Positions 1 to 64,000 of a stretch of DNA of 64,000 bases are shown here, one piece after another; positions within the stretch are counted from its first letter, which is position 1; every line of letters begins with the position of its first letter. Under the pieces are notes generated by a model. That model was not told where the DNA came from and searched no databases. It saw nothing but the letters and a program-made list of their open reading frames with translations. The position numbers and the translations under genes are program-made. The stretch comes from a virus: the IMG/VR virus record IMGVR_UViG_3300036945_000641, positions 9,240 to 73,239 of that record, one strand, 5' to 3'.

Positions 1-1
1 A

Positions 2-1264
2 GGCGGCTTAGAAAGATTTGTTGAGCAGTATGATTTCTTTAAATCTAACTTCTTAACAGCAGCTGAGCAATTAGTACCTGTACAAAAAGCAGTAACCGAT
101 GAATTAAACCGCTTAAATATTAGCACAGATATTAATCGTCAAGGATTCGTAACACTAATTCGATCATTAGATCTTACTACTAAAACAGGTCAAGAAACTT
201 ACCAAGCACTAATGAATTTAGCACCGGGTATTGACCAAGTGTTTAAAGCTGAAGAAAAGAGACTTGATGAACGTGCAAGCTTGCAAAAGAAAATTCTTGA
301 ACTTGAAGGCAACACAGTTGCACTACGAGAAAAAGAATTAGCTGCACTAGATGCAAGTAATCAGGCACTGCAAAAACAAATTTGGGCTATAGAAGCACAA
401 CAAACAGCTGCAAAAAATCTAAAGTCTAATTTAGACAATGTTACTAAAACAATCAAGTCACAGATTCAAAGTTTAAGTGATTATAAAAATGCACTAATGA
501 GCGGCGATAAGAGTACATTGACTACAAGTCAACAGTATCAATCTGCAAAATCTGATATTACTACACTACTGTCTGTGATAAATTCAGCACCAAAAACAGT
601 AGAAGAGGAACAAGCACGTAATACGGCTATAGGCAAGTTATCAGGACAAACTGATAGATTCCTTGCACTAAGTCGTGAATTATTTGCCAGTGGTAGCCAA
701 TATACTGCAGACTTTAATAGTGTACTAGGTTACGTTGATTCAGCTGGCTCAATGCTAACTAAACAACTAACTGACGCAGAACTACAACTAAAACAATTAA
801 CAGACTCTAATACATTCTTACAAAGTATTGAAGCATCTAGTAAAACTACTGCAGAACTACTTGCTGAATATAATAGATCTGTGCTAGCTCTTGCAGCTAC
901 AGGGTACGGTAGCGGAGGATCTTCTAGTTCAGATGTAGGGGGTGGATTTGCAGCAGGTACAAACTATGTTCCAAACGACATGATTGCTCAAATCCATCGC
1001 GGTGAACGTATTATTCCTGCAGCAGATAACTTTGTGTTAATGTCTAGACTAAGTAGCACTGATAATTATACTCGTGAAATGACTATTCAAATCCGTGAAC
1101 TAAATCAGAAAATAAGTAGTTTAGAGCGTACAGTTGCTGACGGTGCTATAATGAACGTTCAAGCCACAAATCGCAATACTGAGCAAATTGCAGAAGCAGT
1201 TACAGTTAGTTCTGATAAAACTGTTCAGGTAGCTCGTATTCAAAATAAGGCAATTATTAAATGA
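2..1264 (+). CDS. tail tape measure protein, C-terminal part (open from window start)
   Basis: Frame open from base 2; helical/coiled-coil; FAAGTNYVPNDMIAQIHRGERIIPA motif typical of TMP C-termini. Confidence 0.8.
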   Translation, partial: GGLERFVEQYDFFKSNFLTAAEQLVPVQKAVTDELNRLNISTDINRQGFVTLIRSLDLTTKTGQETYQALMNLAPGIDQVFKAEEKRLDERASLQKKILELEGNTVALREKELAALDASNQALQKQIWAIEAQQTAAKNLKSNLDNVTKTIKSQIQSLSDYKNALMSGDKSTLTTSQQYQSAKSDITTLLSVINSAPKTVEEEQARNTAIGKLSGQTDRFLALSRELFASGSQYTADFNSVLGYVDSAGSMLTKQLTDAELQLKQLTDSNTFLQSIEASSKTTAELLAEYNRSVLALAATGYGSGGSSSSDVGGGFAAGTNYVPNDMIAQIHRGERIIPAADNFVLMSRLSSTDNYTREMTIQIRELNQKISSLERTVADGAIMNVQATNRNTEQIAEAVTVSSDKTVQVARIQNKAIIK

Positions 1265-2739
1265 AAACAGTATCAGAAATTTTGACCTGGCTTAATACGC
1301 CAGGTCATATTAAATGTATATTGGCAGATATCACAGAAGTTGGAAACGCACCTGTTTCCAACTTTTTTCTGTCTAGTGTAGCATATTTTGGTGATAATCA
1401 AAATTATAATGCCTCCATAACAGGTGGTCTTAGCTTTTCTGAAACTTTAAATGTTGACGGGCAAGCTTCGCTTAGTTTTGGTAGCTTAGAGTTTGTAAAC
1501 ACTGGCGGTATTCATGATGATTACCTTCAGTATGTATGGAACAAGCGACCTGTCAAAGTATACTTAGGCGACCCTAGTTGGCCTAAAAGCGACTTTGTGT
1601 TAATATTTGACGGATTAATTCAAGAAATTACCGCACCTAGTGAAAACTCATTAAGCTTTACACTGTTTGATAAACTACAACGTTTAAATGACCCTATCTC
1701 AGAACGCACCCTAGCAGACACCAGTTATTCTCAAAATACACTAAGCACTGTACTTCCACTACTATTTGGTGAAGCGTTTAACGTTCAGCCGCTGCTACTA
1801 GATAATGGCAGCAGTGCTGGTCTTGGACAAGTTTACATGGTACATGACGGGGCCATTAGTGGACTAATTGAAGTACGTGACAATGGTGTGCCAATTAATG
1901 TAACTGAGTCTAATAACACAGGAACTTTTACATTACTAGCAAAACCATACGGAACAATTACTTGTAGTGCACAAGGAAAAACTCCTTATACAAATACTGT
2001 GCCAGGGATTATAAGTCAAATAGTAACTAACTATGGCACCGCAGAAAACCGATTCAGCTCCAGCGAGATTAGTTTCGGGGATTTTACAAACACTAGTCCA
2101 GTAGGATTTTATTCCAGCGACCGTGTAAATATACTAGAAGCATGCAATCAGTTAGCAAAAAGTTTAAACGCTAATTTAATATGTCCCTCAATTGTAGTAA
2201 CTGACGGAGTTGTTAGTACTAGTAAATTGCGACTAGTTGAAATAAAAGTTCCCACAGGCACGCCAAAGTACTATTTAGATGATAATAACATGATCATCAA
2301 CTCACTTAGTATATCTCAAATGTTTCCAGTAAAACCTAGCATTAAGTTGGGCTACTGTAAAAATTATACTGTACAAAGTACGGTAGCTGCAGGTGTAAAC
2401 CCAACCAGTAAGTTTGACCAGCAGTGGTTTTATTCAGATCAAGTTAATGCAACTAAAAAGAGTTTGTATCGTGATAGTGGGGCTGTAGCAGAAGAAGAAA
2501 CACTACTTATTACAACAGCTGGAGCAGAAGCTGAAACAGCTAAACGACTTGCCTTATGGCAAGAGCAAAGATACGTAATAAGTGCCGATTACTTACCACA
2601 CTTAATGTTTGTACAACTAGGTGATGTTGTACAAATAACCTCTGCAAGATTCGGACTTTCAAGCGGAAAATTAGGCCTAGTATACTCAGTTACAAGAAAC
2701 TGGACTACAGGCTCTGTAAACATAGGGGTATTAGTATAA
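1261..2739 (+). CDS. tail tip/baseplate hub-like protein
   Basis: Directly follows TMP; PLLFGEAFNV and QLGDVVQIT motifs of tail hub proteins. Confidence 0.65.
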   Translation: MKTVSEILTWLNTPGHIKCILADITEVGNAPVSNFFLSSVAYFGDNQNYNASITGGLSFSETLNVDGQASLSFGSLEFVNTGGIHDDYLQYVWNKRPVKVYLGDPSWPKSDFVLIFDGLIQEITAPSENSLSFTLFDKLQRLNDPISERTLADTSYSQNTLSTVLPLLFGEAFNVQPLLLDNGSSAGLGQVYMVHDGAISGLIEVRDNGVPINVTESNNTGTFTLLAKPYGTITCSAQGKTPYTNTVPGIISQIVTNYGTAENRFSSSEISFGDFTNTSPVGFYSSDRVNILEACNQLAKSLNANLICPSIVVTDGVVSTSKLRLVEIKVPTGTPKYYLDDNNMIINSLSISQMFPVKPSIKLGYCKNYTVQSTVAAGVNPTSKFDQQWFYSDQVNATKKSLYRDSGAVAEEETLLITTAGAEAETAKRLALWQEQRYVISADYLPHLMFVQLGDVVQITSARFGLSSGKLGLVYSVTRNWTTGSVNIGVLV

Positions 2740-2740
2740 T

Positions 2741-5116
2741 ATGAATACACCAATTAATTCCAGAGATATTGCTCTGCGTAGTACTGAACCTAGGGTATTA
2801 CAGATTAGTGAAAACTATATAGCCTTAAGCGCTTCAAGCTTACAGTTTAAATATGGTACAGATAATTTACCTCAACCAGCTCAGGTAATAGTAACAGCCA
2901 GTTTAGTTGGTAAATTAGAAGGTACAGTAGTATTTACTACTAGTGGTTTTACGCAAGCGCCTTCAGTTGATCCTACAAATCCCAACAGACTAGTAATAGA
3001 TCCTTCCAAATTTGTTAGTGATTTCGCAACTATTAATGCTAGTGTAAACTGGCAGGGTTCAAACTATCAGGCTACTCCAGTTACAATAACAAGAGTATTA
3101 AATCAACTATTAGCAAAAGTACAAAGATCAATTGATCTAGTACCTAGCTATAACGATGGCAGTGGCTATACTCTACCCGCAGACGATAATTTTGTAGAAC
3201 TATACAATGGTGTAGTTAAAATTACTGAAGGTATTACATATGGTCCTGCATCACAAACTGCCAACGGCCTTACAGTTAGTGTAAATAGTTCCACAGGAAA
3301 AATAACATTAACTCAAGCAGCTCCAAATACTTGGACTGGTAACAACAACAATTTTACATTAACAGCTACTAGAAATAATATAGTATATAATACTACGTAT
3401 AATATTACCAAGGCTAAAGCTGGAGCTGGCGGAATACAAACTCAAGAACTATACTTGTATATTTGGAGTGTAGGAACACCTGCAGTACCTAGTGGCTCTA
3501 GTGTATATACATGGACTACCAATACTCATGTATACAATGGTGGTGATCAGTGGGCACTAAGTCCATCTACTAACCCTGGTAATGTAGGTATAGTATTATG
3601 GAAAGCTGCTAAAAACATTATAGCTGAAGCAAGTGTAGTAACTACACAAATTTCAACCAATTGGGCTGGTGCCAGTATAAGAGCTGTAACTACCGAAGCC
3701 AATGAAGTAATAAAAACAAAAACTGTAACAGTATATCAGAACTCGCCTAGTATACCAGGTATATCTGGTACAAGTACTCTTACTTGGTCTAACGGGTCAT
3801 ATACTGCGCCAACCAATTGGTCTATTACTGCACCTGCACGAGCAGCAGGACAAGTTCTTTATTCTGCTGAAGTTTTTGTACAGCAAGCAACATCTCAACC
3901 AACTAGTAATATTGACTGGACACAAGCTAGTATAAGACCAATTAGTTACTACGGCACTGATGGGGCAGCGGCCCGCAGAGCGTATGTTTTAGCAATTAGC
4001 GCTCCTGCAGGATCTCCTGCTACATATGTTGCTACTGGCGATACACTGCCAGTAGCAGGTACATGGTTTTCAGGAAAAACTTGGTCTTCTACTGCACCTA
4101 CTGTAATAGCTGAAGGCGAAACACTGTATCAAACCGATGGAGTTTACGTTAGTGCTGGAAATACTACATGGGGCTATCCTTATATAAGTAGTTTAAAAGT
4201 TGGTAACTTACAAGCCATTAGCGCTAACACAGGTACTCTGACTATTACTGGAGCACTTAAGGGCGGAGACGCTACTAATTTGACTACTGGTACTGGTTTT
4301 TATGTAGACAACAACGGACACTTACGAGTAGGTACCCCAGGAGGTGCTCAATTAAAGTTTGATGCTGGTGGTTTAAGTATTACTAATTCAGCTGGATCTA
4401 ATGTTTTTACAGTAATAAGCCAAGCTGAAACTGCAGCAACTAATGCAGCAAGAGATGCTGGTACTGCTGCAACTAATGCTGGTACTGCTGCAACTAATGC
4501 AGGTACTGCTGCAACTAATGCCGGTAATTCAGCTACTGCTGCCTCTAATGCCGCTAATAGTGCTACTATTATAAAAGTACAGTATAGTGCAGATAATAGT
4601 AACTGGCATGATTCCTATATTGCTGGCGACATTTATATTCGTACTGGGTCAAAAACTGTAGCTGCCGCTGACTTTACATATAGTGCTGGAAGCAGGTATG
4701 TGGGTACAAACGGTAGAGATGGTGATCCTGGTGTTCGCGGTAGTTTGATTGGATACGGCAAACAGTATGGAATATACTCGGAGCAGTGGGATAACCTTAA
4801 AGCAAACCGAGTTATCTATAATATGGTAAATGGTGAAACATTTGCCGGAGACCTATCCTTAACATCGCACTTACGTATTGGTGATACGGTTACTCTTACT
4901 AATGGTGCAAGCGCTACAAAATCATATACCCGATACTGGACTGGTTCTTGGACAGACCCTAGTGTTGTAATTAACGGTGATTTAATAGTAACTGGTACTA
5001 TTGGTGCAGACAAATTAGCTGTAGGCGGAATACTAGTAGGCCAACAAATTAAAAATCAAGCAGGTACTTTTGTTATTGACTTTGGCTCTAGCCCATACAT
5101 TAGCATATCAGTTTAA
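2741..5116 (+). CDS. central tail fibre/tip protein
   Basis: Beta-rich, T/G/S-rich; LKVGNLQAISANTG and VINGDLIVTGTIGADKL motifs of J-like fibre C-termini. Confidence 0.65.
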   Translation: MNTPINSRDIALRSTEPRVLQISENYIALSASSLQFKYGTDNLPQPAQVIVTASLVGKLEGTVVFTTSGFTQAPSVDPTNPNRLVIDPSKFVSDFATINASVNWQGSNYQATPVTITRVLNQLLAKVQRSIDLVPSYNDGSGYTLPADDNFVELYNGVVKITEGITYGPASQTANGLTVSVNSSTGKITLTQAAPNTWTGNNNNFTLTATRNNIVYNTTYNITKAKAGAGGIQTQELYLYIWSVGTPAVPSGSSVYTWTTNTHVYNGGDQWALSPSTNPGNVGIVLWKAAKNIIAEASVVTTQISTNWAGASIRAVTTEANEVIKTKTVTVYQNSPSIPGISGTSTLTWSNGSYTAPTNWSITAPARAAGQVLYSAEVFVQQATSQPTSNIDWTQASIRPISYYGTDGAAARRAYVLAISAPAGSPATYVATGDTLPVAGTWFSGKTWSSTAPTVIAEGETLYQTDGVYVSAGNTTWGYPYISSLKVGNLQAISANTGTLTITGALKGGDATNLTTGTGFYVDNNGHLRVGTPGGAQLKFDAGGLSITNSAGSNVFTVISQAETAATNAARDAGTAATNAGTAATNAGTAATNAGNSATAASNAANSATIIKVQYSADNSNWHDSYIAGDIYIRTGSKTVAAADFTYSAGSRYVGTNGRDGDPGVRGSLIGYGKQYGIYSEQWDNLKANRVIYNMVNGETFAGDLSLTSHLRIGDTVTLTNGASATKSYTRYWTGSWTDPSVVINGDLIVTGTIGADKLAVGGILVGQQIKNQAGTFVIDFGSSPYISISV
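4457..4519 (+). repeat. 3 x 21-bp tandem repeat (AGTAATN heptads)
   Basis: gctggtactgctgcaactaat x2 plus gcaggtactgctgcaactaat, degenerate flanking copies. Confidence 0.9.
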
Positions 5117-5124
5117 GGAACAAC

Positions 5125-5940
5125 ATGCCAAACCTACGTTTAATTTATAATAACTTAGCAGACTCTGCCACTATTGTGGCAAGTTCAACTGCCGCAGGCT
5201 TTAGTGTTGATAACCTTAAAGACACTCAAAAAACTAGTGTACATCGCAGTAGTGATACAACTGTAACCTACACCCTAAGCTGGAGCACCGCACAAACAAT
5301 TAATTGTGTAGCACTACCAGCAACAAACTTAATTGCAGGAGGAACTATACAAGTACAGTTGTTTAGCGATCTTACAAGCACAATTCCACTAACCGATACT
5401 GGACCCAGACAAGCTTGCACAGGTCGAACAGTTACACTTTACAATAAAAGTTCAGCGCCCACATATGTTGACTTTGGTTTTGGTGGTGCAACCAAAACTA
5501 GTATTTGGTTTACCCAAAGGTATCAAGCTCAAAAAGTGGTTATTACAGTAACCAGCGACAGAGCCGTTGACTGTGCTAAAATTATTTGCGGTGCTTATTG
5601 GGAAAGTTCACGACAAGTTAATAATGGTATTGAACTAGGTTATGAGGATTCAAGCGAGATCACTACAACTCGTAGTGGTAACACTTATGAAGACCGAAAG
5701 CCTATTACTGAAACCATGAGATTTGACTTGCAGTACTTGTCAGACACTGACCGCCAAGAACTACAAAAATTAATGCGTAGTTGGGGCTCAAGTGCACTTA
5801 TATATTACTGTGTATTTCCTGATAACACTAATCCTGAGCTAACTCAAAGCTTTAGTATCTATGGCCGCAGTAACTCAAATAGTCTTCAGTATCAGTTTCA
5901 TAAATTCTATAACACCAGTCTTGATATAAAAGGTTGGTAA
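5125..5940 (+). CDS. tail protein (distal tail/carbohydrate-binding-like)
   Basis: 271 aa beta-rich ORF in tail block, aagga RBS. Confidence 0.55.
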   Translation: MPNLRLIYNNLADSATIVASSTAAGFSVDNLKDTQKTSVHRSSDTTVTYTLSWSTAQTINCVALPATNLIAGGTIQVQLFSDLTSTIPLTDTGPRQACTGRTVTLYNKSSAPTYVDFGFGGATKTSIWFTQRYQAQKVVITVTSDRAVDCAKIICGAYWESSRQVNNGIELGYEDSSEITTTRSGNTYEDRKPITETMRFDLQYLSDTDRQELQKLMRSWGSSALIYYCVFPDNTNPELTQSFSIYGRSNSNSLQYQFHKFYNTSLDIKGW

Positions 5941-5942
5941 AT

Positions 5943-5974
5943 AAAAATACCAGCTTTAGGGCTGGTATTTTTTT
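5943..5974 (+). terminator. Rho-independent terminator
   Basis: aaaaataccagc-tttagg-gctggtattttttt. Confidence 0.85.
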
Positions 5975-5977
5975 ATG

Positions 5978-6006
5978 TTGACATTAGCCTGCCCTTGTGA
6001 TATAAT
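5978..6006 (+). promoter_or_regulatory. sigma70 promoter
   Basis: TTGACA-17-TATAAT. Confidence 0.85.
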
Positions 6007-6131
6007 AATACAAAATGTCCACAGATGTTTAAATTTTTTCTTGACAAGCAGATAGCTAGTTCAGAACACCATATTACATTACCATTAGCTTAGTTATTAT
6101 AACTAGCCCCAATAAGCCAGGAGAACATCTG

Positions 6132-6479
6132 ATGCCAGAACTAGTCCCCGAAAATTTAATTCAAGCATTTGGCGCGGTTGCTATGGCAGCTGTTGTTGTA
6201 ATGCTTGGAATCCAAAAAATCTTAAAATATTGGCAAACCACTGACGCAGAAAATTCAATTATCAAAATTATGCATAATGAATTGGAACGTATGAGCCAAC
6301 AGAATACAGCTCTTAGCGTAGAGCTAGGTAGATTACACAACGAAGTAATTACGCTAAATCAACAACTACAAATGTTAACTATAGAAAATCAACGACTACA
6401 GCGAGAAGTTGTTGCACTTACTAATGAAGTAAGTAGCTTTAAACTATTAAGACAAGGTGACTCACATGGCAAGATCTAG
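6132..6479 (+). CDS. single-TM coiled-coil membrane protein
   Basis: N-terminal hydrophobic helix then coiled coil; aggag RBS. Confidence 0.6.
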   Translation: MPELVPENLIQAFGAVAMAAVVVMLGIQKILKYWQTTDAENSIIKIMHNELERMSQQNTALSVELGRLHNEVITLNQQLQMLTIENQRLQREVVALTNEVSSFKLLRQGDSHGKI

Positions 6480-7056
6480 GCTGTTAAACCCCGCAAACGA
6501 TATTATCACGGACTCTGGTGATATTTTATTTAGTTTTGTTAGAGGCGAACAATTAGAGTTTCCTATTACACTAAACTTTGTAGAAGATGTTACTGCTGGG
6601 TATACTTATGAAGCAGTAGTTGTAGAGGGTGATAATGTTCAGTCTCAGGCAACACGACCCGAAAATGTTAAAACCAATGCCGTTACAATTATTCTAAATG
6701 TTAGAGTTCCAACAAATCGTGGTAACTGGGATGCTGCACAAGCATACAACAGAGAAGAAATTGTACTATACAACGGTAAATATTACAAATTACTAAGTGG
6801 CGTAGCTTTAACTAATGCAGTGCCGCCTTCAGGCAGCACAAACTGGCTAGAGACTACATTAAATAAAGTATATTTACAGTTTCCTAAAAGCCTAGCCAGT
6901 ACGTGGTCACAAATGGCCACAGTAAGTAGCCCAGTATACGGATTCTTTGAGCTACGTGTTACAGAGCCTCAAGATAATATTTTTGTACGCACGTGGAAGC
7001 CTGTAAGAGGTATGGTAGAAATTTTATTTAGTCCTACTTATAGTGCTAACGATTAA
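6466..7056 (+). CDS. virion/tail protein with carbohydrate-binding-like insert
   Basis: RGNWDAAQAYNREEIVLYNGKYY...PPSGSTNW resembles a CBM5/12-like motif. Confidence 0.55.
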   Translation: MARSRLLNPANDIITDSGDILFSFVRGEQLEFPITLNFVEDVTAGYTYEAVVVEGDNVQSQATRPENVKTNAVTIILNVRVPTNRGNWDAAQAYNREEIVLYNGKYYKLLSGVALTNAVPPSGSTNWLETTLNKVYLQFPKSLASTWSQMATVSSPVYGFFELRVTEPQDNIFVRTWKPVRGMVEILFSPTYSAND

Positions 7057-7064
7057 GGAATGTT

Positions 7065-10013
7065 ATGGCAACAGATACTAATATTATTGAGGTAACAGGC
7101 GGTGGACTTACTACCGGTGTTCCAGATGTATCTGTAACCACTAGTACATCAACGCCAACAGTTGTTTCTCATGTGGTAACTCCCACACTAGATCCAGCAA
7201 GCTCAAATGAAGAATTAATAAAAGTAGTAGTTACTGGCTTAGGCGAAGAAAATATACCTGATGCTAGACTATTTAAGTTTTTAAGCGACAAATTTGGGCT
7301 TAGTGAACAGAAATTATTTCAAGTTTTCAAGAATTTAAGTGAGTTAAATACTACTGAAGAGCAGGTAAGTAAATTACTACAAAAAGTACTCGAAGACGTT
7401 ACAACTAATTCAGATGTATTTGACCGAGTTTGGACTGCATTTAGAACGTTTGCTGATTCTACTACTAATGCTGAGTTATTAAATCAAGACTTTGAAAAAG
7501 TACTATCAGACGTAGCTAATGCCCCTGATTTGCTAACCTCAGATGTTGGCAAGTATTTAGCAGACATAACAGCACTAGCAAATTTAAGCTATGCAGTTAT
7601 ATTAATAGGCAAAAATTTACAAGATCAAACAATTGGTTTCAGTGATGTACTTAGTACCATTGTAGATTTTAACAGAACCTTTGAAGACACAGTATTTACA
7701 ACTGATGACTTCTTTGGTGAAGCCAACGTTGATGATGATCAAATTGCACAAGTTTTTAAAGTTGTGTTAGACTGGGTTGTTCCTGAAGAACGCTTTGCAG
7801 TTGATGTTGACAAACCAGATGTAGTTGACTTAGCTACACTAAGTGAGCAAGCTTACTTAGAACCACAACTACCAAAATTTGATGCTGTTGTAAACACAGA
7901 TTTGCAAATAGCACTAGTAGACTTATCCAAACTGGATCAAACTTCAAACTCAGAACAACAAATATTCTCAGTAACTAAAGCTGACCGAGTTGATGAAGTA
8001 ACAGTACTTGAGCAAGCTAGCATAGATTTAGTTAGACCAGATATAACAGATCAAACCACAAACTCAGACTTACAAACAGCTGATGTGGGCCAAACTAGTA
8101 TAGATAATTTTAACACTCAAAACGAACAGTACTACTTTGACGTTGACAAGCCAGATATAGAAGACGCTGCAGTTGTAGCGGAGCAAGTCAACAAAGATTT
8201 TACGCGACCAGCAGAAGACGATCAAGTTAGTATTGCAGAATTGCTGCTTACTAAACTAATTGGTTTAAATATTAATGAGATCGATTACTTCTTAGAAGAT
8301 TATGTTTTTGATATAACAGATTACACGTTTAAAGCTGTTCATGCCAGAGACCAGATTACACAAATTATTATAACAAAAGAGTTTGAAGACCTAGTAGACT
8401 CCACAGATGACTTCTTTGGTGAAGCAAATGTTGACGATGATCAAACAGCTACGTTTGATAAAGTACTTGCTGATTATATTACATTTTCAGACGCTTTTGA
8501 ACGACTAGTAGATTACATTAGACTGTTCTCAGAAACAGCTGCACTACTAGAGCAAGTAGAACTAGACACAAACAAAGTTCTTGTAGACCAAACTGCTAAT
8601 TCAGAACAAACAAACTTTGATAGTTTTAAAGTCACGAATGATCAAGCTACCATCTCAGAAACAAGTGTTTTTGATGTAGAGCAAATTAGCAGCGATTTAG
8701 CGACAACGGCTGAGCAAGCAGAACTTCATACTAGCACAGTTCAATTAGACATTGTAAACAACACGGATGATTTTACCAGATTCTATGAAGCTGTTAGAAT
8801 CTTTACTGAACTAACGCAAACCACAGATCGTGTAGAGCAGTTAGTAGAACGTGTTAGCGACGACCAAAGTACTTTTACAGAACTAGTAACGCAAACAGTA
8901 GAAAAATTAGAACTAGATCAAGCTACAACAACCGAACAACAAACGTTTGACTTTGAAGCAGTTTACAGTGAGCTAATAGACGCAACTGATGACTTTTATG
9001 GTGCAGCAAACATTGACGATGATCAAATTGCTGCTTTTGACAAAGTACTAGTAGACTATGCTGTTAACAGCGACACAGTAATAACTGTTGCGGAATTTCT
9101 AAGAACGTTTTTAGAAACAGCTGCTGCCACAGACTTGGCTACACTTGATTTTGCAAAAGACGTAGTTAGCACAGCCACCTTATCAGAAGTATTTGCAGTT
9201 GACTTTTTAACTAGTCGTAGCGAAACAAGCACAGTACTAGAAGAAACTGCTGTTAGCTTTGATACTAGCAGAACAGAAACTATAACACAAGCTGACTTAT
9301 TTACGCAAAGCATTGAGCCTGCTAAATATGAAACAATAGCTACTGTTGACGATGCTGTTTACGATATTGAATTAAACAAGTTTGAAATTGCAAATGCGCT
9401 AGAATCGGCTATAGTAGATTTTTCTACCGCACGAGCAGAAGTAGCCAGCATTTTAGAAAGTTTTATCACTGAGTTTACGGCACTAAGAGACTTTTCAGAA
9501 ACTGTGGTACAAACCGACACAGTTAGCTTAGATACTACAAAACCCACAACAGACTTAGTATCAAATTCAGATATTCAAGTATTTGATACTACTAAACAAA
9601 CATCTGATACCACAACAACCTCAGAAGTTATTGGCAAGGATACAACTACTGAAATTTCAGAGTTAGTAGATGCAACTGACGACTTCTTTGGTGCTGCTAA
9701 CATTGACGATGATCAGATTGCCGTAATTGACAAAGTACTTGCTGATTATGCTGCTAACGCCGACACAGTCACAACATTAACCGACTATCAAAGATCTGTT
9801 GATGAAAACCAAATTTTATCTGAAGTATTCGCTGCTGTTGTTAACAAAGCACTTTCAGATATTACTAACAGTAGCGATACTGTAATCTTGCTTACTGAGT
9901 CTAATAGACTGGATTCAATAGCAATATCCCAAACAATTTCACTTACTTTACAAAGCTATTTCTCTCAGGACTACGCAGAGTTGGGCTATACAGGTGAAAC
10001 TTATACTTATTAA
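7065..10013 (+). CDS. long acidic repeat virion protein
   Basis: 982 aa, D/E/T-rich, four copies of TDDF[FY]GxAN[VI]DDDQ. Confidence 0.7.
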   Translation: MATDTNIIEVTGGGLTTGVPDVSVTTSTSTPTVVSHVVTPTLDPASSNEELIKVVVTGLGEENIPDARLFKFLSDKFGLSEQKLFQVFKNLSELNTTEEQVSKLLQKVLEDVTTNSDVFDRVWTAFRTFADSTTNAELLNQDFEKVLSDVANAPDLLTSDVGKYLADITALANLSYAVILIGKNLQDQTIGFSDVLSTIVDFNRTFEDTVFTTDDFFGEANVDDDQIAQVFKVVLDWVVPEERFAVDVDKPDVVDLATLSEQAYLEPQLPKFDAVVNTDLQIALVDLSKLDQTSNSEQQIFSVTKADRVDEVTVLEQASIDLVRPDITDQTTNSDLQTADVGQTSIDNFNTQNEQYYFDVDKPDIEDAAVVAEQVNKDFTRPAEDDQVSIAELLLTKLIGLNINEIDYFLEDYVFDITDYTFKAVHARDQITQIIITKEFEDLVDSTDDFFGEANVDDDQTATFDKVLADYITFSDAFERLVDYIRLFSETAALLEQVELDTNKVLVDQTANSEQTNFDSFKVTNDQATISETSVFDVEQISSDLATTAEQAELHTSTVQLDIVNNTDDFTRFYEAVRIFTELTQTTDRVEQLVERVSDDQSTFTELVTQTVEKLELDQATTTEQQTFDFEAVYSELIDATDDFYGAANIDDDQIAAFDKVLVDYAVNSDTVITVAEFLRTFLETAAATDLATLDFAKDVVSTATLSEVFAVDFLTSRSETSTVLEETAVSFDTSRTETITQADLFTQSIEPAKYETIATVDDAVYDIELNKFEIANALESAIVDFSTARAEVASILESFITEFTALRDFSETVVQTDTVSLDTTKPTTDLVSNSDIQVFDTTKQTSDTTTTSEVIGKDTTTEISELVDATDDFFGAANIDDDQIAVIDKVLADYAANADTVTTLTDYQRSVDENQILSEVFAAVVNKALSDITNSSDTVILLTESNRLDSIAISQTISLTLQSYFSQDYAELGYTGETYTY

Positions 10014-10022
10014 GGATTTTAT

Positions 10023-10475
10023 ATGTTACAAGACAACATCAAAACTAAAGGTACGTTGACCCTAGTTCTAACGGACGAAAACGGTAACGTAAAACAACAA
10101 GACGAGCATAACTTAGTAGTTAGTTCAGGTCTTGCTTACATTGCTTCACGCATGAAAGACGCTACAGCAACTGCAATGAGTCACATGGCTGTTGGTGCAG
10201 GTGCTACTGCTGCTGCTGCTGCTAATACTGCATTGGGTAGTGAATTAGGCCGTGTTGCACTAACTTCAACTACTATTGTTACTACAAGCGTAGCTAATGA
10301 TGCAGTTCAATATGTTGCTACATTTGGTGCCGGTACTGGTACTGGTGCAGTTACAGAAGCTGGTATTTTTAACAACGTAACAGCTGGCACTATGCTATGC
10401 CGCACAGTTTTTGCAGTGATTAACAAAGGTGCATTAGACACATTGACAATCACTTGGAAAGTAACTGTAGCTTAA
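10023..10475 (+). CDS. tail collar/fibre attachment protein
   Basis: TALGSELGRVAL...GAVTEAGIFN...DTLTITWKVT motifs. Confidence 0.65.
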   Translation: MLQDNIKTKGTLTLVLTDENGNVKQQDEHNLVVSSGLAYIASRMKDATATAMSHMAVGAGATAAAAANTALGSELGRVALTSTTIVTTSVANDAVQYVATFGAGTGTGAVTEAGIFNNVTAGTMLCRTVFAVINKGALDTLTITWKVTVA

Positions 10476-10493
10476 TTTTAACTGGAGTTACCT

Positions 10494-10727
10494 ATGGCAA
10501 CAATTATTACTCGCGTATTGGGTGCTACCGCCAAAGGTACTCCTCTTACTAATGAAGAAGTTGATAACAACTTTATTAACTTAAACACAGAAGTCGGTGA
10601 AAAAATGGTCAAGTCTGCTAATCTAAGTGATTTAGCAGACTTGCCTACCGCAAGAACAAATTTACAAGTAGATAGTTCTACTCGTACAACTGCAAAAGCT
10701 GTTGCTATGGCTATTGCATTAGGATAA
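10494..10727 (+). CDS. small tail-fibre anchor protein
   Basis: KGTPLTNEEVDNNF, NLSDLADLPTARTNL, C-terminal AVAMAIALG. Confidence 0.6.
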   Translation: MATIITRVLGATAKGTPLTNEEVDNNFINLNTEVGEKMVKSANLSDLADLPTARTNLQVDSSTRTTAKAVAMAIALG

Positions 10728-10737
10728 GGACTAGAAC

Positions 10738-11073
10738 ATGGCATTCAAATCAAAAATATCAGCCAATGTTGGAGTAGCTGCTTCACCAACTACTATTACC
10801 GATACAGTAGCTGCAGGTTATGCACAAACTTTAATTGGTTTATCACTGGCAAATACCAGCAGCGCCAATATTCAAATATCCGCCAAGCTAGTTAAAAATG
10901 GCGGAGGTTCTGCCTTTTTAGTTAAAGACGCCACAGTATTACCTGGTGGTGCAATCTCCATTGTAGGTGGAGACCAAAAATTAGTGCTAGAAGCTGGCGA
11001 TTCAGTTACAGCTTGGTCTAGCGCAGGTGCAACAGCAGACGCAGTATTATCATACCTAGTCGACACAAACTAA
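10738..11073 (+). CDS. virion structural protein
   Basis: GGDQKLVLEAGDS motif common in aquatic phage tail regions. Confidence 0.55.
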   Translation: MAFKSKISANVGVAASPTTITDTVAAGYAQTLIGLSLANTSSANIQISAKLVKNGGGSAFLVKDATVLPGGAISIVGGDQKLVLEAGDSVTAWSSAGATADAVLSYLVDTN

Positions 11074-11082
11074 GGAGCTCAA

Positions 11083-12585
11083 ATGGCATACATTGGAAAT
11101 AGTTTAGCACAAGGATTGGTGTCCGGTGCAAACATCCAGGATGGTACAATTGATACTCCTGATTTAAAAGCTTCGGCAGTAACACTACCTAAAATGGATT
11201 TTAGTGCAGGTACTGCAAATGGCGTTGGCTATTTAAATGGCTCAAAAGCGTTTACTACTGGCAATGCCTTAACATTTGATGGTACTAATCTTATTGGGAC
11301 TGGAAGATTTCAATCTCAATTAATTCGCATTAAAAGTCCAGCTTACTCCGAAATATATTTTAGTACAACAGATAGTGCAGGTAATGGTGCGATTAGCTAT
11401 GAGCACAGTGTCGATACTTTAAAATTCTATACAAATACTACAGAACGTTTGCGTATAGCTTCTGCAGGGCAATTTGGTCTTGGTGGCGGTGCTAATTACG
11501 GAACTACTGGTCAAGTACTAACTTCTCAGGGTGCTAATGCTGCACCTATTTGGAGTACTGTAAGCGGTGGTGGTGGTACTACCACTAATGCTCTTACTAT
11601 TGGCACTGGCCTAACAGGAACTAGCTTTAACGGTAGTTCAGCAGTTACCGTTGGACTAGCCACTAGCGGAGCCAGTGCAGGTACTTACGGTAATAGTTAT
11701 TCTAGTGGCAGTTATATATACCTACCACAAATTACTGTTGATATATACGGACGTATTACTAACATATCTCAAAACTATGTTAGTTTAGGCGGTGGCGGCG
11801 GAGGTTATTCGTTTGCAAACATATACGTTAATGGAAATCCTGGGGCAACGGCAAGTAGTTCAAGCGATACTCTTAACTTTGTTGGCAGTGGAGCTACTAC
11901 AGTATCTTATAGCTCTGGGGCATATAAAACTATTACGATTAGTTCAACTGCAGGAGCAGGTGGAGGTAGTACTGGTTGGTACAGTATGATTACTACTATC
12001 GGCGGAATTACCGGCTTACCTGTTCCCACAGAGTATGATGGCACCATGACTAACATGGCAAGCACTAAGTTGTTTGTTGGTGGCGAAGACTCGTCTTACA
12101 TTAGTGGTAATCAACCAAGCAGCGGTCAATGGAGCAGCAATTCGGGCTCAGGTACATTCAGCATATATACTAACATGGACTACAGTCCTGGCTATTCTGG
12201 CTCAACAATCAATATTAATACATCGTCAGGAGGAGTTAGATTTGCTTTAGCTCCTAAGTGGTCTAGTTCAACTAACGGCAGCTCAAACTATTACGGCTCT
12301 AGTTACAGTGGATCAAGTTTTGGTTACTATCAAGGCTGGATGGCTGCACCTTCAGGTACTAATAGAACGTGGTATGGTATTGTGGTAGTTGACCAGTCGG
12401 GCGTAACGGCCACAGCAGTAAACTGTACAATACATGAGACGAAGAGTAGTCAATACAAGACCTACTTTGCAATATCAATGACTGATGCTCAAGTCTCAAC
12501 TCTATACAGTACGATGGGTAATATATGTACATTTAGCACTTATGTTACTATGAGAGCATATAGTTACTACACATATTCGATGTAA
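11083..12585 (+). CDS. tail fibre protein 1
   Basis: MAYIGN start, G/S/T-rich, ERLRIASAG repeat. Confidence 0.7.
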   Translation: MAYIGNSLAQGLVSGANIQDGTIDTPDLKASAVTLPKMDFSAGTANGVGYLNGSKAFTTGNALTFDGTNLIGTGRFQSQLIRIKSPAYSEIYFSTTDSAGNGAISYEHSVDTLKFYTNTTERLRIASAGQFGLGGGANYGTTGQVLTSQGANAAPIWSTVSGGGGTTTNALTIGTGLTGTSFNGSSAVTVGLATSGASAGTYGNSYSSGSYIYLPQITVDIYGRITNISQNYVSLGGGGGGYSFANIYVNGNPGATASSSSDTLNFVGSGATTVSYSSGAYKTITISSTAGAGGGSTGWYSMITTIGGITGLPVPTEYDGTMTNMASTKLFVGGEDSSYISGNQPSSGQWSSNSGSGTFSIYTNMDYSPGYSGSTININTSSGGVRFALAPKWSSSTNGSSNYYGSSYSGSSFGYYQGWMAAPSGTNRTWYGIVVVDQSGVTATAVNCTIHETKSSQYKTYFAISMTDAQVSTLYSTMGNICTFSTYVTMRAYSYYTYSM

Positions 12586-12599
12586 TAATAGGAAATAAA

Positions 12600-13091
12600 A
12601 TGAATTTAGCTAAAATAAGCAATGGAGCTATAACAGAGTATCCTTTGAGTGCTGAGTCTTACGAACAAGCTGTTGAAAACGGACTTGAGTTTCCTTTTGC
12701 TGCAGAAAAACTAATAGAACTAGGTTTAGTAGATGTTGTAGTAGAGCAAAGACCTATAGTTGATGCGTATGACTACATTCCACAGCCTCCACAATTAGTG
12801 GATGGTGTGTGGCATGTAACTTGGACCAAAGACTTAGATACTCCAGAAGATGTACTAGCCGTTCGCACACTAAACTTGTCTAATAGTATGCGAGCTACAA
12901 GAGACTTGTTAATCAAAGAAATACAGTGGCGTTTTGAACGATATGCTAGACTAGCAAGACTAAATAAGCCACAAGTAGATAACATAGCAGATCTTGATGC
13001 ATATGTACAAGATTTAACGGAAGTGCCTGAACAAGCAGGCTTTCCGTTTAACATAACATGGCCAGAAAAAGCAGTGGGAGGTAACGCATGA
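12600..13091 (+). CDS. tail fibre assembly chaperone
   Basis: RATRDLL...YVQDLTEVPEQAGFPFNITWPEK chaperone motif. Confidence 0.75.
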   Translation: MNLAKISNGAITEYPLSAESYEQAVENGLEFPFAAEKLIELGLVDVVVEQRPIVDAYDYIPQPPQLVDGVWHVTWTKDLDTPEDVLAVRTLNLSNSMRATRDLLIKEIQWRFERYARLARLNKPQVDNIADLDAYVQDLTEVPEQAGFPFNITWPEKAVGGNA

Positions 13092-15304
13092 GTTACATAG
13101 GAAATAGTCCAGGCGTGGCATCACAACGTGTTCAAACATCGTTTACAGCCACTGCCAATCAAACTGTATTCACACCAAGTGCAGGATATACGCTAGGGTA
13201 CTTGGACGTTTATCAAAACGGTGTTAAACTAATCAGTGGCGACGACTATGTGGCAGCCGATGGTTTAGTGTTTACCCTAACCTCAGGTGCACTATTAGGC
13301 GACAGCGTTGAAGCCATTGCCTACTTTCCACGTGGATTGTCAGATGGTTACATCAAAGCCGAAGCAGACACTCTATTAGCCACAAAAGCAGCAGATAATG
13401 CTGTGGTAAAATTAACTGGTGATCAAACTGTTGCTGGTGTAAAAACATTTGGTTCAAATCCCATATTAGGTGCTGGTGTGGTAAACGGCGTACCATACTT
13501 AAATGGTTCTAAAGCGTTAACCAGCGGCAGTGCTCTAGTTTTTGACGGTACTAATTTTGGAGTTGGCACAAGTTCCCCCTTATCAGTATTAAACGTAAAC
13601 GGTACTGGCGGCGAGCTCATTCGTATTTCAATTACGGCTGACTCAGGCACGTTACAAGAGCCAGCACTTGGTTTTGCAACTGGTGTAACCAACACCCATC
13701 CTGCCGCAAAAATATCTGCTCTTGAGTTTGATGCTTCAGATAGTCGTGCGTCTTTGTTGTTTTACACACGAGGAACCAATACTGATTCTGCTCCAACAGA
13801 ACGTGTTCGTATTGATTCTAGCGGTAACTTCTTAACGGGCGGATTAACTTCATACCCAGGCCAAGCAGATGCAAACTCAACTGCTAGTGGTGCAATTGTT
13901 CTTAACACCAAGCGTGAATTACGCTGGAATAACACCAATGCCTCCATCTATGGTGGCTCAGGTGGTGCAGACGATAACTTATATTATCATTCAGGTAATT
14001 CTCATATTTGGCGTGTAAGTGGGTCAGAAAAAGCTCGTATTACGTCAGACGGTAACTTTGGTGTTGGGTCAAGTAATCCTACTCAAAGGCTTCATGTTAA
14101 TACTAGTTATGGTTTAAACTCGGGCGCTCCTGCAACTTCAGGCACAACTCAAAACGGAATTTTGCGCTTAACACCAAATAGTGCTGTATACGGCGAAACA
14201 TTAGACTTTGGTATGAATGTTGGTCCAACTTATGCATGGATTCAATCTACTAATAAAGATGGTTTGGCAACAAATTACCCGTTAGTACTAAACCCTAATG
14301 GTGGTAGTGTAGCTATTGGTACCCTAACTCCTTGGACAAAATTTCAAGTAACACATAGTGTAAATAATACTAATTCATCAGCTACTAATATTAGTGATTA
14401 TCAAAATGCTGCTATTGTTTTACATAATCAAGATGAAGTTGGTACAGGAAATAAAGCTGGACTGTTTTTTGCTTTTGCAGGAAATCCGGGATTACTAGCT
14501 GGCATAGATGGTTTTAAAGAGTCTGGCACTTGGAATACGGGGCTACGCTTCTATACAAACAATCAAACTGGCGGCAACGTTGGTACCATAGCTGAGCGTA
14601 TGCGTATTACTCCAGCCGGTAACTTTGGTATTGGTACTTCAAACCCAACAGCTAAACTAGAAGTTAAACTGGCGGGTGACGGCGACATGTTTATTGGTCG
14701 ATATAGTGGCGGTAATGCAAAGTTAGTATACGCGTACCAGTCAAGTTCTGACGGCTTTTTAGAGCTAAGAACTGGTGCTGACAATACTGTTACTAAATTA
14801 TCAGGCTACAATGGCACTCCATCGTACTTTATGTCTAAGGTCGGTATTAACACTACTAGTCCAGACGAGCAACTACACGTTAACGGACACATTAAAGCAG
14901 ACACGGCTTATCTAGCAAATGGAAATGCTCGTTTACATTTTTATACTTATCAAATTGGTACAGCATATCCATATGCACACTTAAAAACTAGTATACCTTG
15001 GGAAAATCATGTTCAAATGTACAGTGTAGGTATTACAGGGCATGAATATGGCTCAAGTAAGCCTATTGATGCGCAAGTAGTTTGGTATAGTTATAGTCCT
15101 TCTAATGGTGTAGTAAGTATAGGCTCGTCTGGTACGCATACTATAGAGTTATATAGATCAACTGATGGTTACATTGTAATCCGAGTAAATTTACCAAGTG
15201 GATACTATACTGCATTTACTGTGTCACAATATATGACTAACCAAGGCCTAGCAGGTTTCACAATTTTAGGCAGTGCTGGAAGTGGTACTACTAACTACTA
15301 TTAA
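13088..15304 (+). CDS. tail fibre protein 2
   Basis: MSYIGNSP; repeated ERxRIxxxGNFGIGTSNP fibre repeats. Confidence 0.75.
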   Translation: MSYIGNSPGVASQRVQTSFTATANQTVFTPSAGYTLGYLDVYQNGVKLISGDDYVAADGLVFTLTSGALLGDSVEAIAYFPRGLSDGYIKAEADTLLATKAADNAVVKLTGDQTVAGVKTFGSNPILGAGVVNGVPYLNGSKALTSGSALVFDGTNFGVGTSSPLSVLNVNGTGGELIRISITADSGTLQEPALGFATGVTNTHPAAKISALEFDASDSRASLLFYTRGTNTDSAPTERVRIDSSGNFLTGGLTSYPGQADANSTASGAIVLNTKRELRWNNTNASIYGGSGGADDNLYYHSGNSHIWRVSGSEKARITSDGNFGVGSSNPTQRLHVNTSYGLNSGAPATSGTTQNGILRLTPNSAVYGETLDFGMNVGPTYAWIQSTNKDGLATNYPLVLNPNGGSVAIGTLTPWTKFQVTHSVNNTNSSATNISDYQNAAIVLHNQDEVGTGNKAGLFFAFAGNPGLLAGIDGFKESGTWNTGLRFYTNNQTGGNVGTIAERMRITPAGNFGIGTSNPTAKLEVKLAGDGDMFIGRYSGGNAKLVYAYQSSSDGFLELRTGADNTVTKLSGYNGTPSYFMSKVGINTTSPDEQLHVNGHIKADTAYLANGNARLHFYTYQIGTAYPYAHLKTSIPWENHVQMYSVGITGHEYGSSKPIDAQVVWYSYSPSNGVVSIGSSGTHTIELYRSTDGYIVIRVNLPSGYYTAFTVSQYMTNQGLAGFTILGSAGSGTTNYY

Positions 15305-15307
15305 AGA

Positions 15308-15598
15308 ATGTATACCATGGAAAATACTAATATACCCCAACCAAATCCAGAAATTGTAATACTGCTAGATGAACTGAATAAGTATAAGCGTTCTCGAAAG
15401 TTATTGTATGGAGAAATATCAGATCAATTAGATATGTTATTTAAAGATATTGACTCTGGAGTCTTTGGAGAAAATGCTAAACAAGGTTTATTTTATAAAC
15501 ATATTAGCAAAGTAAAAGAGTCTATTGAAAAGCCTGATACTGACTTAATTAAGCAGCAGTTAGACACTTTAATTACGTCACAACAAGGAGTTAATTAA
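15308..15598 (+). CDS. small fibre-associated protein
   Basis: R..LYGEISDQLDMLFKDI motif typical of fibre partner genes. Confidence 0.6.
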   Translation: MYTMENTNIPQPNPEIVILLDELNKYKRSRKLLYGEISDQLDMLFKDIDSGVFGENAKQGLFYKHISKVKESIEKPDTDLIKQQLDTLITSQQGVN

Positions 15599-17667
15599 TG
15601 TCAAGAGCCTCAGCCTTAGCAAAAACGCTTGGCGCCGACAGCGCCCTTAATGCTGGTGATGTAAGTGGATTAGCCACTATCTCCACCTCAGGTTCCGCCA
15701 GTGACCTTATCACTGGCACCCTGCCTCCTGACCGCATAGCTGACCTAAGCATTTCAAATGCAAAGCTTACAGGCATTGCAGGTAACAAAGTCAGCTATAA
15801 CAATTCGGTAAGTGGTATTAGTGCAAACACTGTGCAAGAAGCCATTGATTACTTAAAAACAATCAGTGGTGGTGCTAGTTCAGGTCAGCAAGCAAGCTAT
15901 TCTCGTCAAAAGTTTACTGCCACTGCTGCCCAAACAACATTCTCAGTAACTTACACAGTGGGTTACCTAGAAGTATACCTAAATGGCGTATTACTAGATA
16001 TTACCGACTATACTGCCAGTACGGGTACAACTGTGGTGTTAAGTGCTGGAGCGCAAGCTGGTGACGAATTGGTTACTATTGCACTAGACAGCTTTGCAAT
16101 TGCTGAGCTTTTACGTGTTACAACAGTATCGCCAAGCGCACCCACTGATGGTATTGTCATAGGTGCAGACGGTCAATTTGGTATTGGCATTGCAAATCCA
16201 ATATATAAATTTATGGTTGGTGATGGTACAAGAAATATGTGTATCAACCCAAATAGCACACTTGATGGAATATTTATAGGTACAACAACAAATAAACCTT
16301 TGCTGTTCGGTACTAATGATTTTGAGCGAGCGCGTATTGACATTAATGGTAACTTTTTACTAGGCAGCACAGCTAACTATAATTTACGTGCAATTATTGC
16401 CGGCCCAGCAACTGCAGCCTCAACTGGAAGTGGAAGCTATATTGTTGCTTCGTTTATTGATACTAACGCAATGGCAGCTGGTGTTGGCGGTGGACTAGGT
16501 TTTCAAGGTAATGATGGGCAAAACGGTTATGTAACTTTTGCCTCAATTAACGGCTCTAAAGAAAATGGAGTAAGCGGCAATTACGCTAGTTACTTAAGCT
16601 TTAAAACTAGAGCAAATGGTCAAGCCTTAACAGAACGCATGACCATTGGTTCAAACGGTCTTGTTACTATACCAAACGGTATTCAAGCAAAAGCACCTAC
16701 ATATGAGCTATATGGAGGCAACTATAATGAAGCTGGTTTAACTGGAACACTAAGAATTCGACTAGGTACAGTTTATATAGCGCAGGGCGGCATGGATGTG
16801 ACTATTAAACTAGCTGTAGGTGCAGGATATAATGCCGGAGAAGGTCAAGTATTTGAGTATGTACTTAGATTACGTACTTCAAACGGTAGTAGTTCTACAG
16901 CGGGTTCAAGTGGTGCAATTTACATCAATGGATTTGTAGAAAAAATTACTGTAGATGCTTTTGGAACCACAAATCCAGTAGAATCTTTCTTAGTTCAAGA
17001 AATAAATACTGGACAATATAACATATATTTTGACCCAAATAGTTTAATTGGTAACTACAGTCATTATATTGTAGAAACTCCTGCAACTGCTACATGGGTG
17101 CACAATCCAGCAGTATTAAATATTTCTGAAATTACAGGCAACTATTTAACAGTTAGCACATGGCGTACTACGGCACTTACTGATACTAGTGGGTTTATTA
17201 GTAATACTCGTGGTATTAAATTTCCTGCATATCAATTTCAATCCAGCGACCCTAATACGCTAGATGATTATGAAGAGGGAACTTGGACACCTTCTATTAC
17301 TGGTGGTGATGGCGGCTCAGTTACTTATAACTTTAACAGTGGGGTTTACCGCAAGATTGGCAGCATGGTTTACTTACAGTTTGGTGTAAACATAGCAAGC
17401 AGAAGTGGTGGTAGCGGTGAGATCTTAATCAATGGATTACCATTTCCTTCTATTACACGAGGCGCGTATCAAGAAGCATCGGCTTCGCTACAAGGTGGTG
17501 GCTGGGCAAATTCGGCATTAGCTGGAAAAGTTTATATGTTTGTTATGAACGATATGACACAAATGCGTACTCGCTATCTACAAAACTCTGACGCCCCTGT
17601 GTCGTTTACTGATATCCAAGCCGGTACATATTTTAACGGAACAATTGTTTATTGCACTGCGGCGTAA
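15598..17667 (+). CDS. tail fibre protein 3
   Basis: Fibre repeats; NTLDDYEEGTWTP...YRKIGSMV C-terminal module. Confidence 0.75.
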   Translation: MSRASALAKTLGADSALNAGDVSGLATISTSGSASDLITGTLPPDRIADLSISNAKLTGIAGNKVSYNNSVSGISANTVQEAIDYLKTISGGASSGQQASYSRQKFTATAAQTTFSVTYTVGYLEVYLNGVLLDITDYTASTGTTVVLSAGAQAGDELVTIALDSFAIAELLRVTTVSPSAPTDGIVIGADGQFGIGIANPIYKFMVGDGTRNMCINPNSTLDGIFIGTTTNKPLLFGTNDFERARIDINGNFLLGSTANYNLRAIIAGPATAASTGSGSYIVASFIDTNAMAAGVGGGLGFQGNDGQNGYVTFASINGSKENGVSGNYASYLSFKTRANGQALTERMTIGSNGLVTIPNGIQAKAPTYELYGGNYNEAGLTGTLRIRLGTVYIAQGGMDVTIKLAVGAGYNAGEGQVFEYVLRLRTSNGSSSTAGSSGAIYINGFVEKITVDAFGTTNPVESFLVQEINTGQYNIYFDPNSLIGNYSHYIVETPATATWVHNPAVLNISEITGNYLTVSTWRTTALTDTSGFISNTRGIKFPAYQFQSSDPNTLDDYEEGTWTPSITGGDGGSVTYNFNSGVYRKIGSMVYLQFGVNIASRSGGSGEILINGLPFPSITRGAYQEASASLQGGGWANSALAGKVYMFVMNDMTQMRTRYLQNSDAPVSFTDIQAGTYFNGTIVYCTAA

Positions 17668-17726
17668 CAATATAGTTTATTATTCTGACTGGACGGCCAG
17701 AATGGACATTAATCAAAGGAACAGCA

Positions 17727-18002
17727 ATGTCATTAACAAAAGAAGTCGTTATCGACAAAATTGAAGTTACTGAAAACGGAATAATTCAAGTTCGTCAGGT
17801 AACTCGTATCTTAGAAGACGGACAACAATTGTCCGCTTCTTACCATCGCACTAGTCTACAGCCTGGACAGGACTTGACTGGCCAGCCTGCCAATGTCGTT
17901 GCAATTTGCACGGCAGCATGGACTCCAGAAGTCATTTTAGCCTACCAAACTCAAGTAGCTAACTCTTTGACACAAGGAGCCCCAAATGTCCAGAGCACGT
18001 AA
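17727..18002 (+). CDS. small fibre-associated protein
   Basis: MSLTKEVVIDKIEV...AICTAAWTPEV, usual partner of DDYEEGTWTP fibres. Confidence 0.65.
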   Translation: MSLTKEVVIDKIEVTENGIIQVRQVTRILEDGQQLSASYHRTSLQPGQDLTGQPANVVAICTAAWTPEVILAYQTQVANSLTQGAPNVQST

Positions 18003-19197
18003 TATATCAAACTTACTAGGTGCTGATGGTGTTTTAAGCGCCACAGACATTACTGCAGCACTAGGGTATACACCAGTTAACAAAGCTGGTGATAATATCA
18101 CCGGCCAATTAAATGTTAGTGCCACATCAAATGTGTATATTACTTCAACTAGCACAAATGGTGCTAATGCTGGTTTCAGAATGGAAAGTGCTGGCGTTAG
18201 AGATTACGGTATTTTTAGTGATGGTGCGCTACGTTTTTACGACTTTACTGCTGCTCAGGAGCGTATGCGTATTGTAAGTTCTGGACAGGTAGTCGTTGGA
18301 GATACTTCAACACAATACAGTTCAAAACTATATGTAAACGGTGCAATTGCTGCTCGTAACGGTGGTGTTGACGGCACTTATCAACCAGCATTTATTGCCG
18401 CATACACTGGTAACTATAATGAAACTAACGTAATTTCCTCCGCAGTTTCAAGTGGAGGTAGTGGCAGCGGTTTTAGTTTTGAAATATCAAATGGTGCAGG
18501 TTCTGCTGGACGTACTAGTACCGCTTATTTCACCAGAGCAATAGTTAATATTAATACCCCTATGAATGTTGGTGGGCAACTAGGTATTGGTAGTAATAGT
18601 TTATACTTTGAAAAGTCTGGAACTCGCAGCTGGCAATTATATGCCAATCAATCAACTGGTCAAGCTGTTTTAGCCTCTGGAGATGGTGTAGGCAACTTTA
18701 TAGTAGCTGCTGCTAGAATGGGTATTGGTAACAGTACTCCTAACCAAACACTTGATGTTGCAGGCCCAGCAAGATTTGGTGGTGGTATTATTAGCGGAGA
18801 ATTAGTTGCTGGCTATATTGCATCTAATTATACTGGTACTCGCTATCTATTAATTGATAACATGACTGATAATGCTGCTGCGGCTTTTAATATGCGTGGT
18901 AATATTGTTGCTTCATCTTATACTACTTGGAACGTATGTGATATTTACTTTAGAAGGACATACGCCTCTACCACATTAAGCGGTTCTATTACTGGTATTG
19001 CTCAAAGTGGTGTTACTGTTTCGCTTGTAGATATTACTTATAATAGTAAGCGTTATGCTGCTATTTGTTTTGCAGGTGGAGATCCTGCTATTCACATGAA
19101 TGTTTGCGGATATAGACTAGATAATCAAGCCGTAAATGGTTATATGACGTTTGTCACTTCTGGTGTAACAGTTAATTCAACTATTGCATCTTATTAA
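17986..19197 (+). CDS. tail fibre protein 4
   Basis: MSRARN start, ALGYTPVNKAGD, fibre repeats. Confidence 0.7.
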   Translation: MSRARNISNLLGADGVLSATDITAALGYTPVNKAGDNITGQLNVSATSNVYITSTSTNGANAGFRMESAGVRDYGIFSDGALRFYDFTAAQERMRIVSSGQVVVGDTSTQYSSKLYVNGAIAARNGGVDGTYQPAFIAAYTGNYNETNVISSAVSSGGSGSGFSFEISNGAGSAGRTSTAYFTRAIVNINTPMNVGGQLGIGSNSLYFEKSGTRSWQLYANQSTGQAVLASGDGVGNFIVAAARMGIGNSTPNQTLDVAGPARFGGGIISGELVAGYIASNYTGTRYLLIDNMTDNAAAAFNMRGNIVASSYTTWNVCDIYFRRTYASTTLSGSITGIAQSGVTVSLVDITYNSKRYAAICFAGGDPAIHMNVCGYRLDNQAVNGYMTFVTSGVTVNSTIASY

Positions 19198-19213
19198 TTA
19201 AAGGGATCCTAAA

Positions 19214-19537
19214 ATGGAATTCAAAATCGTACAACTAGAGCGCCAACTACCAAGCGGCGGAATTACCACAGCACACTGGACTGTTTCAAAAGAACAAGAC
19301 GGTATTCTTGTATCAAGCTATGGTGCACAAGGTTTTCAACCTGACCCTCAAGCGCAGGGATTTGTAGCTTTTCCACAAGTAACAGAAGCACAAGTTATTG
19401 GTTGGGTTCAAGCCGCAATGGGTACCGAAGCTGTTGCAGCTTTAGAAGCTTCACTAGACGCTCAAATCGCAGCAATCCAAACTCCGGCTACCGCAACTGG
19501 TATGCCTTGGACTCCAGTGGTTACACCAACAGAGTAA
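19214..19537 (+). CDS. small fibre-associated protein
   Basis: FVAFPQVTEAQVIGWV...GMPW motif. Confidence 0.6.
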   Translation: MEFKIVQLERQLPSGGITTAHWTVSKEQDGILVSSYGAQGFQPDPQAQGFVAFPQVTEAQVIGWVQAAMGTEAVAALEASLDAQIAAIQTPATATGMPWTPVVTPTE

Positions 19538-19544
19538 CTTATAA

Positions 19545-19961
19545 ATGTGGTTCTTTAACTTTATACCAGGAACCTTGTTTTACGCATTATTTTTAGCAGC
19601 AGGAACAGGCTACATTGTTAGCTTGTTCCTACCACATACAATCTTACAAAAACAAGTAAAAATTGCCAGCATAGCTGCACTAGCACTGTCAATCTACCTA
19701 CTAGGTATGCTTTATGTAAATAACTGGTGGAAAGATAAAGCAGCCCAGCTAGAGCAACAAGTTGCAGAATTGGCACAAAAAAGTTCTGAAACTAACGCTG
19801 TAATCGAAAAGAAATTGGTTACTCGAACCGAAATTGTGCGTGTGCGCGGCGACGACATTGTTAAATATGTTGACCGTGAAATTGTCAAGTATAACACGCA
19901 ATGCGTAATCCCACTTGAATTTGTAACCGCACACAATCGTGCAGCGGAGCAACCAAAATGA
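19545..19961 (+). CDS. i-spanin (Rz-like)
   Basis: N-terminal TM helices, coiled coil, C-terminal Cys; overlaps lipoprotein gene. Confidence 0.7.
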   Translation: MWFFNFIPGTLFYALFLAAGTGYIVSLFLPHTILQKQVKIASIAALALSIYLLGMLYVNNWWKDKAAQLEQQVAELAQKSSETNAVIEKKLVTRTEIVRVRGDDIVKYVDREIVKYNTQCVIPLEFVTAHNRAAEQPK

Positions 19962-20227
19962 AAACTCTAACTCTACTCCTAGCACTTAGTTTAAGTGCAT
20001 GCACCACAGTTGTACCAGTTACAGCCAAATTTCCGGCAGCGCCAGGACTGCAAGCTCAGGTACCTTGCCCTCAGTTGAAAAAGCTAGAAGAAAGCGCACA
20101 GCTTTCGGACGTTGCAAAAATTGTGTCTGTTAACTACACAGAATACTACACTTGTGCAGTTAAAGTGGACGCTTGGATTGAGTGGTATAACGTGCAAAAA
20201 ATCATTTTTGAAAGCCTAGGCAAATGA
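19958..20227 (+). CDS. o-spanin (Rz1-like lipoprotein)
   Basis: Lipobox LSAC, Pro-rich, PCPQL. Confidence 0.75.
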   Translation: MKTLTLLLALSLSACTTVVPVTAKFPAAPGLQAQVPCPQLKKLEESAQLSDVAKIVSVNYTEYYTCAVKVDAWIEWYNVQKIIFESLGK

Positions 20228-20847
20228 ACTTAACATTAGCTCAACTCCAACAGCTCTTACCCAAAAATCCTTATGTAACTCAATGGCATGGTGCATTGTC
20301 ACAGCTACTACCAGATTACGAAATCAATACCGCACCGCGTATTGCAGCTTTCGTTGCACAGTGTGCACACGAGTCTGGTGGATTTACAGCGCTCAAAGAA
20401 AATTTAAATTATCGAGCTGCTACTCTACGCAAGATTTTTCCAAAATACTTTCCCACAGATGAAATCGCCAATTATTATGCCAGCTTACCTAATAAGCAGG
20501 CTGCAATTGCCAACAAAGTTTATGCTAACCGCATGGGCAATGGTCCTGAAGAAAGTGGTGATGGATACAAATTTTGCGGTCGTGGTTTAATTCAATTAAC
20601 AGGACGCGACAACTATTCGTGGTTTGCCGCTAGTTTAGATATTAGTGTTGAAGAGGCAAGTGACTATCTTCAAACATTTGAAGGTGCAGCGCAAAGTGCA
20701 TGTTGGTTTTGGGAAACCAATAACCTAAATCGTTGGGCTGATGCTGGCGATATTTTGACCTTGACAAAAAAGATCAATGGTGGTACAATTGGATTAGAAG
20801 ATCGTGTCAAGCATTATAATCATGCCCTACACGTATTAGGAGATTAA
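20224..20847 (+). CDS. glycoside hydrolase family 19 endolysin
   Basis: AQCAHESGGF, GRGLIQLTGRDNY, INGGTIGLEDR motifs. Confidence 0.9.
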   Translation: MNLTLAQLQQLLPKNPYVTQWHGALSQLLPDYEINTAPRIAAFVAQCAHESGGFTALKENLNYRAATLRKIFPKYFPTDEIANYYASLPNKQAAIANKVYANRMGNGPEESGDGYKFCGRGLIQLTGRDNYSWFAASLDISVEEASDYLQTFEGAAQSACWFWETNNLNRWADAGDILTLTKKINGGTIGLEDRVKHYNHALHVLGD

Positions 20848-20848
20848 A

Positions 20849-21181
20849 ATGTCAGAAGAAAAAGACTCAGCAAAAGGCGTGTTTATAGAAAAACTACTGT
20901 TTGCTCTACTACCATTAATTATTGCCGGAGTAGGTTATTTACTAAGTGCTGTAGGCACATTAGCACACCAAGTAACTATTTTAGAAAGCAAAGTAAGTTT
21001 AGTTGTAACTAGCGACAATAAACAGGCCCCTAATACTGGTGCCGAACTTGCTCGCGAAAGGTTACGCCAAGATTTAACAGAAGCAATTCAACGTAATCGT
21101 GACGCTATTCAACAAAACAAAGAACATATTAGTATTCACGAAGAAAAACTTCGTCAGTTGCAAAAGCAAGTAACAAAGTAA
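20849..21181 (+). CDS. single-TM coiled-coil membrane protein
   Basis: Hydrophobic N-terminal helix plus coiled coil. Confidence 0.6.
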   Translation: MSEEKDSAKGVFIEKLLFALLPLIIAGVGYLLSAVGTLAHQVTILESKVSLVVTSDNKQAPNTGAELARERLRQDLTEAIQRNRDAIQQNKEHISIHEEKLRQLQKQVTK

Positions 21182-21183
21182 CC

Positions 21184-21339
21184 ATGATAACTTCTGCCTT
21201 TTTATTATCAATTGCACTAGCGGTTTCTAACTCAGAATACCAGTGCATTAGGTGGACTTGGACAGGCGATGTTTATAATCGTAAAGTAATTTGTCTTGAA
21301 TGGAGAAAAAAGCAAGATAAGCCAACAAGGAAACTATAG
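21184..21339 (+). CDS. 51-aa secreted/membrane peptide with two Cys (not in ORF track)
   Basis: MITSAFLLSIALAVSNSEYQCIRWTWTGDVYNRKVICLEW...; fills the gap exactly. Confidence 0.6.
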   Translation: MITSAFLLSIALAVSNSEYQCIRWTWTGDVYNRKVICLEWRKKQDKPTRKL

Positions 21340-21340
21340 T

Positions 21341-21835
21341 ATGATAGATCCAATAACCGCACTTGCGGGCATACAATCAGCAGTTGCTTTAATCAAAAAA
21401 GTATCAAAAACTGTTGATGATGTTGCTAGTCTAGGACCTGTTCTAGGTAAATATTTTGACGCTAAAAGTACTGCTACCAAAGCAGCAGTAGAAGCAAAAA
21501 ATAGTAGCAAAAAATCTAATATGGCAACTGCCATTGAAATTGAACTGGCTCTACACCAAGCAGAGCAGTTTGAGCGAGAACTACAAATGTTGTTTATGAC
21601 AACAGGTAAAATTGACGTATGGAATAAAATTAAACAACGTTCAGCTGCAATGGATATTGAAGCTGCTCATGATGCGCGACGTACTAAAGCAGCAAACCAA
21701 AAGAAAAAAGAACAGCAACAAGAACAACTAGAGTGGGCTTTGGGCATAGTTTTTATTGTATTTTGTGTGTGGGGTCTTGGATTCGTTACCTATGAATTTA
21801 TTGAGTACTGTCAGCAAGCAAGATGTGGTAAATGA
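21341..21835 (+). CDS. helical protein with C-terminal TM (MIDPIT N-terminus)
   Basis: Start reassigned to ATG 21341; C-terminal hydrophobic helix. Confidence 0.65.
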   Translation: MIDPITALAGIQSAVALIKKVSKTVDDVASLGPVLGKYFDAKSTATKAAVEAKNSSKKSNMATAIEIELALHQAEQFERELQMLFMTTGKIDVWNKIKQRSAAMDIEAAHDARRTKAANQKKKEQQQEQLEWALGIVFIVFCVWGLGFVTYEFIEYCQQARCGK

Positions 21836-21870
21836 ATAAATTATTAACTTACTGTTAGGAAAAATTGTTT

Positions 21871-22401
21871 ATGACAGAACAAAAACCTTTATCACGTAGC
21901 GAACGTGAAGCACAATTAAAAGACAAATCTGGATTTGTAATTGTAATTTTTGCAATTATGCTTGCACTAACCAACTACTTTAGTAGTGGTAATAGTTCGA
22001 AGATTTTAACTAATACTATTGAAATTAATAATACTTACAGCTTTTATCAAGCCAAAGATATTAAACAGCGTTTAGATAAAATGTCTTTGGAAAATGCCAA
22101 AGACGCAAATAAAATTGCCGAATTAAAACAAAATATAGCTCGTTATACATCAGAACCAGAAACTGGCGAAGGCAAAAAGGAACTATTAGCAAAAGCTAAA
22201 AAACTTGAAGCCGATCGTGCACAAGCTAGACTACATAGTAGTTGGTATACTTATACTAGTATGATGTATCAGATAGCTATTGTGTTCTTAACAGCAGCTA
22301 TTTTAGCGGTAAATAAAAAGTTTTATACAAGTTCACTAGTAGTAGGAATTTTAGCAACTGTAATGCTAACACAAGCACTTTGGTTGTGGATGCCTCTTTA
22401 A
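21871..22401 (+). CDS. DUF4337-like membrane protein
   Basis: TM - NNTYSFYQAKDIK - two C-terminal TMs. Confidence 0.6.
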   Translation: MTEQKPLSRSEREAQLKDKSGFVIVIFAIMLALTNYFSSGNSSKILTNTIEINNTYSFYQAKDIKQRLDKMSLENAKDANKIAELKQNIARYTSEPETGEGKKELLAKAKKLEADRAQARLHSSWYTYTSMMYQIAIVFLTAAILAVNKKFYTSSLVVGILATVMLTQALWLWMPL

Positions 22402-22410
22402 GGAGGTAAT

Positions 22411-23193
22411 ATGGATCCGTTAACCCTCTTTGCCCTGGCTAATGGGGCAGTATCAGCAGTAAAAGCTGGATGTAAGCTTTATAAAGATATAAAAGGTGCT
22501 GCTGGAGAGGTTAAGGATGTATTAAAAGACTTAGACGATCAGTTTAAGAAACTACACCCTCCAGATAAACCTGCCTCAATAGAGCAACGTAATCAATTTG
22601 TAACTGAAAAGAATCGTGTAATTGAGCTTAATAAAAAAGCAAACGCAGGAGAGTACACAGGTGTTTACCAAGAAATCGGTGAACACTTGGGTGTTTACTA
22701 TGACAACTTATATAAATGCTTGGCTGTTTTTGAAGAAGAAGAACGTCGTGCAAAAAAAGAAGTATATACGGGTGACGCCAGTTTAGGTAAACGCGCACTA
22801 CAACGTGTGCTAATGCGCAAGCAGTTAGAACAAATGAGTGTTGACTTACGCGAACTAATGATCTATCAAAGTCCTCCTGAATTAGGTGCGCTATACACAG
22901 AAGTTGAAGCCATGATGCAAATTATGGGCAAAGAACAACGTGTGCTTGTTGCCAAACAAATGCAATCAGAGGCTGCTGAACAGTTTAGAAAGAAACAGCG
23001 CAGGGACAAATTGTACATTGAAATAGCGCTTGGTATAAGTGCACTAGCACTTTGTGCCGCACTTGGTTTAAGCTTTGCGCTAGTAGTTGAAGATCGAATC
23101 CGTAAATACCCTCAATACGGCACTAATTGGATACCCAGAACTGAAGAGCAACGTAAAAAAGATTCTGAACCACACGTATACGTGGGCAGATAG
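22411..23193 (+). CDS. helical protein with C-terminal TM (MDPLT N-terminus)
   Basis: aggagg RBS; architecture like 21341-21835. Confidence 0.65.
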   Translation: MDPLTLFALANGAVSAVKAGCKLYKDIKGAAGEVKDVLKDLDDQFKKLHPPDKPASIEQRNQFVTEKNRVIELNKKANAGEYTGVYQEIGEHLGVYYDNLYKCLAVFEEEERRAKKEVYTGDASLGKRALQRVLMRKQLEQMSVDLRELMIYQSPPELGALYTEVEAMMQIMGKEQRVLVAKQMQSEAAEQFRKKQRRDKLYIEIALGISALALCAALGLSFALVVEDRIRKYPQYGTNWIPRTEEQRKKDSEPHVYVGR

Positions 23194-23205
23194 ACAAGGA
23201 ATTTT

Positions 23206-23643
23206 ATGGCAGAAGAAATTAAAGTGTTATCTGCTAGTGAGCAAAAGAAAGAAGATTGGATGAATTCAAAGTGGCGACCCATGATGGGTTGGCTATACAT
23301 GGCTACTTGCACCTTTGATTTTGTTATTTTTCCTATTTTATGGAGCTTACTACAAGCAGTAACACACGCTACACAAATTACACAGTGGCAACCACTAACA
23401 TTGCAAGGTGCTGGTTTATACCATATTGCAATGGGTGCTGTGCTAGGACTTGCAGCGTTTGGTCGTACACAAGAAAAATTAGCTGGAGCTAACAACGGCG
23501 GAGCAAAATCAGAAGTTATTACTGTTACACCAACGCCTAAAATAGTTCAAGAACCTCAATTTCAACCCACAGTGCAACAACCACAGATCGTAATGATTAA
23601 CGGTAAACCTGCACCTCAACCAGCCTACCAGCCGGAGATTTAA
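23206..23643 (+). CDS. holin (3TM/GTA-holin-like)
   Basis: WRPMMGWLY...GAVLGLAAFGRTQEK motif. Confidence 0.7.
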   Translation: MAEEIKVLSASEQKKEDWMNSKWRPMMGWLYMATCTFDFVIFPILWSLLQAVTHATQITQWQPLTLQGAGLYHIAMGAVLGLAAFGRTQEKLAGANNGGAKSEVITVTPTPKIVQEPQFQPTVQQPQIVMINGKPAPQPAYQPEI

Positions 23644-23843
23644 TGAAAAGTTTATTTTATTCACTTTGCGTAGTACTAGGAGTTACATTCTTAGCATACA
23701 ACAATCCCGCATTTGCTGAAGCACAAACTAAAAAAGTATGTGTTGAGCAAAAAGACGCCAAAACAGGCAAAACCAAAGAAGTTTGTAAAGAAGTCAAGCA
23801 ACACAAAAAGCTTGAAGGCACTAAAGTTCCAGAAAAGAAGTAA
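23643..23843 (+). CDS. small secreted basic protein with two Cys
   Basis: Signal peptide ending AFA; KKVC...KEVCK. Confidence 0.6.
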   Translation: MKSLFYSLCVVLGVTFLAYNNPAFAEAQTKKVCVEQKDAKTGKTKEVCKEVKQHKKLEGTKVPEKK

Positions 23844-23902
23844 TATAAAAGTGGCTAGCCACTGTAGTGTTGCTAGCTGTTCACTAACTAACAGGGTCAG
23901 TT

Positions 23903-24592
23903 ATGGCAAATTCATCAGGAAAAAAAGCTCGCAGAGCGCAGCCTCAATCAGAACCAACTCCAGTTGAGTATGGATTTAAAGAAGTTAAACCATTAAACTA
24001 TATTCAAGGTGAGTACTTAGAGGCTATTAAATACAATGATATTATATTTGGTATTGGATCTGCAGGTACAGGAAAAACGTTTGTTGCAGCAAGTTATGCA
24101 GCCAGCGAGTTATTCCACAGACGAATTCAAAAGATTATTTTAACAAGACCCAACGTAGAAACAGGCCGAGGCTTAGGATTCTTGCCAGGTGAGCTAGAGG
24201 AGAAGTACGCTCCTTACCTAGATCCATTTGACCAAGTATTTAAACGCACGCTTGGCGCAGGCTTCTACGAATATGCACTAAAAACAAAAACTATTGAACC
24301 AAAACCGCTAGGATTTATGCGCGGTGCCTCATTTGAGAACTCAATTATCCTAGTCGATGAAGTTCAAAACATGACTAAAACTGAGTTTAAAATGTTATTA
24401 TCACGTATTGGTAAAAACTGCAAGGTAATTCTAAGCGGTGACCCTGACCAAGCAGACATTAGTGATAGTGGACTACAGGACGCAGTTAACAGACTAGACG
24501 GTATTAGTGGAATTGAAATAGTTGAATTCCTAGACGAAGACATTGTTCGTAGTAAGATGTGTAAAGCAGTTATTATGGCTTATAGAAATTAA
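23903..24592 (+). CDS. phoH: PhoH-like ATPase
   Basis: GSAGTGKT, GFLPG, FMRGASF, DEVQN, GDPDQ. Confidence 0.95.
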   Translation: MANSSGKKARRAQPQSEPTPVEYGFKEVKPLNYIQGEYLEAIKYNDIIFGIGSAGTGKTFVAASYAASELFHRRIQKIILTRPNVETGRGLGFLPGELEEKYAPYLDPFDQVFKRTLGAGFYEYALKTKTIEPKPLGFMRGASFENSIILVDEVQNMTKTEFKMLLSRIGKNCKVILSGDPDQADISDSGLQDAVNRLDGISGIEIVEFLDEDIVRSKMCKAVIMAYRN

Positions 24593-24603
24593 AGGTAAAC
24601 AGT

Positions 24604-24984
24604 ATGGCGGAAACATACACTCCCACAGAAGGCATGGCTACTGCCGCTAAACGAGCTTTAAAGTGGCGTGAAGAAGGTCGTCCAGGTGGTACACTAGTAG
24701 GACTAGCGCGAGCTAACCAACTAAAAGATCGTGACCCACTTACAGCAACAACAGTACTACGAATGTACAGCTTTTTTAGCCGACATGAAGTAGACAAAAA
24801 AGCCACTGGTTTTAACAGTGGTGAAGAAGGTTTTCCAAGCAAGGGGCGAGTAGCTTGGGATTTATGGGGCGGAGATGGTGGCTATTCATGGAGCACTGCA
24901 AAACGCAACACAATCATGCGTGAGCGTGATGACTCAAAAGCCATTGAATTTGCAGCATTATTTCTTTCAAGTTCAGACGGTTAA
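24604..24984 (+). CDS. conserved phage protein
   Basis: RMYSFFSRHEVDK...AWDLWGGD motif common in phages. Confidence 0.65.
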   Translation: MAETYTPTEGMATAAKRALKWREEGRPGGTLVGLARANQLKDRDPLTATTVLRMYSFFSRHEVDKKATGFNSGEEGFPSKGRVAWDLWGGDGGYSWSTAKRNTIMRERDDSKAIEFAALFLSSSDG

Positions 24985-24986
24985 AG

Positions 24987-25023
24987 AAAAAGCCCCTATA
25001 GAGCAATCTATAGGGGCTTTTTT
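24987..25023. terminator. bidirectional terminator between convergent blocks
   Basis: aaaaagcccctataga-gcaa-tctataggggctttttt. Confidence 0.9.
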
Positions 25024-25030
25024 GTTTTGC

Positions 25031-25651
25031 TTAAGTTAAACCCACAATTACAATGTGTGCAGAAACAGCACTAGCGCCGCCTGCATCAGGTGTAATTGTT
25101 AAAGCAACAGGATTTCCTGCTGGGTTGCGTAAGGTTAAAATAGAGTTTGCTGCATTAGTTGTAATTATTACTGTTCCAACAATTTGTGTTGTTCCAGTAG
25201 CACGACCACTAACAGTATAGGCTACCTCGACACCATTTAGTGTTAATACAAGCTGACCTGGTTCGTCTACACTAACTTGAAATTGTACTAAGTAGGAACC
25301 AACTGTTGTTAGATTAAAAGAACTTGGTGTCACCCGAGCAATGGTTGTAGCAGAATTAGGTCCGTCCACAGGAAATTGTACATCAGCGCCAGGTGCAACT
25401 GTTGCTGCATTATCGGGCGGCATTATTGCAACAAAGTCTGCAAAATTTGATGTACTAACAGGACCCGGCGGTCCCGCTGGACCAGGTATTCCTTGGGGTC
25501 CGGCAGGTCCAGGTGGTCCGGCAGGTCCAGGCAATCCACCTATAGTACTGTTTATAAATAAGTCACAGTCGTCAATAATTGGAACAGTGGGTATAAACGG
25601 ACCCATAGGCCAACCAAAAGGTATATTCTGTTGCTGTTGTTGTAGTATCAT
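25031..25651 (-). CDS. collagen-repeat protein with BclA-like C-terminal domain
   Basis: Gly-X-Y run (GPAGPPGPAGPQGIPG...); GSYLVQFQVSVDEPGQL...SILTLRNPAGN. Confidence 0.75.
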   Translation of the reverse strand: MILQQQQQNIPFGWPMGPFIPTVPIIDDCDLFINSTIGGLPGPAGPPGPAGPQGIPGPAGPPGPVSTSNFADFVAIMPPDNAATVAPGADVQFPVDGPNSATTIARVTPSSFNLTTVGSYLVQFQVSVDEPGQLVLTLNGVEVAYTVSGRATGTTQIVGTVIITTNAANSILTLRNPAGNPVALTITPDAGGASAVSAHIVIVGLT

Positions 25652-25667
25652 AACTACTCCTTAAAAT

Positions 25668-25701
25668 AAAAAAGCCCCCTCGGCTCGTGACTGAGAGGGC
25701 T
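25668..25701 (-). terminator. Rho-independent terminator
   Basis: GC stem followed by U6 on minus strand. Confidence 0.65.
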
Positions 25702-25717
25702 CAAAATACACAGAATA

Positions 25718-26656
25718 TTAACGAATATTAGTGTTTGTGTTAGTTGGAGTAGAGGTTTGTGTACCTGAACCAACATTGATAGCGGCATTGCTATTTTGGA
25801 TGTTTTGACCTAGCGACCAGATCAAGTTGGCCAATTGACCATATTGAGCCTGTTGTTGCTGTTGTTGTTGCATCTGATTGATGTTGTTAGTTGTAGTAAC
25901 TTCAACACCGCGAGCTGCGGAACCCGCATAATCACGACTACGTAATTCAATGATTGCTGCATTAGCATCACTTAATTGACGTTGCAAGTTAATTTCGTAT
26001 TGCTGTGTAATCAATGCACGAGTTTTGTCGCCATCATTGTTTACTGCTGCCTGTGTAGCATTAGCAGTTGTTAATATTTGGGTATTAACACCATTTAATT
26101 GTTGCATTAAAACAACTGCATTACCATTAACTACATCTTTAACGCCTTCAATTCGAGTAGCTAAACTTCCAGTTGTAGCATTAAATTGGTTAGTAAGACC
26201 AATAGTTTGGTTTGCTTGTGAAGCTTCCATTGCAGCTGTTGAAACAGCAACTGCTTTGTCAACTTGAACAATAGCGTTCATTAGGCTCATGTCAGCCAAA
26301 CCTTGGTTAGTTACTCCGCCAGCAACAACTGCTCCGCCGTCGCCTTCACCACCAAAAAGACCACCACGACCGCCTTGACGCAATAGCGAGCCTAAGATTA
26401 ATCCACCGATTAATCCACCGCCACCGCCACCGCCAAATAGTCCGTCACCGCCTCCGCCGCCGCCCATACCCATAATCATACCGGGTGTCATTACTTCTGC
26501 CATATCTGTATCCTTTAGTTTTGTGATCTGCGTCATAACTTTGCTATAATAGTTATTAGCCTGATCTAGTTTGTCTTGAAGCGCACCCATAGTAAATGCA
26601 ACCTGTTCCTGTGAAGGGGTAGGTACACTACCGGGAGCGCCAATCTCGTCAGCCAT
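25718..26656 (-). CDS. Gly-rich/TM/coiled-coil protein with Q/N-rich tail
   Basis: GGGGLIGGLILGSLL; GDKTRALI; poly-Q; second RBS+ATG at 26503. Confidence 0.7.
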   Translation of the reverse strand: MADEIGAPGSVPTPSQEQVAFTMGALQDKLDQANNYYSKVMTQITKLKDTDMAEVMTPGMIMGMGGGGGGDGLFGGGGGGGLIGGLILGSLLRQGGRGGLFGGEGDGGAVVAGGVTNQGLADMSLMNAIVQVDKAVAVSTAAMEASQANQTIGLTNQFNATTGSLATRIEGVKDVVNGNAVVLMQQLNGVNTQILTTANATQAAVNNDGDKTRALITQQYEINLQRQLSDANAAIIELRSRDYAGSAARGVEVTTTNNINQMQQQQQQQAQYGQLANLIWSLGQNIQNSNAAINVGSGTQTSTPTNTNTNIR

Positions 26657-26807
26657 AATCAATTTTCCTGAGTTGATTTGATAAAGCGCATCATACGCAG
26701 TTCATAAAATCTCATGAACTAAGTTTATTATACACTCTTTTTAACAAATTACAACGCTGTTTAGATCCTTGCAGCAAAACAGAATGACGCTGAAATAAGC
26801 CATAAAC

Positions 26808-26844
26808 AAAAAAGCCCTCTAGTATTTCTACTAGAGGGCTTTTT
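26808..26844 (-). terminator. Rho-independent terminator
   Basis: aaaaaagccctctagta-tttc-tactagagggcttttt. Confidence 0.85.
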
Positions 26845-26858
26845 GTATTGCGGTTTAA

Positions 26859-27038
26859 TTACTGCGGGGCAACTTCTTGAGGAGCAGCTTCTTGCTTGGG
26901 TAATTGTGCTTCAGCTTGTTCACGAATCTTTTGTGACAGTGGATTTGCAATCTTTGCTGGCAATTCTTGTAGGCCAGCTAAAACGCAGTTAATTTCGTCA
27001 ACAGAAAGGTCGTTTAATGTGAATTTAATATCGTTCAT
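26859..27038 (-). CDS. 59-aa hypothetical protein (not in ORF track)
   Basis: MNDIKFTLNDLSVDEINCVLAGLQELPAKIANPLSQKIREQA... Confidence 0.65.
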   Translation of the reverse strand: MNDIKFTLNDLSVDEINCVLAGLQELPAKIANPLSQKIREQAEAQLPKQEAAPQEVAPQ

Positions 27039-27060
27039 GTTTTATTTATAATAAAAGGGG

Positions 27061-29025
27061 TTATTTAATTGGGCAAGCGCCCGTGGCACACTCAGCATCC
27101 AGAATCTCGTCGAAGCTGTTGGTGTTGTTTAAGTCGACTTCACTCAATACTTTTACATATTCGTTGTAGTCTTCTTCGGTTACGACTTCTTGTGGAAGAT
27201 ACAAGTAACCTAAGTCTTTTGCAGTTTTAGTAGGGTCTGTGCGATAGATAAAACTAACGCCTACATAACAATCCCAGTTATCTAGTAACCAGTCAATAAT
27301 AGCAGGTACTTCGCTAGGATCATAACTAATTGTTACCGAGGTATTCTGCTGATTCCAAGATGTTTGTAGGAGTTTGTATCGCTCTAGCTGAATAACAGCT
27401 GATTCAATATTAACTTCTTTTCCTGCAACTTCATCAAAAGGAACATCGTCCCAACGTACTGGAAATGTAACTAGCACTCCCGAATCATCAACAGGATGAT
27501 TCATAACACGATAGTTGGCTTGACGTAGTTTTTCAACTACTGGGTCATGCTTACTAAACTGTACATTGTTGAAAATATACTTACCTAGTGGCTTATGAAC
27601 ACCTTCTGTGGTATCCATAATTTTACTCAATGTTCCCGACGGCTTAATACAAGTTACATTTTTAGGAGCAGGTAGACCAAGTTCTTGGCTCATACCAATA
27701 GCTGCACCAGTTGCTGTACGCTTTAAGTATTCGTAGTCATAGCTTCCCATGTCAGGACGCATTGCAATACCTGTTAAGCCTACTCCGCATAAACGCAAGA
27801 AGTAGTTGTTTAAGTGCCATGACTCTTGCAGGATACCATCTTGTAAGTTAACGCAAGTTTGGCGATAGTTAGCACGAGCAGCAAGTCGAATAGCTGTGTG
27901 TAAGCCAGCAGTATCACCTTTGAACTTAGCAATATCAGTTTCTGTTAAGTTACAGAATGACTTGTTGCCTAGTAAGATTTCTACACAAGGATTAGCACCT
28001 TTAAACCAAGGAGCGCGACGGATAGCTTCTACTTCGTTGATAAAACCTGGCTCACTGCCACCTGCTTTAATCATCATACCAAAGATTTTTTCTAAGTCTG
28101 ATCGTAGTGGGGTTTCTTTAAACACCAAGCTATTGTTAGACTGTGTGCGGTGTGCATTGTTATGCAACCACCAATCTTTCTTTGCTACAGCAAACTCTTC
28201 CCACTCTGGTTGACCGTAATCGAAAAGTGCGATTTCAGCACTGCGACGACTGGATAAAATAGTGCCAAGATGGTTAACAATGTCAAGAATATCCATCCTA
28301 GTAAGTAAACTGTCAGCACGACCATTAAGTATATTGGCAATAGCAACATAAGCAGTGCTAATTGCGCTATCACCTGAACTAATCCAGCCATATCCTTTTA
28401 ACCTTTCACCTGCGGGGCGTAATTGACTAAAATCCAATACAAGAGTATCAGCAGGGTACTTACCCGCAAGCAACTTTCCAATAGACTTTGCCCAAGCTTC
28501 TGCACTGTCTCCAACCTGAATAGTCCAAGTTTTAGTTGCTTCTTCCCAATATTCAACATTTTCCTCATTACCACCTTTTGCTGTACGTGTGCTACGAACT
28601 ACTCGGATATTTTTAATTGGCTTTGAAAAACCATTTAGTGTACCAACAATTGGCTTGAATCCAACTCCGCAACCTTGTAGTAGCAACCATAAGACGTCAA
28701 CTACATCATAGATTGTTTCAACGTGTGTAAAGCTACAGTTAAACTGTGAAGCCTCACGTGTTTTAGCTACATCTGTACCGCCTAGCCAAAGTGTGCGTCC
28801 GCTCATGGACACCTTGCGATCAAGCATTAGCTGCTCTAGGTCGTATAGTTCTGCGTATTCTTGGTCGTTTAAATCACGACCTACTGCTCGCTCCCATAAC
28901 CACTGTTGGTGGTCAATTACTCGGGCAACTGTTTCTTGCCATGTTTCAAATTGTTTTCCGTCGTCTGAAGTTGGTCTATTGTATGTTCGACGTGTAATTA
29001 CTTGTGCTCGTGTGCTGACTGCCAT
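27061..29025 (-). CDS. nrdJ: class II (AdoCbl-dependent) ribonucleotide reductase
   Basis: FNC, ANPCVEI, FCNL, TCIKPSGT, C-terminal ECATGACPIK; no nrdB in window; start MAVSTRAQ with RBS. Confidence 0.85.
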   Translation of the reverse strand: MAVSTRAQVITRRTYNRPTSDDGKQFETWQETVARVIDHQQWLWERAVGRDLNDQEYAELYDLEQLMLDRKVSMSGRTLWLGGTDVAKTREASQFNCSFTHVETIYDVVDVLWLLLQGCGVGFKPIVGTLNGFSKPIKNIRVVRSTRTAKGGNEENVEYWEEATKTWTIQVGDSAEAWAKSIGKLLAGKYPADTLVLDFSQLRPAGERLKGYGWISSGDSAISTAYVAIANILNGRADSLLTRMDILDIVNHLGTILSSRRSAEIALFDYGQPEWEEFAVAKKDWWLHNNAHRTQSNNSLVFKETPLRSDLEKIFGMMIKAGGSEPGFINEVEAIRRAPWFKGANPCVEILLGNKSFCNLTETDIAKFKGDTAGLHTAIRLAARANYRQTCVNLQDGILQESWHLNNYFLRLCGVGLTGIAMRPDMGSYDYEYLKRTATGAAIGMSQELGLPAPKNVTCIKPSGTLSKIMDTTEGVHKPLGKYIFNNVQFSKHDPVVEKLRQANYRVMNHPVDDSGVLVTFPVRWDDVPFDEVAGKEVNIESAVIQLERYKLLQTSWNQQNTSVTISYDPSEVPAIIDWLLDNWDCYVGVSFIYRTDPTKTAKDLGYLYLPQEVVTEEDYNEYVKVLSEVDLNNTNSFDEILDAECATGACPIK

Positions 29026-29033
29026 GATTTCCT

Positions 29034-29537
29034 TTATGTGCCGGTACTGCCAAATCCGCCAGTACCGCGTTCTGTGTCGTTCCAAATATCTACAAATTCA
29101 GGCAGCAAAACTGGCATTAGTACCAGTTGAGCAATTCGGTCGCCGCGTGAGATTTTATAAGGGTCTTCTGAAATATTTTTTAACAGGACTTTGATTTCTC
29201 CACGATAGCCGCTGTCAATAACGCCTACGCTGTGAGGGATAGTAATTCCCTTTTTTCCTTGAGAGCTTCTGTTAAAAACAAAGCCTGCGTAGCCCTCTGG
29301 AATTTTTGTCGCTACTCCTGTACCAACAAGTTTTTGTTCGCCAGGATAGATTTCTAAATCTTCAATGCTCATTAAATCTGCACCAGCATCAGTGGGGTTA
29401 GCACGACGTGGTAGTGATTCCTTATCTTCTACAAGGCAAGGGATTGCTTGTTTAATTGCACGATCGGTGTTGTAATCGTAGTTTCGGTTAATATTAAAGT
29501 ATACTCCGTCACTGGTAATTCTCATTTTTTCGTTCAT
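29034..29537 (-). CDS. dut: dUTPase
   Basis: AGADL, RSS, GVIDSGYRGE, RIAQL, RGTGGFGSTG. Confidence 0.95.
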   Translation of the reverse strand: MNEKMRITSDGVYFNINRNYDYNTDRAIKQAIPCLVEDKESLPRRANPTDAGADLMSIEDLEIYPGEQKLVGTGVATKIPEGYAGFVFNRSSQGKKGITIPHSVGVIDSGYRGEIKVLLKNISEDPYKISRGDRIAQLVLMPVLLPEFVDIWNDTERGTGGFGSTGT

Positions 29538-30379
29538 TTTAAATAAATTTCTAGGGTTTCGTCAATTTGTTTGCAGTTTTCAACACCAATAGCATCTTCA
29601 CTGTATGTAACTAAGTCCATTAGTTGGTAGTTTAGCATTAGTTGATCTTTACACTGGTTTAGTGCTTCAATGTATTTATACTTACCACTAATTGGAATAC
29701 TCGCAATAATATCATAAGTACTGCCATATTCATTAACAAGTCCCACGGCTCGCTTAGGTCCAATGCCAGGCACCCCAGCAACATTATCACCACTATCGCC
29801 TGTAAGACATTTAATACTAATGTAGTCTTCGGGTTCAAAATCATAGTGACTATTCCAGTTGTCAGCCGTGACTTCTTTTCTTGTAACATAGCTAAATCTT
29901 GAAATATTGGGTTGTACAAGCAAATCCCAGTCTCGATCTGAACTGATTAGCCAAACTGAGTCTACGGGTAGCTTTGATTTTTGTTTTACAATGTAGGCGG
30001 CAATATCGTCAGCTTCTACACCCTGAAACTTAATAACTGGATAATCAGTATTTTCTTTGATATATTCCAATGTCTTTTGAAATTCTTCAAAGAACAATTC
30101 AAACGCTGCTTTTTCAGCATCAGTTTGAGTCTCAAACTTGTCCTTACGATTTTGTTTGTATTCTGGATATATTGCTTTGCGATAGCTGGAACTGCCTTGG
30201 TCACAGGCCAAGATTACTTTTTTAGCTTTGTAACTTTTCTTTAGGCTGTCAATTGTGCGTACATAGTCTAGTGCAAAATCTGTTGCGCCTGAATGTTTGT
30301 ATCGAAATGCAAGATTAAGAGCGTCTACTACCATTAAGGTATTATCAGGCTCAGATACTTGTTGAAAACTTTTGCTCAT
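29534..30379 (-). CDS. D15: flap endonuclease/5'-3' exonuclease (T5 D15-like)
   Basis: GVEADD, SSDRD, LTGDSGDNVAGVPGIGPK. Confidence 0.9.
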   Translation of the reverse strand: MSKSFQQVSEPDNTLMVVDALNLAFRYKHSGATDFALDYVRTIDSLKKSYKAKKVILACDQGSSSYRKAIYPEYKQNRKDKFETQTDAEKAAFELFFEEFQKTLEYIKENTDYPVIKFQGVEADDIAAYIVKQKSKLPVDSVWLISSDRDWDLLVQPNISRFSYVTRKEVTADNWNSHYDFEPEDYISIKCLTGDSGDNVAGVPGIGPKRAVGLVNEYGSTYDIIASIPISGKYKYIEALNQCKDQLMLNYQLMDLVTYSEDAIGVENCKQIDETLEIYLK

Positions 30380-30410
30380 TTTTAGTGTTATCTTTGTGGT
30401 GTAATTGTAT

Positions 30411-30439
30411 ATTATACCCTAAATTGCACTACTTGTCAA
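30411..30439 (-). promoter_or_regulatory. sigma70 promoter
   Basis: TTGACA-17-TATAAT. Confidence 0.85.
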
Positions 30440-30888
30440 GTTACAAATTTGGGTTGCTCGTGTGTTAACCAATCTTCGAGAAGAGCTACGTAAAACTCAT
30501 GATCGTCAATGGATAAGAATAGGTATCTGTAGTTGGCTGTGGGCATTTCTAAAAATGCAACAAATATCTTTGATCTGTCAAATTTAAATGCTAACAGCGG
30601 TTTTTTGTTTACTTGTAAGCCTTGACGCACTGATTGTTTCCAAAACTCAATTAACTGTGGGTTTTTGCCCGTTAATAGTGCACTGGAAATATGGTCTTCT
30701 GCATAACCTTTTACTTCTACTGCATATAGATTAGTTCTGCCAGGCACATATAAATCTGCCTTTAGCTGATGTTTAGGGTCAAGGGCCCCTGAACCAGGAA
30801 CCCTTTCCCAACCTAATCCCGTATGTTTTTTAAGAGCATCACGTACTACAGTTTCAGTGCGAGCACCTTTTGCTCTGCTGTCTACCAT
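30436..30888 (-). CDS. D14: PD-(D/E)XK nuclease/resolvase (T5 D14-like)
   Basis: SRAKGARTE, ERVPGSGA, KADL, VEVK. Confidence 0.85.
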   Translation of the reverse strand: MVDSRAKGARTETVVRDALKKHTGLGWERVPGSGALDPKHQLKADLYVPGRTNLYAVEVKGYAEDHISSALLTGKNPQLIEFWKQSVRQGLQVNKKPLLAFKFDRSKIFVAFLEMPTANYRYLFLSIDDHEFYVALLEDWLTHEQPKFVT

Positions 30889-30890
30889 TG

Positions 30891-31208
30891 TTACGCTTTT
30901 GCAGCTTTAACAGGTTGAATAATAACTGGAGCTTCTGTGGCAGCAACTGTATCGGCTACAACTACTGCAACAGTTTCTGGAATAGCTTCTACTACAGCTT
31001 CTTGGACTTCTTCAGTTGCAACTTCTACGCCACGGAACTCAAGTGTGCAGTTGTCATCAACACGAACTGTAACTTTGCCGCTGCCAACAACGCTTAAGCT
31101 AGAACGCTCGTGGTCGCTAAAGTAGTCACCAACTTTTAGTTCAACTACTCCGCCTGTTTCGCGAACAACAGTAGCTACTACTGTACCATTAATTTCTTCT
31201 AAAATCAT
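30891..31208 (-). CDS. hypothetical protein (retention-module-like N-terminus)
   Basis: GTVVATVVRETGGVVELKVGD; low-complexity tail. Confidence 0.55.
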   Translation of the reverse strand: MILEEINGTVVATVVRETGGVVELKVGDYFSDHERSSLSVVGSGKVTVRVDDNCTLEFRGVEVATEEVQEAVVEAIPETVAVVVADTVAATEAPVIIQPVKAAKA

Positions 31209-31209
31209 A

Positions 31210-33048
31210 TTATACCTCTATTTGTGAAATGTTATTACGTTTCAACACATTTACTTTTTCCAGTAGTGGATGTGTAAATCCGTGTGAAACAAGGAAAGTA
31301 TTTAAATGCTCTTCACGCAATAATACTTCTACTAGTTTTTCTTTACCGTCAACATCTAATGTTTCGACAGTTTCATCTAGTATCAATAGATTAATTCTTG
31401 AACTAGACAGTGTTTGCATTAGCTTTCGGATAGCTAATAGTGTTGCTACGTTAACTCGAGCTTTTTCGCCGCCTGATAGCGCTAAGATTTCAATGTCTTT
31501 GCCATTATCAGTAATAACTACATTTAATTTATCACTAGCACTAACTTTAAATCCTATTTGGAATCTGCCGTCAGATAGGTCAATTAAATACTTATTAGTA
31601 ATTTCTTCTAAGTCTTTTACTAAACACTCGATCTTGTATGCAACTAATCCTGTAGTAGAAAATGTTTTTGTTAGTACATTTACCACAGACATTTTTTCAC
31701 TTAGTTCATGCAGTTTTGAACTATAAGTTTCTAGCTCAGCATTCATTTCTGTTAGTTGACTACTAATAGTATCAACCTTAGAGTTATGTGCGCTGGCAGC
31801 AGCATTTTGTTTTTCAGCTTGAGCAATTGCAGTCTTAAGATTAGTTAATGCAGTTTGAATTGCAGTAAACTTAGACTCAAGCTCATTTTTATCTAATAAA
31901 TCTTCTTGTAACTCAGTATTGATTAACTGATGATACTTTTCCCACTCATCACGGGCTTTATTAGCTGATTCCCATGTATTTGTTTTAGTGTTAAACTCTT
32001 GCTTAATTAACTCTATTTCTTTAAGTCTAGTATTAATTGATGCTATTTTTAAACTTGATTCGCTTTTTATTGCTTGCTGTTCGGCTATAAGTGCTGCAAT
32101 TTTTTCTTCGTCAATAGGCTGTAAACAAGTAGGACAAGTCCCGTGTAGTGTACCTATCTTTTTAATAAAAGCATCTGAGTCTTTAACAGACTTGCTTAGT
32201 TCAATAGAACTAGTACTAAGCTGTCGTACTTCTGGAGTTAACGCACTAACTGTGTCTTCAGGAGCTTCTGGTATAGGGAATAGTTTAATTCTAGACTGTA
32301 TTTGCTTATAAGTATTGTTCTGAGTAATTTTCTTATTAGTGGATTCTAGTCCACGTATTTGATTGTCTAGCTCACTTGATTGTGTAACTAAGTTATCTTT
32401 AATTACAGGAACTTCACAATACTCTTTGTGAGACAAGTCCATTTTAGAATACTTGTCTAGCCAGCTATTTACAGTGTTTACTTGTGATTGTACTGCTGCA
32501 ATATCTTTGCTTAATTCTTGAGCCACTTCTTTGAAAATGTCTTGTGCTCTAGTATACTTGCCTAAATTAAGAATTTCAATAAGAAACTTTTTGCGGGCAG
32601 TATCTGCCGCAGTTAAGAATTCTAGGCTGCTAGCATTAGATTGATAAACAATTTGACTAAAGGTCTTGTGGTCAAACCCTAGAATGTCTTCAATCATTTT
32701 GTAGGTAGCAGTAGCAGTGTGTGCACTAATATCTACACCAGACTTTAGTAGTTTAACCGTTTGGCTAGTTCCACGACTAGTTTTAATTTGGTACTCAGTA
32801 TTGTCTCGTTCAAATTCAAGTTCAATACTATAGGTTTTATCTTTTACATAGCGGTTTAAAATATCCGCTTTTTTAATTGATTTGGAGTTTTTATTAAATA
32901 AGACTTCTTCAAGGATTAGGGCTATGGAGCTTTTTCCATGCCCGTTCTTTCCTACAAGCTGCGTCAGTGGCGCAGCAACAAAGTTTATTGTGTTATCTTT
33001 TCCATAGCTAAAAGCATTACTCCAACTCAGCTTTTTGATTGTTATCAT
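31210..33048 (-). CDS. D13: SbcC/Rad50-like recombination ATPase (D13)
   Basis: GKNGHGKS, CPTC hook, LSGGE, LLILDE. Confidence 0.92.
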   Translation of the reverse strand: MITIKKLSWSNAFSYGKDNTINFVAAPLTQLVGKNGHGKSSIALILEEVLFNKNSKSIKKADILNRYVKDKTYSIELEFERDNTEYQIKTSRGTSQTVKLLKSGVDISAHTATATYKMIEDILGFDHKTFSQIVYQSNASSLEFLTAADTARKKFLIEILNLGKYTRAQDIFKEVAQELSKDIAAVQSQVNTVNSWLDKYSKMDLSHKEYCEVPVIKDNLVTQSSELDNQIRGLESTNKKITQNNTYKQIQSRIKLFPIPEAPEDTVSALTPEVRQLSTSSIELSKSVKDSDAFIKKIGTLHGTCPTCLQPIDEEKIAALIAEQQAIKSESSLKIASINTRLKEIELIKQEFNTKTNTWESANKARDEWEKYHQLINTELQEDLLDKNELESKFTAIQTALTNLKTAIAQAEKQNAAASAHNSKVDTISSQLTEMNAELETYSSKLHELSEKMSVVNVLTKTFSTTGLVAYKIECLVKDLEEITNKYLIDLSDGRFQIGFKVSASDKLNVVITDNGKDIEILALSGGEKARVNVATLLAIRKLMQTLSSSRINLLILDETVETLDVDGKEKLVEVLLREEHLNTFLVSHGFTHPLLEKVNVLKRNNISQIEV

Positions 33049-33295
33049 GTTCTAGTAGTCTTTTCTTTAATTCGTGTAAACCGCCAAGTAGTTCTCCGTT
33101 CAAGAATATTTGCGGCACACTACGTGCGTTAGGAATTTTAGCCATTAAGTCTTTTTTACTATAACCATTAATCCCTATCATACGTTCAGTATAACTAATT
33201 GATCTTTGATCTAATAATCGTTTTGCTTCTGTGCAGGCGGGGCAGTTAGCCTGCGACCAAACTTCTGCACTAAGATGATTCAATTTTTTCTGCAT
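33017..33295 (-). CDS. glutaredoxin
   Basis: CPAC, ARSVPQIF, GG. Confidence 0.85.
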   Translation of the reverse strand: MQKKLNHLSAEVWSQANCPACTEAKRLLDQRSISYTERMIGINGYSKKDLMAKIPNARSVPQIFLNGELLGGLHELKKRLLEHDNNQKAELE

Positions 33296-34232
33296 AATTT
33301 TGCATTTCCTTTAAAACAGCGTCTACAGTTTGATCTGGCAATTCTAGGATATAGGTTAAGTACTCTTTTACTTCTTCTGTTAGGCTCATTTCAGGGTCTA
33401 ACATCAGCGCACTATCAGTATCTCGTTTAATAACTTTGCGATCAATTAAGTCGGAGTCTTCGAGTTCACCAAGTTCGTGCATATCACCCTCAACTTGGTA
33501 AATGGTATGGTCATAATCTGTTGCTGGTTTAGGGTCTGAGACTCCAACGGTTTTACGGATAAGCTGAGGTAAGTTGAATTTGAGCCATACGTGATCCATA
33601 GTAGTGTTATCAAGCAAGATAGCTCCAGTGTCCACGGAACTTCTATGAAAGCTAGTAGTATAAGGACTACCTGGATACAGAATATTAAGTTGCGAATTCT
33701 CATAACTATGCAAGTCTCCTGCTAGTACAATATCCCAGCGGCTAAACAAACTTAGGTCAACTTCTGGCTTAACGTGTGGTGGAATTTCTCCACGAACGTG
33801 AGTGCATAGAATCTTTCCATGAAACTGTCTAGGTTCTTTTTCAAACTCTTTTAGTTTATTATACGGAATAATATCAATGTCTGCTGATTTAATACACCAG
33901 AATTCGTCAATAACTTCAACTAGTGGGTTTAGTCGGTTAGTTGACTTTTTAAGGTTTGTTAAGAAAGTTGTTTCTTTCTTTAGCATTTCGTGATTGCCAG
34001 GATATATAATAGTAGGTTTAGTAAAACTAGCTACAAAGTCAAAATATAACTCAACTTCATCCATTGTGGGTAGTCTGTCAAAAACGTCCCCACCAACAAT
34101 TACTAAATCAGCTTGCTCCTGCATTTGCTGAAATTGCTCAACAAATAAATGAAAACGATTTTTTGCCCACTCAATAGGTACGTTTTTCTGACCTAGTTTT
34201 ATATGTACATCAGCTGTGAATAGTATTTTCAT
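33270..34232 (-). CDS. D12: SbcD/Mre11-like nuclease (D12)
   Basis: ADVH, GGDVFD, GNHE, GDLH, YPGS. Confidence 0.92.
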   Translation of the reverse strand: MKILFTADVHIKLGQKNVPIEWAKNRFHLFVEQFQQMQEQADLVIVGGDVFDRLPTMDEVELYFDFVASFTKPTIIYPGNHEMLKKETTFLTNLKKSTNRLNPLVEVIDEFWCIKSADIDIIPYNKLKEFEKEPRQFHGKILCTHVRGEIPPHVKPEVDLSLFSRWDIVLAGDLHSYENSQLNILYPGSPYTTSFHRSSVDTGAILLDNTTMDHVWLKFNLPQLIRKTVGVSDPKPATDYDHTIYQVEGDMHELGELEDSDLIDRKVIKRDTDSALMLDPEMSLTEEVKEYLTYILELPDQTVDAVLKEMQNYAEKIESS

Positions 34233-34243
34233 ATTTTATAGAC

Positions 34244-34279
34244 AAAATAGCCCGCAAAGCGTTTAGTCTTGCGGGCTAT
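34244..34279 (-). terminator. Rho-independent terminator
   Basis: atagcccgcaa stem with U-tract on minus strand. Confidence 0.75.
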
Positions 34280-34284
34280 AAAGT

Positions 34285-34929
34285 TTAACCTAAGTCTTTA
34301 ACAGCTTCTTGTTCTGCTGCAGAACCGCCGTCTTCACTCTCATCACTGTTAGTAGTGATTTTTGTTAATAGAGCCAACACTTCATCTTCTGTTGGGCGAG
34401 TGTACTTTTCATCAATTGATTTAGATGCAGCAACCAATTCACGCTCTGCATCTGATAGTGCACGAGTTTTGCAACGCAATACCTGCAACTGATACTCAAC
34501 GTTATAAGCTAATGGGCCTGTCTTAACTCGTTTGAAAACAACGTCCCAACCGGTATCCAAATCTGTAGGATCACCCAAGTCTTCGGCTGCTGTCAAAATT
34601 TGTTCAAATAGTTTTTTCTTTAAGTTAAGGGCTTTAACCTTACCATCCTTAGGGTCAATACAGTTAACTGTGTATGACCAGCTGCACTTTAGATCTGGGA
34701 AATACTCAGGCACATGATCTTTTTCTAGATTGTCAAACTTTTCTTTATCGCGGCTAAATGCCAAGCACTCCACAGGAATGTCTTTGTTATTAGAGCCTTT
34801 CAACCAGTAAATATAGCGGGGAAGAACTCCACCAACTAAACGCACTGTATTTTCGCCGTCTTTGTATTCATAAGACTCGACTTTGTTTGATTGTGCTTTG
34901 CCTTTTGTATTTTTGAAGCTAATTGCCAT
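34285..34929 (-). CDS. D11: ssDNA-binding protein (T5 D11-like)
   Basis: GENTVRLVGGVLPRYIYW, LGDPTD, acidic tail. Confidence 0.85.
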   Translation of the reverse strand: MAISFKNTKGKAQSNKVESYEYKDGENTVRLVGGVLPRYIYWLKGSNNKDIPVECLAFSRDKEKFDNLEKDHVPEYFPDLKCSWSYTVNCIDPKDGKVKALNLKKKLFEQILTAAEDLGDPTDLDTGWDVVFKRVKTGPLAYNVEYQLQVLRCKTRALSDAERELVAASKSIDEKYTRPTEDEVLALLTKITTNSDESEDGGSAAEQEAVKDLG

Positions 34930-34931
34930 TT

Positions 34932-35324
34932 TTAATTTTCCTCGTACTTGAAGTATATTTTGTTTTGTGTTATAGTGATTAGTGGGTTTGTTTTTATGTT
35001 ATCTAGATCAATATCCTTGAAATATGATAGGTCTAAGTATTTTACGTTATATAGCTTATATGCGCTATAATCTCGTCTACCCGCTAACTGTATATATTGT
35101 GATTTATAAATTATATCCGTTATATTATCAGCAAAAAACCCATCAGGGTTGATTAGATAACTATTACCAATTAAATTACGAATAGGTTTTACTTTTGAGT
35201 AACCGTTTTTAGGCATTTGTTTTTTGGTATAAAACAAGCGAAGCTTTTCAACCATTTGTTTAGGATTTCCTAAGGTTTCTGCTTCTAATATCTCAAGGTT
35301 AAAGAAAAGTATCATATTCGACAA
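34932..35324 (-). CDS. conserved T5-like hypothetical protein
   Basis: Position between D10 and D11; YIQLAGRR motif. Confidence 0.6.
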   Translation of the reverse strand: MSNMILFFNLEILEAETLGNPKQMVEKLRLFYTKKQMPKNGYSKVKPIRNLIGNSYLINPDGFFADNITDIIYKSQYIQLAGRRDYSAYKLYNVKYLDLSYFKDIDLDNIKTNPLITITQNKIYFKYEEN

Positions 35325-35334
35325 CTTAAAGTAT

Positions 35335-35363
35335 ATTATATCAGTTTAACAAGCCATTGGCAA
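35335..35363 (-). promoter_or_regulatory. sigma70 promoter
   Basis: TTGCCA-17-TATAAT. Confidence 0.75.
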
Positions 35364-35373
35364 GTTAAAATTT

Positions 35374-36669
35374 TTATATGGTAGTTATTTGCCAGCCTTT
35401 ACGCATATAAAGGCCAAGCCTATCGTTATTTTGTTTTTTATCGGCGTATCCAGCAAAGTTAATATCCACTACTAACGGATTTAACTTTCCCTCAGAAATT
35501 CGTTGAATCCTGCCTACAATTTGTTCTAGCAAACTGTCGTTACTCATGGGTGCTGCTAAGATAACACAACTAAGCGTGTTAATAGATATGCCTTCTGAGA
35601 AGATTTGCCTTGACCCTGCAATGGCTCTTTTTTCTCCTGACAGGACTTGTTGTTTAATGAGCTGTCGCTCTTCAAAGTCTGTGTCGCCTGTAACAACCGC
35701 GCAATCTTCACCAATGTATTCCTTAACTTTATGTAGAAATTCAACTCGGTCAGCAATAACTAAAACCGAGTGCCCTTGCTGAATATGCATTTTTGCAATA
35801 TCAGCAATAAATAACCTGTACTTTTCAGACTCTAGCAGTTCGCTTACTTTCTCCACCCACGGTACGCCTGGCTTTAGCGTAATTCCTGACTTAACAATGT
35901 GTACTGTAGGAGTAAGTGTATTAGACTGTGGAGGTTTATATACCAGTGGACCAAAATAGTCACCAAATAATATATGTTTGCCGTCTTTGCGTATCATTGT
36001 TCCCGACAAGGCAATCCTGTATCTGGCATGGAAACAGTCAATAGTTGATGCAAATGTAGTGGCAGGACAGTGGTGGGCTTCGTCCAAGATAATAGTTCCA
36101 AACTCTTTTGCAAGCTCGGCTGTGTGTTTGACCAATGTCTGGATATTTGCAACCGTGATAAAGTGGTCGGCGTAGTCCATTCGTCCACCACCAATAACGC
36201 CAGGCTGAGTCCCGAATAGGACTTCGATTTCTTCACACCACTGGTCTCGTAAGGCTGCGGTGTGCGTGATAACAAGAGTTTTTTGACCAAATTTGTGTGC
36301 CAAGTGTAGTGCGGTAAAGGTCTTACCCCATCCAACCAGCGCATTAATGAAACAAGTGTCGTCAATTGGGTCATATACTACCTGTTGTTCTGGTCTTAGC
36401 GGAAATTTAGGGTCTGGGAAAGGTACGCTCTCCAATACTCGTTTATCAATGATTTCATACTCATCAGGAATTAAGTCTAGCCTACCTTGTGGTATTGATA
36501 GAATTCCTTTAGGCAGTACCTTGTAGTTTTTAATAGTTTCAACTGTTGCAAACTTCTTTGAACCAGTATCTTTTTTGATTTTATATGTTAATTCTTTAAT
36601 AATATGCTTAGTGTGTTCTACACCAGGATTATCCATATAAATTCTATTTGATATTATTGCTTTAGGCAC
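35374..36669 (-). CDS. D10: SF2 helicase (T5 D10-like)
   Basis: GWGKT, DEAH, SGT, QIVGRIQR. Confidence 0.92.
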   Translation of the reverse strand: MPKAIISNRIYMDNPGVEHTKHIIKELTYKIKKDTGSKKFATVETIKNYKVLPKGILSIPQGRLDLIPDEYEIIDKRVLESVPFPDPKFPLRPEQQVVYDPIDDTCFINALVGWGKTFTALHLAHKFGQKTLVITHTAALRDQWCEEIEVLFGTQPGVIGGGRMDYADHFITVANIQTLVKHTAELAKEFGTIILDEAHHCPATTFASTIDCFHARYRIALSGTMIRKDGKHILFGDYFGPLVYKPPQSNTLTPTVHIVKSGITLKPGVPWVEKVSELLESEKYRLFIADIAKMHIQQGHSVLVIADRVEFLHKVKEYIGEDCAVVTGDTDFEERQLIKQQVLSGEKRAIAGSRQIFSEGISINTLSCVILAAPMSNDSLLEQIVGRIQRISEGKLNPLVVDINFAGYADKKQNNDRLGLYMRKGWQITTI

Positions 36670-37241
36670 TATACTAATCTCCAGCTATCTTTTCTAGTAG
36701 TTTCGCTCAATCCGTATAAAATATACATTCGGTTTATTACTAGAAAAACTGCATATTGATGAAAGTCTTGTGGTCGTTGAAGGCTTTTGAATCTTTGAGA
36801 TAAGCCTTCAACTTCTAATACACACCCTACACCATCAGCAGGTAAAACTTGTTTAATCTTTTTTGTTGTGAGTTTGGCGCGTGTGTATTTTTTCCACTGA
36901 AATACCTTGCCACTATTATCTATAAACCAGGTGGTTGCTTTGGCAAGTTTTATCAAATCAGCTAAAAAATATATTGCAGTTGATATTTTATGTAAGGTTA
37001 CTTCGGGGTCTTTTTGTAGTGCAAGTCTACGGAGTCCCAGAGTTTTTTGTGGCAGTGATTTATCATCTACTAGTTTAAGGTTTAAGCTAGTGTTATTAAT
37101 TTCATCTAAATATTCTGTATGAAAAAACACCAAACCATTTTCATGGCTTGGTTGCTTTTCACTTAGTTTAAATACGGGCCATGTTATCGCCTGTAACGCC
37201 GTAAACTTCGTCGAAGTGTCCAAAGCTATAGTCATCCCCAA
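36669..37241 (-). CDS. conserved T5-like hypothetical protein
   Basis: Between pol and D10; KTLGLRRL, FIDNSGKVF. Confidence 0.65.
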   Translation of the reverse strand: MGMTIALDTSTKFTALQAITWPVFKLSEKQPSHENGLVFFHTEYLDEINNTSLNLKLVDDKSLPQKTLGLRRLALQKDPEVTLHKISTAIYFLADLIKLAKATTWFIDNSGKVFQWKKYTRAKLTTKKIKQVLPADGVGCVLEVEGLSQRFKSLQRPQDFHQYAVFLVINRMYILYGLSETTRKDSWRLV

Positions 37242-39450
37242 TATCCTGATCTACACCAATAGGAGTGTTAGGAATCTCACATCCCCACTGATGTTGTGTG
37301 TTACGCTTTAGAATCTCACAATATTCTTCGACTTGCTCTTCTTTAACTAGTGCTACAACTGAGTCATGTACTAGCATAAAGATATTTGCATCTAGACCTT
37401 TGGCTTTGATTTCATTTGCTGTTCGCATTGCGCCAAGCAAGTTAACATCGGATGCAAGACTTTGTACTTCGGCATTGATACCACTACGAACTTCGTGTGC
37501 GGCAATTCCTTTGTCCGTACTAAATACGTTGGGTAATCTGCGCTTGCGACCAAAGAATGAGTATGTGTATCCATTGGCTTCAATAAATGTTTTGCGATCA
37601 TCTAACCACTTTTTCAGCTTGTTGAATTTATTAAAGTAAGCCTTAATATCTTCGCGAGCTTGTTCAACTGGATAGGGCTGACCTGTGGCTTTACTAACAG
37701 TTTGCGACACTTTATTAGCACCTGAGCCATACAAAATACCAAAAGAGATAGCCTTAGCACTTTGACGCATACTGCCGTAGTTCTTTTTAACTTCTTCAAC
37801 AGGGCCAGGTAGTGCAAATACCATTTTAGCAATTGTTGAGTGAAAGTCGCCACCGCTAGAGAATACTTGTTGAAGGTTCTTGTCTCCACTTAGTACAGCT
37901 GCATAATACATTTCTGCTGTAGTCAAGTCTTGCGATACTATCTTATATCCCACTGGGGCAACCAAGCAACCTTTGATAATTGGGTTATCTCGTGGAATTT
38001 GCTGTGCATTAAATTTACCTGAACTAGACAAACGCCCAGATGTGGTAAAGATAAGGTTAAAGTTTGTACGAATTCGGCCATCTTTGTCTAACTCAGGTAA
38101 AATTTTACTAATATAAGTGTTTTGAATCTTGCCTAGCTGACGCACTTTTAAAATGGCTGCTGGCAATGGGTGCTGTTCTGATAGCTGCTCTAGTACTTCT
38201 GCATCAGTTGAGATTGCCCCTGTGGCTGTCTTTTTTCCAGTAGACTGTAGACCAAGATAGTCAAACAATACAACACGTAGTTGTAGAACACTGTTAGGAT
38301 TAAAAATCTTGCCAGTGTCTTTTTCAAATTGTTTGACTGCCTCAAAGCCGTAGACTACTTCTTTGGCTTCAGCAATTTGTTCGTCTAAGTACTTATTAGC
38401 AGCAGCCATACGCTCGCGGCTGACAGGAATACCAACTTCTTCCATGTCCATTAGGAACAGTGTACCTGGAATCAGGATTTCTTCATAAACTTTACGTAAC
38501 TTGTCATTTTTCTGAACGATTGGCCAAAATTTGTGGAATAGGTCAAAGGTGACGGCGGTATCAATCGAAGCGTAGCGACTAATAGTGTCAAACGGAATAA
38601 GGTCATATGTAAAATCGTCCTGAAGAATACCGTTGGCAGAACAATACTCTTTCTTAAAATCATCTAGCTCTGAGTCATAGTCGCCGTAATCTGTGTACTT
38701 TAGGGCCAACTGTTTTAAACCATGACTATCTGTTTCGTCTAGCACATAGTGCATAACCATTGTATCGTGTACTCGACTACGATTAAAGTCAATGTCTAGA
38801 TGATACTTAATCATCTTGTAGTCAAACTTCATGTTGTGAAAAACTGTGTAGAAGTCTTGAGAAATTTTGCGTAACAAGTCAATACACTGTTCATCCAAGC
38901 AATCCGTCATAATATAACGGCCTTGGTGAGTCTTGTATGTTAGTGAAACGCCAAGCACATAACCGTCTCGTGGATATAGTGCTGTTGTTTCCGTGTCCCA
39001 TGCAACAAAGCCTTGAGCATTTGCAAGAATTTCTTGCAAGTATGCTTTAGCTTCGGCAGTGTCGCTGATACCTTTATAGTCGCCAGCAGTCATAGGCTTT
39101 AGTTCGCCTGCAATGTATTTGTGAATTTTGTCACAAGCACGTTGAAAGTCTGGTTTACCTTCTGGCTTAAAACTCAACATAGCTGGATTTGAGATAGCAA
39201 TGAACTTGTCATTTACTAGCTGCCCAGCCATGTTAGTTACACTAGTAATTTTACCATATTCTTTGGCGGCTTCTGCACCTACTAGAATTACTAAATCATA
39301 CTCATCGAGGTCAACTTCTAAGTCAACATCTTTCTTCAAGAGTTTAGTAATAGGAACTGAACTCATGTGGTAATGATCGTACTCAAACTGAAAATACTCA
39401 GAATAACGGGTACGATTTGGGGCTTTGTCAATTAACGCAATTTTCTTCAT
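37168..39450 (-). CDS. DNA polymerase family A
   Basis: DTETT exonuclease motif, TTSGRLSS, RQSAKAISFGILYG, LVHDS. Confidence 0.95.
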   Translation of the reverse strand: MKKIALIDKAPNRTRYSEYFQFEYDHYHMSSVPITKLLKKDVDLEVDLDEYDLVILVGAEAAKEYGKITSVTNMAGQLVNDKFIAISNPAMLSFKPEGKPDFQRACDKIHKYIAGELKPMTAGDYKGISDTAEAKAYLQEILANAQGFVAWDTETTALYPRDGYVLGVSLTYKTHQGRYIMTDCLDEQCIDLLRKISQDFYTVFHNMKFDYKMIKYHLDIDFNRSRVHDTMVMHYVLDETDSHGLKQLALKYTDYGDYDSELDDFKKEYCSANGILQDDFTYDLIPFDTISRYASIDTAVTFDLFHKFWPIVQKNDKLRKVYEEILIPGTLFLMDMEEVGIPVSRERMAAANKYLDEQIAEAKEVVYGFEAVKQFEKDTGKIFNPNSVLQLRVVLFDYLGLQSTGKKTATGAISTDAEVLEQLSEQHPLPAAILKVRQLGKIQNTYISKILPELDKDGRIRTNFNLIFTTSGRLSSSGKFNAQQIPRDNPIIKGCLVAPVGYKIVSQDLTTAEMYYAAVLSGDKNLQQVFSSGGDFHSTIAKMVFALPGPVEEVKKNYGSMRQSAKAISFGILYGSGANKVSQTVSKATGQPYPVEQAREDIKAYFNKFNKLKKWLDDRKTFIEANGYTYSFFGRKRRLPNVFSTDKGIAAHEVRSGINAEVQSLASDVNLLGAMRTANEIKAKGLDANIFMLVHDSVVALVKEEQVEEYCEILKRNTQHQWGCEIPNTPIGVDQDIGDDYSFGHFDEVYGVTGDNMARI

Positions 39451-39470
39451 AAAACTCTTTCTAATACTTT

Positions 39471-39499
39471 ATTATAGCGTATTTGGGCTAACAATTCAA
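39471..39499 (-). promoter_or_regulatory. sigma70 promoter
   Basis: TTGAAT-17-TATAAT. Confidence 0.75.
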
Positions 39500-39501
39500 G
39501 T

Positions 39502-40356
39502 TTATTTTGTAATATACTCGGCTGTGGAATCTACATCTTCTTGTGATAACTCGCCAGGGTCTGTTCCATCTGGTAAGTCAATAATCTCTACTACGAACTC
39601 ACATTCTTCAATTAATGGTTTAAGTGCTTTAGCTGCTTTTTGACCAGCTTCGTCACCGTCAAACATTAAATATATGTGAGTTACTCCTTGTGCTTTAAAC
39701 GGCAGTAATTTTTGTTTTGTGTTATTTTGTAGTGTGTTAGTACCAAAACAGCAGACTACGTTTTCTAAACCTTTGTCGTAAAGATTTAGCATATCAAACA
39801 TACCTTCAACTAGTACTAGGCTACTATAGCCGCTAGGTAGATGACTGGGAAATACTGGAATTTGTACACCGCTAGGGTAATTTAAATATCGGGGATTTCC
39901 ATTTGAAAGTGTGTGCCTACCCACATACACAACCGTTTTTCCAGTAATATCTTTGATGGGAAAAATGATACGATCTGCAAGTTTTTCTACTGTGTTCGTA
40001 TAGAACGCGCCAAAGTATTTAAGTGTTTTAGGGCTAATACCTCTGAACTGCTTTGTAAATGGAGTATACCCTGCTGGCAATTCCAAATCTAATCCAAAGT
40101 TTTTTAACTCTTGTAGTTTTTCTTTGAGTGCCATTATTTTCATGGGCACAGGATTTGTAAAAACCCCATAATATTTGAAAATATTTGTTTTAAAGCCGCA
40201 ACTAAAACAATGAGCAACTCCTGATACTTTGTCAACTCGAAAGCTAGGATTCGAATCCTCGTGCTCTGGGTTTAGACATTTGATTAGGTAATCACGACCT
40301 GACACACTAAATGCCAAGTTATTTTTATTTATAATGTCTAGTACTGGGTCGCTCAT
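39502..40356 (-). CDS. DNA primase
   Basis: CLNPEH...CFSC Zn finger, EGMFD, DGD TOPRIM. Confidence 0.92.
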   Translation of the reverse strand: MSDPVLDIINKNNLAFSVSGRDYLIKCLNPEHEDSNPSFRVDKVSGVAHCFSCGFKTNIFKYYGVFTNPVPMKIMALKEKLQELKNFGLDLELPAGYTPFTKQFRGISPKTLKYFGAFYTNTVEKLADRIIFPIKDITGKTVVYVGRHTLSNGNPRYLNYPSGVQIPVFPSHLPSGYSSLVLVEGMFDMLNLYDKGLENVVCCFGTNTLQNNTKQKLLPFKAQGVTHIYLMFDGDEAGQKAAKALKPLIEECEFVVEIIDLPDGTDPGELSQEDVDSTAEYITK

Positions 40357-40357
40357 A

Positions 40358-41749
40358 TCAATTCCAAGGTAAGTCTGCTGAGGTATCGTCTTGTTTTACT
40401 TTATCTAATTTTTCTTGTGCTTTGCCAGCCTTTTTAATTGGCTCTTTAGCTGTTGGCTTATCAATAGATTGTGCACTGATGCGTAAGGTGTCCCAATCAA
40501 TGGGGCTTGTAAAAGCCATTTCTTTTCCACCACGTATTTTGGTTGTTTCAAAGCTGATTGCATTTGTTTCTTTGTCATGGGCTTCCATAGTAAGAGCAAT
40601 GTCGGCTGCATCAAGAATACCCTTCGCAAAGCGGGCTTCACCGTCTTTATCAATCTGATACGGCGAAACCATAACGATTTCATACTTGCGGGCAAGGTTC
40701 TTAAGTTTCTTGGACACTTCAATCTGTGGTTTCCAATCATACTGATCGTTTCCTTCTAGGACAATTTGGTTAAGATAGTCAACTACTACTAGCTTTAGTT
40801 TATCACCAAATTTAGCTTTGGCTTTACCAATGTGCAAGTCGATTGAACTTAGGGTCAAGTCACGGTCATCAACAATAATCATTTGATTATCAGGTTTTAG
40901 ACTACAACTACGAACTAAAGTTTCTTCAAACTTGAAACGATCACGGTGTCGCATATATTCGCTTACTAAATCGCTGCTATTTTCAAACATTTCTGCTCTA
41001 GCTTTGACTACTCGTAGCAATTCGTCATCAGTAAGTTTATGCTGTTTTAAGTTTTGTAAATTAACGTTGGCTAAAATGGAAAGATTGCGTTCCATTGTTT
41101 CTTTAGCGGTCATTTCAATACTGAAATAAATACTACTGTTGCCAGATTCATACTGATTAACAAACAGATTACTACTAGCAATGGATTTGCCGGACCCACG
41201 CTTTCCCCCAATAAGTATAAGCTCTTGGCGAGCAACGCCGCCAAGCACACTATCAAAACTATTGTTAAGGCCAAGGTAAACACGTTCTTTTTCCAAATCT
41301 TCTGGGTGGCTGAACATCATCATGTCAGCCATTGTAAATACTTTTTCTGATGTATGTGTTTTTTCTTCGATTGTTAAAGCAATTGTTGCTAAACTATCTT
41401 TTATTTCATTTGTGTCGTAGAGTGGTAATTTGTCTACGAACTTATCTAATAATTTTACCGTCTCGTTCTGAGTATATTGGTCGATTAGAGCATCCAATGC
41501 TACTTCGGCTGAAACGTCTGGCACCTCGGTTAACCTGAGAGTTGCCAGTGTTTTAGACGCTGGACCCTCCCTTAAGGTTAGTTCAAGATCGTCAAATGAC
41601 GGTATAGCGCTGTACTTCTCGTAGTACTTATTAACGACGCTATACAAGGAAGAGTACGCAGGGTCTAAGAATACTAACTTGAGCTTTGACCATATATCTA
41701 GGTTTCGCTCACTTAGCAATTTATTTAAGACTACTGCACTAGTATCCAA
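40358..41749 (-). CDS. replicative DnaB-like helicase (D6)
   Basis: GKRGSGKS, FSIEM, VVDYL; TTG start. Confidence 0.9.
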   Translation of the reverse strand: MDTSAVVLNKLLSERNLDIWSKLKLVFLDPAYSSLYSVVNKYYEKYSAIPSFDDLELTLREGPASKTLATLRLTEVPDVSAEVALDALIDQYTQNETVKLLDKFVDKLPLYDTNEIKDSLATIALTIEEKTHTSEKVFTMADMMMFSHPEDLEKERVYLGLNNSFDSVLGGVARQELILIGGKRGSGKSIASSNLFVNQYESGNSSIYFSIEMTAKETMERNLSILANVNLQNLKQHKLTDDELLRVVKARAEMFENSSDLVSEYMRHRDRFKFEETLVRSCSLKPDNQMIIVDDRDLTLSSIDLHIGKAKAKFGDKLKLVVVDYLNQIVLEGNDQYDWKPQIEVSKKLKNLARKYEIVMVSPYQIDKDGEARFAKGILDAADIALTMEAHDKETNAISFETTKIRGGKEMAFTSPIDWDTLRISAQSIDKPTAKEPIKKAGKAQEKLDKVKQDDTSADLPWN

Positions 41750-41751
41750 GA

Positions 41752-42051
41752 TTACCCTACTTTCGCTTCATTGTCAATAATTACTTGGTCAATAATTTCT
41801 GTGACTTTATATAAAATTTGCTCTCGCAATTTCTTAATGTCTTGTTGGTATGCTGCGTCCCTATCATAAAGCAGGCTAAGTTGCTCATGGGTAATAAGTT
41901 GCTGCAAACCAAAGTAAATCTGGTCGTAAGCCATACTAGATTCTGGCGTTACTTCTACATTAGCCGCTTTGCCATAATTATGAATGGCTTGTTTTACGAC
42001 TTCTTCCATTGTAAAGGAGTCGTTATCGTGATATGTAATTGTTACTTTCAT
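41752..42051 (-). CDS. hypothetical protein
   Basis: 99 aa ORF with aggag RBS. Confidence 0.6.
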   Translation of the reverse strand: MKVTITYHDNDSFTMEEVVKQAIHNYGKAANVEVTPESSMAYDQIYFGLQQLITHEQLSLLYDRDAAYQQDIKKLREQILYKVTEIIDQVIIDNEAKVG

Positions 42052-42070
42052 ACTCTCGATCTCCTAAAGT

Positions 42071-42105
42071 AAAAAAGCTCGGGAGCTTTGAGGAACTCCC
42101 GAGCT
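42071..42105 (-). terminator. Rho-independent terminator
   Basis: agctcgggag stem, U6 on minus strand. Confidence 0.85.
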
Positions 42106-42124
42106 GATTGGCAATAATTGCTAA

Positions 42125-42874
42125 TTAAGCAGCTGCTTTGGCTTCTGCTTTGGCTTTCTTAGCTGCACCATCATAGTCTGCAACTTTGATACCACGGCGA
42201 GTAAGCAAAGTACGTAGACCACGCTCTGTTTTGTCAACAGCGGCTGCGATTTCAGCAACAGTCATAGTGCTGATCTTGTCGCCTAGGGCGGTTACAGGGT
42301 CGATAGACTCTTTAGCGTGAGATTCACGTTGTGCTGGAATCTTAGAAATTTGACCTTTGCGGGTCAAGCTCAAAGCCTTACCACGAACGCTAGCAACAGT
42401 CTTGTTCAATGCGGTGGCAATGTCTTCGATGAAGCTACCAGTTTCGGCCATGTTGATAAACTTGGCTTCTTCTGCGTCAGAGTAAGTACGAGCGATTTCA
42501 ACTTTGTCAGCAGGCTTTACAGAGCCAGTCAATTCTAGGGCAAGCAATTTGCCTTGGATTTGCTTAGCAGTAAACTTGCCGCCAGCAAAGTTTTCAGCGA
42601 TTTGTTTGTATGTCAAGTTACCTGCGTTGGCTTGAACGAAATTGGCAAGATCAGTGCCTTCGTCAGCGGTAAATGCAGATGTTTTTTCTTTTGCAAGACT
42701 AGCGACTTCACGGTCTAATTGACGCAGTTTAGAAGCAACAGAGCGAGTTGTGAAACCGAGCATTTCGGCAGCACGCTCAACAGCTTCTACGCTAACAGGG
42801 CTTGCATTGCCAACAATGTTCATTAGTTGGTCAACAGCTTCGTCAGACCATTTTTTAGTGGCTTTTTCAGTCAT
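42125..42874 (-). CDS. D5: T5 D5-like DNA-binding regulator
   Basis: Repeated HTH motifs TRSVASKLR, KQIQGKLLALELT, SVRGKALSL, TERGLRTLLTRRG. Confidence 0.85.
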   Translation of the reverse strand: MTEKATKKWSDEAVDQLMNIVGNASPVSVEAVERAAEMLGFTTRSVASKLRQLDREVASLAKEKTSAFTADEGTDLANFVQANAGNLTYKQIAENFAGGKFTAKQIQGKLLALELTGSVKPADKVEIARTYSDAEEAKFINMAETGSFIEDIATALNKTVASVRGKALSLTRKGQISKIPAQRESHAKESIDPVTALGDKISTMTVAEIAAAVDKTERGLRTLLTRRGIKVADYDGAAKKAKAEAKAAA

Positions 42875-43628
42875 TTTTATTTTCTTTCAAGAAAGTATTT
42901 AAGTTTGTGATTATGGTTATTCCGAGAGACTCGGCTTTTTTGCGTTTTGTACTACCCTTATCTTCTTCATCAACTAAATAATCTGTGGTTTTTGTTACAG
43001 ATTCTACCGCCTTGTATCCTGCGGTTTCCAGTGCTTTATGTGCTTCTGCTTTAGTTTTATAAGAAGATAATTTTCCTGTAATGCAAATGGTTTTGCAGTC
43101 TCCACTCACAACGGAAGTTTTATTGGTTCGAAATGTGAAAGGCAAAAACTCTCGCATTTCTAAAAAATCAGTTTCTAGCCAAGATAATAAGTTTTGGGTT
43201 ACTTTATCACCTAAACCTGCTTGTTTACAGGTTTCCTGATTGATTTCGTCTATTGAGTTAACAACAAGACAAATCTTAGTCGAGGCAGTATTACCTACAA
43301 GAGGAATAGAGAATGAAGCTAGAATAGTGGCCAAATCTGCTGATTTAGCTTTTTCAATCTCTGTTAATAGCTTTTCAGCTACTTTGGCACTGCCTACGGC
43401 ATCTACTACTTGGTCTAGTTCAAGATAAAACAATTCTGTAATATCTGCTAACCCAAGTTTTTCTACTGTACGAGCACCCATACCCTTAATACTAAGAGTC
43501 TTACAAAAGTGTTCAACTTTTTTACTAAGCTGAGCACCGCAGGCTGTGTTTCTACAAAAGAGCTGATCGTTGACCAGTTCAAGAGTATAATTACAGCAAG
43601 GACATTCAGTTGGTATTTGGATTCTCAT
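42867..43628 (-). CDS. NAD-dependent DNA ligase subunit B
   Basis: Zn finger, HhH, BRCT (CITGKL, SVTKTTDYLV). Confidence 0.9.
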   Translation of the reverse strand: MRIQIPTECPCCNYTLELVNDQLFCRNTACGAQLSKKVEHFCKTLSIKGMGARTVEKLGLADITELFYLELDQVVDAVGSAKVAEKLLTEIEKAKSADLATILASFSIPLVGNTASTKICLVVNSIDEINQETCKQAGLGDKVTQNLLSWLETDFLEMREFLPFTFRTNKTSVVSGDCKTICITGKLSSYKTKAEAHKALETAGYKAVESVTKTTDYLVDEEDKGSTKRKKAESLGITIITNLNTFLKENKND

Positions 43629-43653
43629 GGTTTCTTTATCAATTTATAAATAT

Positions 43654-43682
43654 ATTATACCCGATTAAGTAGCTTATAGCAA
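43654..43682 (-). promoter_or_regulatory. sigma70 promoter
   Basis: TTGCTA-17-TATAAT. Confidence 0.7.
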
Positions 43683-43714
43683 GTCTAAATTTCTAATGCC
43701 CTAAGCACAAAATT

Positions 43715-44398
43715 TTATGCTGCACGTACCCAGCCTTTATGCATGTTACGCTTGCCATTTAAAAGGTCTGTAACTTTAGGTTGTAATAATCCGTGTTCTT
43801 TTGCAAATTTTGTAACATACATAATTTCATATATTTTTCCATCTGGGGATAATAACTTAGGGTACTGTTTGCCCCTATAATACTTTTGTTCTACTCTTAT
43901 GCGCTCTAATTCTGTATATTCTTTTGGACATACTTGTTTTAACCAAGAATGACTTTCTAAAGCCGCGATATGTCTAATTGTATATAGCGACACACCAGTA
44001 ATTTCATGTATTTCTCTTTTAGAGAGAGTAGGGTTTATACTCACTAATAGTCTTAGTACTATAATATATTGTTCATTAGTATATTTTGATTGACCGGCAG
44101 TTTCTCCATATAATACTGGATTTCCGGCTTCATATAAGGTATTAAACCCATTATCTACAGAGTCAAATATATCAATAGCCTCTTTTTCATAGATATTTAG
44201 CTCAGATATAGCGCACTCTGCTAAAATATCTAGGCTAGCTATGCCATAATTATTATATGCTGCTTGTAATTTAGGGGCTGCAACGCCTCTATTTAGAGCA
44301 CTTTTATGTTTTGAAAACCTAGTTTCAATGTCTATTGATTGCCCAATATATACTTTTTTAGTATTATTGAAATTTAATTTATATATGCCACAAGTCAT
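43715..44398 (-). mobile_element. free-standing GIY-YIG homing endonuclease gene
   Basis: GIYKL...VYIGQS..IETRFSKH; NUMOD-like C-terminus HKGW; more AT-rich than flanks. Confidence 0.85.
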
Positions 44399-44400
44399 CT

Positions 44401-44439
44401 TAATACCTCACATAACATATTGTATCATATAAGGTATTA
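44401..44439 (-). promoter_or_regulatory. RBS-sequestering hairpin upstream of the endonuclease
   Basis: taatacct...aggtatta inverted repeat covers the GAGG RBS. Confidence 0.6.
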
Positions 44440-44458
44440 TTTGTCCAACCAAAATTTT

Positions 44459-45412
44459 TTATGCGTCAACTTTGTGTAAGATACAGGGAATGATATCACC
44501 AGCCTTTATTACAGCTACTGTGTCGCCAATCTGCAAATCCAGCATTTCAATGAAACCAGAATTATTAAGAGTAGCACGACTGACAAGGGCATCGCCAATA
44601 TAAATAGGCTCCAGAATAGCAACTGGAGTGACTTTGCCACTTTTGCCGACTTGCCATTCAACATCAAGTAGTTTTGTTTCGACGTGTTCAGCACGTTCTT
44701 TTCGGGCATAAGCACCTCTGGGATGTTTGGCTGTATAGCCTAGTTCGTAAAAAGTTTTGTTGTCGTTAACACGGAATACAACGCCGTCACAAGGATAGAT
44801 TTTATCCAAGTCTGGTTCATTGATTGTGCCAAAGCCAAAACTGCGAAGTTGATCTAAGTCTTGATTATACTTGTCAGCTAGGCTAGGCTGTACACCATAC
44901 GCAAAGAAACTAATTGCTCGTGTACGGAACTCTTCAACAGATTTTAAGTTTAGTGCACCTGCTGCATAGTTACGAGCATTTTCAATATTGCTTGGAGCAA
45001 CAATCTCACCAGTAACCTGATAGACGCCCATTACAGGAATAGTGTGCGGTACAAAATTAGTAGCCAACAACTTTTCAGTAATTAGCTGACCTTCTACCCC
45101 ATCACCACGTGTAAGACCTCGAACAAGATGACCATCAACATAAAGTAAGCTAATAGCTGCCCCGTCCAACTTAACACTAACAGCAACATCTCGGATGCCT
45201 TCAAGAGGACGTTTTTGATTTTCATCTTCATAGTATTTTTGTAAACTGTACATTTGATAAACGTGCTTTTCCACATTGCCGTGTTGCTTAGCACCCACAG
45301 CACTGTATCCAATCGAATCAGCAAGCTGATCGAACTGAGCATCACTAATAACTGGAGTACCAGCATAGTATGCTCGTGCGGCTACATTTAAATATTGTTC
45401 TAGTTTATTCAT
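44459..45412 (-). CDS. NAD-dependent DNA ligase subunit A
   Basis: MYSL, KLDG, TRGDG, DGVV, WQVGKSGKVTP, GDIIP. Confidence 0.92.
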   Translation of the reverse strand: MNKLEQYLNVAARAYYAGTPVISDAQFDQLADSIGYSAVGAKQHGNVEKHVYQMYSLQKYYEDENQKRPLEGIRDVAVSVKLDGAAISLLYVDGHLVRGLTRGDGVEGQLITEKLLATNFVPHTIPVMGVYQVTGEIVAPSNIENARNYAAGALNLKSVEEFRTRAISFFAYGVQPSLADKYNQDLDQLRSFGFGTINEPDLDKIYPCDGVVFRVNDNKTFYELGYTAKHPRGAYARKERAEHVETKLLDVEWQVGKSGKVTPVAILEPIYIGDALVSRATLNNSGFIEMLDLQIGDTVAVIKAGDIIPCILHKVDA

Positions 45413-45438
45413 GGTCGTAGTGTGTCTTTAAAGAATAA

Positions 45439-45738
45439 TTATACCAGTTTAGGGTTGTCATTACAAGTCAATTTTTCAGCATAGTGTCTGATAATGTCTT
45501 CGCCTTCTGCTTTTGAGCAGATTTCAAATAAGCCGTCTAAGATAGCATAAATATTTTCAGTACTAGCAGGTATGCTTACACCTTCACGACTTGGCACCCA
45601 CTCACCTTCATAGCTTAAAAAGTATTTTCTTAGTTGAAAGTATGCTGTGTCACGAAAATCATTAATTACTAATCGTACTTGGAAACCCTTTTCCATGTTC
45701 TCTTCAATGACTTTACTATATTGTATATTTGAGTCCAT
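45439..45738 (-). CDS. PC4-like ssDNA-binding protein
   Basis: RLVINDFRDTAYFQLRKYF...WVPSREGVSIP. Confidence 0.75.
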   Translation of the reverse strand: MDSNIQYSKVIEENMEKGFQVRLVINDFRDTAYFQLRKYFLSYEGEWVPSREGVSIPASTENIYAILDGLFEICSKAEGEDIIRHYAEKLTCNDNPKLV

Positions 45739-45795
45739 GCGGTCTCCGGTAAACTATTTAAGATTTAAAATTGTGCAGGTTTGGCGCCTGTGTTT

Positions 45796-46419
45796 TTATA
45801 TACGTACTCCAAGTGCGCGCAAGTGTTGAAGACTTGCAAGCTCTGAGGCTTCTTGATACGCAGATTGTTTCCACTTGTCAGCAAGCAACCAGATTCTGTA
45901 AACATATCCGTGTTTATCAGTTTTTTGTTCTGTGTCGATGCGTGCAGTAGAATCATATCTGGCACTGTATACTACTTCGCCAATTTGGAATCGGTCACGA
46001 ACTGCTCCATCTGGAATCAGTTGAGGGTCGAAGTATGTGTGGCCAGGTACACGAATTGGTACTGCGTTTTGTTCAAGAATATTTTTGACAAAAGTTGGTG
46101 AGCGGTAAGTAGCTTTAGAAATTGCATCTACAGTTTCACCATTAATATACTCACCAATAATATAAACCAATTCGTCGTTGGTAACTGGTTTGCCACGTAG
46201 TTCTGCGCGACGCTGTGCAGAACGCTCTTGCTTTTTCTTAAACTCGTCAAGTATTGTACCTAGACGAGTAGTATTATAAGCCATTCCTAGGATTTGGCAA
46301 GCATCTTTCTTTGTAATTGGTTTAACGCCTTCTTCAGGCTCAAGTAAGCGAATAACTCGGCTAATGTTAGCATCAGTCATCAACTCTTGTTCTAGATCAC
46401 TTCGTTTTTTGGTTGCCAT
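45796..46419 (-). CDS. conserved T5-like protein
   Basis: ITKKDACQILGMAYNTTRL; start MATKK. Confidence 0.65.
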   Translation of the reverse strand: MATKKRSDLEQELMTDANISRVIRLLEPEEGVKPITKKDACQILGMAYNTTRLGTILDEFKKKQERSAQRRAELRGKPVTNDELVYIIGEYINGETVDAISKATYRSPTFVKNILEQNAVPIRVPGHTYFDPQLIPDGAVRDRFQIGEVVYSARYDSTARIDTEQKTDKHGYVYRIWLLADKWKQSAYQEASELASLQHLRALGVRI

Positions 46420-46430
46420 AATAATCCTAT

Positions 46431-46457
46431 AAAAGAAAAGGCGGCACAAGGCCGCCT
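46431..46457 (-). terminator. Rho-independent terminator
   Basis: aggcggc stem with U-tract on minus strand. Confidence 0.75.
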
Positions 46458-46460
46458 AAT

Positions 46461-46823
46461 TTACGCTTTCAATACGCCTAAGAAATAGATTGCAGCTTTG
46501 CCAGTCAATTTGCTCAAAATGTCTTCGTCAACTTCAGCACCTTTGGCTTCGATTGCGGCTTTAAGATCAGCAATGCTAGACTCTTTGCTAACACGCTTGC
46601 TACCTTCACTAGCAGTTTTAGTAGTTTTGCTAGTAGAAGCGCCAGCTTCTTTCTTAACATAAACACCAGCCTGTACTAGTACCATGCGAACGCCGTTAGG
46701 CGACATTTCGATTTCTTCTGCAATATCTTTGATAATTTCAGTTGAAGATTCAGGAGTTGGGCCTGCACCTTCATACATTTCGATAACTTTAGTTTTAAGT
46801 TCATCTGTCCAAGTCGTTGCCAT
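46461..46823 (-). CDS. D3: T5 D3-like protein
   Basis: WTDELK...PTPESSTEIIKDIAEE..SPNGVRM...KLTGKAA. Confidence 0.75.
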   Translation of the reverse strand: MATTWTDELKTKVIEMYEGAGPTPESSTEIIKDIAEEIEMSPNGVRMVLVQAGVYVKKEAGASTSKTTKTASEGSKRVSKESSIADLKAAIEAKGAEVDEDILSKLTGKAAIYFLGVLKA

Positions 46824-46836
46824 ATTTTTCCTTTGT

Positions 46837-47109
46837 TTAAACGTATTCTGTGTTGAGGTCAGACATTTTGTCTGGACTGAAACGACGATAGTTGTGTTTC
46901 AAGTCATGCTTAGCCAATAGAGCCATAGTTGCTTCATGCTGTGCGTTTTTCAACTCACGCATTTCATTGGCAAACAATGCAAATTCACTTTCGGGCATTT
47001 GCGTAACATCAATGCCTTCAACAAATTGAGTAGGTGTTACCAACTCAATAACTGCTCGTTCAGAAACAGAGCCGTCAGCTTTAGTGTAGTTAAATTCCAA
47101 AAGTTTCAT
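46837..47109 (-). CDS. hypothetical protein (WYL-like N-terminus)
   Basis: FNYTKADGSVSER...YRRF. Confidence 0.6.
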   Translation of the reverse strand: MKLLEFNYTKADGSVSERAVIELVTPTQFVEGIDVTQMPESEFALFANEMRELKNAQHEATMALLAKHDLKHNYRRFSPDKMSDLNTEYV

Positions 47110-47139
47110 GTTGTGTCTTTTCTAATTGATTAAGTATAT

Positions 47140-47168
47140 ATTATAAACTATTCGATTGAGTGATTCAA
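47140..47168 (-). promoter_or_regulatory. sigma70 promoter
   Basis: TTGAAT-17-TATAAT. Confidence 0.7.
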
Positions 47169-47179
47169 ATGATTATTTT

Positions 47180-47440
47180 TTAATCTTGTTTTAGTATTTC
47201 TTTGGATAATCCACGCTCAAATTTTTCAGCCATGCTATTTGATAGTAAGGGCATAACAAGTATCGGAGCAATAACTGCACTAATAAGTATATAAATTATT
47301 ACGCTTAAAATTGGATAACCTGTAAAACTATTAATAATATTCTGCTCTTTGGCTTTTTGTAGTAATGGCCAAAACCAGAAGTAGCACGCAGTAACAGAAG
47401 TACTAAATGCGAATAGCACGTAGTATTCTATTAAACCCAT
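47180..47440 (-). CDS. two-TM membrane protein
   Basis: Two hydrophobic helices. Confidence 0.6.
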   Translation of the reverse strand: MGLIEYYVLFAFSTSVTACYFWFWPLLQKAKEQNIINSFTGYPILSVIIYILISAVIAPILVMPLLSNSMAEKFERGLSKEILKQD

Positions 47441-47814
47441 ACTAGATTACCTTGCCCATCATGTGCTCTTGCACCTAGTGTAAAGCTGACTTTACCTTGT
47501 GGCAAATTACTAAAATCTTTTTTACTGTGCATGGCAATTGCCGCAGCTTGCACTTTAGGATTACTGCTAAACAAATCCCAGTCTGCACGACCAGTAAATT
47601 GTTTAAATAGTTTTGCAATATGAATCTGAGTTTTAGACCACTCTTGACCCTTAGGGGTTTTACGACGATACTTAATGTTTGTTAATGCGTCTTTGAGTTG
47701 TTCGTTATTTGGCTGTAGTTTAAGCTGTTTTAGTAATTTTCGTTTGCGGTTAATTTCTGCTGTACTACTACCTTTAGCGGATGTAGTTGCAGGTGCTTTG
47801 CTTTTTGTTGCCAC
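47431..47814 (-). CDS. basic hypothetical protein
   Basis: NRKRKL..QLKLQPNNEQ; GTG start. Confidence 0.6.
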   Translation of the reverse strand: MATKSKAPATTSAKGSSTAEINRKRKLLKQLKLQPNNEQLKDALTNIKYRRKTPKGQEWSKTQIHIAKLFKQFTGRADWDLFSSNPKVQAAAIAMHSKKDFSNLPQGKVSFTLGARAHDGQGNLVWV

Positions 47815-47815
47815 T

Positions 47816-48064
47816 TTAGAACCTTTTTCTTATTTTAAATACGCCATGCTCTTCAGCAGGCTCTAACTCTACGACTTGTGCTTGTTCTAAATAGCGAAGT
47901 ATTTCAAATGCTTCACCATAAGTATGAATTAGTTTCTCGTCTTTGTTTACTGTATCGTGAACAAAGTCGAGAAAGTCTAGAGTAACTAAACGCCAACTAT
48001 CAGTCTGTAACTGAGTTAAAAGCGTCCTGAACGGATTCTCTGTCGTAGTGGATGTGGTCGTCAT
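47816..48064 (-). CDS. hypothetical protein
   Basis: ORF in operon; start uncertain. Confidence 0.5.
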   Translation of the reverse strand: MTTTSTTTENPFRTLLTQLQTDSWRLVTLDFLDFVHDTVNKDEKLIHTYGEAFEILRYLEQAQVVELEPAEEHGVFKIRKRF

Positions 48065-48362
48065 GGACATACGCTTCTGTATCGCTTTCTACAACTGCAA
48101 TAACTTTTTTCAAGTTATTCATTTGTGTTTTTGTGTTATAACAGTTTTCCAAAGCAACGATCAGGTCTGGAATTGACTCGATTGAAATCGGCATATAACG
48201 CTCACAGCCATCAGAGATAGCTACTTCATCAGTGCCACCTGGATTAGTTCCAAACTCTACTTGGTTATAAAAGTAGTCGCCGTGTTCATTGGGGCCAAAC
48301 AAGCCTTCGTCGCCAAAGTTATCAATGTCTTCGTGTGGAACTTGCGAGAAATAAATTTTCAT
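48000..48362 (-). CDS. hypothetical protein
   Basis: Start reassigned to MKIYFS downstream of promoter. Confidence 0.6.
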   Translation of the reverse strand: MKIYFSQVPHEDIDNFGDEGLFGPNEHGDYFYNQVEFGTNPGGTDEVAISDGCERYMPISIESIPDLIVALENCYNTKTQMNNLKKVIAVVESDTEAYVHDDHIHYDRESVQDAFNSVTD

Positions 48363-48396
48363 GTTTTTCTTTGTAAAAATTGTTTTTGGAATATAT

Positions 48397-48425
48397 ATTA
48401 TATCAAAAATACCACACTGTTTCAA
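48397..48425 (-). promoter_or_regulatory. sigma70 promoter
   Basis: TTGAAA-17-TATAAT. Confidence 0.75.
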
Positions 48426-48442
48426 GAAAGTATTTTTGAAAC

Positions 48443-48466
48443 AAAAATCCCAGCCTAAGCTGGGAT
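48443..48466 (-). terminator. terminator after tRNA
   Basis: atcccag stem plus U5. Confidence 0.75.
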
Positions 48467-48469
48467 AGG

Positions 48470-48544
48470 TGGTGCGCTGACTAGGAATTGAACCTAGACT
48501 CGATCGATTATGAGTCGACTGCTTTACCATTAAGCTATCAGCGC
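48470..48544 (-). tRNA. tRNA-Ile2/Met (CAT)
   Basis: Cloverleaf, loop CTCATAA, encoded CCA; anticodon arm resembles Ile2. Confidence 0.9.
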
Positions 48545-48930
48545 GTTTGATTTGCTAAAATTTTATAACCTTTAGCGGTTGGGTGAATACGATCTGGACT
48601 AATACTAGCAACTGACAATACTACGTCTCCATAGTGTGCTGCAAGTTCTCGTATAAATTGATGAAGTTCTGGCTTATTGGGTGGAAGAATCCAAAACACT
48701 AGGTCAGCATATGTTAGTTGTCGTAGTGTTTGCAGCTCGCTGCGGGTATTAATTTTACTATCATTAGCACCCAAACTAATTATCACAGTTTTAGCAGCTA
48801 GATCTTTAGTTATGTGAGTGTTATTCCACGCATAACTATTTATGCCAGTTTTAACATATGCAACACATTCGGGTCTGTGCTGTGCAATGCCTTGAGCAAT
48901 GCTATCGCCTAAAATTAAGCACTCTAGCAT
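48538..48930 (-). CDS. SGNH/GDSL hydrolase
   Basis: LGDSIA, LGAND, DRIHP. Confidence 0.85.
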   Translation of the reverse strand: MLECLILGDSIAQGIAQHRPECVAYVKTGINSYAWNNTHITKDLAAKTVIISLGANDSKINTRSELQTLRQLTYADLVFWILPPNKPELHQFIRELAAHYGDVVLSVASISPDRIHPTAKGYKILANQTR

Positions 48931-49065
48931 TTAGTCTTCAAACTCAATGTAGTCTTCTTTGCCAACGCCACATTCTGGGCACTCAAAATCATCTGGCAAG
49001 TCTTGCCAACGACCTTCCGTGGCTTCATCGTGTACATGACCACATACTACGCAAACATATTCCAT
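48931..49065 (-). CDS. rubredoxin (44 aa, not in ORF track)
   Basis: MEYVCVVCGHVHDE...WQDLPDDFECPECGVGKEDY. Confidence 0.9.
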   Translation of the reverse strand: MEYVCVVCGHVHDEATEGRWQDLPDDFECPECGVGKEDYIEFED

Positions 49066-49514
49066 TATACTGACTCCCAAACTAGTTGATATGCTTCTGC
49101 GTGACGTTTTTCAACTTTTTTCAACGCAGCAAAGCGCTTTTCAGCTTTTGCTAATACAGCACTAAACTGTTCCGCGTGTTCTTTAGACTCTGAGGTTTGC
49201 TCGCCGAACTCTTTTGCAGAGTCTATGTTCTTTTCAACAATGGCTTGACGCTCAAACTGAGGGTACATTGTTGTATACTCATATGTTTCGCCTTCAATGG
49301 CCATTTCTAAACAACGCTTAGTATCTGGTTTACCGATTAGCAACTCTAAGTGGCCCCAGGCGTGTTTTAATTCTTGCTGAGCTGTATGCTCAAAATGATC
49401 GGCAACATCAGCAAAGCCTTCACTTCTGGCAATACGCGCAAAGTACATATACTTTGTGTATGCCATAGATTCGCCTGCTAATGCACCTTCTAAGTTTTGT
49501 AATGTTATTGACAT
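49065..49514 (-). CDS. rubrerythrin-family diiron protein
   Basis: AGESMA..KYMYFA, QELKHA, GETYEYTTMYP, ESKEHA. Confidence 0.9.
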   Translation of the reverse strand: MSITLQNLEGALAGESMAYTKYMYFARIARSEGFADVADHFEHTAQQELKHAWGHLELLIGKPDTKRCLEMAIEGETYEYTTMYPQFERQAIVEKNIDSAKEFGEQTSESKEHAEQFSAVLAKAEKRFAALKKVEKRHAEAYQLVWESV

Positions 49515-50029
49515 TGTTTTTTAACTTCTTCTAGTGAAATTGGAGTAAAATTGATTCTTTCCATACTTACGTTAAAGTATCGCTTATCGGGTATTTGTGC
49601 TAGGTTCAATCTAACTACATTGTTGTGTAGGTGGCCGTGCACATTAAGACCCCAACGTGCTAGACTTTCAGGATGAATAGGAATATGTGTTAAGATCATA
49701 CCATCAAACTGATGACTACCACGAATGTCTTTGAAATACTGTGAGTACTGATTTAGAGTACACAAATCATGGTTGCCTTTGACCAGTATCTTTTCACCGT
49801 TCATGCGGGCTAGAATTTCTAGGCCCTTGGCATTACGGCTCATACTAACATCGCCTAAGAAGTATACTTTGTCCGTGGGCTTTACCACACGATTGTGGCA
49901 GTTGACCATGTGTTCGTTCATGTGGTCAACGTCATCAAACACGCGTAGCGGAGTACCATCTTGATTTTTAAACGTCAAGATATTTTTGTGATGAAAGTGA
50001 TGGTCACTTGCGAAAAAGATGTTTGCCAT
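49505..50029 (-). CDS. metallophosphoesterase
   Basis: SDHHF, LGD, GNHD, HGHLH. Confidence 0.9.
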   Translation of the reverse strand: MANIFFASDHHFHHKNILTFKNQDGTPLRVFDDVDHMNEHMVNCHNRVVKPTDKVYFLGDVSMSRNAKGLEILARMNGEKILVKGNHDLCTLNQYSQYFKDIRGSHQFDGMILTHIPIHPESLARWGLNVHGHLHNNVVRLNLAQIPDKRYFNVSMERINFTPISLEEVKKQCQ

Positions 50030-50094
50030 AAGTAGAAATCCCCGAAACAGTAGTTATTATACCGTAATCGGGGATATAGTTCAAGTTTAAATTT

Positions 50095-50169
50095 TGGTAC
50101 GTCGTGACGGGTTCGAACCGCCGACCCTCTCCGTGTAAAGGAGACGCTCTACCGCTGAGCTAACAACGC
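50095..50169 (-). tRNA. tRNA-Val (TAC)
   Basis: Cloverleaf, loop TTTACAC, CCA. Confidence 0.95.
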
Positions 50170-50307
50170 ATTTATTCTGTCTAATACAAGCTGCTTTTGA
50201 CTATCACTTAGGGTAGTCCAGTCAATAAGTTCTTGCTTTGTTCTCCAGCAGCCAACACAAACGTCATCTACTAGACGGCATATTTTAATACAAGGAGAAG
50301 GTGCCAT
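50149..50307 (-). CDS. DUF1289-like Cys protein (52 aa, not in ORF track)
   Basis: SPCIKICRL..DVCVGCWRT..E..DW. Confidence 0.75.
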   Translation of the reverse strand: MAPSPCIKICRLVDDVCVGCWRTKQELIDWTTLSDSQKQLVLDRINALLAQR

Positions 50308-50313
50308 CAGAGA

Positions 50314-50610
50314 TTATAGCGGTGCAATTTTTCGTAGTGTGCTGGTTTTATGACCAACAATTGTGTCAGTGGGCTTGTACTCACCATCACCGTCAGCTTT
50401 GTATACTCTGATTAGCGCACCTGGATCTTCTGGTGTGCCTGTAATCTCAAAACTACTGCCAGGCACTGGCTCTTTGCCGTCAGTGATAATTTTTGTTACT
50501 TTGCCACGTGCAGTACCGCCGCTGGAATTCCAGCTAACGCTATCACCACGCTTAATATTTTTAGCTTCTTTGATAACTTTATCAAGAGCATTAATAGACA
50601 TATCTGTCAT
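50314..50610 (-). CDS. DUF2945 (HVA1/Tudor-like) protein
   Basis: GDSVSWNSSGGTARGKV...VGHK.STL. Confidence 0.7.
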   Translation of the reverse strand: MTDMSINALDKVIKEAKNIKRGDSVSWNSSGGTARGKVTKIITDGKEPVPGSSFEITGTPEDPGALIRVYKADGDGEYKPTDTIVGHKTSTLRKIAPL

Positions 50611-50622
50611 AATTTTCCTTAG

Positions 50623-50696
50623 TGGAGCGGGGTGCGAGAATCGAACTCGCAACTCTAACTTGGAAGGATAGCGTTTTGCCACTAAACTAACCCCGC
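50623..50696 (-). tRNA. tRNA-Gly (TCC)
   Basis: Cloverleaf, loop CTTCCAA, U73-CCA. Confidence 0.95.
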
Positions 50697-50697
50697 A

Positions 50698-50928
50698 TTA
50701 TCTCTTTCGTTTTTCAGCACCAATTCGTGATGCTTTGTTCCAGTCATAGGCAATACCATCAGGGCAGACACCATCTTTAATGCTGTCTACACCAAATTTA
50801 CCTACAATTTCTATTGTGCCATCGGTAATAGTCACAAATTCGTCTACATACTTGGCCATTTCCATAGCCACGGTTAGGTCTTTTGATTGGCCTCTAACAT
50901 AGCCTTGTTCATCTATTACTTTATACAT
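50698..50928 (-). CDS. hypothetical protein
   Basis: 76 aa ORF between tRNAs. Confidence 0.6.
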   Translation of the reverse strand: MYKVIDEQGYVRGQSKDLTVAMEMAKYVDEFVTITDGTIEIVGKFGVDSIKDGVCPDGIAYDWNKASRIGAEKRKR

Positions 50929-50934
50929 ATAACT

Positions 50935-51010
50935 TGGTGCGGGCTACAGGGTTCGAACCTGCGACCTGTTCGTTGGCAACGAACTGCTCTACCAGCTGAG
51001 CTAAGCACGC
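50935..51010 (-). tRNA. tRNA-Gly (GCC)
   Basis: Cloverleaf, loop TTGCCAA, CCA. Confidence 0.92.
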
Positions 51011-51011
51011 A

Positions 51012-51314
51012 TTAAAAGGGTACATCGTCATCGCTAAAGTTTACTTCTTGCACAGAAGGCTCGTCATACTCTTTAGTATACGGGTCAACTTCTTCAAGCT
51101 GATGACGTTGCTGGTTTTTAAAGCCAGCGTGTTCTTTGATTGTTTCTGTTACTATACCTGTGTATTTCATTAAGCCAGATTTATCTGCCCAAATTAGGTA
51201 CTCGTAGTGATCTGGGATTACATCGCAGATTCTGCAACCTTGTAGTTTGCCAACACGTATTGTGTCAGTCATATCTAGTACAGTTGATTTTACATTTTTA
51301 AATGATATTGCCAT
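51012..51314 (-). CDS. small protein with SSB-like acidic C-terminus
   Basis: VGKLQG..I.DV...YL.W core; ends DDDVPF. Confidence 0.65.
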   Translation of the reverse strand: MAISFKNVKSTVLDMTDTIRVGKLQGCRICDVIPDHYEYLIWADKSGLMKYTGIVTETIKEHAGFKNQQRHQLEEVDPYTKEYDEPSVQEVNFSDDDVPF

Positions 51315-51395
51315 AAGAAAGCACACTCTAAGGCTGCCGGACTCAAACCAGCTTGATTTAATGGATGTGCCACACTAAGTGTGCTTACTTATGGC
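51310..51395 (-). ncRNA. stem-closed cassette A
   Basis: 18-bp inverted repeat (1 mismatch) including tRNA-Ser CCA; internal T-arm-like hairpin. Confidence 0.55.
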
Positions 51396-51483
51396 GGAAA
51401 GCAGAGGAGTCGAACCCCATCCCCGTTAGGAGAACCTGGTTTTCAAGGCCAGTCGCAGGACCATCCCCGCTGCATTACTTTCC
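51392..51483 (-). tRNA. tRNA-Ser (TGA)
   Basis: Long variable arm, loop CTTGAAA, G73-CCA. Confidence 0.9.
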
Positions 51484-51489
51484 ACGTTT

Positions 51490-52095
51490 TTATTCTTGTT
51501 TTTCGGCCTCTAGCTGAGCGTGTTTCTCGGCTACAGCGCTAAGTCGTTTTACAACTTCATCTGAAGTCATCCAAATATCTTTGTTGTGTAGCATTGAGTC
51601 AATTTCTTCGTGTGTTAAGAAATCTGCGTAAACTTCACGCATAAAGTTTTCTGACCAGCGACGTTCAAACTGTAGTTGGTCGTACATTTCTCCACCTTTG
51701 CCAAACACGCCTGCACTATAGTTGTGAAACATAAATAGTGAGTGTGGGGTTACTTCTTGCTGATGACCATGTAAGAAGATCATTGTTGCAGCACTCATGC
51801 AAGCGCCTTCAACTGAAGTAACAATAGTGGCTTCGGTCTCGCCCATAACTCGTAAAAATTGTAGTGTGGTATAAAGATCACCACCACCTGAGTTAATGTA
51901 GATACGAACTGTGTCAGCACTGGTGGCATTGCGAATTGTGTCAAACCACTCAATGTACTCTTGTGGCTCACAAATTTCACCACTCAAGTAGAACTCATAT
52001 AAGCGTCCGATTGATTTAGAAAAGCTATTACCATTCTTGTCCGTTTCAAACAATTTAGGGTCGAGAATGTTTGTCTTTTTAGTTGTCATTTTCAT
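51490..52095 (-). CDS. ClpP-like serine protease
   Basis: IYINSGGG, ACMSAATMIF, FMFH, DIWMTSDE. Confidence 0.85.
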   Translation of the reverse strand: MKMTTKKTNILDPKLFETDKNGNSFSKSIGRLYEFYLSGEICEPQEYIEWFDTIRNATSADTVRIYINSGGGDLYTTLQFLRVMGETEATIVTSVEGACMSAATMIFLHGHQQEVTPHSLFMFHNYSAGVFGKGGEMYDQLQFERRWSENFMREVYADFLTHEEIDSMLHNKDIWMTSDEVVKRLSAVAEKHAQLEAEKQE

Positions 52096-52114
52096 CTTAT
52101 ACTCGTTTATAAAT

Positions 52115-52457
52115 TAGGGCCAGTATTCTGTTACGAGGAACTGGCAAAACCCTAAGCAGCGTTTAGGCTGCTAATGCGTACGTGTTATCGTTTGCAGTTA
52201 TTTTTGTTTTGCTGTTACGACCAGGAAACCCCAGTCCTACGGCTGTCGCATTGCCGAGTTGTCTGCTTTAATACTCTTAGCCTAATCGAAAGCCAGGTCA
52301 GCCCCATCAAAAGCACTCCTAGTGTTCTTAGGTCGGGAATTCCAGTCCTCAGCCGTATGAGAAACAGCTTACATACTACCCTACTCAATGCTTATGGTGG
52401 AGCTGGCGGGAGTCGAACCCGCGTCTTAAACTCTTTTCTATCGGCTTCATACAACCA
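52115..52457 (-). ncRNA. ssrA: circularly permuted (two-piece) tmRNA
   Basis: Acceptor piece with T-arm and CAGCTCCACCA (~52457-52395) precedes coding piece starting GGGGCTG at 52305; G3.U70; tag ANDNTYALAA* at 52195-52163. Confidence 0.92.
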
Positions 52458-52565
52458 TACTATAACACACTACCCTTGCTGGGTGCTCCCAGTTACCCGC
52501 GGAAGGTGTGCTCGAGCTTACTCCGCATATATGCATTAAGTGGCGAGTAGTGTGTTATAGTATGG
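52455..52565 (-). ncRNA. stem-closed cassette B
   Basis: Perfect 19-bp inverted repeat ccatactataacacactac; internal hairpins. Confidence 0.6.
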
Positions 52566-52637
52566 TGCCGAATGTCGGGATTGAACTGACGACCTACCGC
52601 TTACAAGGCGGTTGCTCTACCACTGAGCTAATTCGGC
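52563..52637 (-). tRNA. tRNA-Thr (TGT)
   Basis: Cloverleaf, loop CTTGTAA, CCA. Confidence 0.95.
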
Positions 52638-52716
52638 GTTCCAACTGTGACCTTATGCTCTTGGCGTTGGCCCTTGAGCAGCCCACATTTTTAAAGTCGT
52701 CTGGGAACTGACTAAT

Positions 52717-52792
52717 TGGAGTACGTGACAGGAGTCGAACCTGCATAGTACGGATTTGCAATCCGCTCCCTAGCCATTCGGGTCACACGTAC
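52717..52792 (-). tRNA. tRNA-Cys (GCA)
   Basis: Cloverleaf, loop TTGCAAA, U73-CCA. Confidence 0.93.
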
Positions 52793-52793
52793 A

Positions 52794-53018
52794 TTAAATT
52801 TTGTTTTTAGTAACTAAAGCACTAAAAGTATTAAACGTCTGTTCAAACTTTAAACCATAGATGGACTCTAAACCCGAGAGATAGTTTGAGATTTCATCAG
52901 TGGTCATTTCACCACCATCAGGCTTGCCTTCTAGTACATACAAGTTTAACAACTTAATATCTTCTACAACATTCCAGCAATTCATAATTTGCTGTTCTAG
53001 ATCAAATCTGTCTGTCAT
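52794..53018 (-). CDS. conserved phage protein
   Basis: DRFDLEQQIMNCWNVVEDI motif. Confidence 0.65.
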   Translation of the reverse strand: MTDRFDLEQQIMNCWNVVEDIKLLNLYVLEGKPDGGEMTTDEISNYLSGLESIYGLKFEQTFNTFSALVTKNKI

Positions 53019-53148
53019 TTTGTAGTTCCTTTAGTTTTTGTTTGAGTGCTATGTTTACAAATTCACTTAGTGTGAGGTTTAATCTTTTTGCGGCTTGTTT
53101 TACTTGTTCTAGTAAATGTGCGTCAATATGTATTGTAATTGTTTTCAT
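53002..53148 (-). CDS. ribbon-helix-helix DNA-binding protein (48 aa, not in ORF track)
   Basis: MKTITIHIDAHLLEQVKQAAKRLNLTLSEFVNIAL. Confidence 0.7.
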   Translation of the reverse strand: MKTITIHIDAHLLEQVKQAAKRLNLTLSEFVNIALKQKLKELQNDRQI

Positions 53149-53149
53149 A

Positions 53150-53620
53150 CTAATTTGCAAGTACAAATTTTAATCGGTCAGCTGCATAACTTGCAGCAAA
53201 TGCTTTGGGCTTTACCTGTGCGTCAATATTGCAAGTGCCTTTGATATATCCCACAGCTTGTTGCACTACTGCTGAACTCTTATATCGCTCATTGGGATTA
53301 ATATCTAGGTGAACTTCTACGTAACGATCTTCTAGTACATCAGATAGTTCGTGAAATAGATCACTTACTTTATAAACTTCTTGCATTAGTCGCATTGCTG
53401 GTTTATTGGCTTTTTGATCCCAGTCACGCTCTCTGTGAACGTCACCAAAAATCTTACAGCCATGGTTTCCATCAATGTGTACTACAATAGCTAAAGTATA
53501 GTCTGCATACCATTTACCATGTACTTGTACTCGTTGGCTGTCAGCACCTAAATAAATTTTAGTTTCTGGCGAGCTTTGCCGAATATAGTCTTTTACTTCT
53601 TGTAGATTAAATTTACGCAT
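53150..53620 (-). CDS. RNase H-like YkuK family protein
   Basis: IYLGADSQ, RLMQEV, EVHLDIN, VKP.AFAAS.AAD. Confidence 0.85.
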   Translation of the reverse strand: MRKFNLQEVKDYIRQSSPETKIYLGADSQRVQVHGKWYADYTLAIVVHIDGNHGCKIFGDVHRERDWDQKANKPAMRLMQEVYKVSDLFHELSDVLEDRYVEVHLDINPNERYKSSAVVQQAVGYIKGTCNIDAQVKPKAFAASYAADRLKFVLAN

Positions 53621-53633
53621 AATTTTAGTTGTT

Positions 53634-53710
53634 TGGTGGGTCTAGAAAGATTCGAACTCTCACACCTCAGCTTCGTAGGCTGGGACACTTTCCAGTTGTG
53701 CTATAGACCC
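53634..53710 (-). tRNA. tRNA-Arg (ACG)
   Basis: Cloverleaf, loop CTACGAA, CCA. Confidence 0.93.
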
Positions 53711-53716
53711 AATATG

Positions 53717-53790
53717 TGGCACGGGGACTAGGGCTCGAACCTAGAACGACACAGTCAAAGTGTGTTGTGTTACCATTACACCATCCCCGA
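53717..53790 (-). tRNA. tRNA-Gln (TTG)
   Basis: Cloverleaf, loop CTTTGAC, G73-CCA. Confidence 0.92.
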
Positions 53791-53796
53791 ACAATT

Positions 53797-53875
53797 TGGC
53801 TCCGTATCTGGGGTTCGAACCCAGCTAATCATTGATTAACAGTCAAGTCCGTGCACCTAGCTCGGATTCTACGGA
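53797..53875 (-). tRNA. tRNA-Asn (GTT)
   Basis: Cloverleaf, loop CTGTTAA, G73-CCA. Confidence 0.88.
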
Positions 53876-53880
53876 ATAGA

Positions 53881-54036
53881 TTACCAATGTCTGATAACAC
53901 CGGCAACAATAAATATATTAGTTATGATATAGCACATAACAATTGCTGTTCTTATAAGGGCTACTTTATCAGCCTGAGAATCATCCCCTGCTTTTTCACC
54001 TAAGGCTTTTGCCCATAATGTCCAGAGTTTTTTCAT
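53881..54036 (-). CDS. small membrane protein
   Basis: LWAKALGEKAG...ADKVALIRT...AGVIRHW. Confidence 0.7.
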   Translation of the reverse strand: MKKLWTLWAKALGEKAGDDSQADKVALIRTAIVMCYIITNIFIVAGVIRHW

Positions 54037-54137
54037 ATTTAATTCTAGTGCTCGGTGCGCCATCCCCGAGTGAGCTTCAATACCAGAGAAGGATAGTATC
54101 TACACACTATAGCGCGTTTTCACTAGAATTAAATATG
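54034..54137 (-). ncRNA. stem-closed cassette C
   Basis: Perfect 17-bp inverted repeat catatttaattctagtg; possible internal pseudoknot. Confidence 0.55.
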
Positions 54138-54247
54138 CTGGTTACTTTATCCAGCGCCAATTATCGAATGGCAGTTCAATTGCTCGGACGTCAGCAGGAA
54201 CAACCCTTGCTCTAACCGTTTACGTCTAACGAACCTAAGGCAGGTCT

Positions 54248-54323
54248 TGGCGGGTCTAGGGGGTAACGATCCCCACTCTTCGGCAGTGACAGTGCCGTGT
54301 GCGTCCATGAACACTTTAGACCC
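54248..54323 (-). tRNA. tRNA-Asp (GTC)
   Basis: Cloverleaf, loop CTGTCAC, atypical T loop ATCGTTA. Confidence 0.9.
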
Positions 54324-54327
54324 AAAT

Positions 54328-54411
54328 TGGTACGAGAGAAGGGACTCGAACCCTTAATCCTTGCGGCGGCAGATTTTAAGTCTGCTGTGTATACCATTCC
54401 ACCACTCTCGC
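54328..54411 (-). tRNA. tRNA-Leu (TAA)
   Basis: Long variable arm, loop CTTAAAA. Confidence 0.95.
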
Positions 54412-54416
54412 GTAAA

Positions 54417-54542
54417 CCATATAAAAACACTTTGCTAGTACTTGAATCTATGACAACCCTACTTCATGGCCGATTCTTGCTTTAGTCGACTTGGCAAGCA
54501 TTGCGGAGTTCCACTGTAGTTGTTCAAAGTGTTTTTATATGG
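54417..54542 (-). ncRNA. stem-closed cassette D
   Basis: Perfect 18-bp inverted repeat ccatataaaaacactttg. Confidence 0.6.
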
Positions 54543-54632
54543 TGGATTAGGTTGGATTCGAACCAACAGTGTTTTCCCAGAGGGGACGGATTTACAGTCC
54601 GCCGATGCACACGCCATAGCATCAACTAATCC
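54540..54632 (-). tRNA. tRNA-Tyr (GTA)
   Basis: Long variable arm, loop CTGTAAA. Confidence 0.9.
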
Positions 54633-54648
54633 ATTTGTTTAAGAACTA

Positions 54649-54677
54649 ATTATATCAAGAAATAGCTCTTGAGTCAA
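54649..54677 (-). promoter_or_regulatory. sigma70 promoter with palindromic spacer
   Basis: TTGACT-17-TATAAT; tcaaga...tcttga inverted repeat. Confidence 0.75.
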
Positions 54678-54687
54678 ATCAGAAATT

Positions 54688-54761
54688 TGGCATCCCGAGA
54701 GGGACTCGAACCCCCACTTACGGTTTTGGAGACCGCAGTGCTGCCATTACACTATCGAGAG
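54688..54761 (-). tRNA. tRNA-Trp (CCA)
   Basis: Cloverleaf, loop CTCCAAA. Confidence 0.92.
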
Positions 54762-54785
54762 ACATATGGCTTGTAATTAATATTA

Positions 54786-54814
54786 ATTATACATGTTTTA
54801 ACAAAGTATATCAA
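54786..54814 (-). promoter_or_regulatory. sigma70 promoter
   Basis: TTGATA-17-TATAAT. Confidence 0.7.
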
Positions 54815-54834
54815 GCCAATTTTTATTATAGTTA

Positions 54835-55053
54835 TTACTCAGGAATTTCTAGTAATTTTTCATTAATAGCGGCCAGTAGTGCAGGCTCGTCTGTTCCTGT
54901 GTAAGCTACGTTAAATTTAATATTGTAAGTTCCGATATTTTTAAATACGCCAGGAATTACTTCTTCGCGAACTTCTACTTTTGCTGTGGTTTCAGGAGGA
55001 AACGTACTTACTGTTAGGGTAGATACGTGTACTTGTTTGTTTGTTAAATCCAT
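54835..55053 (-). CDS. hypothetical protein (last gene of Hint module)
   Basis: 72 aa ORF. Confidence 0.6.
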   Translation of the reverse strand: MDLTNKQVHVSTLTVSTFPPETTAKVEVREEVIPGVFKNIGTYNIKFNVAYTGTDEPALLAAINEKLLEIPE

Positions 55054-55062
55054 AATTTTTCT

Positions 55063-55506
55063 TTATAAATAAGAGTAGATACCTGCTCTATAAGTTAGGT
55101 TACTAGTAACTGTGGTAGCTTGTAGTGTTACGTTATAATCTATTTTATATCCTGTAAACCTAAGGTCACTACCAGCTATATCTGCACACAATAAATCTGT
55201 GTCAGCTGCAGGAGTATTATTAACTCCACGACCATAAAAATTAGTTACAATTGAACCATTAGCAGGAACATATTTTCCCAATAATTCGCTAACTGTATTA
55301 CCATTGCTGGCATTAAATTTAATTGTTAAGTATAAGAAATCATTTGAACCCATACTAACAAATGGTACTGTTACAACGGCTGCTCCTACATCAATAGTAC
55401 CTGTTATAAAGTTTTTTAAGTAAACAAGTTTATCATTACTACTAAACTTTAGGACACCTGAGTTATTGTTTATTTTGATTGATGTTGCATCAACTTTTAG
55501 TGTCAT
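55063..55506 (-). CDS. beta-rich tail-tip-like protein
   Basis: IKINNNSGVLKFSSNDK N-terminus resembles tail-tip subunits. Confidence 0.5.
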   Translation of the reverse strand: MTLKVDATSIKINNNSGVLKFSSNDKLVYLKNFITGTIDVGAAVVTVPFVSMGSNDFLYLTIKFNASNGNTVSELLGKYVPANGSIVTNFYGRGVNNTPAADTDLLCADIAGSDLRFTGYKIDYNVTLQATTVTSNLTYRAGIYSYL

Positions 55507-56138
55507 GGTGTTACCGCCAACTCTAAGTTAACAGGGTTTTTAGTATACATAAATTTTAAAGTATACCAGAATTTTGGCATAGTACCTGTGTATAATACCC
55601 CATTACTTGCTTGATAATAGTTACTGCCTGTAACATCAAACACATAAGTACCTGCACCTATGGGTGTAAAATTTGCTAGTTTAAAGAAAGCACCAATTGG
55701 TCTAACCCCACCACTTCCGTCAGTATTTGGAATACCCCTAACATCACCAATTATTCTAAAAGTGCCCGCGTTTGGGGTCCCGTTAAAGCTATAACTTAAA
55801 TAATCTGAAACGAAAGCTCCGGGGGACATCATAACTGGAGGGCTACCGCTATATAACGTGAATACGTCATTTCCTGGAGCATATGGAAGATATCCGCTTC
55901 TACTATAGCCAACAGTAGCCATATTTCCGCCAATCCAACCATCAACATAATAGCCGCCATACTCTGTTCTGTCTGTAATAGTATTATATCCAGCAATTGC
56001 CGGGGCTCTTTGAAATCCACCAGCTTTAAACTGACCATTAGTATCAGTTTTTAAATACTGATTACCAGACCAAAAAGTTGTGTCTCCATTAGAGGCTCTG
56101 GTTCTAAATTCGTTTGGTTTTATTATTATTCGTTCAAC
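55503..56138 (-). CDS. beta-rich, aromatic-rich putative receptor-binding protein
   Basis: G/Y/F-rich; FRTRASNGDTTFWSGNQYLK N-terminus; start uncertain. Confidence 0.5.
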   Translation of the reverse strand, partial: VERIIIKPNEFRTRASNGDTTFWSGNQYLKTDTNGQFKAGGFQRAPAIAGYNTITDRTEYGGYYVDGWIGGNMATVGYSRSGYLPYAPGNDVFTLYSGSPPVMMSPGAFVSDYLSYSFNGTPNAGTFRIIGDVRGIPNTDGSGGVRPIGAFFKLANFTPIGAGTYVFDVTGSNYYQASNGVLYTGTMPKFWYTLKFMYTKNPVNLELAVTP

Positions 56139-56403
56139 TGGCAAGATACACCTCTATATTATATAATATTTCTGCAGGTAAATCTGCTCCATATGTTACT
56201 GCCTGACAATATAGCCTTATTTCGCCAGTTGATTCGTCGTAAGACGCAAAAAAGTTCCTATAACCTGCACCGCCGTAATTAACCCTGTAGCCATTGCCAT
56301 AAGTAATACCATTTACTTTTAAAAATAGTATTGGATTAGTAACATTAGCATATCCAACACTAACATATTGTACTGCTTGTTGTGGTATAGCTGCTTGTGC
56401 CAT
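56134..56403 (-). CDS. small beta-rich protein
   Basis: 89 aa, 3 bp downstream of Hint gene. Confidence 0.55.
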   Translation of the reverse strand: MAQAAIPQQAVQYVSVGYANVTNPILFLKVNGITYGNGYRVNYGGAGYRNFFASYDESTGEIRLYCQAVTYGADLPAEILYNIEVYLAS

Positions 56404-56406
56404 AAT

Positions 56407-57288
56407 TTACCTATTTGGATGAAATATTCGACCTAGCATTTTGCTAGCAAATACTATAATATTTTTAAGTAGGCTTTTTTCACGGCGTATCTGACTACTA
56501 ATAAACTTCAGAAGTAAATCTGATTTAATGTAACTAACGCCTACATTTATTAAGTAAGCCCCGTACTGTACGTGTTTGCCTTTTGAAGTAAAAAAGACTA
56601 ATAAGTCTATTACTTCTTGTTGGGTTAGCCACCCTTTGCTAAACATATAACTCAGAGAGTTTCCCGAAAACATAATACTAGTAGTATTATATCCGTTAGC
56701 AATATAAGTGCCATCACCAGTTAACCATAAGTTATAAACAAAATTTCCAGTTGCTGGTTTTATTGTATATCCCCGCAACTGCTCGGGCTTTCCTAACCAA
56801 GGGTATAAGTCCCACACAGCAACAGGGTCAACTGCTTGTAAAACTCCGTCAATTATTAGTGGGTGGTTTACTGTTGCAAATGGCTTAAGCTTAGGGTCTG
56901 GACTATATAAATATTTCCATAAAGTATCAGGTACTTTTTCTATAAAAGTTACTGTATTTATAGTGCCTGTAGTACCCAATACTTTATCCCCTACTTGTAT
57001 ATCTACAATAGGCCTAGTACTGTTATCTGGTAGCGTAACCAAAGTATCGGGGGTAAAGCAGTCGCAGCCACCGTCATCCCAATAGATAAATTGTTGAGCA
57101 AGTCCAGGAAAAGAAGCAGGATCTGCCATAATTACCTTAGCTTTCAACTGTAGGTATGTTAATCCCGAATGAAAGTTAATATCAGCTAAGTGTGCACCAG
57201 GATTAGTTAAAACATCTGTGCCAATCAAACTTGTTTGTCCAATGACTACAACGCCTGTGGCCCCATCTGCATAAAAAGTTTTAGACAT
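56407..57288 (-). CDS. Hint (Hedgehog/intein)-domain protein
   Basis: GGCD/CFTPDTLV block A, IQVGDKV, TVNH block B, VYNL..YIANG block F; no terminal His-Asn. Confidence 0.85.
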   Translation of the reverse strand: MSKTFYADGATGVVVIGQTSLIGTDVLTNPGAHLADINFHSGLTYLQLKAKVIMADPASFPGLAQQFIYWDDGGCDCFTPDTLVTLPDNSTRPIVDIQVGDKVLGTTGTINTVTFIEKVPDTLWKYLYSPDPKLKPFATVNHPLIIDGVLQAVDPVAVWDLYPWLGKPEQLRGYTIKPATGNFVYNLWLTGDGTYIANGYNTTSIMFSGNSLSYMFSKGWLTQQEVIDLLVFFTSKGKHVQYGAYLINVGVSYIKSDLLLKFISSQIRREKSLLKNIIVFASKMLGRIFHPNR

Positions 57289-57823
57289 ATCTATATATCC
57301 CTTTTACTTTTGCAGGGTTTAATGTATCAACACTCGAGAGTTTGTTGGGTATATGTTGTAGTACTTTATTATCACCTAAGTAAAGTGCAATATGCGATAA
57401 TACAGTATTAGGCATATTTTCATATACAAGCATATCTCCTACTTGCATAACTTGAACTTCAACAAAGCCGTGTTTTAAAAACCAAGGGCCCATACCAGCC
57501 ATATAGTAGTTATAAAAGTCTCTGTTAGGAATACTTTTATATAGCTGTGTTAAATTGGTGCCTTTGTTATCGTCATGCCAGTTAAAGCAGATGACTACAC
57601 AATCAGCTTGACGTAGACCATAACTACGGCCAATATAAGAACTTTTTGGAGATATAAGAGAAACTTTTCTCTCTAGTTTATTTACGTAAATACTAGGGCT
57701 TTGAAAACTTTCGGTTACTAGGAACATTCCGTCTTCTGCTTCTACTAAGTCGCCTTCTACTATATTAAATCTAGTTCCGATTTTATCGAAATAATTTTCA
57801 TAATCCATGTCATATAACGCCAA
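57281..57823 (-). CDS. NlpC/P60 peptidase (lambda gpK-like)
   Basis: YIGRSY...ADC, GDML, HIALYLGDNKVLQH, GIYR. Confidence 0.85.
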   Translation of the reverse strand: MALYDMDYENYFDKIGTRFNIVEGDLVEAEDGMFLVTESFQSPSIYVNKLERKVSLISPKSSYIGRSYGLRQADCVVICFNWHDDNKGTNLTQLYKSIPNRDFYNYYMAGMGPWFLKHGFVEVQVMQVGDMLVYENMPNTVLSHIALYLGDNKVLQHIPNKLSSVDTLNPAKVKGIYRYV

Positions 57824-57851
57824 AAAGTCAGCAGTATTTCTACTACTGACT
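57822..57851 (-). terminator. terminator-like hairpin
   Basis: agtcagtagta-gaaa-tactgctgact-tttt. Confidence 0.65.
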
Positions 57852-57860
57852 ATATTAATT

Positions 57861-57935
57861 TGGTGGAAATAAGTAGATTCGAACTACTGACCTAGGCCGT
57901 ATGAAGACCGTGCACTACCACTGTGCTATATTTCC
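57861..57935 (-). tRNA. tRNA-Met (CAT)
   Basis: Cloverleaf, loop TTCATAC, CCA. Confidence 0.9.
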
Positions 57936-57939
57936 GTAA

Positions 57940-58042
57940 AATAGTTTTGTTGTGTCGGGATAACTATCAACCCCGTGAGCGCAGCCCATCCTGTTTTCGC
58001 GTCAGCGGAGCCAAGTGACCTTAGTCATTTACAGGCTTGGCA
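57940..58042 (-). ncRNA. candidate pseudoknotted RNA between Met tRNAs
   Basis: gccaag/cttggc stem, tgac/gtca hairpin, cctgt/acagg crossing helix. Confidence 0.45.
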
Positions 58043-58045
58043 AAT

Positions 58046-58119
58046 TGGTAGCGGGTCTAGGATTTGAACCTAGGATGCTCCGAGCTTATGAGACTGGAGT
58101 GGTGGCCGCCCTACCCGCA
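58046..58119 (-). tRNA. atypical initiator-like tRNA-Met (CAT)
   Basis: 1:72 mismatch, loop CTCATAA, reduced D arm. Confidence 0.75.
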
Positions 58120-58123
58120 ATAA

Positions 58124-58285
58124 TTAATAGCAACTATTGAAAAGTTTGCGGCTTTGATAGTCTGCCCAAATCTTTTCTAATCGCTGTACATCTTTGTGAT
58201 CTACAGGCTTTGCGTCGTTCATGAATTCGTCAATCGTATAAGGCTTGAACAAGTCCTGTATACGCTGCATTAAGTCACTTAGCAT
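58124..58285 (-). CDS. 53-aa protein, DUF3563-like (not in ORF track)
   Basis: DEFMNDAKPVDHKDVQRLEK. Confidence 0.55.
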   Translation of the reverse strand: MLSDLMQRIQDLFKPYTIDEFMNDAKPVDHKDVQRLEKIWADYQSRKLFNSCY

Positions 58286-58499
58286 TAACAAAACCATATA
58301 GCTGTTTGGCTTTTTCTACGACTTCGCTAAAATCATACATTTTAGGTGCGTATTCTTTCCAGTCTGCTTGCACTTTTTGACCACTAACTACTAGTTGGTC
58401 AAACACTTGCTTAGCAAACGCGGTGTTAATTTCTTGTTGTTGTTCAAGGTACTCTTTTGCCATTTCTAGCATTTGTGTACGAATTTCAAATGGATTCAT
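58275..58499 (-). CDS. conserved phage protein
   Basis: MNPFEIR..MLEMAKEY...AKQLYGFV; aggag RBS. Confidence 0.7.
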   Translation of the reverse strand: MNPFEIRTQMLEMAKEYLEQQQEINTAFAKQVFDQLVVSGQKVQADWKEYAPKMYDFSEVVEKAKQLYGFVNAK

Positions 58500-58601
58500 G
58501 TGAATCTCCTGTGTGATGTGTGAATAGAGGTGAGGGGAATATTTAAGCAGCCGACCCCCTCACTGCTGCAAAAGATCATTCTGGCGTCTATCTACCTGCG
58601 G

Positions 58602-58823
58602 TTATTCTGATTTGCCTAAACGACCCATATCACCAGTATGAGTTACATCAGTAGTGGTGGTAATAGTAATTGGCATTAGTTCAATGCTTCCAGGTGTAAT
58701 GTCGCTTACATCTAGCCCTGTTTTAGGGTCTAGTGTTTCGGCATAGCCTTCGTTATAAGGTACGCCTGTTTGCACAATGCCTTGTTGTGCAACTGCTGGG
58801 GCTTTAATTGCTTTTGTTTTCAT
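58602..58823 (-). CDS. hypothetical protein
   Basis: 73 aa with aagga RBS. Confidence 0.55.
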   Translation of the reverse strand: MKTKAIKAPAVAQQGIVQTGVPYNEGYAETLDPKTGLDVSDITPGSIELMPITITTTTDVTHTGDMGRLGKSE

Positions 58824-58831
58824 AATAATCC

Positions 58832-58930
58832 TTACTTAGGGTATTTAGGGTACATACCCTTGCACATTGCACATTGGCATGTGGCACAGTGATATGGATT
58901 TGTAGGGCTAGTTGGTTGGATTGGTTGCAT
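58832..58930 (-). CDS. 32-aa Cys-rich microprotein (not in ORF track)
   Basis: MQPIQPTSPTNPYHCATCQCAMCKGMYPKYPK; taagga RBS. Confidence 0.55.
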   Translation of the reverse strand: MQPIQPTSPTNPYHCATCQCAMCKGMYPKYPK

Positions 58931-58943
58931 AGTAATCCTTAAT

Positions 58944-59018
58944 TGGTATCCATGGACAATTCCGAGATGTCGACCTAACGCTTATCAAGCGTTTGCTCTG
59001 CCTCTGAGCTACACGGAT
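58944..59018 (-). tRNA. tRNA-Ile (GAT)
   Basis: Cloverleaf, loop TTGATAA; non-canonical T loop CTCGGAA. Confidence 0.88.
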
Positions 59019-59023
59019 ATAAT

Positions 59024-59098
59024 TGGTACTCCCGAACGGTTTCGATCCGTCTTTTCCGCCTTGAAAGGGCAGCGTCCTAGCCAGTAGACGACGGGAGC
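59024..59098 (-). tRNA. tRNA-Glu (TTC)
   Basis: Cloverleaf, loop CTTTCAA. Confidence 0.92.
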
Positions 59099-59108
59099 AT
59101 TATTCTAT

Positions 59109-59184
59109 TGGTACCGATGATTGGACTCGAACCAACCACACACAGATTTTCAGTCTGCTGCTCTACCTGATGAGCTACATCGGC
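59109..59184 (-). tRNA. tRNA-Phe (GAA)
   Basis: Cloverleaf, loop CTGAAAA. Confidence 0.95.
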
Positions 59185-59400
59185 TTAAAATGCTGGATTT
59201 TGTTCTTGCCATACTAGCGACTCATGACTTCCACAGTCATTACGCCAAGCACACTGCGACAACAGTTTAGTTGAGCAGTCATCAAAACCCCAGCAATGTG
59301 GAGGATTAGTACCTCGCATTGATTTAATTTGTTGCAGTATATGATAGCGTCGATTGCTGAGATTAGCTTCTTTGTCTAGTAACTTTTGTATTTCAGTCAT
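59185..59400 (-). CDS. Cys-rich hypothetical protein
   Basis: HCWGFDDCS...CAWRNDC; start MTEIQ. Confidence 0.55.
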   Translation of the reverse strand: MTEIQKLLDKEANLSNRRYHILQQIKSMRGTNPPHCWGFDDCSTKLLSQCAWRNDCGSHESLVWQEQNPAF

Positions 59401-59401
59401 T

Positions 59402-59430
59402 ATTATACCGCATTTTGAAAAGTATTTCAA
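59402..59430 (-). promoter_or_regulatory. sigma70 promoter
   Basis: TTGAAA-17-TATAAT. Confidence 0.7.
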
Positions 59431-59446
59431 GTCTAAAAATAGCTGA

Positions 59447-59520
59447 GGGGTGACCACTGGGAATCGAACCCAGACTAAAAGAATCACAATCTCGGGTGCT
59501 AACCGTTACACTATGGCCAC
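59447..59520 (-). tRNA. tRNA-His (GTG)
   Basis: Cloverleaf, loop TTGTGAT, C73; terminal A of CCA not encoded; T at -1. Confidence 0.88.
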
Positions 59521-59533
59521 ACCTAAGCTATCT

Positions 59534-59621
59534 TGGCGGAAGTAGTAGGATTCGAACCTACGCGCCGATTTCTCAACGACAGTTTAGCAAACTGCTGGTT
59601 TAACCACTCACCCATACTTCC
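59534..59621 (-). tRNA. tRNA-Ser (GCT)
   Basis: Long variable arm, loop TTGCTAA. Confidence 0.93.
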
Positions 59622-59748
59622 ACATATGTATAACCCCAACTACACTTTACGGTTCAAGCGCAATGTTCGAGGATTACAACTACTAGGCTAGTTAGACCGT
59701 TCGTAACCAACTGGAGAACTACTCCAGCTTAGGGTTATACATATATGG
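59620..59748 (-). ncRNA. stem-closed cassette E
   Basis: 17-bp stem (one G.U on minus strand) pairing Lys CCA with Ser 5' GG. Confidence 0.6.
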
Positions 59749-59820
59749 TAGACGCACAGAGAATCGAACTCTGATTACCTCGTTAAAAGCAAGGTACTTT
59801 AGCCGTTAAGTTATACGTCC
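59746..59820 (-). tRNA. tRNA-Lys (TTT)
   Basis: Cloverleaf, loop CTTTTAA. Confidence 0.92.
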
Positions 59821-59939
59821 AGGTTTCGCTTCCATTCACCACGAAGCTGCTTGTGGGTTTTTTGATGAGAACCCGCGCCGTTACGCTTGATTAAAGCTAT
59901 AACAACGTGGTTTCGTGGTTTTCGTGTTTTTGTTTTCAT
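59811..59939 (-). CDS. 42-aa basic protein (not in ORF track)
   Basis: MKTKTRKPRNHVVIALIKRNGAGSHQKTHKQLRGEWKRNLDV; aagg RBS. Confidence 0.6.
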   Translation of the reverse strand: MKTKTRKPRNHVVIALIKRNGAGSHQKTHKQLRGEWKRNLDV

Positions 59940-60069
59940 AGGATAACCTTTTAATTTCTAAAGGTACAAATTCTTTTTGAGTTGTTTGATAGAACATAGG
60001 TATAAACTCTTTGTATACAGTCCAACTACCTGATGGATTAAACGGAAGTTTACACATAGTACGTTCCTT

Positions 60070-60144
60070 TGGTGGAAGATAGGAGATTCGAACTCCTGAC
60101 TCAAGCTTGCAAAGCTAGCGCGTTCCCAATTACGCCAATCCCCC
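60070..60144 (-). tRNA. tRNA-Ala (TGC)
   Basis: G3.U70, loop TTTGCAA. Confidence 0.93.
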
Positions 60145-60151
60145 GATTGTT

Positions 60152-60235
60152 TGGTGGGCAAAGAGAGACTCGAACTCTCAATCCTTTCGGCACTGGCTTC
60201 TAAGACCAGCGTGTATACCATTCCACCACTTGCCC
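60152..60235 (-). tRNA. tRNA-Leu (TAG)
   Basis: Long variable arm, loop CTTAGAA. Confidence 0.95.
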
Positions 60236-60384
60236 ATTAATTAAGTATTATCGCGCCCATTTGTCTACAGGATAGCTAGTCCAGACAAGCGAATGGCGGT
60301 TATATTAGGACCTGTTCCTCGCACAGTTAGGCCCGCATAGTGCTAACGTCTTAGCACGATACCCTGATAATACTTAATTAATGG
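60234..60384 (-). ncRNA. stem-closed cassette F
   Basis: Perfect 19-bp inverted repeat ccattaattaagtattatc; multi-hairpin interior. Confidence 0.6.
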
Positions 60385-60455
60385 TCAAGGCGGCAAGAAT
60401 CGAACTTGCGCTACAACGTCCCAAACGTCGGGTGATGCCATTTCACTACGCCCTG
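60382..60455 (-). tRNA. tRNA-Pro (TGG)
   Basis: C1-G72, loop TTTGGGA. Confidence 0.92.
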
Positions 60456-60461
60456 AAATAC

Positions 60462-60628
60462 TGGTAGATCGGGCAGGACTCGAACCTGCTTCCTAAAATT
60501 ATACGACCCCATAACCATTTATTCGAATTCAGGCCACCAGAACTCACTTGCTTGCGGCATTGGAGAGTGTTAGGTGAAGGGGGGATGTATGCTAGCTTTG
60601 TGCTTTAACCATGTTAAGCTACCGATCC
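60462..60628 (-). ncRNA. 167-nt tRNA-like RNA with ~90-nt anticodon-loop insertion
   Basis: Acceptor stem GGATCGG/CCGATCT-ACCA, D arm, T arm GCAGG-TTCGAGT-CCTGC. Confidence 0.8.
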
Positions 60629-60745
60629 ATATATTAGCATAATCAATATTACCATGTTGACGCATGGCTTTTCGCAGTCCGTCAAAACCACCAATACGGC
60701 TCCTGCTATCTTGCAGAAGGCATACTGTCAATTACGCTAATATAT
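60629..60745 (-). ncRNA. stem-closed cassette G
   Basis: 15-bp stem with G.U only on minus strand; ttgacg/cgtcaa loop pairing. Confidence 0.55.
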
Positions 60746-60931
60746 AGAGAGTGTCCCTAAACACTCAACATATAGTCTTGAACCAGGACGACAATCCTGC
60801 TGTATCTTAGATATCCAAACATTCCTTCTACAGCGGCAGGACGTTTATTTTAGTGACGGAGCTTGCATCCGCCTCGACCGAAGTGAGCCACAATAACTAG
60901 GGAGTTGTTAGTGTAGGCTTGGCGGGACTAA

Positions 60932-61180
60932 TTAAAAAGGAGCAACACCCACATCCGCTAAACACTGCTTGTAAACACTGAGATTCTCAGATTTTGCAGC
61001 ACTTGCTGATGGTGTTGATGTGGCAGCTTTTTGGTAAACACCAAGCTTTACCAATTTCATACGCACACTTGCAACTGATTTTGCATACTGCTCTGCTAAC
61101 GCTTCTAGTGTAGTGCCAGCTGCATACTTTGCTGTAATTTCTTTTATGTCTTGCTCAGAATACACAAATTTTGTTGCCAT
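60932..61180 (-). CDS. small HTH protein (D3-like motif)
   Basis: LEALAEQYAKSVASVRMKLVKLGVY. Confidence 0.7.
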   Translation of the reverse strand: MATKFVYSEQDIKEITAKYAAGTTLEALAEQYAKSVASVRMKLVKLGVYQKAATSTPSASAAKSENLSVYKQCLADVGVAPF

Positions 61181-61184
61181 AATA

Positions 61185-61207
61185 TCTCCAAATCAGACTA
61201 TATTATA
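61185..61207. repeat. 23-bp direct repeat, copy 1 (-10 box plus leader)
   Basis: tctccaaatcagactatattata, identical at 61732-61754. Confidence 0.8.
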
Positions 61208-61230
61208 TCAACAAACAGCGGCTTCGTCAA
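61202..61230 (-). promoter_or_regulatory. sigma70 promoter
   Basis: TTGACG-17-TATAAT. Confidence 0.8.
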
Positions 61231-61537
61231 GACTCAAAATTTTGATTGTTGCATCACCGCGCTGTTCAGCATCTTTGAGCCAATGTGCTAACACACCTTG
61301 CATTAGTGAGCTCATGTGATAGTTGTTGGCATGACAGCGGTATGTGCTACCCGAATACCCATCAAACTCAAACCACTGGCCTTCACGACGAACAGCAGTG
61401 ATTCCACTGTTAAGTTTCCATGAATTACTACCAGCAAATCCACCATACCAACCTGCAAATACTTTGCGAATAGGTGTTTCTAGTTGTGGAGCATCAAACT
61501 CTAACACAACCCAAACATCAGGAGTATACACACTCAT
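61208..61537 (-). CDS. conserved phage protein
   Basis: YTPDVWVVL...WYGGFAGSNSWKLNSGI...GSTYRC. Confidence 0.7.
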   Translation of the reverse strand: MSVYTPDVWVVLEFDAPQLETPIRKVFAGWYGGFAGSNSWKLNSGITAVRREGQWFEFDGYSGSTYRCHANNYHMSSLMQGVLAHWLKDAEQRGDATIKILSLDEAAVC

Positions 61538-61725
61538 TTTAGTGACTCCTTGTACTGTTTGATAGCAGCCGCATCAAGTGATGCGTATGTGCGAAATTTA
61601 TCTTTGCCATGTAAATCATAGCATTGTTCAGCTAATGCGCGCAAGTTAACCAGCTTGTCTTGAGCAAGCACAGTGTAACGGCTAACAAAAGCATCAACTA
61701 AAAACTCTCGTGTATATCCTGCCAT
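61534..61725 (-). CDS. hypothetical protein
   Basis: 63 aa with ggag RBS. Confidence 0.6.
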   Translation of the reverse strand: MAGYTREFLVDAFVSRYTVLAQDKLVNLRALAEQCYDLHGKDKFRTYASLDAAAIKQYKESLK

Positions 61726-61748
61726 ATTATTTCTCCAAATCAGACTAT

Positions 61749-61777
61749 ATTATAATCTGATTCAGAGACTTAATCAA
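61749..61777 (-). promoter_or_regulatory. sigma70 promoter (overlaps repeat copy 2)
   Basis: TTGATT-17-TATAAT. Confidence 0.75.
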
Positions 61778-61791
61778 GTCTTTATTCCTAG

Positions 61792-61866
61792 TGGTCCGGC
61801 CTACAGGAATCGAACCCATATTCACGGTGTAGAAGACCGCTGTATTATCCATTATACTAAGGCCGG
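61792..61866 (-). tRNA. tRNA-Arg (TCT)
   Basis: Cloverleaf, loop CTTCTAC, CCA. Confidence 0.9.
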
Positions 61867-61870
61867 TAAT

Positions 61871-62344
61871 TTACTTGCTGGTAACTGGCCCGTATGGTTG
61901 GAATAGCTCAGTTTCAAAGAAACCTTGCAACTGAGGGTCCATGTACTCAAAGTTGTCAGGAATGTTAAGCACAATCTGCTTTCGATCAATTTGCTCAAGC
62001 AAGTCCTGATGACCTAAGAAGTTATCTTCTAGTTGCCATAAATTCTCACCGTTAACAAATACAATCTTTTGAGCCCAGTTAATAAGATTAGCGCTACAAG
62101 GCACAAGGGCATAATTAAAATTACTGCCACAGCTACGAGCGTTAATGTTACGATGAACTGCCATAGCAGCACCAGTGGGGCTGCGAAGCAAACCTGCACT
62201 GCAAACAAACAACCATCGTGGAGCCTGTCCTTGATACTGGTTTGCGTAGGGTGCATTGGTTTGAAAAATACTGCTGTTTTTAGTGCCATCTGCGAACTCT
62301 TTGCGTAATTGTGTCATAGCGTCTTTACTTAGTGGTATCATCAT
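61871..62344 (-). CDS. low-molecular-weight PTP-like phosphatase
   Basis: LFVCSAGLLRSPT (CX5R), LNIPDNFEYMDP. Confidence 0.8.
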   Translation of the reverse strand: MMIPLSKDAMTQLRKEFADGTKNSSIFQTNAPYANQYQGQAPRWLFVCSAGLLRSPTGAAMAVHRNINARSCGSNFNYALVPCSANLINWAQKIVFVNGENLWQLEDNFLGHQDLLEQIDRKQIVLNIPDNFEYMDPQLQGFFETELFQPYGPVTSK

Positions 62345-63344
62345 GATGTTTAATTAGTTGGGTGCTTGCCAAGTTCTTTTGTTTTGATTCACACATTATA
62401 TCAGCGTGTGGACTAAATGTCAAGGCCCAAGTATTTACTGCCGAATTCCAGTAGTAGTCACTGTGCGCGCGAAGTTTAGCACTTGTAAAACCTAAAGACT
62501 TTAATGCTTTAAGGTCAGGGCGAGTTGTTGGGTCGTGATCTACAATTACATCTTCGCGTGACACTGAGTAGTGAATTACAGGGCGAACACCGCGCCAGCT
62601 ATCGCACACACGTTTAAAGCGTGGGTCACTAGGTTCAATATACTCGCCTGCATTAATCCAGTGGTGATGAATGTCGAGCACTAGTGCACAATGGTCAACT
62701 AGCTCTAGGCTAGCATCAAGACCCCATGTGAACTCTGCGTTTTCGATAGTAAGAGTATTACGTGCTTCTGGGCTAAGACGTTTTAGTGCTGCAATAATGC
62801 CTTGTGGGCCTTGTTTGCCACCTACGTGTACGTTACATTTAAAATCTTGAAAAGTTTTGCCGTAACCCATGTAGCGAATAAGATCAGCATGGTACTCAAA
62901 CTCTGTAATAGAATTTTCTACAATACCAGGATTGTCTGAGGCAAGCACACAGAACTGGCCTGGGTGGAAGCTAAGACGAATATCGTGTTCGCGAGCAAAA
63001 TCACCGCACATGCCAAGATGTGCCTCAATCTTTGCAACTACATCACGTTCAAAGTAAAACGGCATATAATCTTCGTGAGTATATGCAGGCAATAAATCGC
63101 TAGTAATACGAAACATACGCTGATTTGCTGGCTGCTTGGCAACATACTTTAGCTGACGATAAAACGCATTAAGGTTATGGTCGAGCAAACCCCACAGCTT
63201 TGATCGCTGACCATCTTGGGTTTGACGAGCAAGATATGTGATTGTTGTAGACTTGGTGTTTAAGTCAGGATGTGCAAGATCGTGCTCTGTTTGAATTTTA
63301 CAAGCAAAGCCGATGCGATTAATGTTTTGATTAAATGTTGTCAT
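62325..63344 (-). CDS. uvsE: UV damage endonuclease
   Basis: RIGFAC, RLSFHPGQF, NVH, IEN, LVLDIHHH, HYS, RAHSD, MCESK.KN. Confidence 0.9.
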   Translation of the reverse strand: MTTFNQNINRIGFACKIQTEHDLAHPDLNTKSTTITYLARQTQDGQRSKLWGLLDHNLNAFYRQLKYVAKQPANQRMFRITSDLLPAYTHEDYMPFYFERDVVAKIEAHLGMCGDFAREHDIRLSFHPGQFCVLASDNPGIVENSITEFEYHADLIRYMGYGKTFQDFKCNVHVGGKQGPQGIIAALKRLSPEARNTLTIENAEFTWGLDASLELVDHCALVLDIHHHWINAGEYIEPSDPRFKRVCDSWRGVRPVIHYSVSREDVIVDHDPTTRPDLKALKSLGFTSAKLRAHSDYYWNSAVNTWALTFSPHADIMCESKQKNLASTQLIKHHDDTTK

Positions 63345-63351
63345 AGCTTAT

Positions 63352-63380
63352 ATTATATCAAATTTAACACAACATTTCAA
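63352..63380 (-). promoter_or_regulatory. sigma70 promoter
   Basis: TTGAAA-17-TATAAT. Confidence 0.75.
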
Positions 63381-63388
63381 ATAAATAT

Positions 63389-63622
63389 TTATCGACCTAC
63401 TAGGCGTTCACAAACTTTACATATAGGCATACCATCTAGGTCTTCTATTAACTTGTCCGACCATATGTTACAGTGCGAACATTGGTCTATTGCATTTTGT
63501 AACAAGTCGTCACGAACATCGTCCATTTCAACGTCTAAGTCGTAACATACTTGGGACAAGGTCTTGCGTGTACCGTTAAGCGCTTTGGCTAGTCGTCGGT
63601 ACGGGGGGTTTATATCGGTCAT
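63389..63622 (-). CDS. Zn-finger protein
   Basis: CSHC...CKVC. Confidence 0.6.
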   Translation of the reverse strand: MTDINPPYRRLAKALNGTRKTLSQVCYDLDVEMDDVRDDLLQNAIDQCSHCNIWSDKLIEDLDGMPICKVCERLVGR

Positions 63623-63998
63623 CTAATTGTTTGTGAGTTTTTTCAAATTCTAATAGAAACATAATGCAACAGGCTGCGTGTGCTAGATGCGACAGACCCG
63701 ACTCAGGGTCACGATCTTCACCATCATTAAATGCTGTAATATGTCTCATTGCTGCACTTAAGGGTCTGCTCCAAGCAAAGCCTTTACGCCAATTATGTTC
63801 TGCGTACTTTTGTGCTCCAAACGCTAATACTGCGGCGGTTTGGTTCATTGCCTCTGTTGAAAGCAAGTGTAGAGGAAGTTTGTCTTGATCAAATTTTAGT
63901 GCGGTGCCAAACTGTTTTTGGATAGCAGCCAGGGTTTCTGGAGGAATGGTAACATTATCAGCAGGAATGGGAGTAACTTTTAAATTGTTGTCGCCAAT
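63576..63998 (-). CDS. dATP/dGTP diphosphohydrolase (DUF5664-like), 5' partial
   Basis: KFDQDK, FGAQKY..NWRKG, AAMRH, DPESGLSHLAHA; frame open to window end. Confidence 0.85.
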   Translation of the reverse strand: MGDNNLKVTPIPADNVTIPPETLAAIQKQFGTALKFDQDKLPLHLLSTEAMNQTAAVLAFGAQKYAEHNWRKGFAWSRPLSAAMRHITAFNDGEDRDPESGLSHLAHAACCIMFLLEFEKTHKQLDDRYKPPVPTTSQSA

Positions 63999-64000
63999 AC

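What the first reader, a model, noticed from the sequence alone, without database searches (positions are those of the whole stretch)
51310..60745. Array of stem-closed structured RNA cassettes among the tRNA genes
Seen: at least seven spacers (51310-51395, 52455-52565, 54034-54137, 54417-54542, 59620-59748, 60234-60384, 60629-60745) are closed by 15-19 bp AU-rich inverted repeats. Each encloses 50-115 nt of unrelated, GC-richer, hairpin-forming sequence. In five, the 5' arm begins with the upstream tRNA's CCA. In three, the 3' arm overlaps or abuts the 5' end of the next tRNA or tRNA-like RNA. Two stems have mismatches that are G.U pairs only on the tRNA (minus) strand. Four interiors have a hairpin loop complementary to another internal segment (gagc/gctc, tggcgc/gcgcta, gtcga/tcggc, cgtcaa/ttgacg), which suggests pseudoknots. 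They lack U-tracts and long sense-strand ORFs. Inference: a modular cargo-RNA system in which tRNA processing (RNase P, 3' trimming, possibly RNase III on the long stem) releases a panel of small ncRNAs. These could be decoys against RNA-sensing defences or pseudoknotted antitoxin mimics. I know of no named family for these.
Basis: partly seen in the sequence, partly recalled or inferred. Interest (0 to 1): 0.9.

Follow-up and report, generated by a model that had tools for sequence, protein, structure and literature searches.

The report
Stem-closed small RNAs between phage tRNAs
Between the tRNA genes of this uncultured T5-like phage lie seven small folded RNA units, each clamped shut by a long helix; they are built like the unexplained 'stable RNAs' of phage T5, and what they do is still unknown.

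Summary
All seven AU-rich closing stems exist (17-24 nt arms). Under a strict Watson-Crick criterion 5 stems of 17 bp or more are found, against a mean of 0.04 in 100 shuffles, and all 5 lie in the tRNA island.

They are RNA-level structures on the tRNA strand. In 82 unique stems from the window and 45 related IMG/VR loci, non-Watson-Crick positions are G.U 49 times and A.C 9 times. Internal helices of two cargo families covary.

No Rfam family matches any interior. The kind is not new, however. The phage T5 RefSeq record annotates 'stable RNA with unknown functions' in its tRNA cluster. T5 RNAIII sits in an 18-bp stem that starts on the preceding GCCA and runs into tRNA-His.

New detail:
- Cassette C2 belongs to a phage-only family of at least 44 members tied to the gene breaks of two-piece tmRNA.
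- That family carries a variable 6-10 nt palindrome in one loop, which suggests a kissing dimer.
- C3-type cargo has an all-pyrimidine, anti-Shine-Dalgarno-like loop.

The decoy reading is untested, and the proposed pseudoknots are not supported. Expression could not be tested. Earlier reports of this scan reached the same T5 link on other genomes.

The parts
51310..51395 (-). Cassette C1: 18-21 bp closing stem and 44-50 nt cargo. It follows the GCCA of a tRNA-like gene. An in-frame ATG (51314-51312) of the downstream ORF lies in the 3' arm.
   Evidence: Homologs in L003 and L016 have a near-identical interior.
51396..51483 (-). tRNA-like gene with a long variable arm (Ser/Sec type) whose GCCA opens C1.
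   Evidence: Rfam tRNA-Sec 36.8 bits, below the cut-off of 47. Not called by ARAGORN. 88.9% identical to an unannotated stretch of Pseudomonas phage PHB09.
52454..52566 (-). Cassette C2: 20-22 bp stem running from the ACCA of tRNA-Thr to the first bases of the tmRNA acceptor piece. The cargo is a three-way junction of the 'C2-type' family.
52510..52517 (-). 8-nt perfect palindrome in the apical loop of helix P2 of C2 (candidate kissing-loop site).
   Evidence: 41 of 44 family members have a palindrome of 6 nt or more at this loop position. Shuffled loops give a mean of 7.2 of 44, maximum 14.
52107..52456 (-). Circularly permuted (two-piece) tmRNA gene, tag ANDNTYALAA. Its intervening segment, about 52306-52394, is itself stem-closed.
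   Evidence: ARAGORN. Rfam RF04321 120.7 bits and RF01850 107.2 bits.
54034..54137 (-). Cassette C3: 17 bp perfect stem with 'C3-type' cargo, whose covarying hairpin carries an all-pyrimidine loop. An in-frame ATG (54036-54034) of the downstream small ORF lies at the end of the 3' arm.
54416..54543 (-). Cassette C4: 19 bp perfect stem from the ACCA of tRNA-Tyr to about 5 nt before tRNA-Leu.
   Evidence: One homolog, in L005.
59617..59751 (-). Cassette C5: 23 bp stem with G.U pairs, from the CCA of tRNA-Lys into the 5' end of tRNA-Ser.
   Evidence: Five homologs lie after tRNA-Phe with a different outer stem.
60229..60389 (-). Cassette C6: 24 bp stem from the CCA of tRNA-Pro into tRNA-Leu, with a 113-nt cargo.
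   Evidence: No homolog of the cargo among the loci compared.
60626..60748 (-). Cassette C7: 18-23 bp stem with G.U pairs. It abuts a tRNA that carries an insert of about 90 nt (60465-60628).
   Evidence: Homologs in L003 and L010 have an invariant 3' half.

Best explanation
The seven cassettes are genes for small structured RNAs embedded in the phage's tRNA operons. They are the same kind of element as phage T5's stable RNAs RNAIII and RNAIV.

Proposed mechanism. Each unit is transcribed together with its neighbouring tRNAs. A long AU-rich helix forms, usually between the sequence starting at the upstream tRNA's (N)CCA and the sequence just before or overlapping the next tRNA's first bases. 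The unit is then freed by RNase P at its 3' side and by cleavage in or next to the helix at its 5' side. Host RNase III is the best candidate for the 5' cut, and RNase E with 3' trimming is the alternative. The remaining helix seals both ends of the cargo against exonucleases, so the RNA accumulates. The same helix also defines the ends of the flanking tRNAs and of the tmRNA acceptor piece.

The cargoes are independent, exchangeable RNA modules with their own functions, which are not known. C2-type cargo probably dimerises through a palindromic loop and is linked to two-piece tmRNA genes. C3-type cargo displays a pyrimidine loop able to pair with Shine-Dalgarno-like sequences.

Shown: structure, conservation, placement, and identity of architecture with T5 RNAIII.

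Inferred: expression, the enzymes involved, dimerisation, and any trans-acting role.
For: Reality of the stems
- The seven stems exist and exceed chance.
- Pairing is selected on the tRNA strand. In 82 unique stems, G.U occurs 49 times and A.C 9 times, binomial p = 9e-8. C3, C5 and C7 fold much better on the minus strand.

Cargoes are conserved structured RNAs
- C3 family: 12 sequences, 100% of cells paired, 14 of 24 pairs with compensatory change, 0 of 500 shuffles as high.
- C2 family: 11 sequences, 12 of 37 pairs compensatory. With 44 sequences, 29 of 37 pairs are compensatory and 96.8% of cells are paired (that alignment is fitted to the model).
- Unpaired core segments are invariant in the 11 C2-type sequences collected without a pattern.
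- C1, C4, C5 and C7 have homologs with conserved interiors.

Placement
- 54 of 92 unique cassettes have a tRNA end within 12 nt upstream. In 45 of those 54, the arm starts 2-4 nt inside the tRNA end.
- C3-type and C5-type cargo occur in other tRNA contexts with the outer stem re-fitted.

Transcription context
- All tRNAs and cassettes lie on one strand.
- Strong sigma-70-like sites lie outside the cassettes, and no terminator-like site lies on a closing stem.

T5 precedent
- NC_005859 annotates RNAIII, RNAI, RNAIV and others as stable RNAs in its tRNA cluster.
- RNAIII lies inside an 18-bp stem (record 30278-30397). The stem starts with the GCCA of RNAI and ends 6 nt inside tRNA-His. RNAIV lies inside a 17-bp stem.
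- The annotated RNAIII ends give a duplex with a 2-nt 3' overhang, as RNase III leaves.

tmRNA context
- The 5' end of the tmRNA acceptor piece is not an RNase P site, and it starts exactly where the C2 stem ends.
Against: - There is no expression data. No listed sequencing run holding the stretch is RNA, so transcripts, their ends and their stability are untested for this phage.
- No RNase III gene is present in the 73-kb record, which is 69% complete. The host is unknown.
- T5 RNAIII's 3' end coincides with the tRNA-His 5' end. RNase P alone could therefore make it, and the 2-nt stagger may be a coincidence. The T5 ends come from an annotation, not from data I saw.
- The C2 model finds nothing in T5, and blastn of C2 and C3 finds nothing in 50,697 phage records. 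The link to T5 is one of architecture, not of shown homology.
- Two stems (C3, C7) do not start on a CCA.
- C6 has no homolog, so its cargo is unsupported by comparison.
- The covariation alignment A4 was partly selected by a sequence pattern and fitted to the model.
Confidence: 0.62

Rival explanations
1. Processing spacers only. The helices are RNase III (or other) cleavage or insulation signals that separate tRNAs in polycistronic precursors. The interiors are filler with no function of their own.
For: - The helices reach exactly to the tRNA ends.
- The outer stems are re-fitted to local context.
- Stem lengths of 17-24 bp suit RNase III.
- One 17-nt arm sequence closes at least 7 unrelated interiors.
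- T5 deletion mutants lacking tRNA-region DNA are viable (recalled, not checked here).
Against: - The interiors carry invariant unpaired segments and covarying internal hairpins across phages whose ClpP-like protein is only 58-77% identical.
- The C2-type loop palindrome is kept in 41 of 44 members while its sequence changes.
- The C3-type loop is all-pyrimidine in 12 of 12.
- Filler would not be conserved in this way.
Confidence: 0.15
2. DNA-level mobile or recombination elements. On this reading they are MITE-like units with terminal inverted repeats, or integron attC-like folded sites, and they shuffle tRNA genes.
For: - Similar arms surround different cargo, and the same cargo appears in different tRNA contexts.
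- The arm consensus CCAUAUUUUAGCACAYU is shared by many cassettes.
Against: - G.U outnumbers A.C 49 to 9 on the tRNA strand.
- Internal helices covary with G.U intermediates.
- The 73-kb record has no integrase, reverse transcriptase or transposase-like hit. It is 69% complete, and not every ORF was scanned.
- The arms are tied to tRNA CCA ends rather than to target-site duplications.
- Single-stranded DNA folding on that strand is not strictly excluded.
Confidence: 0.07
3. Cis-acting catalytic or sensing RNAs. The cargoes would be self-cleaving ribozymes that process tRNA or tmRNA ends, or riboswitch aptamers controlling downstream genes. The precedent is the glutamine riboswitch reported in the 3' domain of phage Melnitz's two-piece ssrA.
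For: - The invariant junction nucleotides with covarying helices in C2-type are typical of ribozymes and aptamers.
- C2-type sits at places where tmRNA ends must be made.
- Melnitz precedent: PMC9004378, passages read.
- In-frame ATGs of the ORFs downstream of C1 and C3 lie in the 3' arms.
Against: - No Rfam ribozyme or riboswitch family matches, even at E up to 5-10.
- The conserved cores lie about 20 bp away from the RNA ends that need cutting.
- Seven unrelated cargoes are unlikely all to be catalysts.
- Most cassettes are followed by a tRNA, not by an ORF.
Confidence: 0.08
4. Promoters or terminators of the tRNA operons.
For: Some 3' arms in relatives contain extended -10-like words (read by eye). 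Two weak 9-of-12 promoter-like matches touch the 5' arms of C6 and C7.
Against: - All 10 matches scoring 10-12 of 12 lie outside the cassettes.
- The total of 39 promoter-like sites is no more than in shuffles (35.6 +/- 4.5).
- No closing stem is followed by a U-tract.
- These readings would not explain the complementarity or the G.U bias.
Confidence: 0.03

Closest known systems
Phage T5 stable RNAs of the tRNA region, above all RNAIII and RNAIV (misc_RNA features of NC_005859, 'stable RNA with unknown functions')
   Same: - They lie inside the tRNA cluster of a T5-type phage on the tRNA strand and are about 100 nt long.
- They fold as multi-hairpin interiors closed by a terminal AU-rich helix.
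- The RNAIII helix starts on the GCCA of the preceding tRNA-like RNA and runs into the next tRNA.
- Their function is unknown.
   Different: - No sequence or model similarity was found. R1 finds nothing in T5, though only the C2 model was tried.
- T5 has two such units, while this lineage has 7 or more per array.
- The stems here are longer (17-24 bp against 12-18) and often share a consensus.
- The T5 RNAs are annotated as observed stable RNAs, whereas these are predicted only.
Phage T4 RNAC and RNAD (species 2 and 1 RNAs) of the tRNA region
   Same: They are small RNAs transcribed from a phage tRNA region whose biological roles are unknown (PMC3014915, passage read). They have been seen on northern blots (PMC9697503, passage read).
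   Different: T4 belongs to a different phage family. I did not examine the T4 sequences, so whether they are stem-closed was not tested.
RNase III processing stalks (helices flanking 16S/23S rRNA; phage T7 early-RNA sites) - established knowledge, recalled
   Same: A long helix formed by sequences flanking a functional RNA in a polycistronic precursor. Cleavage of the helix would release the enclosed RNA. The annotated ends of T5 RNAIII give a 2-nt 3' overhang.
   Different: Cleavage was not shown here. The enclosed RNAs are small and varied, and the helix incorporates a tRNA's CCA end.
Intervening sequence (IVS) of circularly permuted two-piece tmRNA genes (PMC11915505, passages read)
   Same: A stem-closed segment between a CCA end and the 5' end of the next tRNA-like piece, removed by tRNA-processing enzymes. 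C2-type cargo is itself the IVS in 8 of 40 unique copies by ARAGORN, plus 3 judged by eye.
   Different: In the window C2 lies outside the tmRNA gene, upstream of the acceptor piece. In the passages I read, the paper mentions a tRNA gene and a repetitive element inside IVSs, but no conserved IVS RNA family.
Glutamine riboswitch in the 3' domain of the two-piece ssrA of phage Melnitz (PMC9004378, passages read)
   Same: A separate structured RNA module attached to a phage two-piece tmRNA gene.
   Different: C2-type does not match the glnA or Downstream-peptide models, nor any other Rfam model.
GOLLD and ROOL large phage-associated RNAs that form homo-oligomers (PMC12286853, abstract in search listing only)
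   Same: Non-coding RNAs of phages that self-associate. That paper's text also mentions tRNA arrays (2 occurrences in the listing).
   Different: Those RNAs are many times larger. Self-association of C2-type is inferred only from a loop palindrome.

Membership tests
T5-type stable RNAs of the phage tRNA cluster (RNAIII/RNAIV kind) | Non-tRNA gene inside a phage tRNA cluster, on the tRNA strand. | tested here: met
   All seven lie between or next to tRNA genes on the minus strand. The phage is T5-like: its DNA polymerase is 49% identical to those of Vibrio T5-like phages.
T5-type stable RNAs of the phage tRNA cluster (RNAIII/RNAIV kind) | RNA of about 100 nt closed by a terminal helix whose arms reach the preceding CCA and the next tRNA. 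| tested here: met
   T5 RNAIII sits in an 18-bp stem running from GCCA into tRNA-His. In the window, five cassettes start on CCA and five end at or within about 5 nt of the next RNA.
T5-type stable RNAs of the phage tRNA cluster (RNAIII/RNAIV kind) | Accumulates as a discrete stable RNA in infected cells. | not testable with these tools
   No RNA run holds the stretch. The phage is uncultured.
T5-type stable RNAs of the phage tRNA cluster (RNAIII/RNAIV kind) | Sequence or structure homology to T5 RNAIII or RNAIV. | tested here: not met
   Model R1 (C2-type) has no match at E 0.01 or below in the T5 tRNA region L046. blastn of C2 and C3 against 50,697 phage records finds nothing. The other five cargoes were not modelled.
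RNase III substrate | Uninterrupted double helix of about two turns. | tested here: met
   Arms of 17-24 nt at 87-100% complementarity. The median stem is 19 bp over the cassettes detected within tRNA arrays in 46 sources.
RNase III substrate | Cleavage giving ends staggered by 2 nt. | not testable with these tools
   Only indirect evidence: the annotated T5 RNAIII ends give a 2-nt 3' overhang.
Any Rfam 15 family (ribozymes, riboswitches, Y RNA/YrlA, 6S, skipping-rope and others) | Match to the covariance model. | tested here: not met
   Only tRNA and tmRNA models pass the gathering score. Nothing matches inside any cassette at E 5 or below. For C2 at E 10 or below, only a generic hairpin match appears.
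Y RNA / YrlA | Ro (TROVE) protein partner encoded nearby. | tested here: not met
   PF05731 is absent from the 73-kb record, which is 69% complete.
Retron msr-msd | Adjacent reverse transcriptase. | tested here: not met
   PF00078 is absent from the record.
Integron attC / MITE | Integrase or transposase present, and DNA-level symmetry without strand bias. | tested here: not met
   PF00589 is absent. G.U outnumbers A.C 49 to 9.
C2-type cargo family (unnamed; defined here by model R1) | Closing helix P1, conserved junction, near-invariant P2, variable P3 hairpin. | tested here: met
   The window copy scores 142.6 bits. There are 44 members at 47 bits or more. Covariation is shown.
Kissing-loop dimerisation element | Self-complementary hairpin-loop sequence kept as a palindrome while its letters vary. 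| tested here: met
   41 of 44 members have a palindrome of 6 nt or more at a fixed loop position, among 21 distinct longest-palindrome strings (3 of them only 4 nt). Shuffled loops give a mean of 7.2, maximum 14. Dimer formation itself was not tested.

The most novel reading that the evidence does not exclude
The closing helix is a general phage 'delivery frame'. It is a conserved, host-RNase-processed clamp that lets T5-like phages express and freely swap a library of small trans-acting RNAs from their tRNA operons. Individual cargoes would then have distinct jobs during infection. C2-type would be a self-dimerising RNA that works with, or regulates, the phage's two-piece tmRNA and ClpP module. 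C3-type would be an anti-Shine-Dalgarno-like loop that titrates or blocks ribosome-binding sites. Others would be decoys or antisense RNAs against host defences.
Probability: 0.3. Interest if true: 0.85.

Novelty: new variant of a known kind. Interest (0 to 1): 0.6.

Why it matters
T5's and T4's small stable RNAs have been unexplained for decades. The record and the review passage I read call their functions or roles unknown.

This lineage shows that such RNAs are not oddities of two laboratory phages. They belong to a widespread, phage-only, modular system with conserved cargo families. That gives comparative handles T5 alone never offered:
- covarying structures;
- a dimerisation-type palindrome;
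- a link to the gene breaks of two-piece tmRNA;
- an anti-SD-like loop.

If the helices are RNase III or RNase P release signals, they also explain how the 5' end of a two-piece tmRNA acceptor piece is made. They could also serve as natural parts for expressing small RNAs from tRNA operons.

My seven successful paper searches turned up no description of the CCA-anchored cassette architecture or of the C2-type family. Older T5 papers are mostly outside the searchable library, and supplements were closed.

Tried and rejected
- Expression. The look-up of sequencing runs on 51300-60800 listed 24 DNA runs and no RNA holder.
- Known phages. megablast of 51000-55000 hit only tRNA genes and the tRNA-like gene. 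blastn 'distant' of C2 and C3 gave no match.
- Promoter reading of the 3' arms: rejected.
- Pseudoknots. A scan of A1 and A2 for conserved crossing helices of 4 bp or more found none with variation.
- Antisense targets of cassettes and other spacers in the phage's own 73 kb. The longest complementarity was 14 nt, which is chance level. Host targets could not be searched because the host is unknown.
- Enzymes in the record. RNase III, integrase, reverse transcriptase and TROVE are all absent. The record is 69% complete, so absence is weak evidence.
- Stem-consensus scan of IMG/VR. Of 104 matches in the loci examined, only 20 had a partner arm (both orientations counted), about 12 cassettes with at least 7 different interiors. 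The pattern is too AT-rich to be specific, so I could not check an earlier report's figure of more than 200 inserts.
- C2 core pattern in IMG/VR. Of 112 stretches, 51 carried the second motif (40 unique). The other 61 are probably chance matches. My first filter regex was wrong and found only 3; it was corrected.
- C2 core pattern in 185,579 species genomes. It gave 3 stretches: 2 real ones on tiny MAG contigs and 1 chance match in coding DNA.
- Vibrio T5-like isolates were not examined for cassettes.
- The fold of T5 RNAI, RNA1, RNA2 and RNA3 shows tRNA-like rather than stem-closed forms.

Full report
Context.

The window is 64 kb of a 73-kb IMG/VR virus record that is linear and 69% complete by CheckV. 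GC content is 39.5%. It is a T5-like phage. PHROGs hits include DNA polymerase, SbcC-like nuclease, DnaB-like helicase and ribonucleotide reductase. The polymerase is 49% identical to those of Vibrio T5-like phages.

Between about 48.4 and 61.9 kb the minus strand carries 24 ARAGORN tRNAs and a circularly permuted tmRNA. The tmRNA matches Rfam RF04321 at 120.7 bits and RF01850 at 107.2 bits. A ClpP-like gene follows directly. Rfam adds three more tRNA-type genes:
- 58947-59018;
- 60465-60628, with an insert of about 90 nt;
- 51396-51483, Sec/Ser-like and below the cut-off.

Observation.

All seven closing stems are found by the repeat finder at the stated places. Arms are 17-24 nt, complementarity is 87-100%, and 50-113 nt lie between the arms. 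With a Watson-Crick-only criterion, 5 stems of 17 bp or more remain, all in the tRNA island. The mean in 100 dinucleotide shuffles is 0.04.

Every cassette folds more stably on the minus strand than its own shuffles, with z from -4.0 to -7.2. C3, C5 and C7 are 9 to 22 kcal/mol more stable on the minus strand than on the plus strand.

Relatives.

The ClpP-like protein recovered 45 IMG/VR loci at 45-81% identity. A stem finder of my own found the same architecture in most of them. Its features are a 15-27 bp AU-rich stem, usually beginning CCAUAU, an interior of 35-150 nt, and a 3' arm ending AUAUGG next to the following tRNA.

An unbiased, Watson-Crick-scored detection gave 92 unique cassettes within tRNA arrays. 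Of these, 54 have a tRNA end within 12 nt upstream, and in 45 of the 54 the arm begins 2-4 nt inside that end.

Among 82 unique stems, non-Watson-Crick positions are G.U in 49 cases, A.C in 9 and other in 9, p = 9e-8. That bias is what selection for pairing of the tRNA-sense RNA predicts. It is not what a DNA-level inverted repeat predicts. Stems average 30% GC and interiors 48%.

Cargo families.

blastn clustering and alignments show that five of the window's seven interiors recur in relatives:
- C3: 12 sequences
- C2: 11 sequences
- C5: 6 sequences
- C7 and C1: 3 sequences each
- C4: 2 sequences
- C6: none

For C3 the consensus structure is paired in 100% of cells, and 14 of 24 pairs show compensatory change. 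For C2, 12 of 37 pairs do. In both cases 0 of 500 shuffles reach the observed value, and slid controls fall to 25-50% pairing.

Internal hairpins covary, not only the closing stems.

The same cargo appears in different contexts. C3-type lies between Glu and Asp, between Leu and Asp, before Asn, and in the window before a small ORF. In each place the inner stem is conserved and the outer stem is re-fitted to the local CCA. C5-type behaves likewise.

What is known.

No Rfam 15 model matches any interior at E 5 or below. For C2 alone nothing real appears at E 10 or below.

The RefSeq record of phage T5, however, annotates eight misc_RNA features in its tRNA cluster. RNAIII, RNAI, RNAIV, RNA2H and RNAX are 'stable RNA with unknown functions'. 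RNA1, RNA2 and RNA3 are tRNA-like.

RNAIII (106 nt) and RNAIV (103 nt) fold as multi-hairpin interiors closed by a terminal stem. My stem finder shows that RNAIII lies within an 18-bp helix (record 30278-30397). The 5' arm of that helix begins with the GCCA of RNAI, and its 3' arm ends 6 nt inside tRNA-His. RNAIV lies within a 17-bp helix. This is the architecture of the finding.

The annotated RNAIII ends lie inside the helix and leave a 2-nt 3' overhang, as RNase III products do. The 3' end, however, is also the RNase P site of tRNA-His.

A T4 review states that RNAC and RNAD from the T4 tRNA region have unknown roles (PMC3014915, passage). A 2022 study detected them by northern blot (PMC9697503, passage). 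The kind is therefore known, though unnamed in Rfam and unexplained.

The C2-type family.

A degenerate pattern from the C2 core matched 112 IMG/VR stretches. Of these, 51 also carried the second core motif, and 40 were unique. A covariance model built from the 11 pattern-independent sequences scored 44 members at 47 bits or more and none in T5.

On these 44 members:
- P1 covaries at 22 of 22 pairs.
- P3 covaries at 5 of 5 pairs.
- P2 is nearly invariant.

The alignment is fitted to the model, and the core invariance is partly imposed by the pattern.

Context is striking. Among the 40 unique copies:
- 8 lie inside permuted tmRNA genes as the intervening segment, with 3 more judged by eye;
- 10 abut the 5' end of the acceptor piece, as in the window;
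- 4 abut the 3' end of the coding piece;
- 5 lie within 1.6 kb of a tmRNA;
- the rest lie between tRNAs or on short contigs.

In the ClpP-anchored loci, 9 of 11 C2-type cassettes flank or lie within a tmRNA gene, against 17 of 81 other cassettes, Fisher p = 1.3e-4. The family is virtually absent from 185,579 prokaryotic species genomes. That scan gave 3 pattern matches: 2 real ones on tiny MAG contigs and 1 chance match.

The apical loop of P2 holds a perfect palindrome of 6-10 nt at a fixed position in 41 of 44 members. The longest palindromes found form 21 distinct strings, 3 of them only 4 nt. Shuffled loops give 7.2 of 44 on average, maximum 14 in 1000 trials.

A 6-nt palindrome cannot fold on itself. 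The natural reading is therefore loop-loop pairing between two copies.

C3-type.

The covarying hairpin of C3-type carries a loop of 7-15 nt that is 100% pyrimidine in 12 of 12 members. It contains CCUCC or CCUUC/CUUCC. This would pair with Shine-Dalgarno-like purine tracts. That is a lead, not a result.

Mechanism.

I take the cassettes to be co-transcribed with the tRNAs. They share one strand, strong promoter-like sites lie only outside the cassettes, and no terminator-like site lies on a closing stem. Release would occur by RNase P at the 3' side and by a cut in or beside the helix at the 5' side. The residual helix would then protect the cargo.

The helix also supplies the only obvious signal for the 5' end of the tmRNA acceptor piece, which is not an RNase P site.

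RNase III is the best candidate for three reasons: helix length, AU-rich regular stems, and the T5 RNAIII stagger. It is not shown. The conservation of unpaired cargo nucleotides, the palindrome and the pyrimidine loop argue that the cargoes act on their own, beyond processing. What they do remains open.

Rivals and limits.

- A processing-only reading fails to explain cargo conservation.
- A DNA-element reading fails on the G.U bias and on the absence of recombinases.
- Ribozyme or riboswitch readings have no model support. A riboswitch attached to a phage two-piece ssrA is, however, in print (PMC9004378).
- Promoter and terminator readings are rejected.
- No RNA data exist for this phage, and the host is unknown.
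- The searchable library lacks most of the older T5 literature, and supplements were closed.

Earlier reports of this scan on other genomes reached the same T5 RNAIII comparison and noted the tmRNA link and a self-pairing loop. I tested those points here independently.

Noticed in passing
window 52107-52456 (-) and 51490-52095 (-): A two-piece tmRNA (tag ANDNTYALAA) lies directly upstream of a ClpP-like protease gene (PHROG 1827, E 8e-62). The pair is conserved in 45 IMG/VR loci.
   Followed up: partly
window 60465-60628 (-): A tRNA-type gene (Rfam tRNA, 39.8 bits) carries an insertion of about 90 nt. ARAGORN does not call it.
   Followed up: no
window 53150-53620 (-): A 156-aa ORF inside the tRNA island matches PF04308 RNaseH_like (E 8e-19) and PHROG 11311. 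tblastn finds it in 79 phage records, 58 of them Vibrio phages; many of the listed records are 150-250 kb, and the listing includes none from T5. It is a candidate nuclease of the island.
   Followed up: partly
window 54138-54247, 57936-58045, 60749-60931, 52638-52716, 58500-58601 (-): Further non-coding, GC-richer spacers in the array have no long closing stem. Three of them begin with a similar GCCAAG(C/A)C word, and two contain CUGACG. No Rfam match at E 5 or below.
   Followed up: no
window 51314-51312 and 54036-54034 (-): In-frame ATG codons of the ORFs downstream of C1 and C3 lie inside the 3' arms of the closing stems. The helices could therefore mask translation starts.
   Followed up: no
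window 54461-54466 (-), within C4: A 6-nt palindrome in the C4 interior is conserved in its single homolog (L005). It may be a second self-pairing loop.
   Followed up: partly
window 61749-61777 and 61202-61230 (-): Two near-identical promoter-plus-leader blocks (a -10 region followed by the same word of about 20 nt and GGAGA) precede small ORFs at the edge of the island.
   Followed up: no
window 55503-57823 and 62325-63344 (-): NlpC/P60 and Hint-like ORFs lie inside the tRNA island, and a UvdE-family endonuclease (E 5e-39) lies at its edge.
   Followed up: no
L019, L022, L025, L007, L035, L036, L023 (tmRNA loci of relatives): The intervening segments of relatives' permuted tmRNA genes are closed by 20-25 bp helices that continue the acceptor stem through ACCA. 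They enclose different cargoes of 36-134 nt.
   Followed up: partly

Follow-up and report, generated by a model that had tools for sequence, protein, structure and literature searches.

One small beta-sandwich protein appears to be encoded jointly by two adjacent genes in the window, the whole stretch of 64,000 nt of viral DNA that was analysed, each gene supplying one piece; uninterrupted homologs and structural models support this reading. The first piece, of 76 aa, would be made fused to a Hint domain and a conserved tail of five helices, and the second is the product of the next gene. The Hint domain and tail, with a stop codon behind them and the next ORF close by, constitute an intein-derived cassette that ends unrelated phage baseplate and tail proteins. 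Hint domains are known as splicing inteins (in replication enzymes), in Hedgehog-type lipid transfer (in eukaryotes) and, within bacterial toxins, as peptidases for release. The form with a helical tail is a new relative of the BIL/Hog-type Hint domains and of ‘fractured genes’, and adds to these settings a distinct, conserved and nearly phage-only form found at the C-terminal end of baseplate hubs, of giant adsorption proteins and, in the window, of the first part of a two-piece protein.

Both genes belong to a block of six ORFs at 54835-57823 (g1 to g6, all on the minus strand). An earlier note on this DNA had described six tightly packed, AT-rich genes inside a tRNA island, and they are real: each lies where it had been placed, on the minus strand and with a GC content of 0.37-0.39, and neighbouring genes either overlap or are separated by gaps of 3-9 nt. 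The island is equally evident, with tRNA-Met (57861..57935, minus strand) 37 nt upstream of g1 and tRNA-Trp (54688..54761, minus strand) downstream of g6 directly flanking the block as its upstream and downstream edges; the window holds 25 tRNA/tmRNA calls (all ARAGORN). The ATG of g2 (56407-57288, minus strand, 293 aa) overlaps the end of g1, and its last codon is AGG, a Shine-Dalgarno-like triplet for g3 (56134-56403, minus strand, 89 aa), which starts 3 nt past the g2 stop. The same six genes occur in the same order in five more viral contigs (L001 and L039-L042), and a sixth contig that is cut at its end (L038) has g3-g6 only. As the order recurs in other viral contigs, the block is not a chance run of ORFs.

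The two-piece reading concerns g2 residues 1-76 (57061..57288, minus strand), the putative N-terminal half, and g3, the putative C-terminal half. In the N-piece, residues 1-45 are the folded part and residues 46-76 a strand and linker ending GGCD, with residues 46-72 disordered in the AlphaFold monomer model. The earlier note had suggested that the two products are halves of one tail-tip subunit, and whether uninterrupted homologs exist had been set beforehand as the test on which this idea would stand or fall. They do exist: a profile search with g3 gave 57 relatives (representatives), and in five of them (P0090, P0079, P0101, P0068 and P0065) the N-piece is joined straight to the g3 domain that follows it, without an intervening Hint, the N-peptide HMM matching these fused proteins at E 1e-11 to 2.6e-21. 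Another 49 of the 57 are ORFs that start at the g3 domain, some of which may follow a Hint. A point on the other side is that, among 50,697 deposited phage genomes, no match was found to g3-g6, the N-half or the fused homolog.

The models point the same way. In P0090 (N-part at residues 3-64, g3 part at 80-152; pLDDT 90.6), residues 46-154 are predicted to form one beta domain spanning the junction, so that the fused protein would fold as one beta-sandwich, and the place of the cassette is a short loop between strands 48-59 and 74-85. The separate N-peptide and g3 are also predicted to bind each other, with an ipSAE of 0.64 (runs 0.59, 0.64 and 0.65) against 0.00 for the best of three controls. 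This passes a mark that is reached by 58/80 solved complexes and 2/110 mismatched pairs, and that halves of split genes tend to pass. At least 90% of the contacts are shared between runs (partner pLDDT 55-63), and the predicted interface sets N-peptide residues 46-54 and 57-72 against g3 residues 1-21 and 62-89. Because no solved structure closely resembles the P0090 fold (best Z 6.2), the pass is not the recall of a solved complex.

Residues 77-205 of g2 (56674..57060, minus strand) are unambiguously predicted to have the Hint fold. Their AlphaFold pLDDT is above 90, structure alignment (VIA-align) gives Z 15.2 to the BIL2 structure 6tmm, 12.4 to the BIL structure 2lwy and 11.4 to Hedgehog 1at0, and solved Hint or intein chains at Z of at least 8 number 27 (top Z 15.2); Foldseek returns 17 PDB matches at E <=0.001, with 6tmm at E 2.8e-7. 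The Pfam match is confined to roughly the initial 50 residues of the Hint and scores below the cutoffs. The features that define the Hint superfamily, a beta-fold and an N-terminal nucleophile together with a block B T-x-x-H, are both present in g2: the junction reads ...DDGGCD|CFTPDT with Cys77 as Cys1, followed by T139-x-x-H142. The domain ends in NGYNTTS, with Ser204-Ile205 at the positions of the intein Asn and +1 nucleophile. In a census of 71 distinct family sequences, Cys1 is found in 66 (the remaining five are truncated gene calls), T139, H142 and N198 are each found in all 71, and position 204 is Ser in 67 and Asn in none, with Ile at position 205 in 66. The Hint type given in the earlier note, with Cys1 and TxxH kept and the terminal Asn absent, is recovered by alignment, fold and residue census alike, and the +1 nucleophile is absent as well.

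With Ser-Ile in place of the intein Asn and its +1 nucleophile, the chemistry open to this domain is limited to forming a thioester at its N-terminal junction and cleaving there. A canonical splicing intein, which would have a C-terminal Asn (or Gln/Asp) and then a +1 Cys/Ser/Thr, is ruled out by the same replacement; the RecA and GyrA intein alignments reach their end at g2 residue 204. A split intein is likewise ruled out: the Hint fold is complete in g2 with none left for g3, and there is no room for a C-intein before g3, because the alignments of g3 with the fused homologs and with its own family profile begin at its first residues. The PT-HINT family (PF07591) was rejected as well, with no match to g2 at E up to 1 and a C-terminal tail that is conserved rather than polymorphic, and PF07591 weakly matches some relatives (L019, E 6.6e-4, below cutoff) and matches extra Hint copies in L014.

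Kinship with BIL domains is indicated by the matches to BIL2 and to the Clostridium thermocellum BIL 2lwy, and by N-terminal partners that vary (gp5-like, DUF4815 and others). BIL2, from the BUBL1 locus of Tetrahymena thermophila (PDB 6tmm, 6y75), matches best both in structure (rmsd 2.9 over 127 residues at the Z of 15.2) and in sequence (family profile E 6.4e-6, whole Hint covered). Cys1 (replaced by Ala in the crystal) and the TVNH block are common to both; BIL2 likewise follows a Gly-rich C-terminus and acts at its N-terminal junction. The two differ in that BIL2 keeps a terminal Asn where the phage family has Ser: HMMER pairs the T-H-S of the family with a C-terminal A-H-A of BIL2, and N143A is the mutant named in the title of the PDB entry. 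BIL2 moreover sits between eukaryotic ubiquitin-like domains and conjugates them to lysines, according to the available text of PMC8616854, whereas the phage family has tail-protein hosts and a helical tail after the Hint. The Hog domain of Hedgehog (PDB 1at0) shares the Hint fold (rmsd 2.6 over 111 residues at Z 11.4), Cys1 and TxxH, the lack of a C-terminal Asn, N-terminal-only processing and a further C-terminal region, but its sequence similarity to the phage family is marginal (E 0.6), and it has a sterol-recognition region and a eukaryotic setting, whereas the phage tail has no demonstrated relation to that region.

The tail (g2 residues 206-293; 56410..56673, minus strand) had been described as a helical stretch of about 85 aa, and the last ~85 residues of g2 are indeed modelled as a five-helix bundle (210-217, 223-234, 238-251, 257-267 and 273-289) at pLDDT above 90. 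It was found after the Hint in 30/36 viral loci (phmmer, E up to 0.03), and has near-invariant residues, G243 in 70/71 and N248 in 64/71 family sequences. Searches with the tail gave no family match in Pfam or NCBIfam, and against solved structures a best Z of 5.0, no better than noise where helical bundles are compared. As in a Hog-type protein, g2 has an Asn-less Hint followed by a conserved helical region; this region is without a match among solved structures.

The cassette family comprises 44 protein clusters and 36 viral loci and is nearly phage-only, with a single prokaryote locus among 185,579 species genomes. The cassette occupies the last ~220 aa of ORFs that are 296-2397 aa long and include DUF4815/phrog_358 giant proteins (VrlC/DUF4815 tail proteins) and T4 gp5-like hubs (five of the ten tested; PHROG E 1e-24 to 1e-30, and E 2e-8 to T4 gp5 among PDB entries). 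Where the next ORF could be read (31 loci), it begins -4 to +34 nt from the cassette in 27. The cassette need not have split the giant proteins, because Caulobacter phage Cr30, which lacks the Hint, already encodes the two parts in separate neighbouring genes. In the lineage of the window, sequence comparison indicates that the cassette site is interchangeable with other add-on domains: L039-L042 keep g1, g3-g6 and the N-half, but other domains replace the Hint cassette after it. Specifically, in L042 the CFI-box-CTERM domain (NF041770) starts at residue 77 (E 2.8e-13, 49.4 bits vs a cutoff of 40), which gives that uncharacterized domain a first functional context; g2 of the window has no match to NF041770 at E up to 1.

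Our preferred explanation, to which we give an even chance, is that the Hint domain cleaves itself from the N-piece and that the two pieces then reassemble non-covalently. The invariant catalytic residues suggest that Cys77 would attack the Asp76-Cys77 peptide bond in an N-to-S acyl shift, and alignment and fold show that a Hint ending in Ser-Ile is unable to splice or to cut its own C-terminus. The thioester would most likely be hydrolysed, freeing the N-piece, whose residues 46-72 are predicted to add beta-strands to g3 and so complete the sandwich without a covalent link. The Hint+tail product would be discarded or take up a separate role. Against the hydrolysis step stands BIL2, which spends its thioester on conjugation to an amine in the account given by the available part of PMC8616854. 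The tail is as strongly conserved as the Hint, which is odd for a discarded domain and also counts against this explanation.

Self-cleavage might instead be coupled to a one-sided ligation, in which fragment complementation would place the N-terminal amine or a lysine of g3 beside the Asp76 thioester, so that aminolysis joins the N-piece covalently to g3; we regard this as improbable. The earlier note had raised such a ligation in trans, or the attachment of a small molecule, and none of the results favours either. It would restore a one-chain or isopeptide-linked protein and release the Hint+tail, amounting to trans-splicing without a C-intein. The new termini should be close to each other, because the cassette site is a short loop in P0090, and g3 residues 1-6 lie within the predicted interface. 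The residue after the initiator Met is small in all 49 g3-type ORFs (G 29, P 12, A 5, S 3), and a small second residue predicts removal of the initiator Met by Met aminopeptidase, leaving a free small N-terminus. On the other hand, Cys or Thr follows the Met in 0/49 and Pro in 12/49, and the 49 sequences are homologous, so that their common start may be inheritance and not selection. The ORFs after the cassette in other loci begin MK, MP, MT, MS, MA or MG, and share no common nucleophile. Non-Hint domains at the same site in the sister phages further argue that the split protein works without Hint chemistry. From the side of chemistry there is some encouragement, as BIL2, the nearest solved relative, makes isopeptide bonds from its thioester to substrate lysines (PMC8616854, available text).

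Put more generally, the Hint may be kept to give a tail-tip protein a thioester-armed C-terminus and not only for its own removal; the partner encoded by the next gene would dock by strand complementation and capture the thioester with an amine (N-terminal or of a lysine), which would be an ATP-free one-sided ligation or cross-link of tail or baseplate subunits in the course of assembly; this broader proposal, too, we hold to be rather unlikely. The helical tail might then be a platform timing or positioning the capture step, and the same chemistry might operate in the cassette-bearing gp5-like hubs and giant VrlC-type proteins. If ligation or cross-linking is true, it would be a new chemistry of virion assembly and possibly a tool for protein engineering. 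In either event, g2 and g3 (382 codons) provide a compact natural system for studying how a thioester is resolved by a non-splicing Hint beside a docked partner.

Less probable again is that no processing takes place, the Hint+tail being a permanent C-terminal domain on the sandwich of N-piece and g3 (e.g. a structural knob or delivered cargo), with the conserved Cys, Thr and His kept for its folding or for binding a metal. The non-Hint domains of the sister phages would fit, since the site may be a display point, and the conservation of the tail suggests a function of the tail's own. However, the presence of Cys1 in all 66 complete sequences and of T-x-x-H in 71/71, across unrelated host proteins, marks retained catalysis, and the linker before Cys1 is always flexible (Gly-, Pro- or Arg-rich), as expected at a cleavage site.

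The least probable, and in our view very unlikely, is a Hedgehog-like transfer, in which the tail, as an adduct-recognition region, would recruit a small nucleophile (lipid, sugar or thiol) that resolves the thioester and leaves a C-terminal modification on the N-piece, or on the hub or giant tail protein of other phages: the Hog-like architecture (a Cys1 and TxxH Hint without Asn, then a ~85-aa helical region), the co-inheritance of a tail with near-invariant residues and the Gly-rich linker resembling the Hedgehog GG|CF junction (Gly at -3 in 42/71 and at -2 in 42/71 family sequences) are in its favour, but the tail resembles no solved structure or family searched, the -1 residue is Asp in 30/71 and Gly in only 16/71, the six-gene block has no gene for handling lipids or sugars, and nothing indicates the identity of the nucleophile.

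Under the preferred explanation of self-cleavage and non-covalent reassembly, a phage gene that is broken at an intein-type site can keep its function even where no split intein is present, and the g2/g3 case would bear on the origin of split inteins and of gene fragmentation. In the available text of Dassa et al. 2009 (PMC2677866), ‘fractured genes’ are genes broken by split inteins, mainly in phages. They resemble g2/g3 in that an intein-type element divides a conserved coding region into two neighbouring phage ORFs and in that uninterrupted versions exist elsewhere. They differ in that g2 has a complete, non-splicing Hint with no C-intein before g3, that no endonuclease gene lies between g2 and g3, and that the host is a small beta-sandwich or tail protein and not a DNA enzyme. 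The PT-HINT domains (PF07591) of polymorphic toxins, with a predicted autoproteolysis, likewise sit towards the C-terminal end of long proteins of filamentous or tail-fibre-like type, immediately ahead of the final domain (Zhang et al. 2012, PMC3482391, available portion). In that account the toxins combine a variable C-terminal domain with a constant stalk, whereas the phage cassette combines a constant tail with variable N-terminal proteins; at the phage block, no immunity gene is evident.

The first gene of the block, g1 (57281-57823, minus strand, 180 aa), is an NlpC/P60 (C40) peptidase family member that resembles the lambda gpK type, with a match to PF00877 above the gathering cutoff (E 2.1e-5, 24.9 bits vs 23) and candidate catalytic residues Cys75, His144 and His157 that are invariant in 5/5 aligned homologs. 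It also matches phrog_30 ‘minor tail protein’ (E 1.1e-11) and, by tblastn, 758 phage records at 25-27% identity over ~90% of its length. Lambda gpK has a JAB/MPN and an NlpC/P60 domain and is encoded between the tail L and tail I/J genes. The best annotated match of g1 is a Prok-JAB+NLPC_P60 gene between just such genes, and g1 shares with the gpK type the NlpC/P60 domain with its Cys-His-His and a weak full-length similarity to minor tail or tail assembly genes. It differs in its low identity (only 25-27%), in having no JAB family match in the Pfam search and in its position in a tRNA island and not after a tape-measure gene. The labels ‘gpK-like’ and ‘tail-tip-like’ in the earlier note receive indirect support from the matches of g1 to lambda-K-type tail assembly genes and from the baseplate and tail proteins among the other cassette hosts.

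Going by these relatives alone, the most likely function of the six-gene block is that of an accessory module for the tail tip or for adsorption. The nearest recognizable tail gene in the window is a tail-fibre-like ORF at 13088-15304 (phrog_18345, E 4e-28), about 40 kb off and on the opposite strand. A virion role stays a proposal, because the neighbours of the block are of early type (ligase, helicase, ClpP-like protease, endonuclease) and its strand is opposite to that of the structural genes.

The remaining genes of the block are small. The g4 product (55503-56144, minus strand, 213 aa) is predicted to be a Gly-rich beta protein whose N-terminus is conserved while the rest varies: the alignment to L001, L038 and L040/41 covers only the initial 51-69 residues or so, and weak C-terminal matches occur in L001 and L039, with no match in Pfam, PHROG, NCBIfam or Atlas. 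The beta-rich g5 (55063-55506, minus strand, 147 aa) has no assigned family and only weak Atlas leads (viral hypothetical and tail-fibre-type proteins, all <0.9). Conserved counterparts of it occur in L001 and L038-L042 (E 5e-22 to 1e-33), and its N-terminal region resembles the ~40 N-terminal residues of g4 (hhalign probability 84%, E 8e-6). The final gene, g6 (54835-55053, minus strand, 72 aa), has no family match in Pfam or PHROG and is a small conserved protein with 67% identity in L001 that is also present in L038-L042.

The six minus-strand genes g1-g6 (54835-57823) are bordered by a tRNA-Met gene (57861-57935) on one edge and a tRNA-Trp gene (54688-54761) on the other, exactly at the coordinates that the earlier note had read from the sequence. 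The genes overlap or are separated by gaps of 3-9 nt; the ATG of g2 overlaps the end of g1, and the last codon of g2, AGG, is Shine-Dalgarno-like for g3. A scan for promoters and terminators gave 14 where chance predicts 13.4. Because the identical gene order recurs in the related loci L001 and L039-L042, and g3-g6 alone in L038, which is cut at its end, the block is a conserved unit of this phage lineage. The window itself, 64 kb out of one contig of 73,239 bases, reads as a divergent tailed phage, with plus-strand ORFs from 1 to 25 kb that include a tail-fibre-like gene (13088-15304; phrog_18345, E 4e-28), and minus-strand ORFs from 25 to 64 kb that include a ribonucleotide reductase, a NAD ligase, a helicase, a ClpP-like protease and endonucleases, together with 25 tRNA/tmRNA calls. 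Deposited phage genomes searched with 3.2 kb of its DNA, with g2, with g5 and with the 982-aa structural ORF gave no match to any of them.

The product of g2 (293 aa) begins with a 76-residue N-peptide, followed from Cys77 by a Hint domain and a helical tail, and g3 encodes 89 residues. It had been proposed in the earlier note that the N-peptide and g3 are two halves of one tail-tip subunit, and the existence of one-chain homologs supports their being halves of one subunit. A HMMER profile of g3 found 57 relatives among 1.84 billion representatives (29 at E up to 1e-10), 49 of which begin at the g3 domain. A profile built from 16 N-peptides matches five others (E 1e-11 to 2.6e-21), and in all five the N-part directly precedes the g3-like domain, with no Hint between: P0090 (154 aa; N-part 3-64, g3 part 80-152), P0079 (174 aa) and P0101 (170 aa), as well as P0068 (601 aa) and P0065 (616 aa), where the fused pair stands at the C-terminal end. 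Both fused and split states of the pair thus exist. A word-index search for free-standing N-halves (41-133 aa) gave no candidate, which is weak evidence owing to the word index. The sole locus from a metagenome scan with the g3 alignment (L037) was discarded as a spurious match of 32 residues that falls outside plausible genes on a bacterial contig of high GC.

In the AlphaFold model of P0090 (pLDDT 90.6) the N-part is folded as in g2 and is followed by a single beta-sandwich from residue 46 to the end, which would assign the first long strand of the sandwich (48-59) to the N-half; the cassette site corresponds to the P0090 loop 60-73. Complex prediction of g3 with g2 1-76 passed with an ipSAE of 0.64 (runs 0.59, 0.64 and 0.65) against 0.00 for the best of three controls. 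Of 80 solved complexes 58 reach this mark, as do 2 of 110 mismatched pairs, and the test is one that split-gene halves tend to pass. The runs agreed in at least 90% of contacts, with a partner pLDDT of 55-63. The predicted interface joins N-peptide 46-54 and 57-72 to g3 1-21 and 62-89, and its N-peptide stretch is exactly the part that is disordered in the g2 monomer model. The modelling supports binding of the N-peptide to g3, and since no closely similar solved structure exists, the pass does not reproduce a complex already known. Against the PDB the fused fold reaches at best Z 6.2, as a generic beta-sandwich; its weak neighbours, all below Z 8 and to be taken as a lead only, are C-terminal domains of a neuraminidase and of phage receptor-binding proteins and tailspikes, and lectins. 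No viral model matched the fused fold at E up to 0.001, and P0090 had no match in deposited phage genomes.

The AlphaFold model of g2 (42 homologs in the alignment, pLDDT 86.9) has four parts, namely a folded N-part (1-45), a disordered stretch (52-74), the Hint domain (77-205) and a five-helix bundle (210-289). VIA-align places the Hint closest to the BIL2 domain of Tetrahymena BUBL1 (Z 15.2, rmsd 2.9, 127 residues), followed by a Clostridium thermocellum bacterial intein-like domain (Z 12.4), Hedgehog 1at0 (Z 11.4) and many inteins (Z 9-12), and Foldseek agrees on the fold. A profile of 14 family members covers the whole Hint against BIL2 (E 6.4e-6, TVNH on TVNH), with the T-H-S of the family on the final BIL2 residues, that PDB entry being the N143A mutant. 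The helical tail reached at best Z 5.0 among solved structures.

Residues were counted in 71 distinct sequences out of 80, after 7 missed by the anchor pattern were left out and 2 duplicates removed. Cys1 is present in 66 of the 71, and Thr139, His142 and Asn198 in every one; position 203 is Thr in 37 and His in 30, position 204 is Ser in 67 and never Asn, and position 205 is Ile in 66. The five sequences that lack Cys1 are gene calls starting at an internal Met. Stand-alone Hint-plus-tail proteins of this kind (P0040-P0044) were rejected as a biological form, as P0043 is nearly identical to the cassette of L031 and starts at an internal Met just after Cys1; all are probably 5′-cut gene calls. 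The domain has a Hint fold with a conserved N-terminal catalytic set and an absent C-terminal set (neither terminal Asn nor +1 nucleophile), and the description of the Hint in the earlier note is correct. It therefore retains the full set for an N-to-S acyl shift and is without the residues needed for splicing or C-terminal cleavage.

The site occupied by the Hint carries other domains in sister phages. In L039, L040/L041 and L042, which like L038 come from a viral scan with the g3 alignment, g1, the N-half, g3, g4, g5 and g6 follow in order, with a gene 2 that has no Hint; other helical domains stand after the W-x-D-G...C linker of the N-half. In L042 (3471-3998, +) the domain is of the CFI-box-CTERM family (NCBIfam NF041770; 49.4 bits where the cutoff is 40, E 2.8e-13) and starts at residue 77, the same residue as Cys1 of the window's Hint, and a processing site may lie at its first Cys; a literature search found no paper mentioning 'CFI-box'. 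L040 (3426-3989, +) has a CFI-like start after the N-half with no family match, and L039 an unrelated 162-aa domain with a hydrophobic helix at its end. By hhalign the window's tail is unrelated to the add-on domains of L039, L040 and L042 (probability 2% or less). The fused P0101 and P0065 keep a linker of G-S-K-C type, so that of the two Cys in the window's GGC-D-C, the first probably belongs to the native linker, the second being Cys1 of the Hint.

We infer both the cleavage and the way in which the thioester is resolved. The favoured course, to which about an even chance can be given, is that the thioester would be hydrolysed and the N-piece, predicted from modelling to dock on g3, would reassemble with it non-covalently. 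This is preferred because the residue after the initiator Met in 49 g3-type ORFs is never Cys or Thr (G 29, P 12, A 5, S 3), because the ORFs downstream of the cassette in other loci have varied starts, and because sister phages do without a Hint, having other add-ons at the site. The same starts bear on ligation of the N-piece to g3, which seems rather unlikely; in its favour, the two new termini should sit together in the former loop, the predicted interface includes the first residues of g3, and amines resolve the BIL2 thioester according to PMC8616854. That the protein undergoes no processing at all is more doubtful still, set beside the conservation of Cys1, Thr139 and His142. A Hedgehog-like transfer directed by the tail is very improbable, with Hog as the nearest architecture (Hint plus C-terminal region).

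Beyond this lineage, the Hint and its conserved tail (g2 ~77-293) form a cassette, for which a word-index search gave 44 protein clusters, all metagenomic, and an IMG/VR scan 36 loci. L001 alone among these has matching neighbour genes; the other 35 match across ~77-290 (Hint and tail) only, and in 30 of the 36 loci phmmer detected a tail following the Hint. The cassette makes up the last ~220 residues of its ORFs, which range from 296 to 2397 aa, always after a Gly-, Pro- or Arg-rich linker (e.g. GGGGGG or RRRRRRRRRGGG, either one directly before CF). One class of host proteins are giants with DUF4815/phrog_358 (L003, L010 and L014 at E 1e-53 to 1e-57, and also the neighbours of L019), a family annotated as 'virion structural', 'baseplate' or 'tail' in the PHROG paper (PMC8341000); its C-part is named 'VrlC' or 'adsorption associated tail protein' in cultured T4-like phages. 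Another class has an N-terminal T4 gp5-type hub OB domain, which 5 of the 10 mid-length relatives examined carry (PHROG E 1e-24 to 1e-30); P0029, of this class, has T4 gp5 (E 2e-8) and another central spike (E 3e-10) as PDB matches, and a viral scan with it gave no matches. In 27 of 31 readable loci the next ORF begins at -4 to +34 nt from the cassette stop, and the one in L019 has its homolog after the cassette in 18 of 35 other loci. Caulobacter phage Cr30, which has no Hint, already encodes the giant's two parts by separate neighbouring genes (1201 and 787 aa), so the cassette of the giants may sit at a natural gene boundary, which limits a 'gene-splitting' reading for them. A quick tree of the 71 cassettes clusters the host-protein classes (17 label changes, where shuffling gives a mean of 43.8), and inheritance has therefore been mostly vertical, with some moves between genes. 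Among prokaryotes, at one genome per species (185,579 species), a single cassette locus was found, at a contig end of a Burkholderiales MAG. Neither g3-g6 nor the N-peptide gave anything significant by phmmer against all Hint-bearing ORFs, and a likeness by eye of the N-peptide to N-terminal domains of 370-510-aa relatives (P0016, P0025 and P0030 types) was dropped at an hhalign probability of 0.1.

The BIL class is the nearest relative of the window's Hint. In genomic arrangement the system comes closest to the 'fractured gene' of Dassa et al. (2009, PMC2677866), which, unlike this system, depends on split inteins and an endonuclease gene. The PT-HINT domains of polymorphic toxins (PMC3482391) show a variation pattern opposite to that of the cassette. 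The nearest viral models in BFVD include several entries named 'Hint domain containing protein [uncultured Caudovirales phage]', none characterised. Literature searches turned up no account of this cassette or of a Hint domain carried by phage hub/VrlC proteins, nothing related for intein-like with baseplate, nothing for VrlC with intein and, judged by titles and abstracts, no paper on tail proteins among those on bacterial intein-like domains and bacteriophages.

Two cassette loci have further features. The 2397-aa DUF4815 giant of L014 (3518-10711, +) has extra Hint-type matches upstream of its terminal cassette (four Hom_end_hint stretches, PT-HINT and Intein_splicing), and may carry true inteins or tandem Hints besides the cassette. 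In L023, a 378-aa cassette protein whose N-part ends with a hydrophobic stretch directly before Cys1 is followed, a few kb downstream, by two radical-SAM-like ORFs (14787-17580, +; phrog_14086).

Of the remaining genes in the block, g1 (180 aa) scores above the Pfam NLPC_P60 cutoff, and its Cys75, His144 and His157 are invariant in 5 of 5 homologs. By tblastn it matches 758 phage records at 25-27% identity over ~90% of its length, whose annotations read minor tail protein, tail assembly protein or C40 peptidase. The counterpart in Pantoea phage AAS23 is a Prok-JAB+NLPC_P60 gene between tail L and tail I/J, the lambda K position, so that 'gpK-like' is a fair description of g1, in which no JAB domain was recognised. 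In Protein Atlas g4 (55503-56144, -) gave nothing usable and g5 (55063-55506, -) sub-threshold leads only. The two are alike over an N-terminal stretch of ~40 residues (hhalign probability 84%), as is often the case for fibre proteins that attach to one and the same adaptor, and the rest of g4 differs strongly between related phages. For g5, an E of 9.7e-5 to one g3-family member was set against a profile-profile probability of 0.1 with the fused family, and no kinship is claimed. In L001, a collagen-like GPQ-repeat protein of phage-fibre type (14497-15183, +) is encoded ~2 kb beyond the downstream end of the block.

Elsewhere in the window, an ORF for a GIY-YIG/HNH-type homing endonuclease (43715-44398, -; phrog_314, E 5e-13) lies among the replication genes, and mobile elements are thus active in this genome. 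A permuted, two-piece tmRNA is encoded at 52107-52505 (-), with 120.7 bits to Rfam tmRNA_permuted and 107.2 bits to beta_tmRNA, both above the gathering scores; its tag is ANDNTYALAA according to ARAGORN, and the tmRNA of L001 (16184-16581) has ANDEVFALAA. The betaproteobacterial type hints at the host group and would agree with the Burkholderiales MAG (L045) as the sole cassette match in a prokaryote genome. A 95-base 'tRNA-His' with anticodon atg, called by ARAGORN within the gene (52395-52489, -), is probably the tRNA-like part of the tmRNA and not a tRNA. Adjoining the tmRNA gene in the tRNA island is a ClpP-like 'ATP-dependent protease' (51490-52095, -; phrog_1827, E 8e-62), which would pair a tagging RNA with a protease in this phage.
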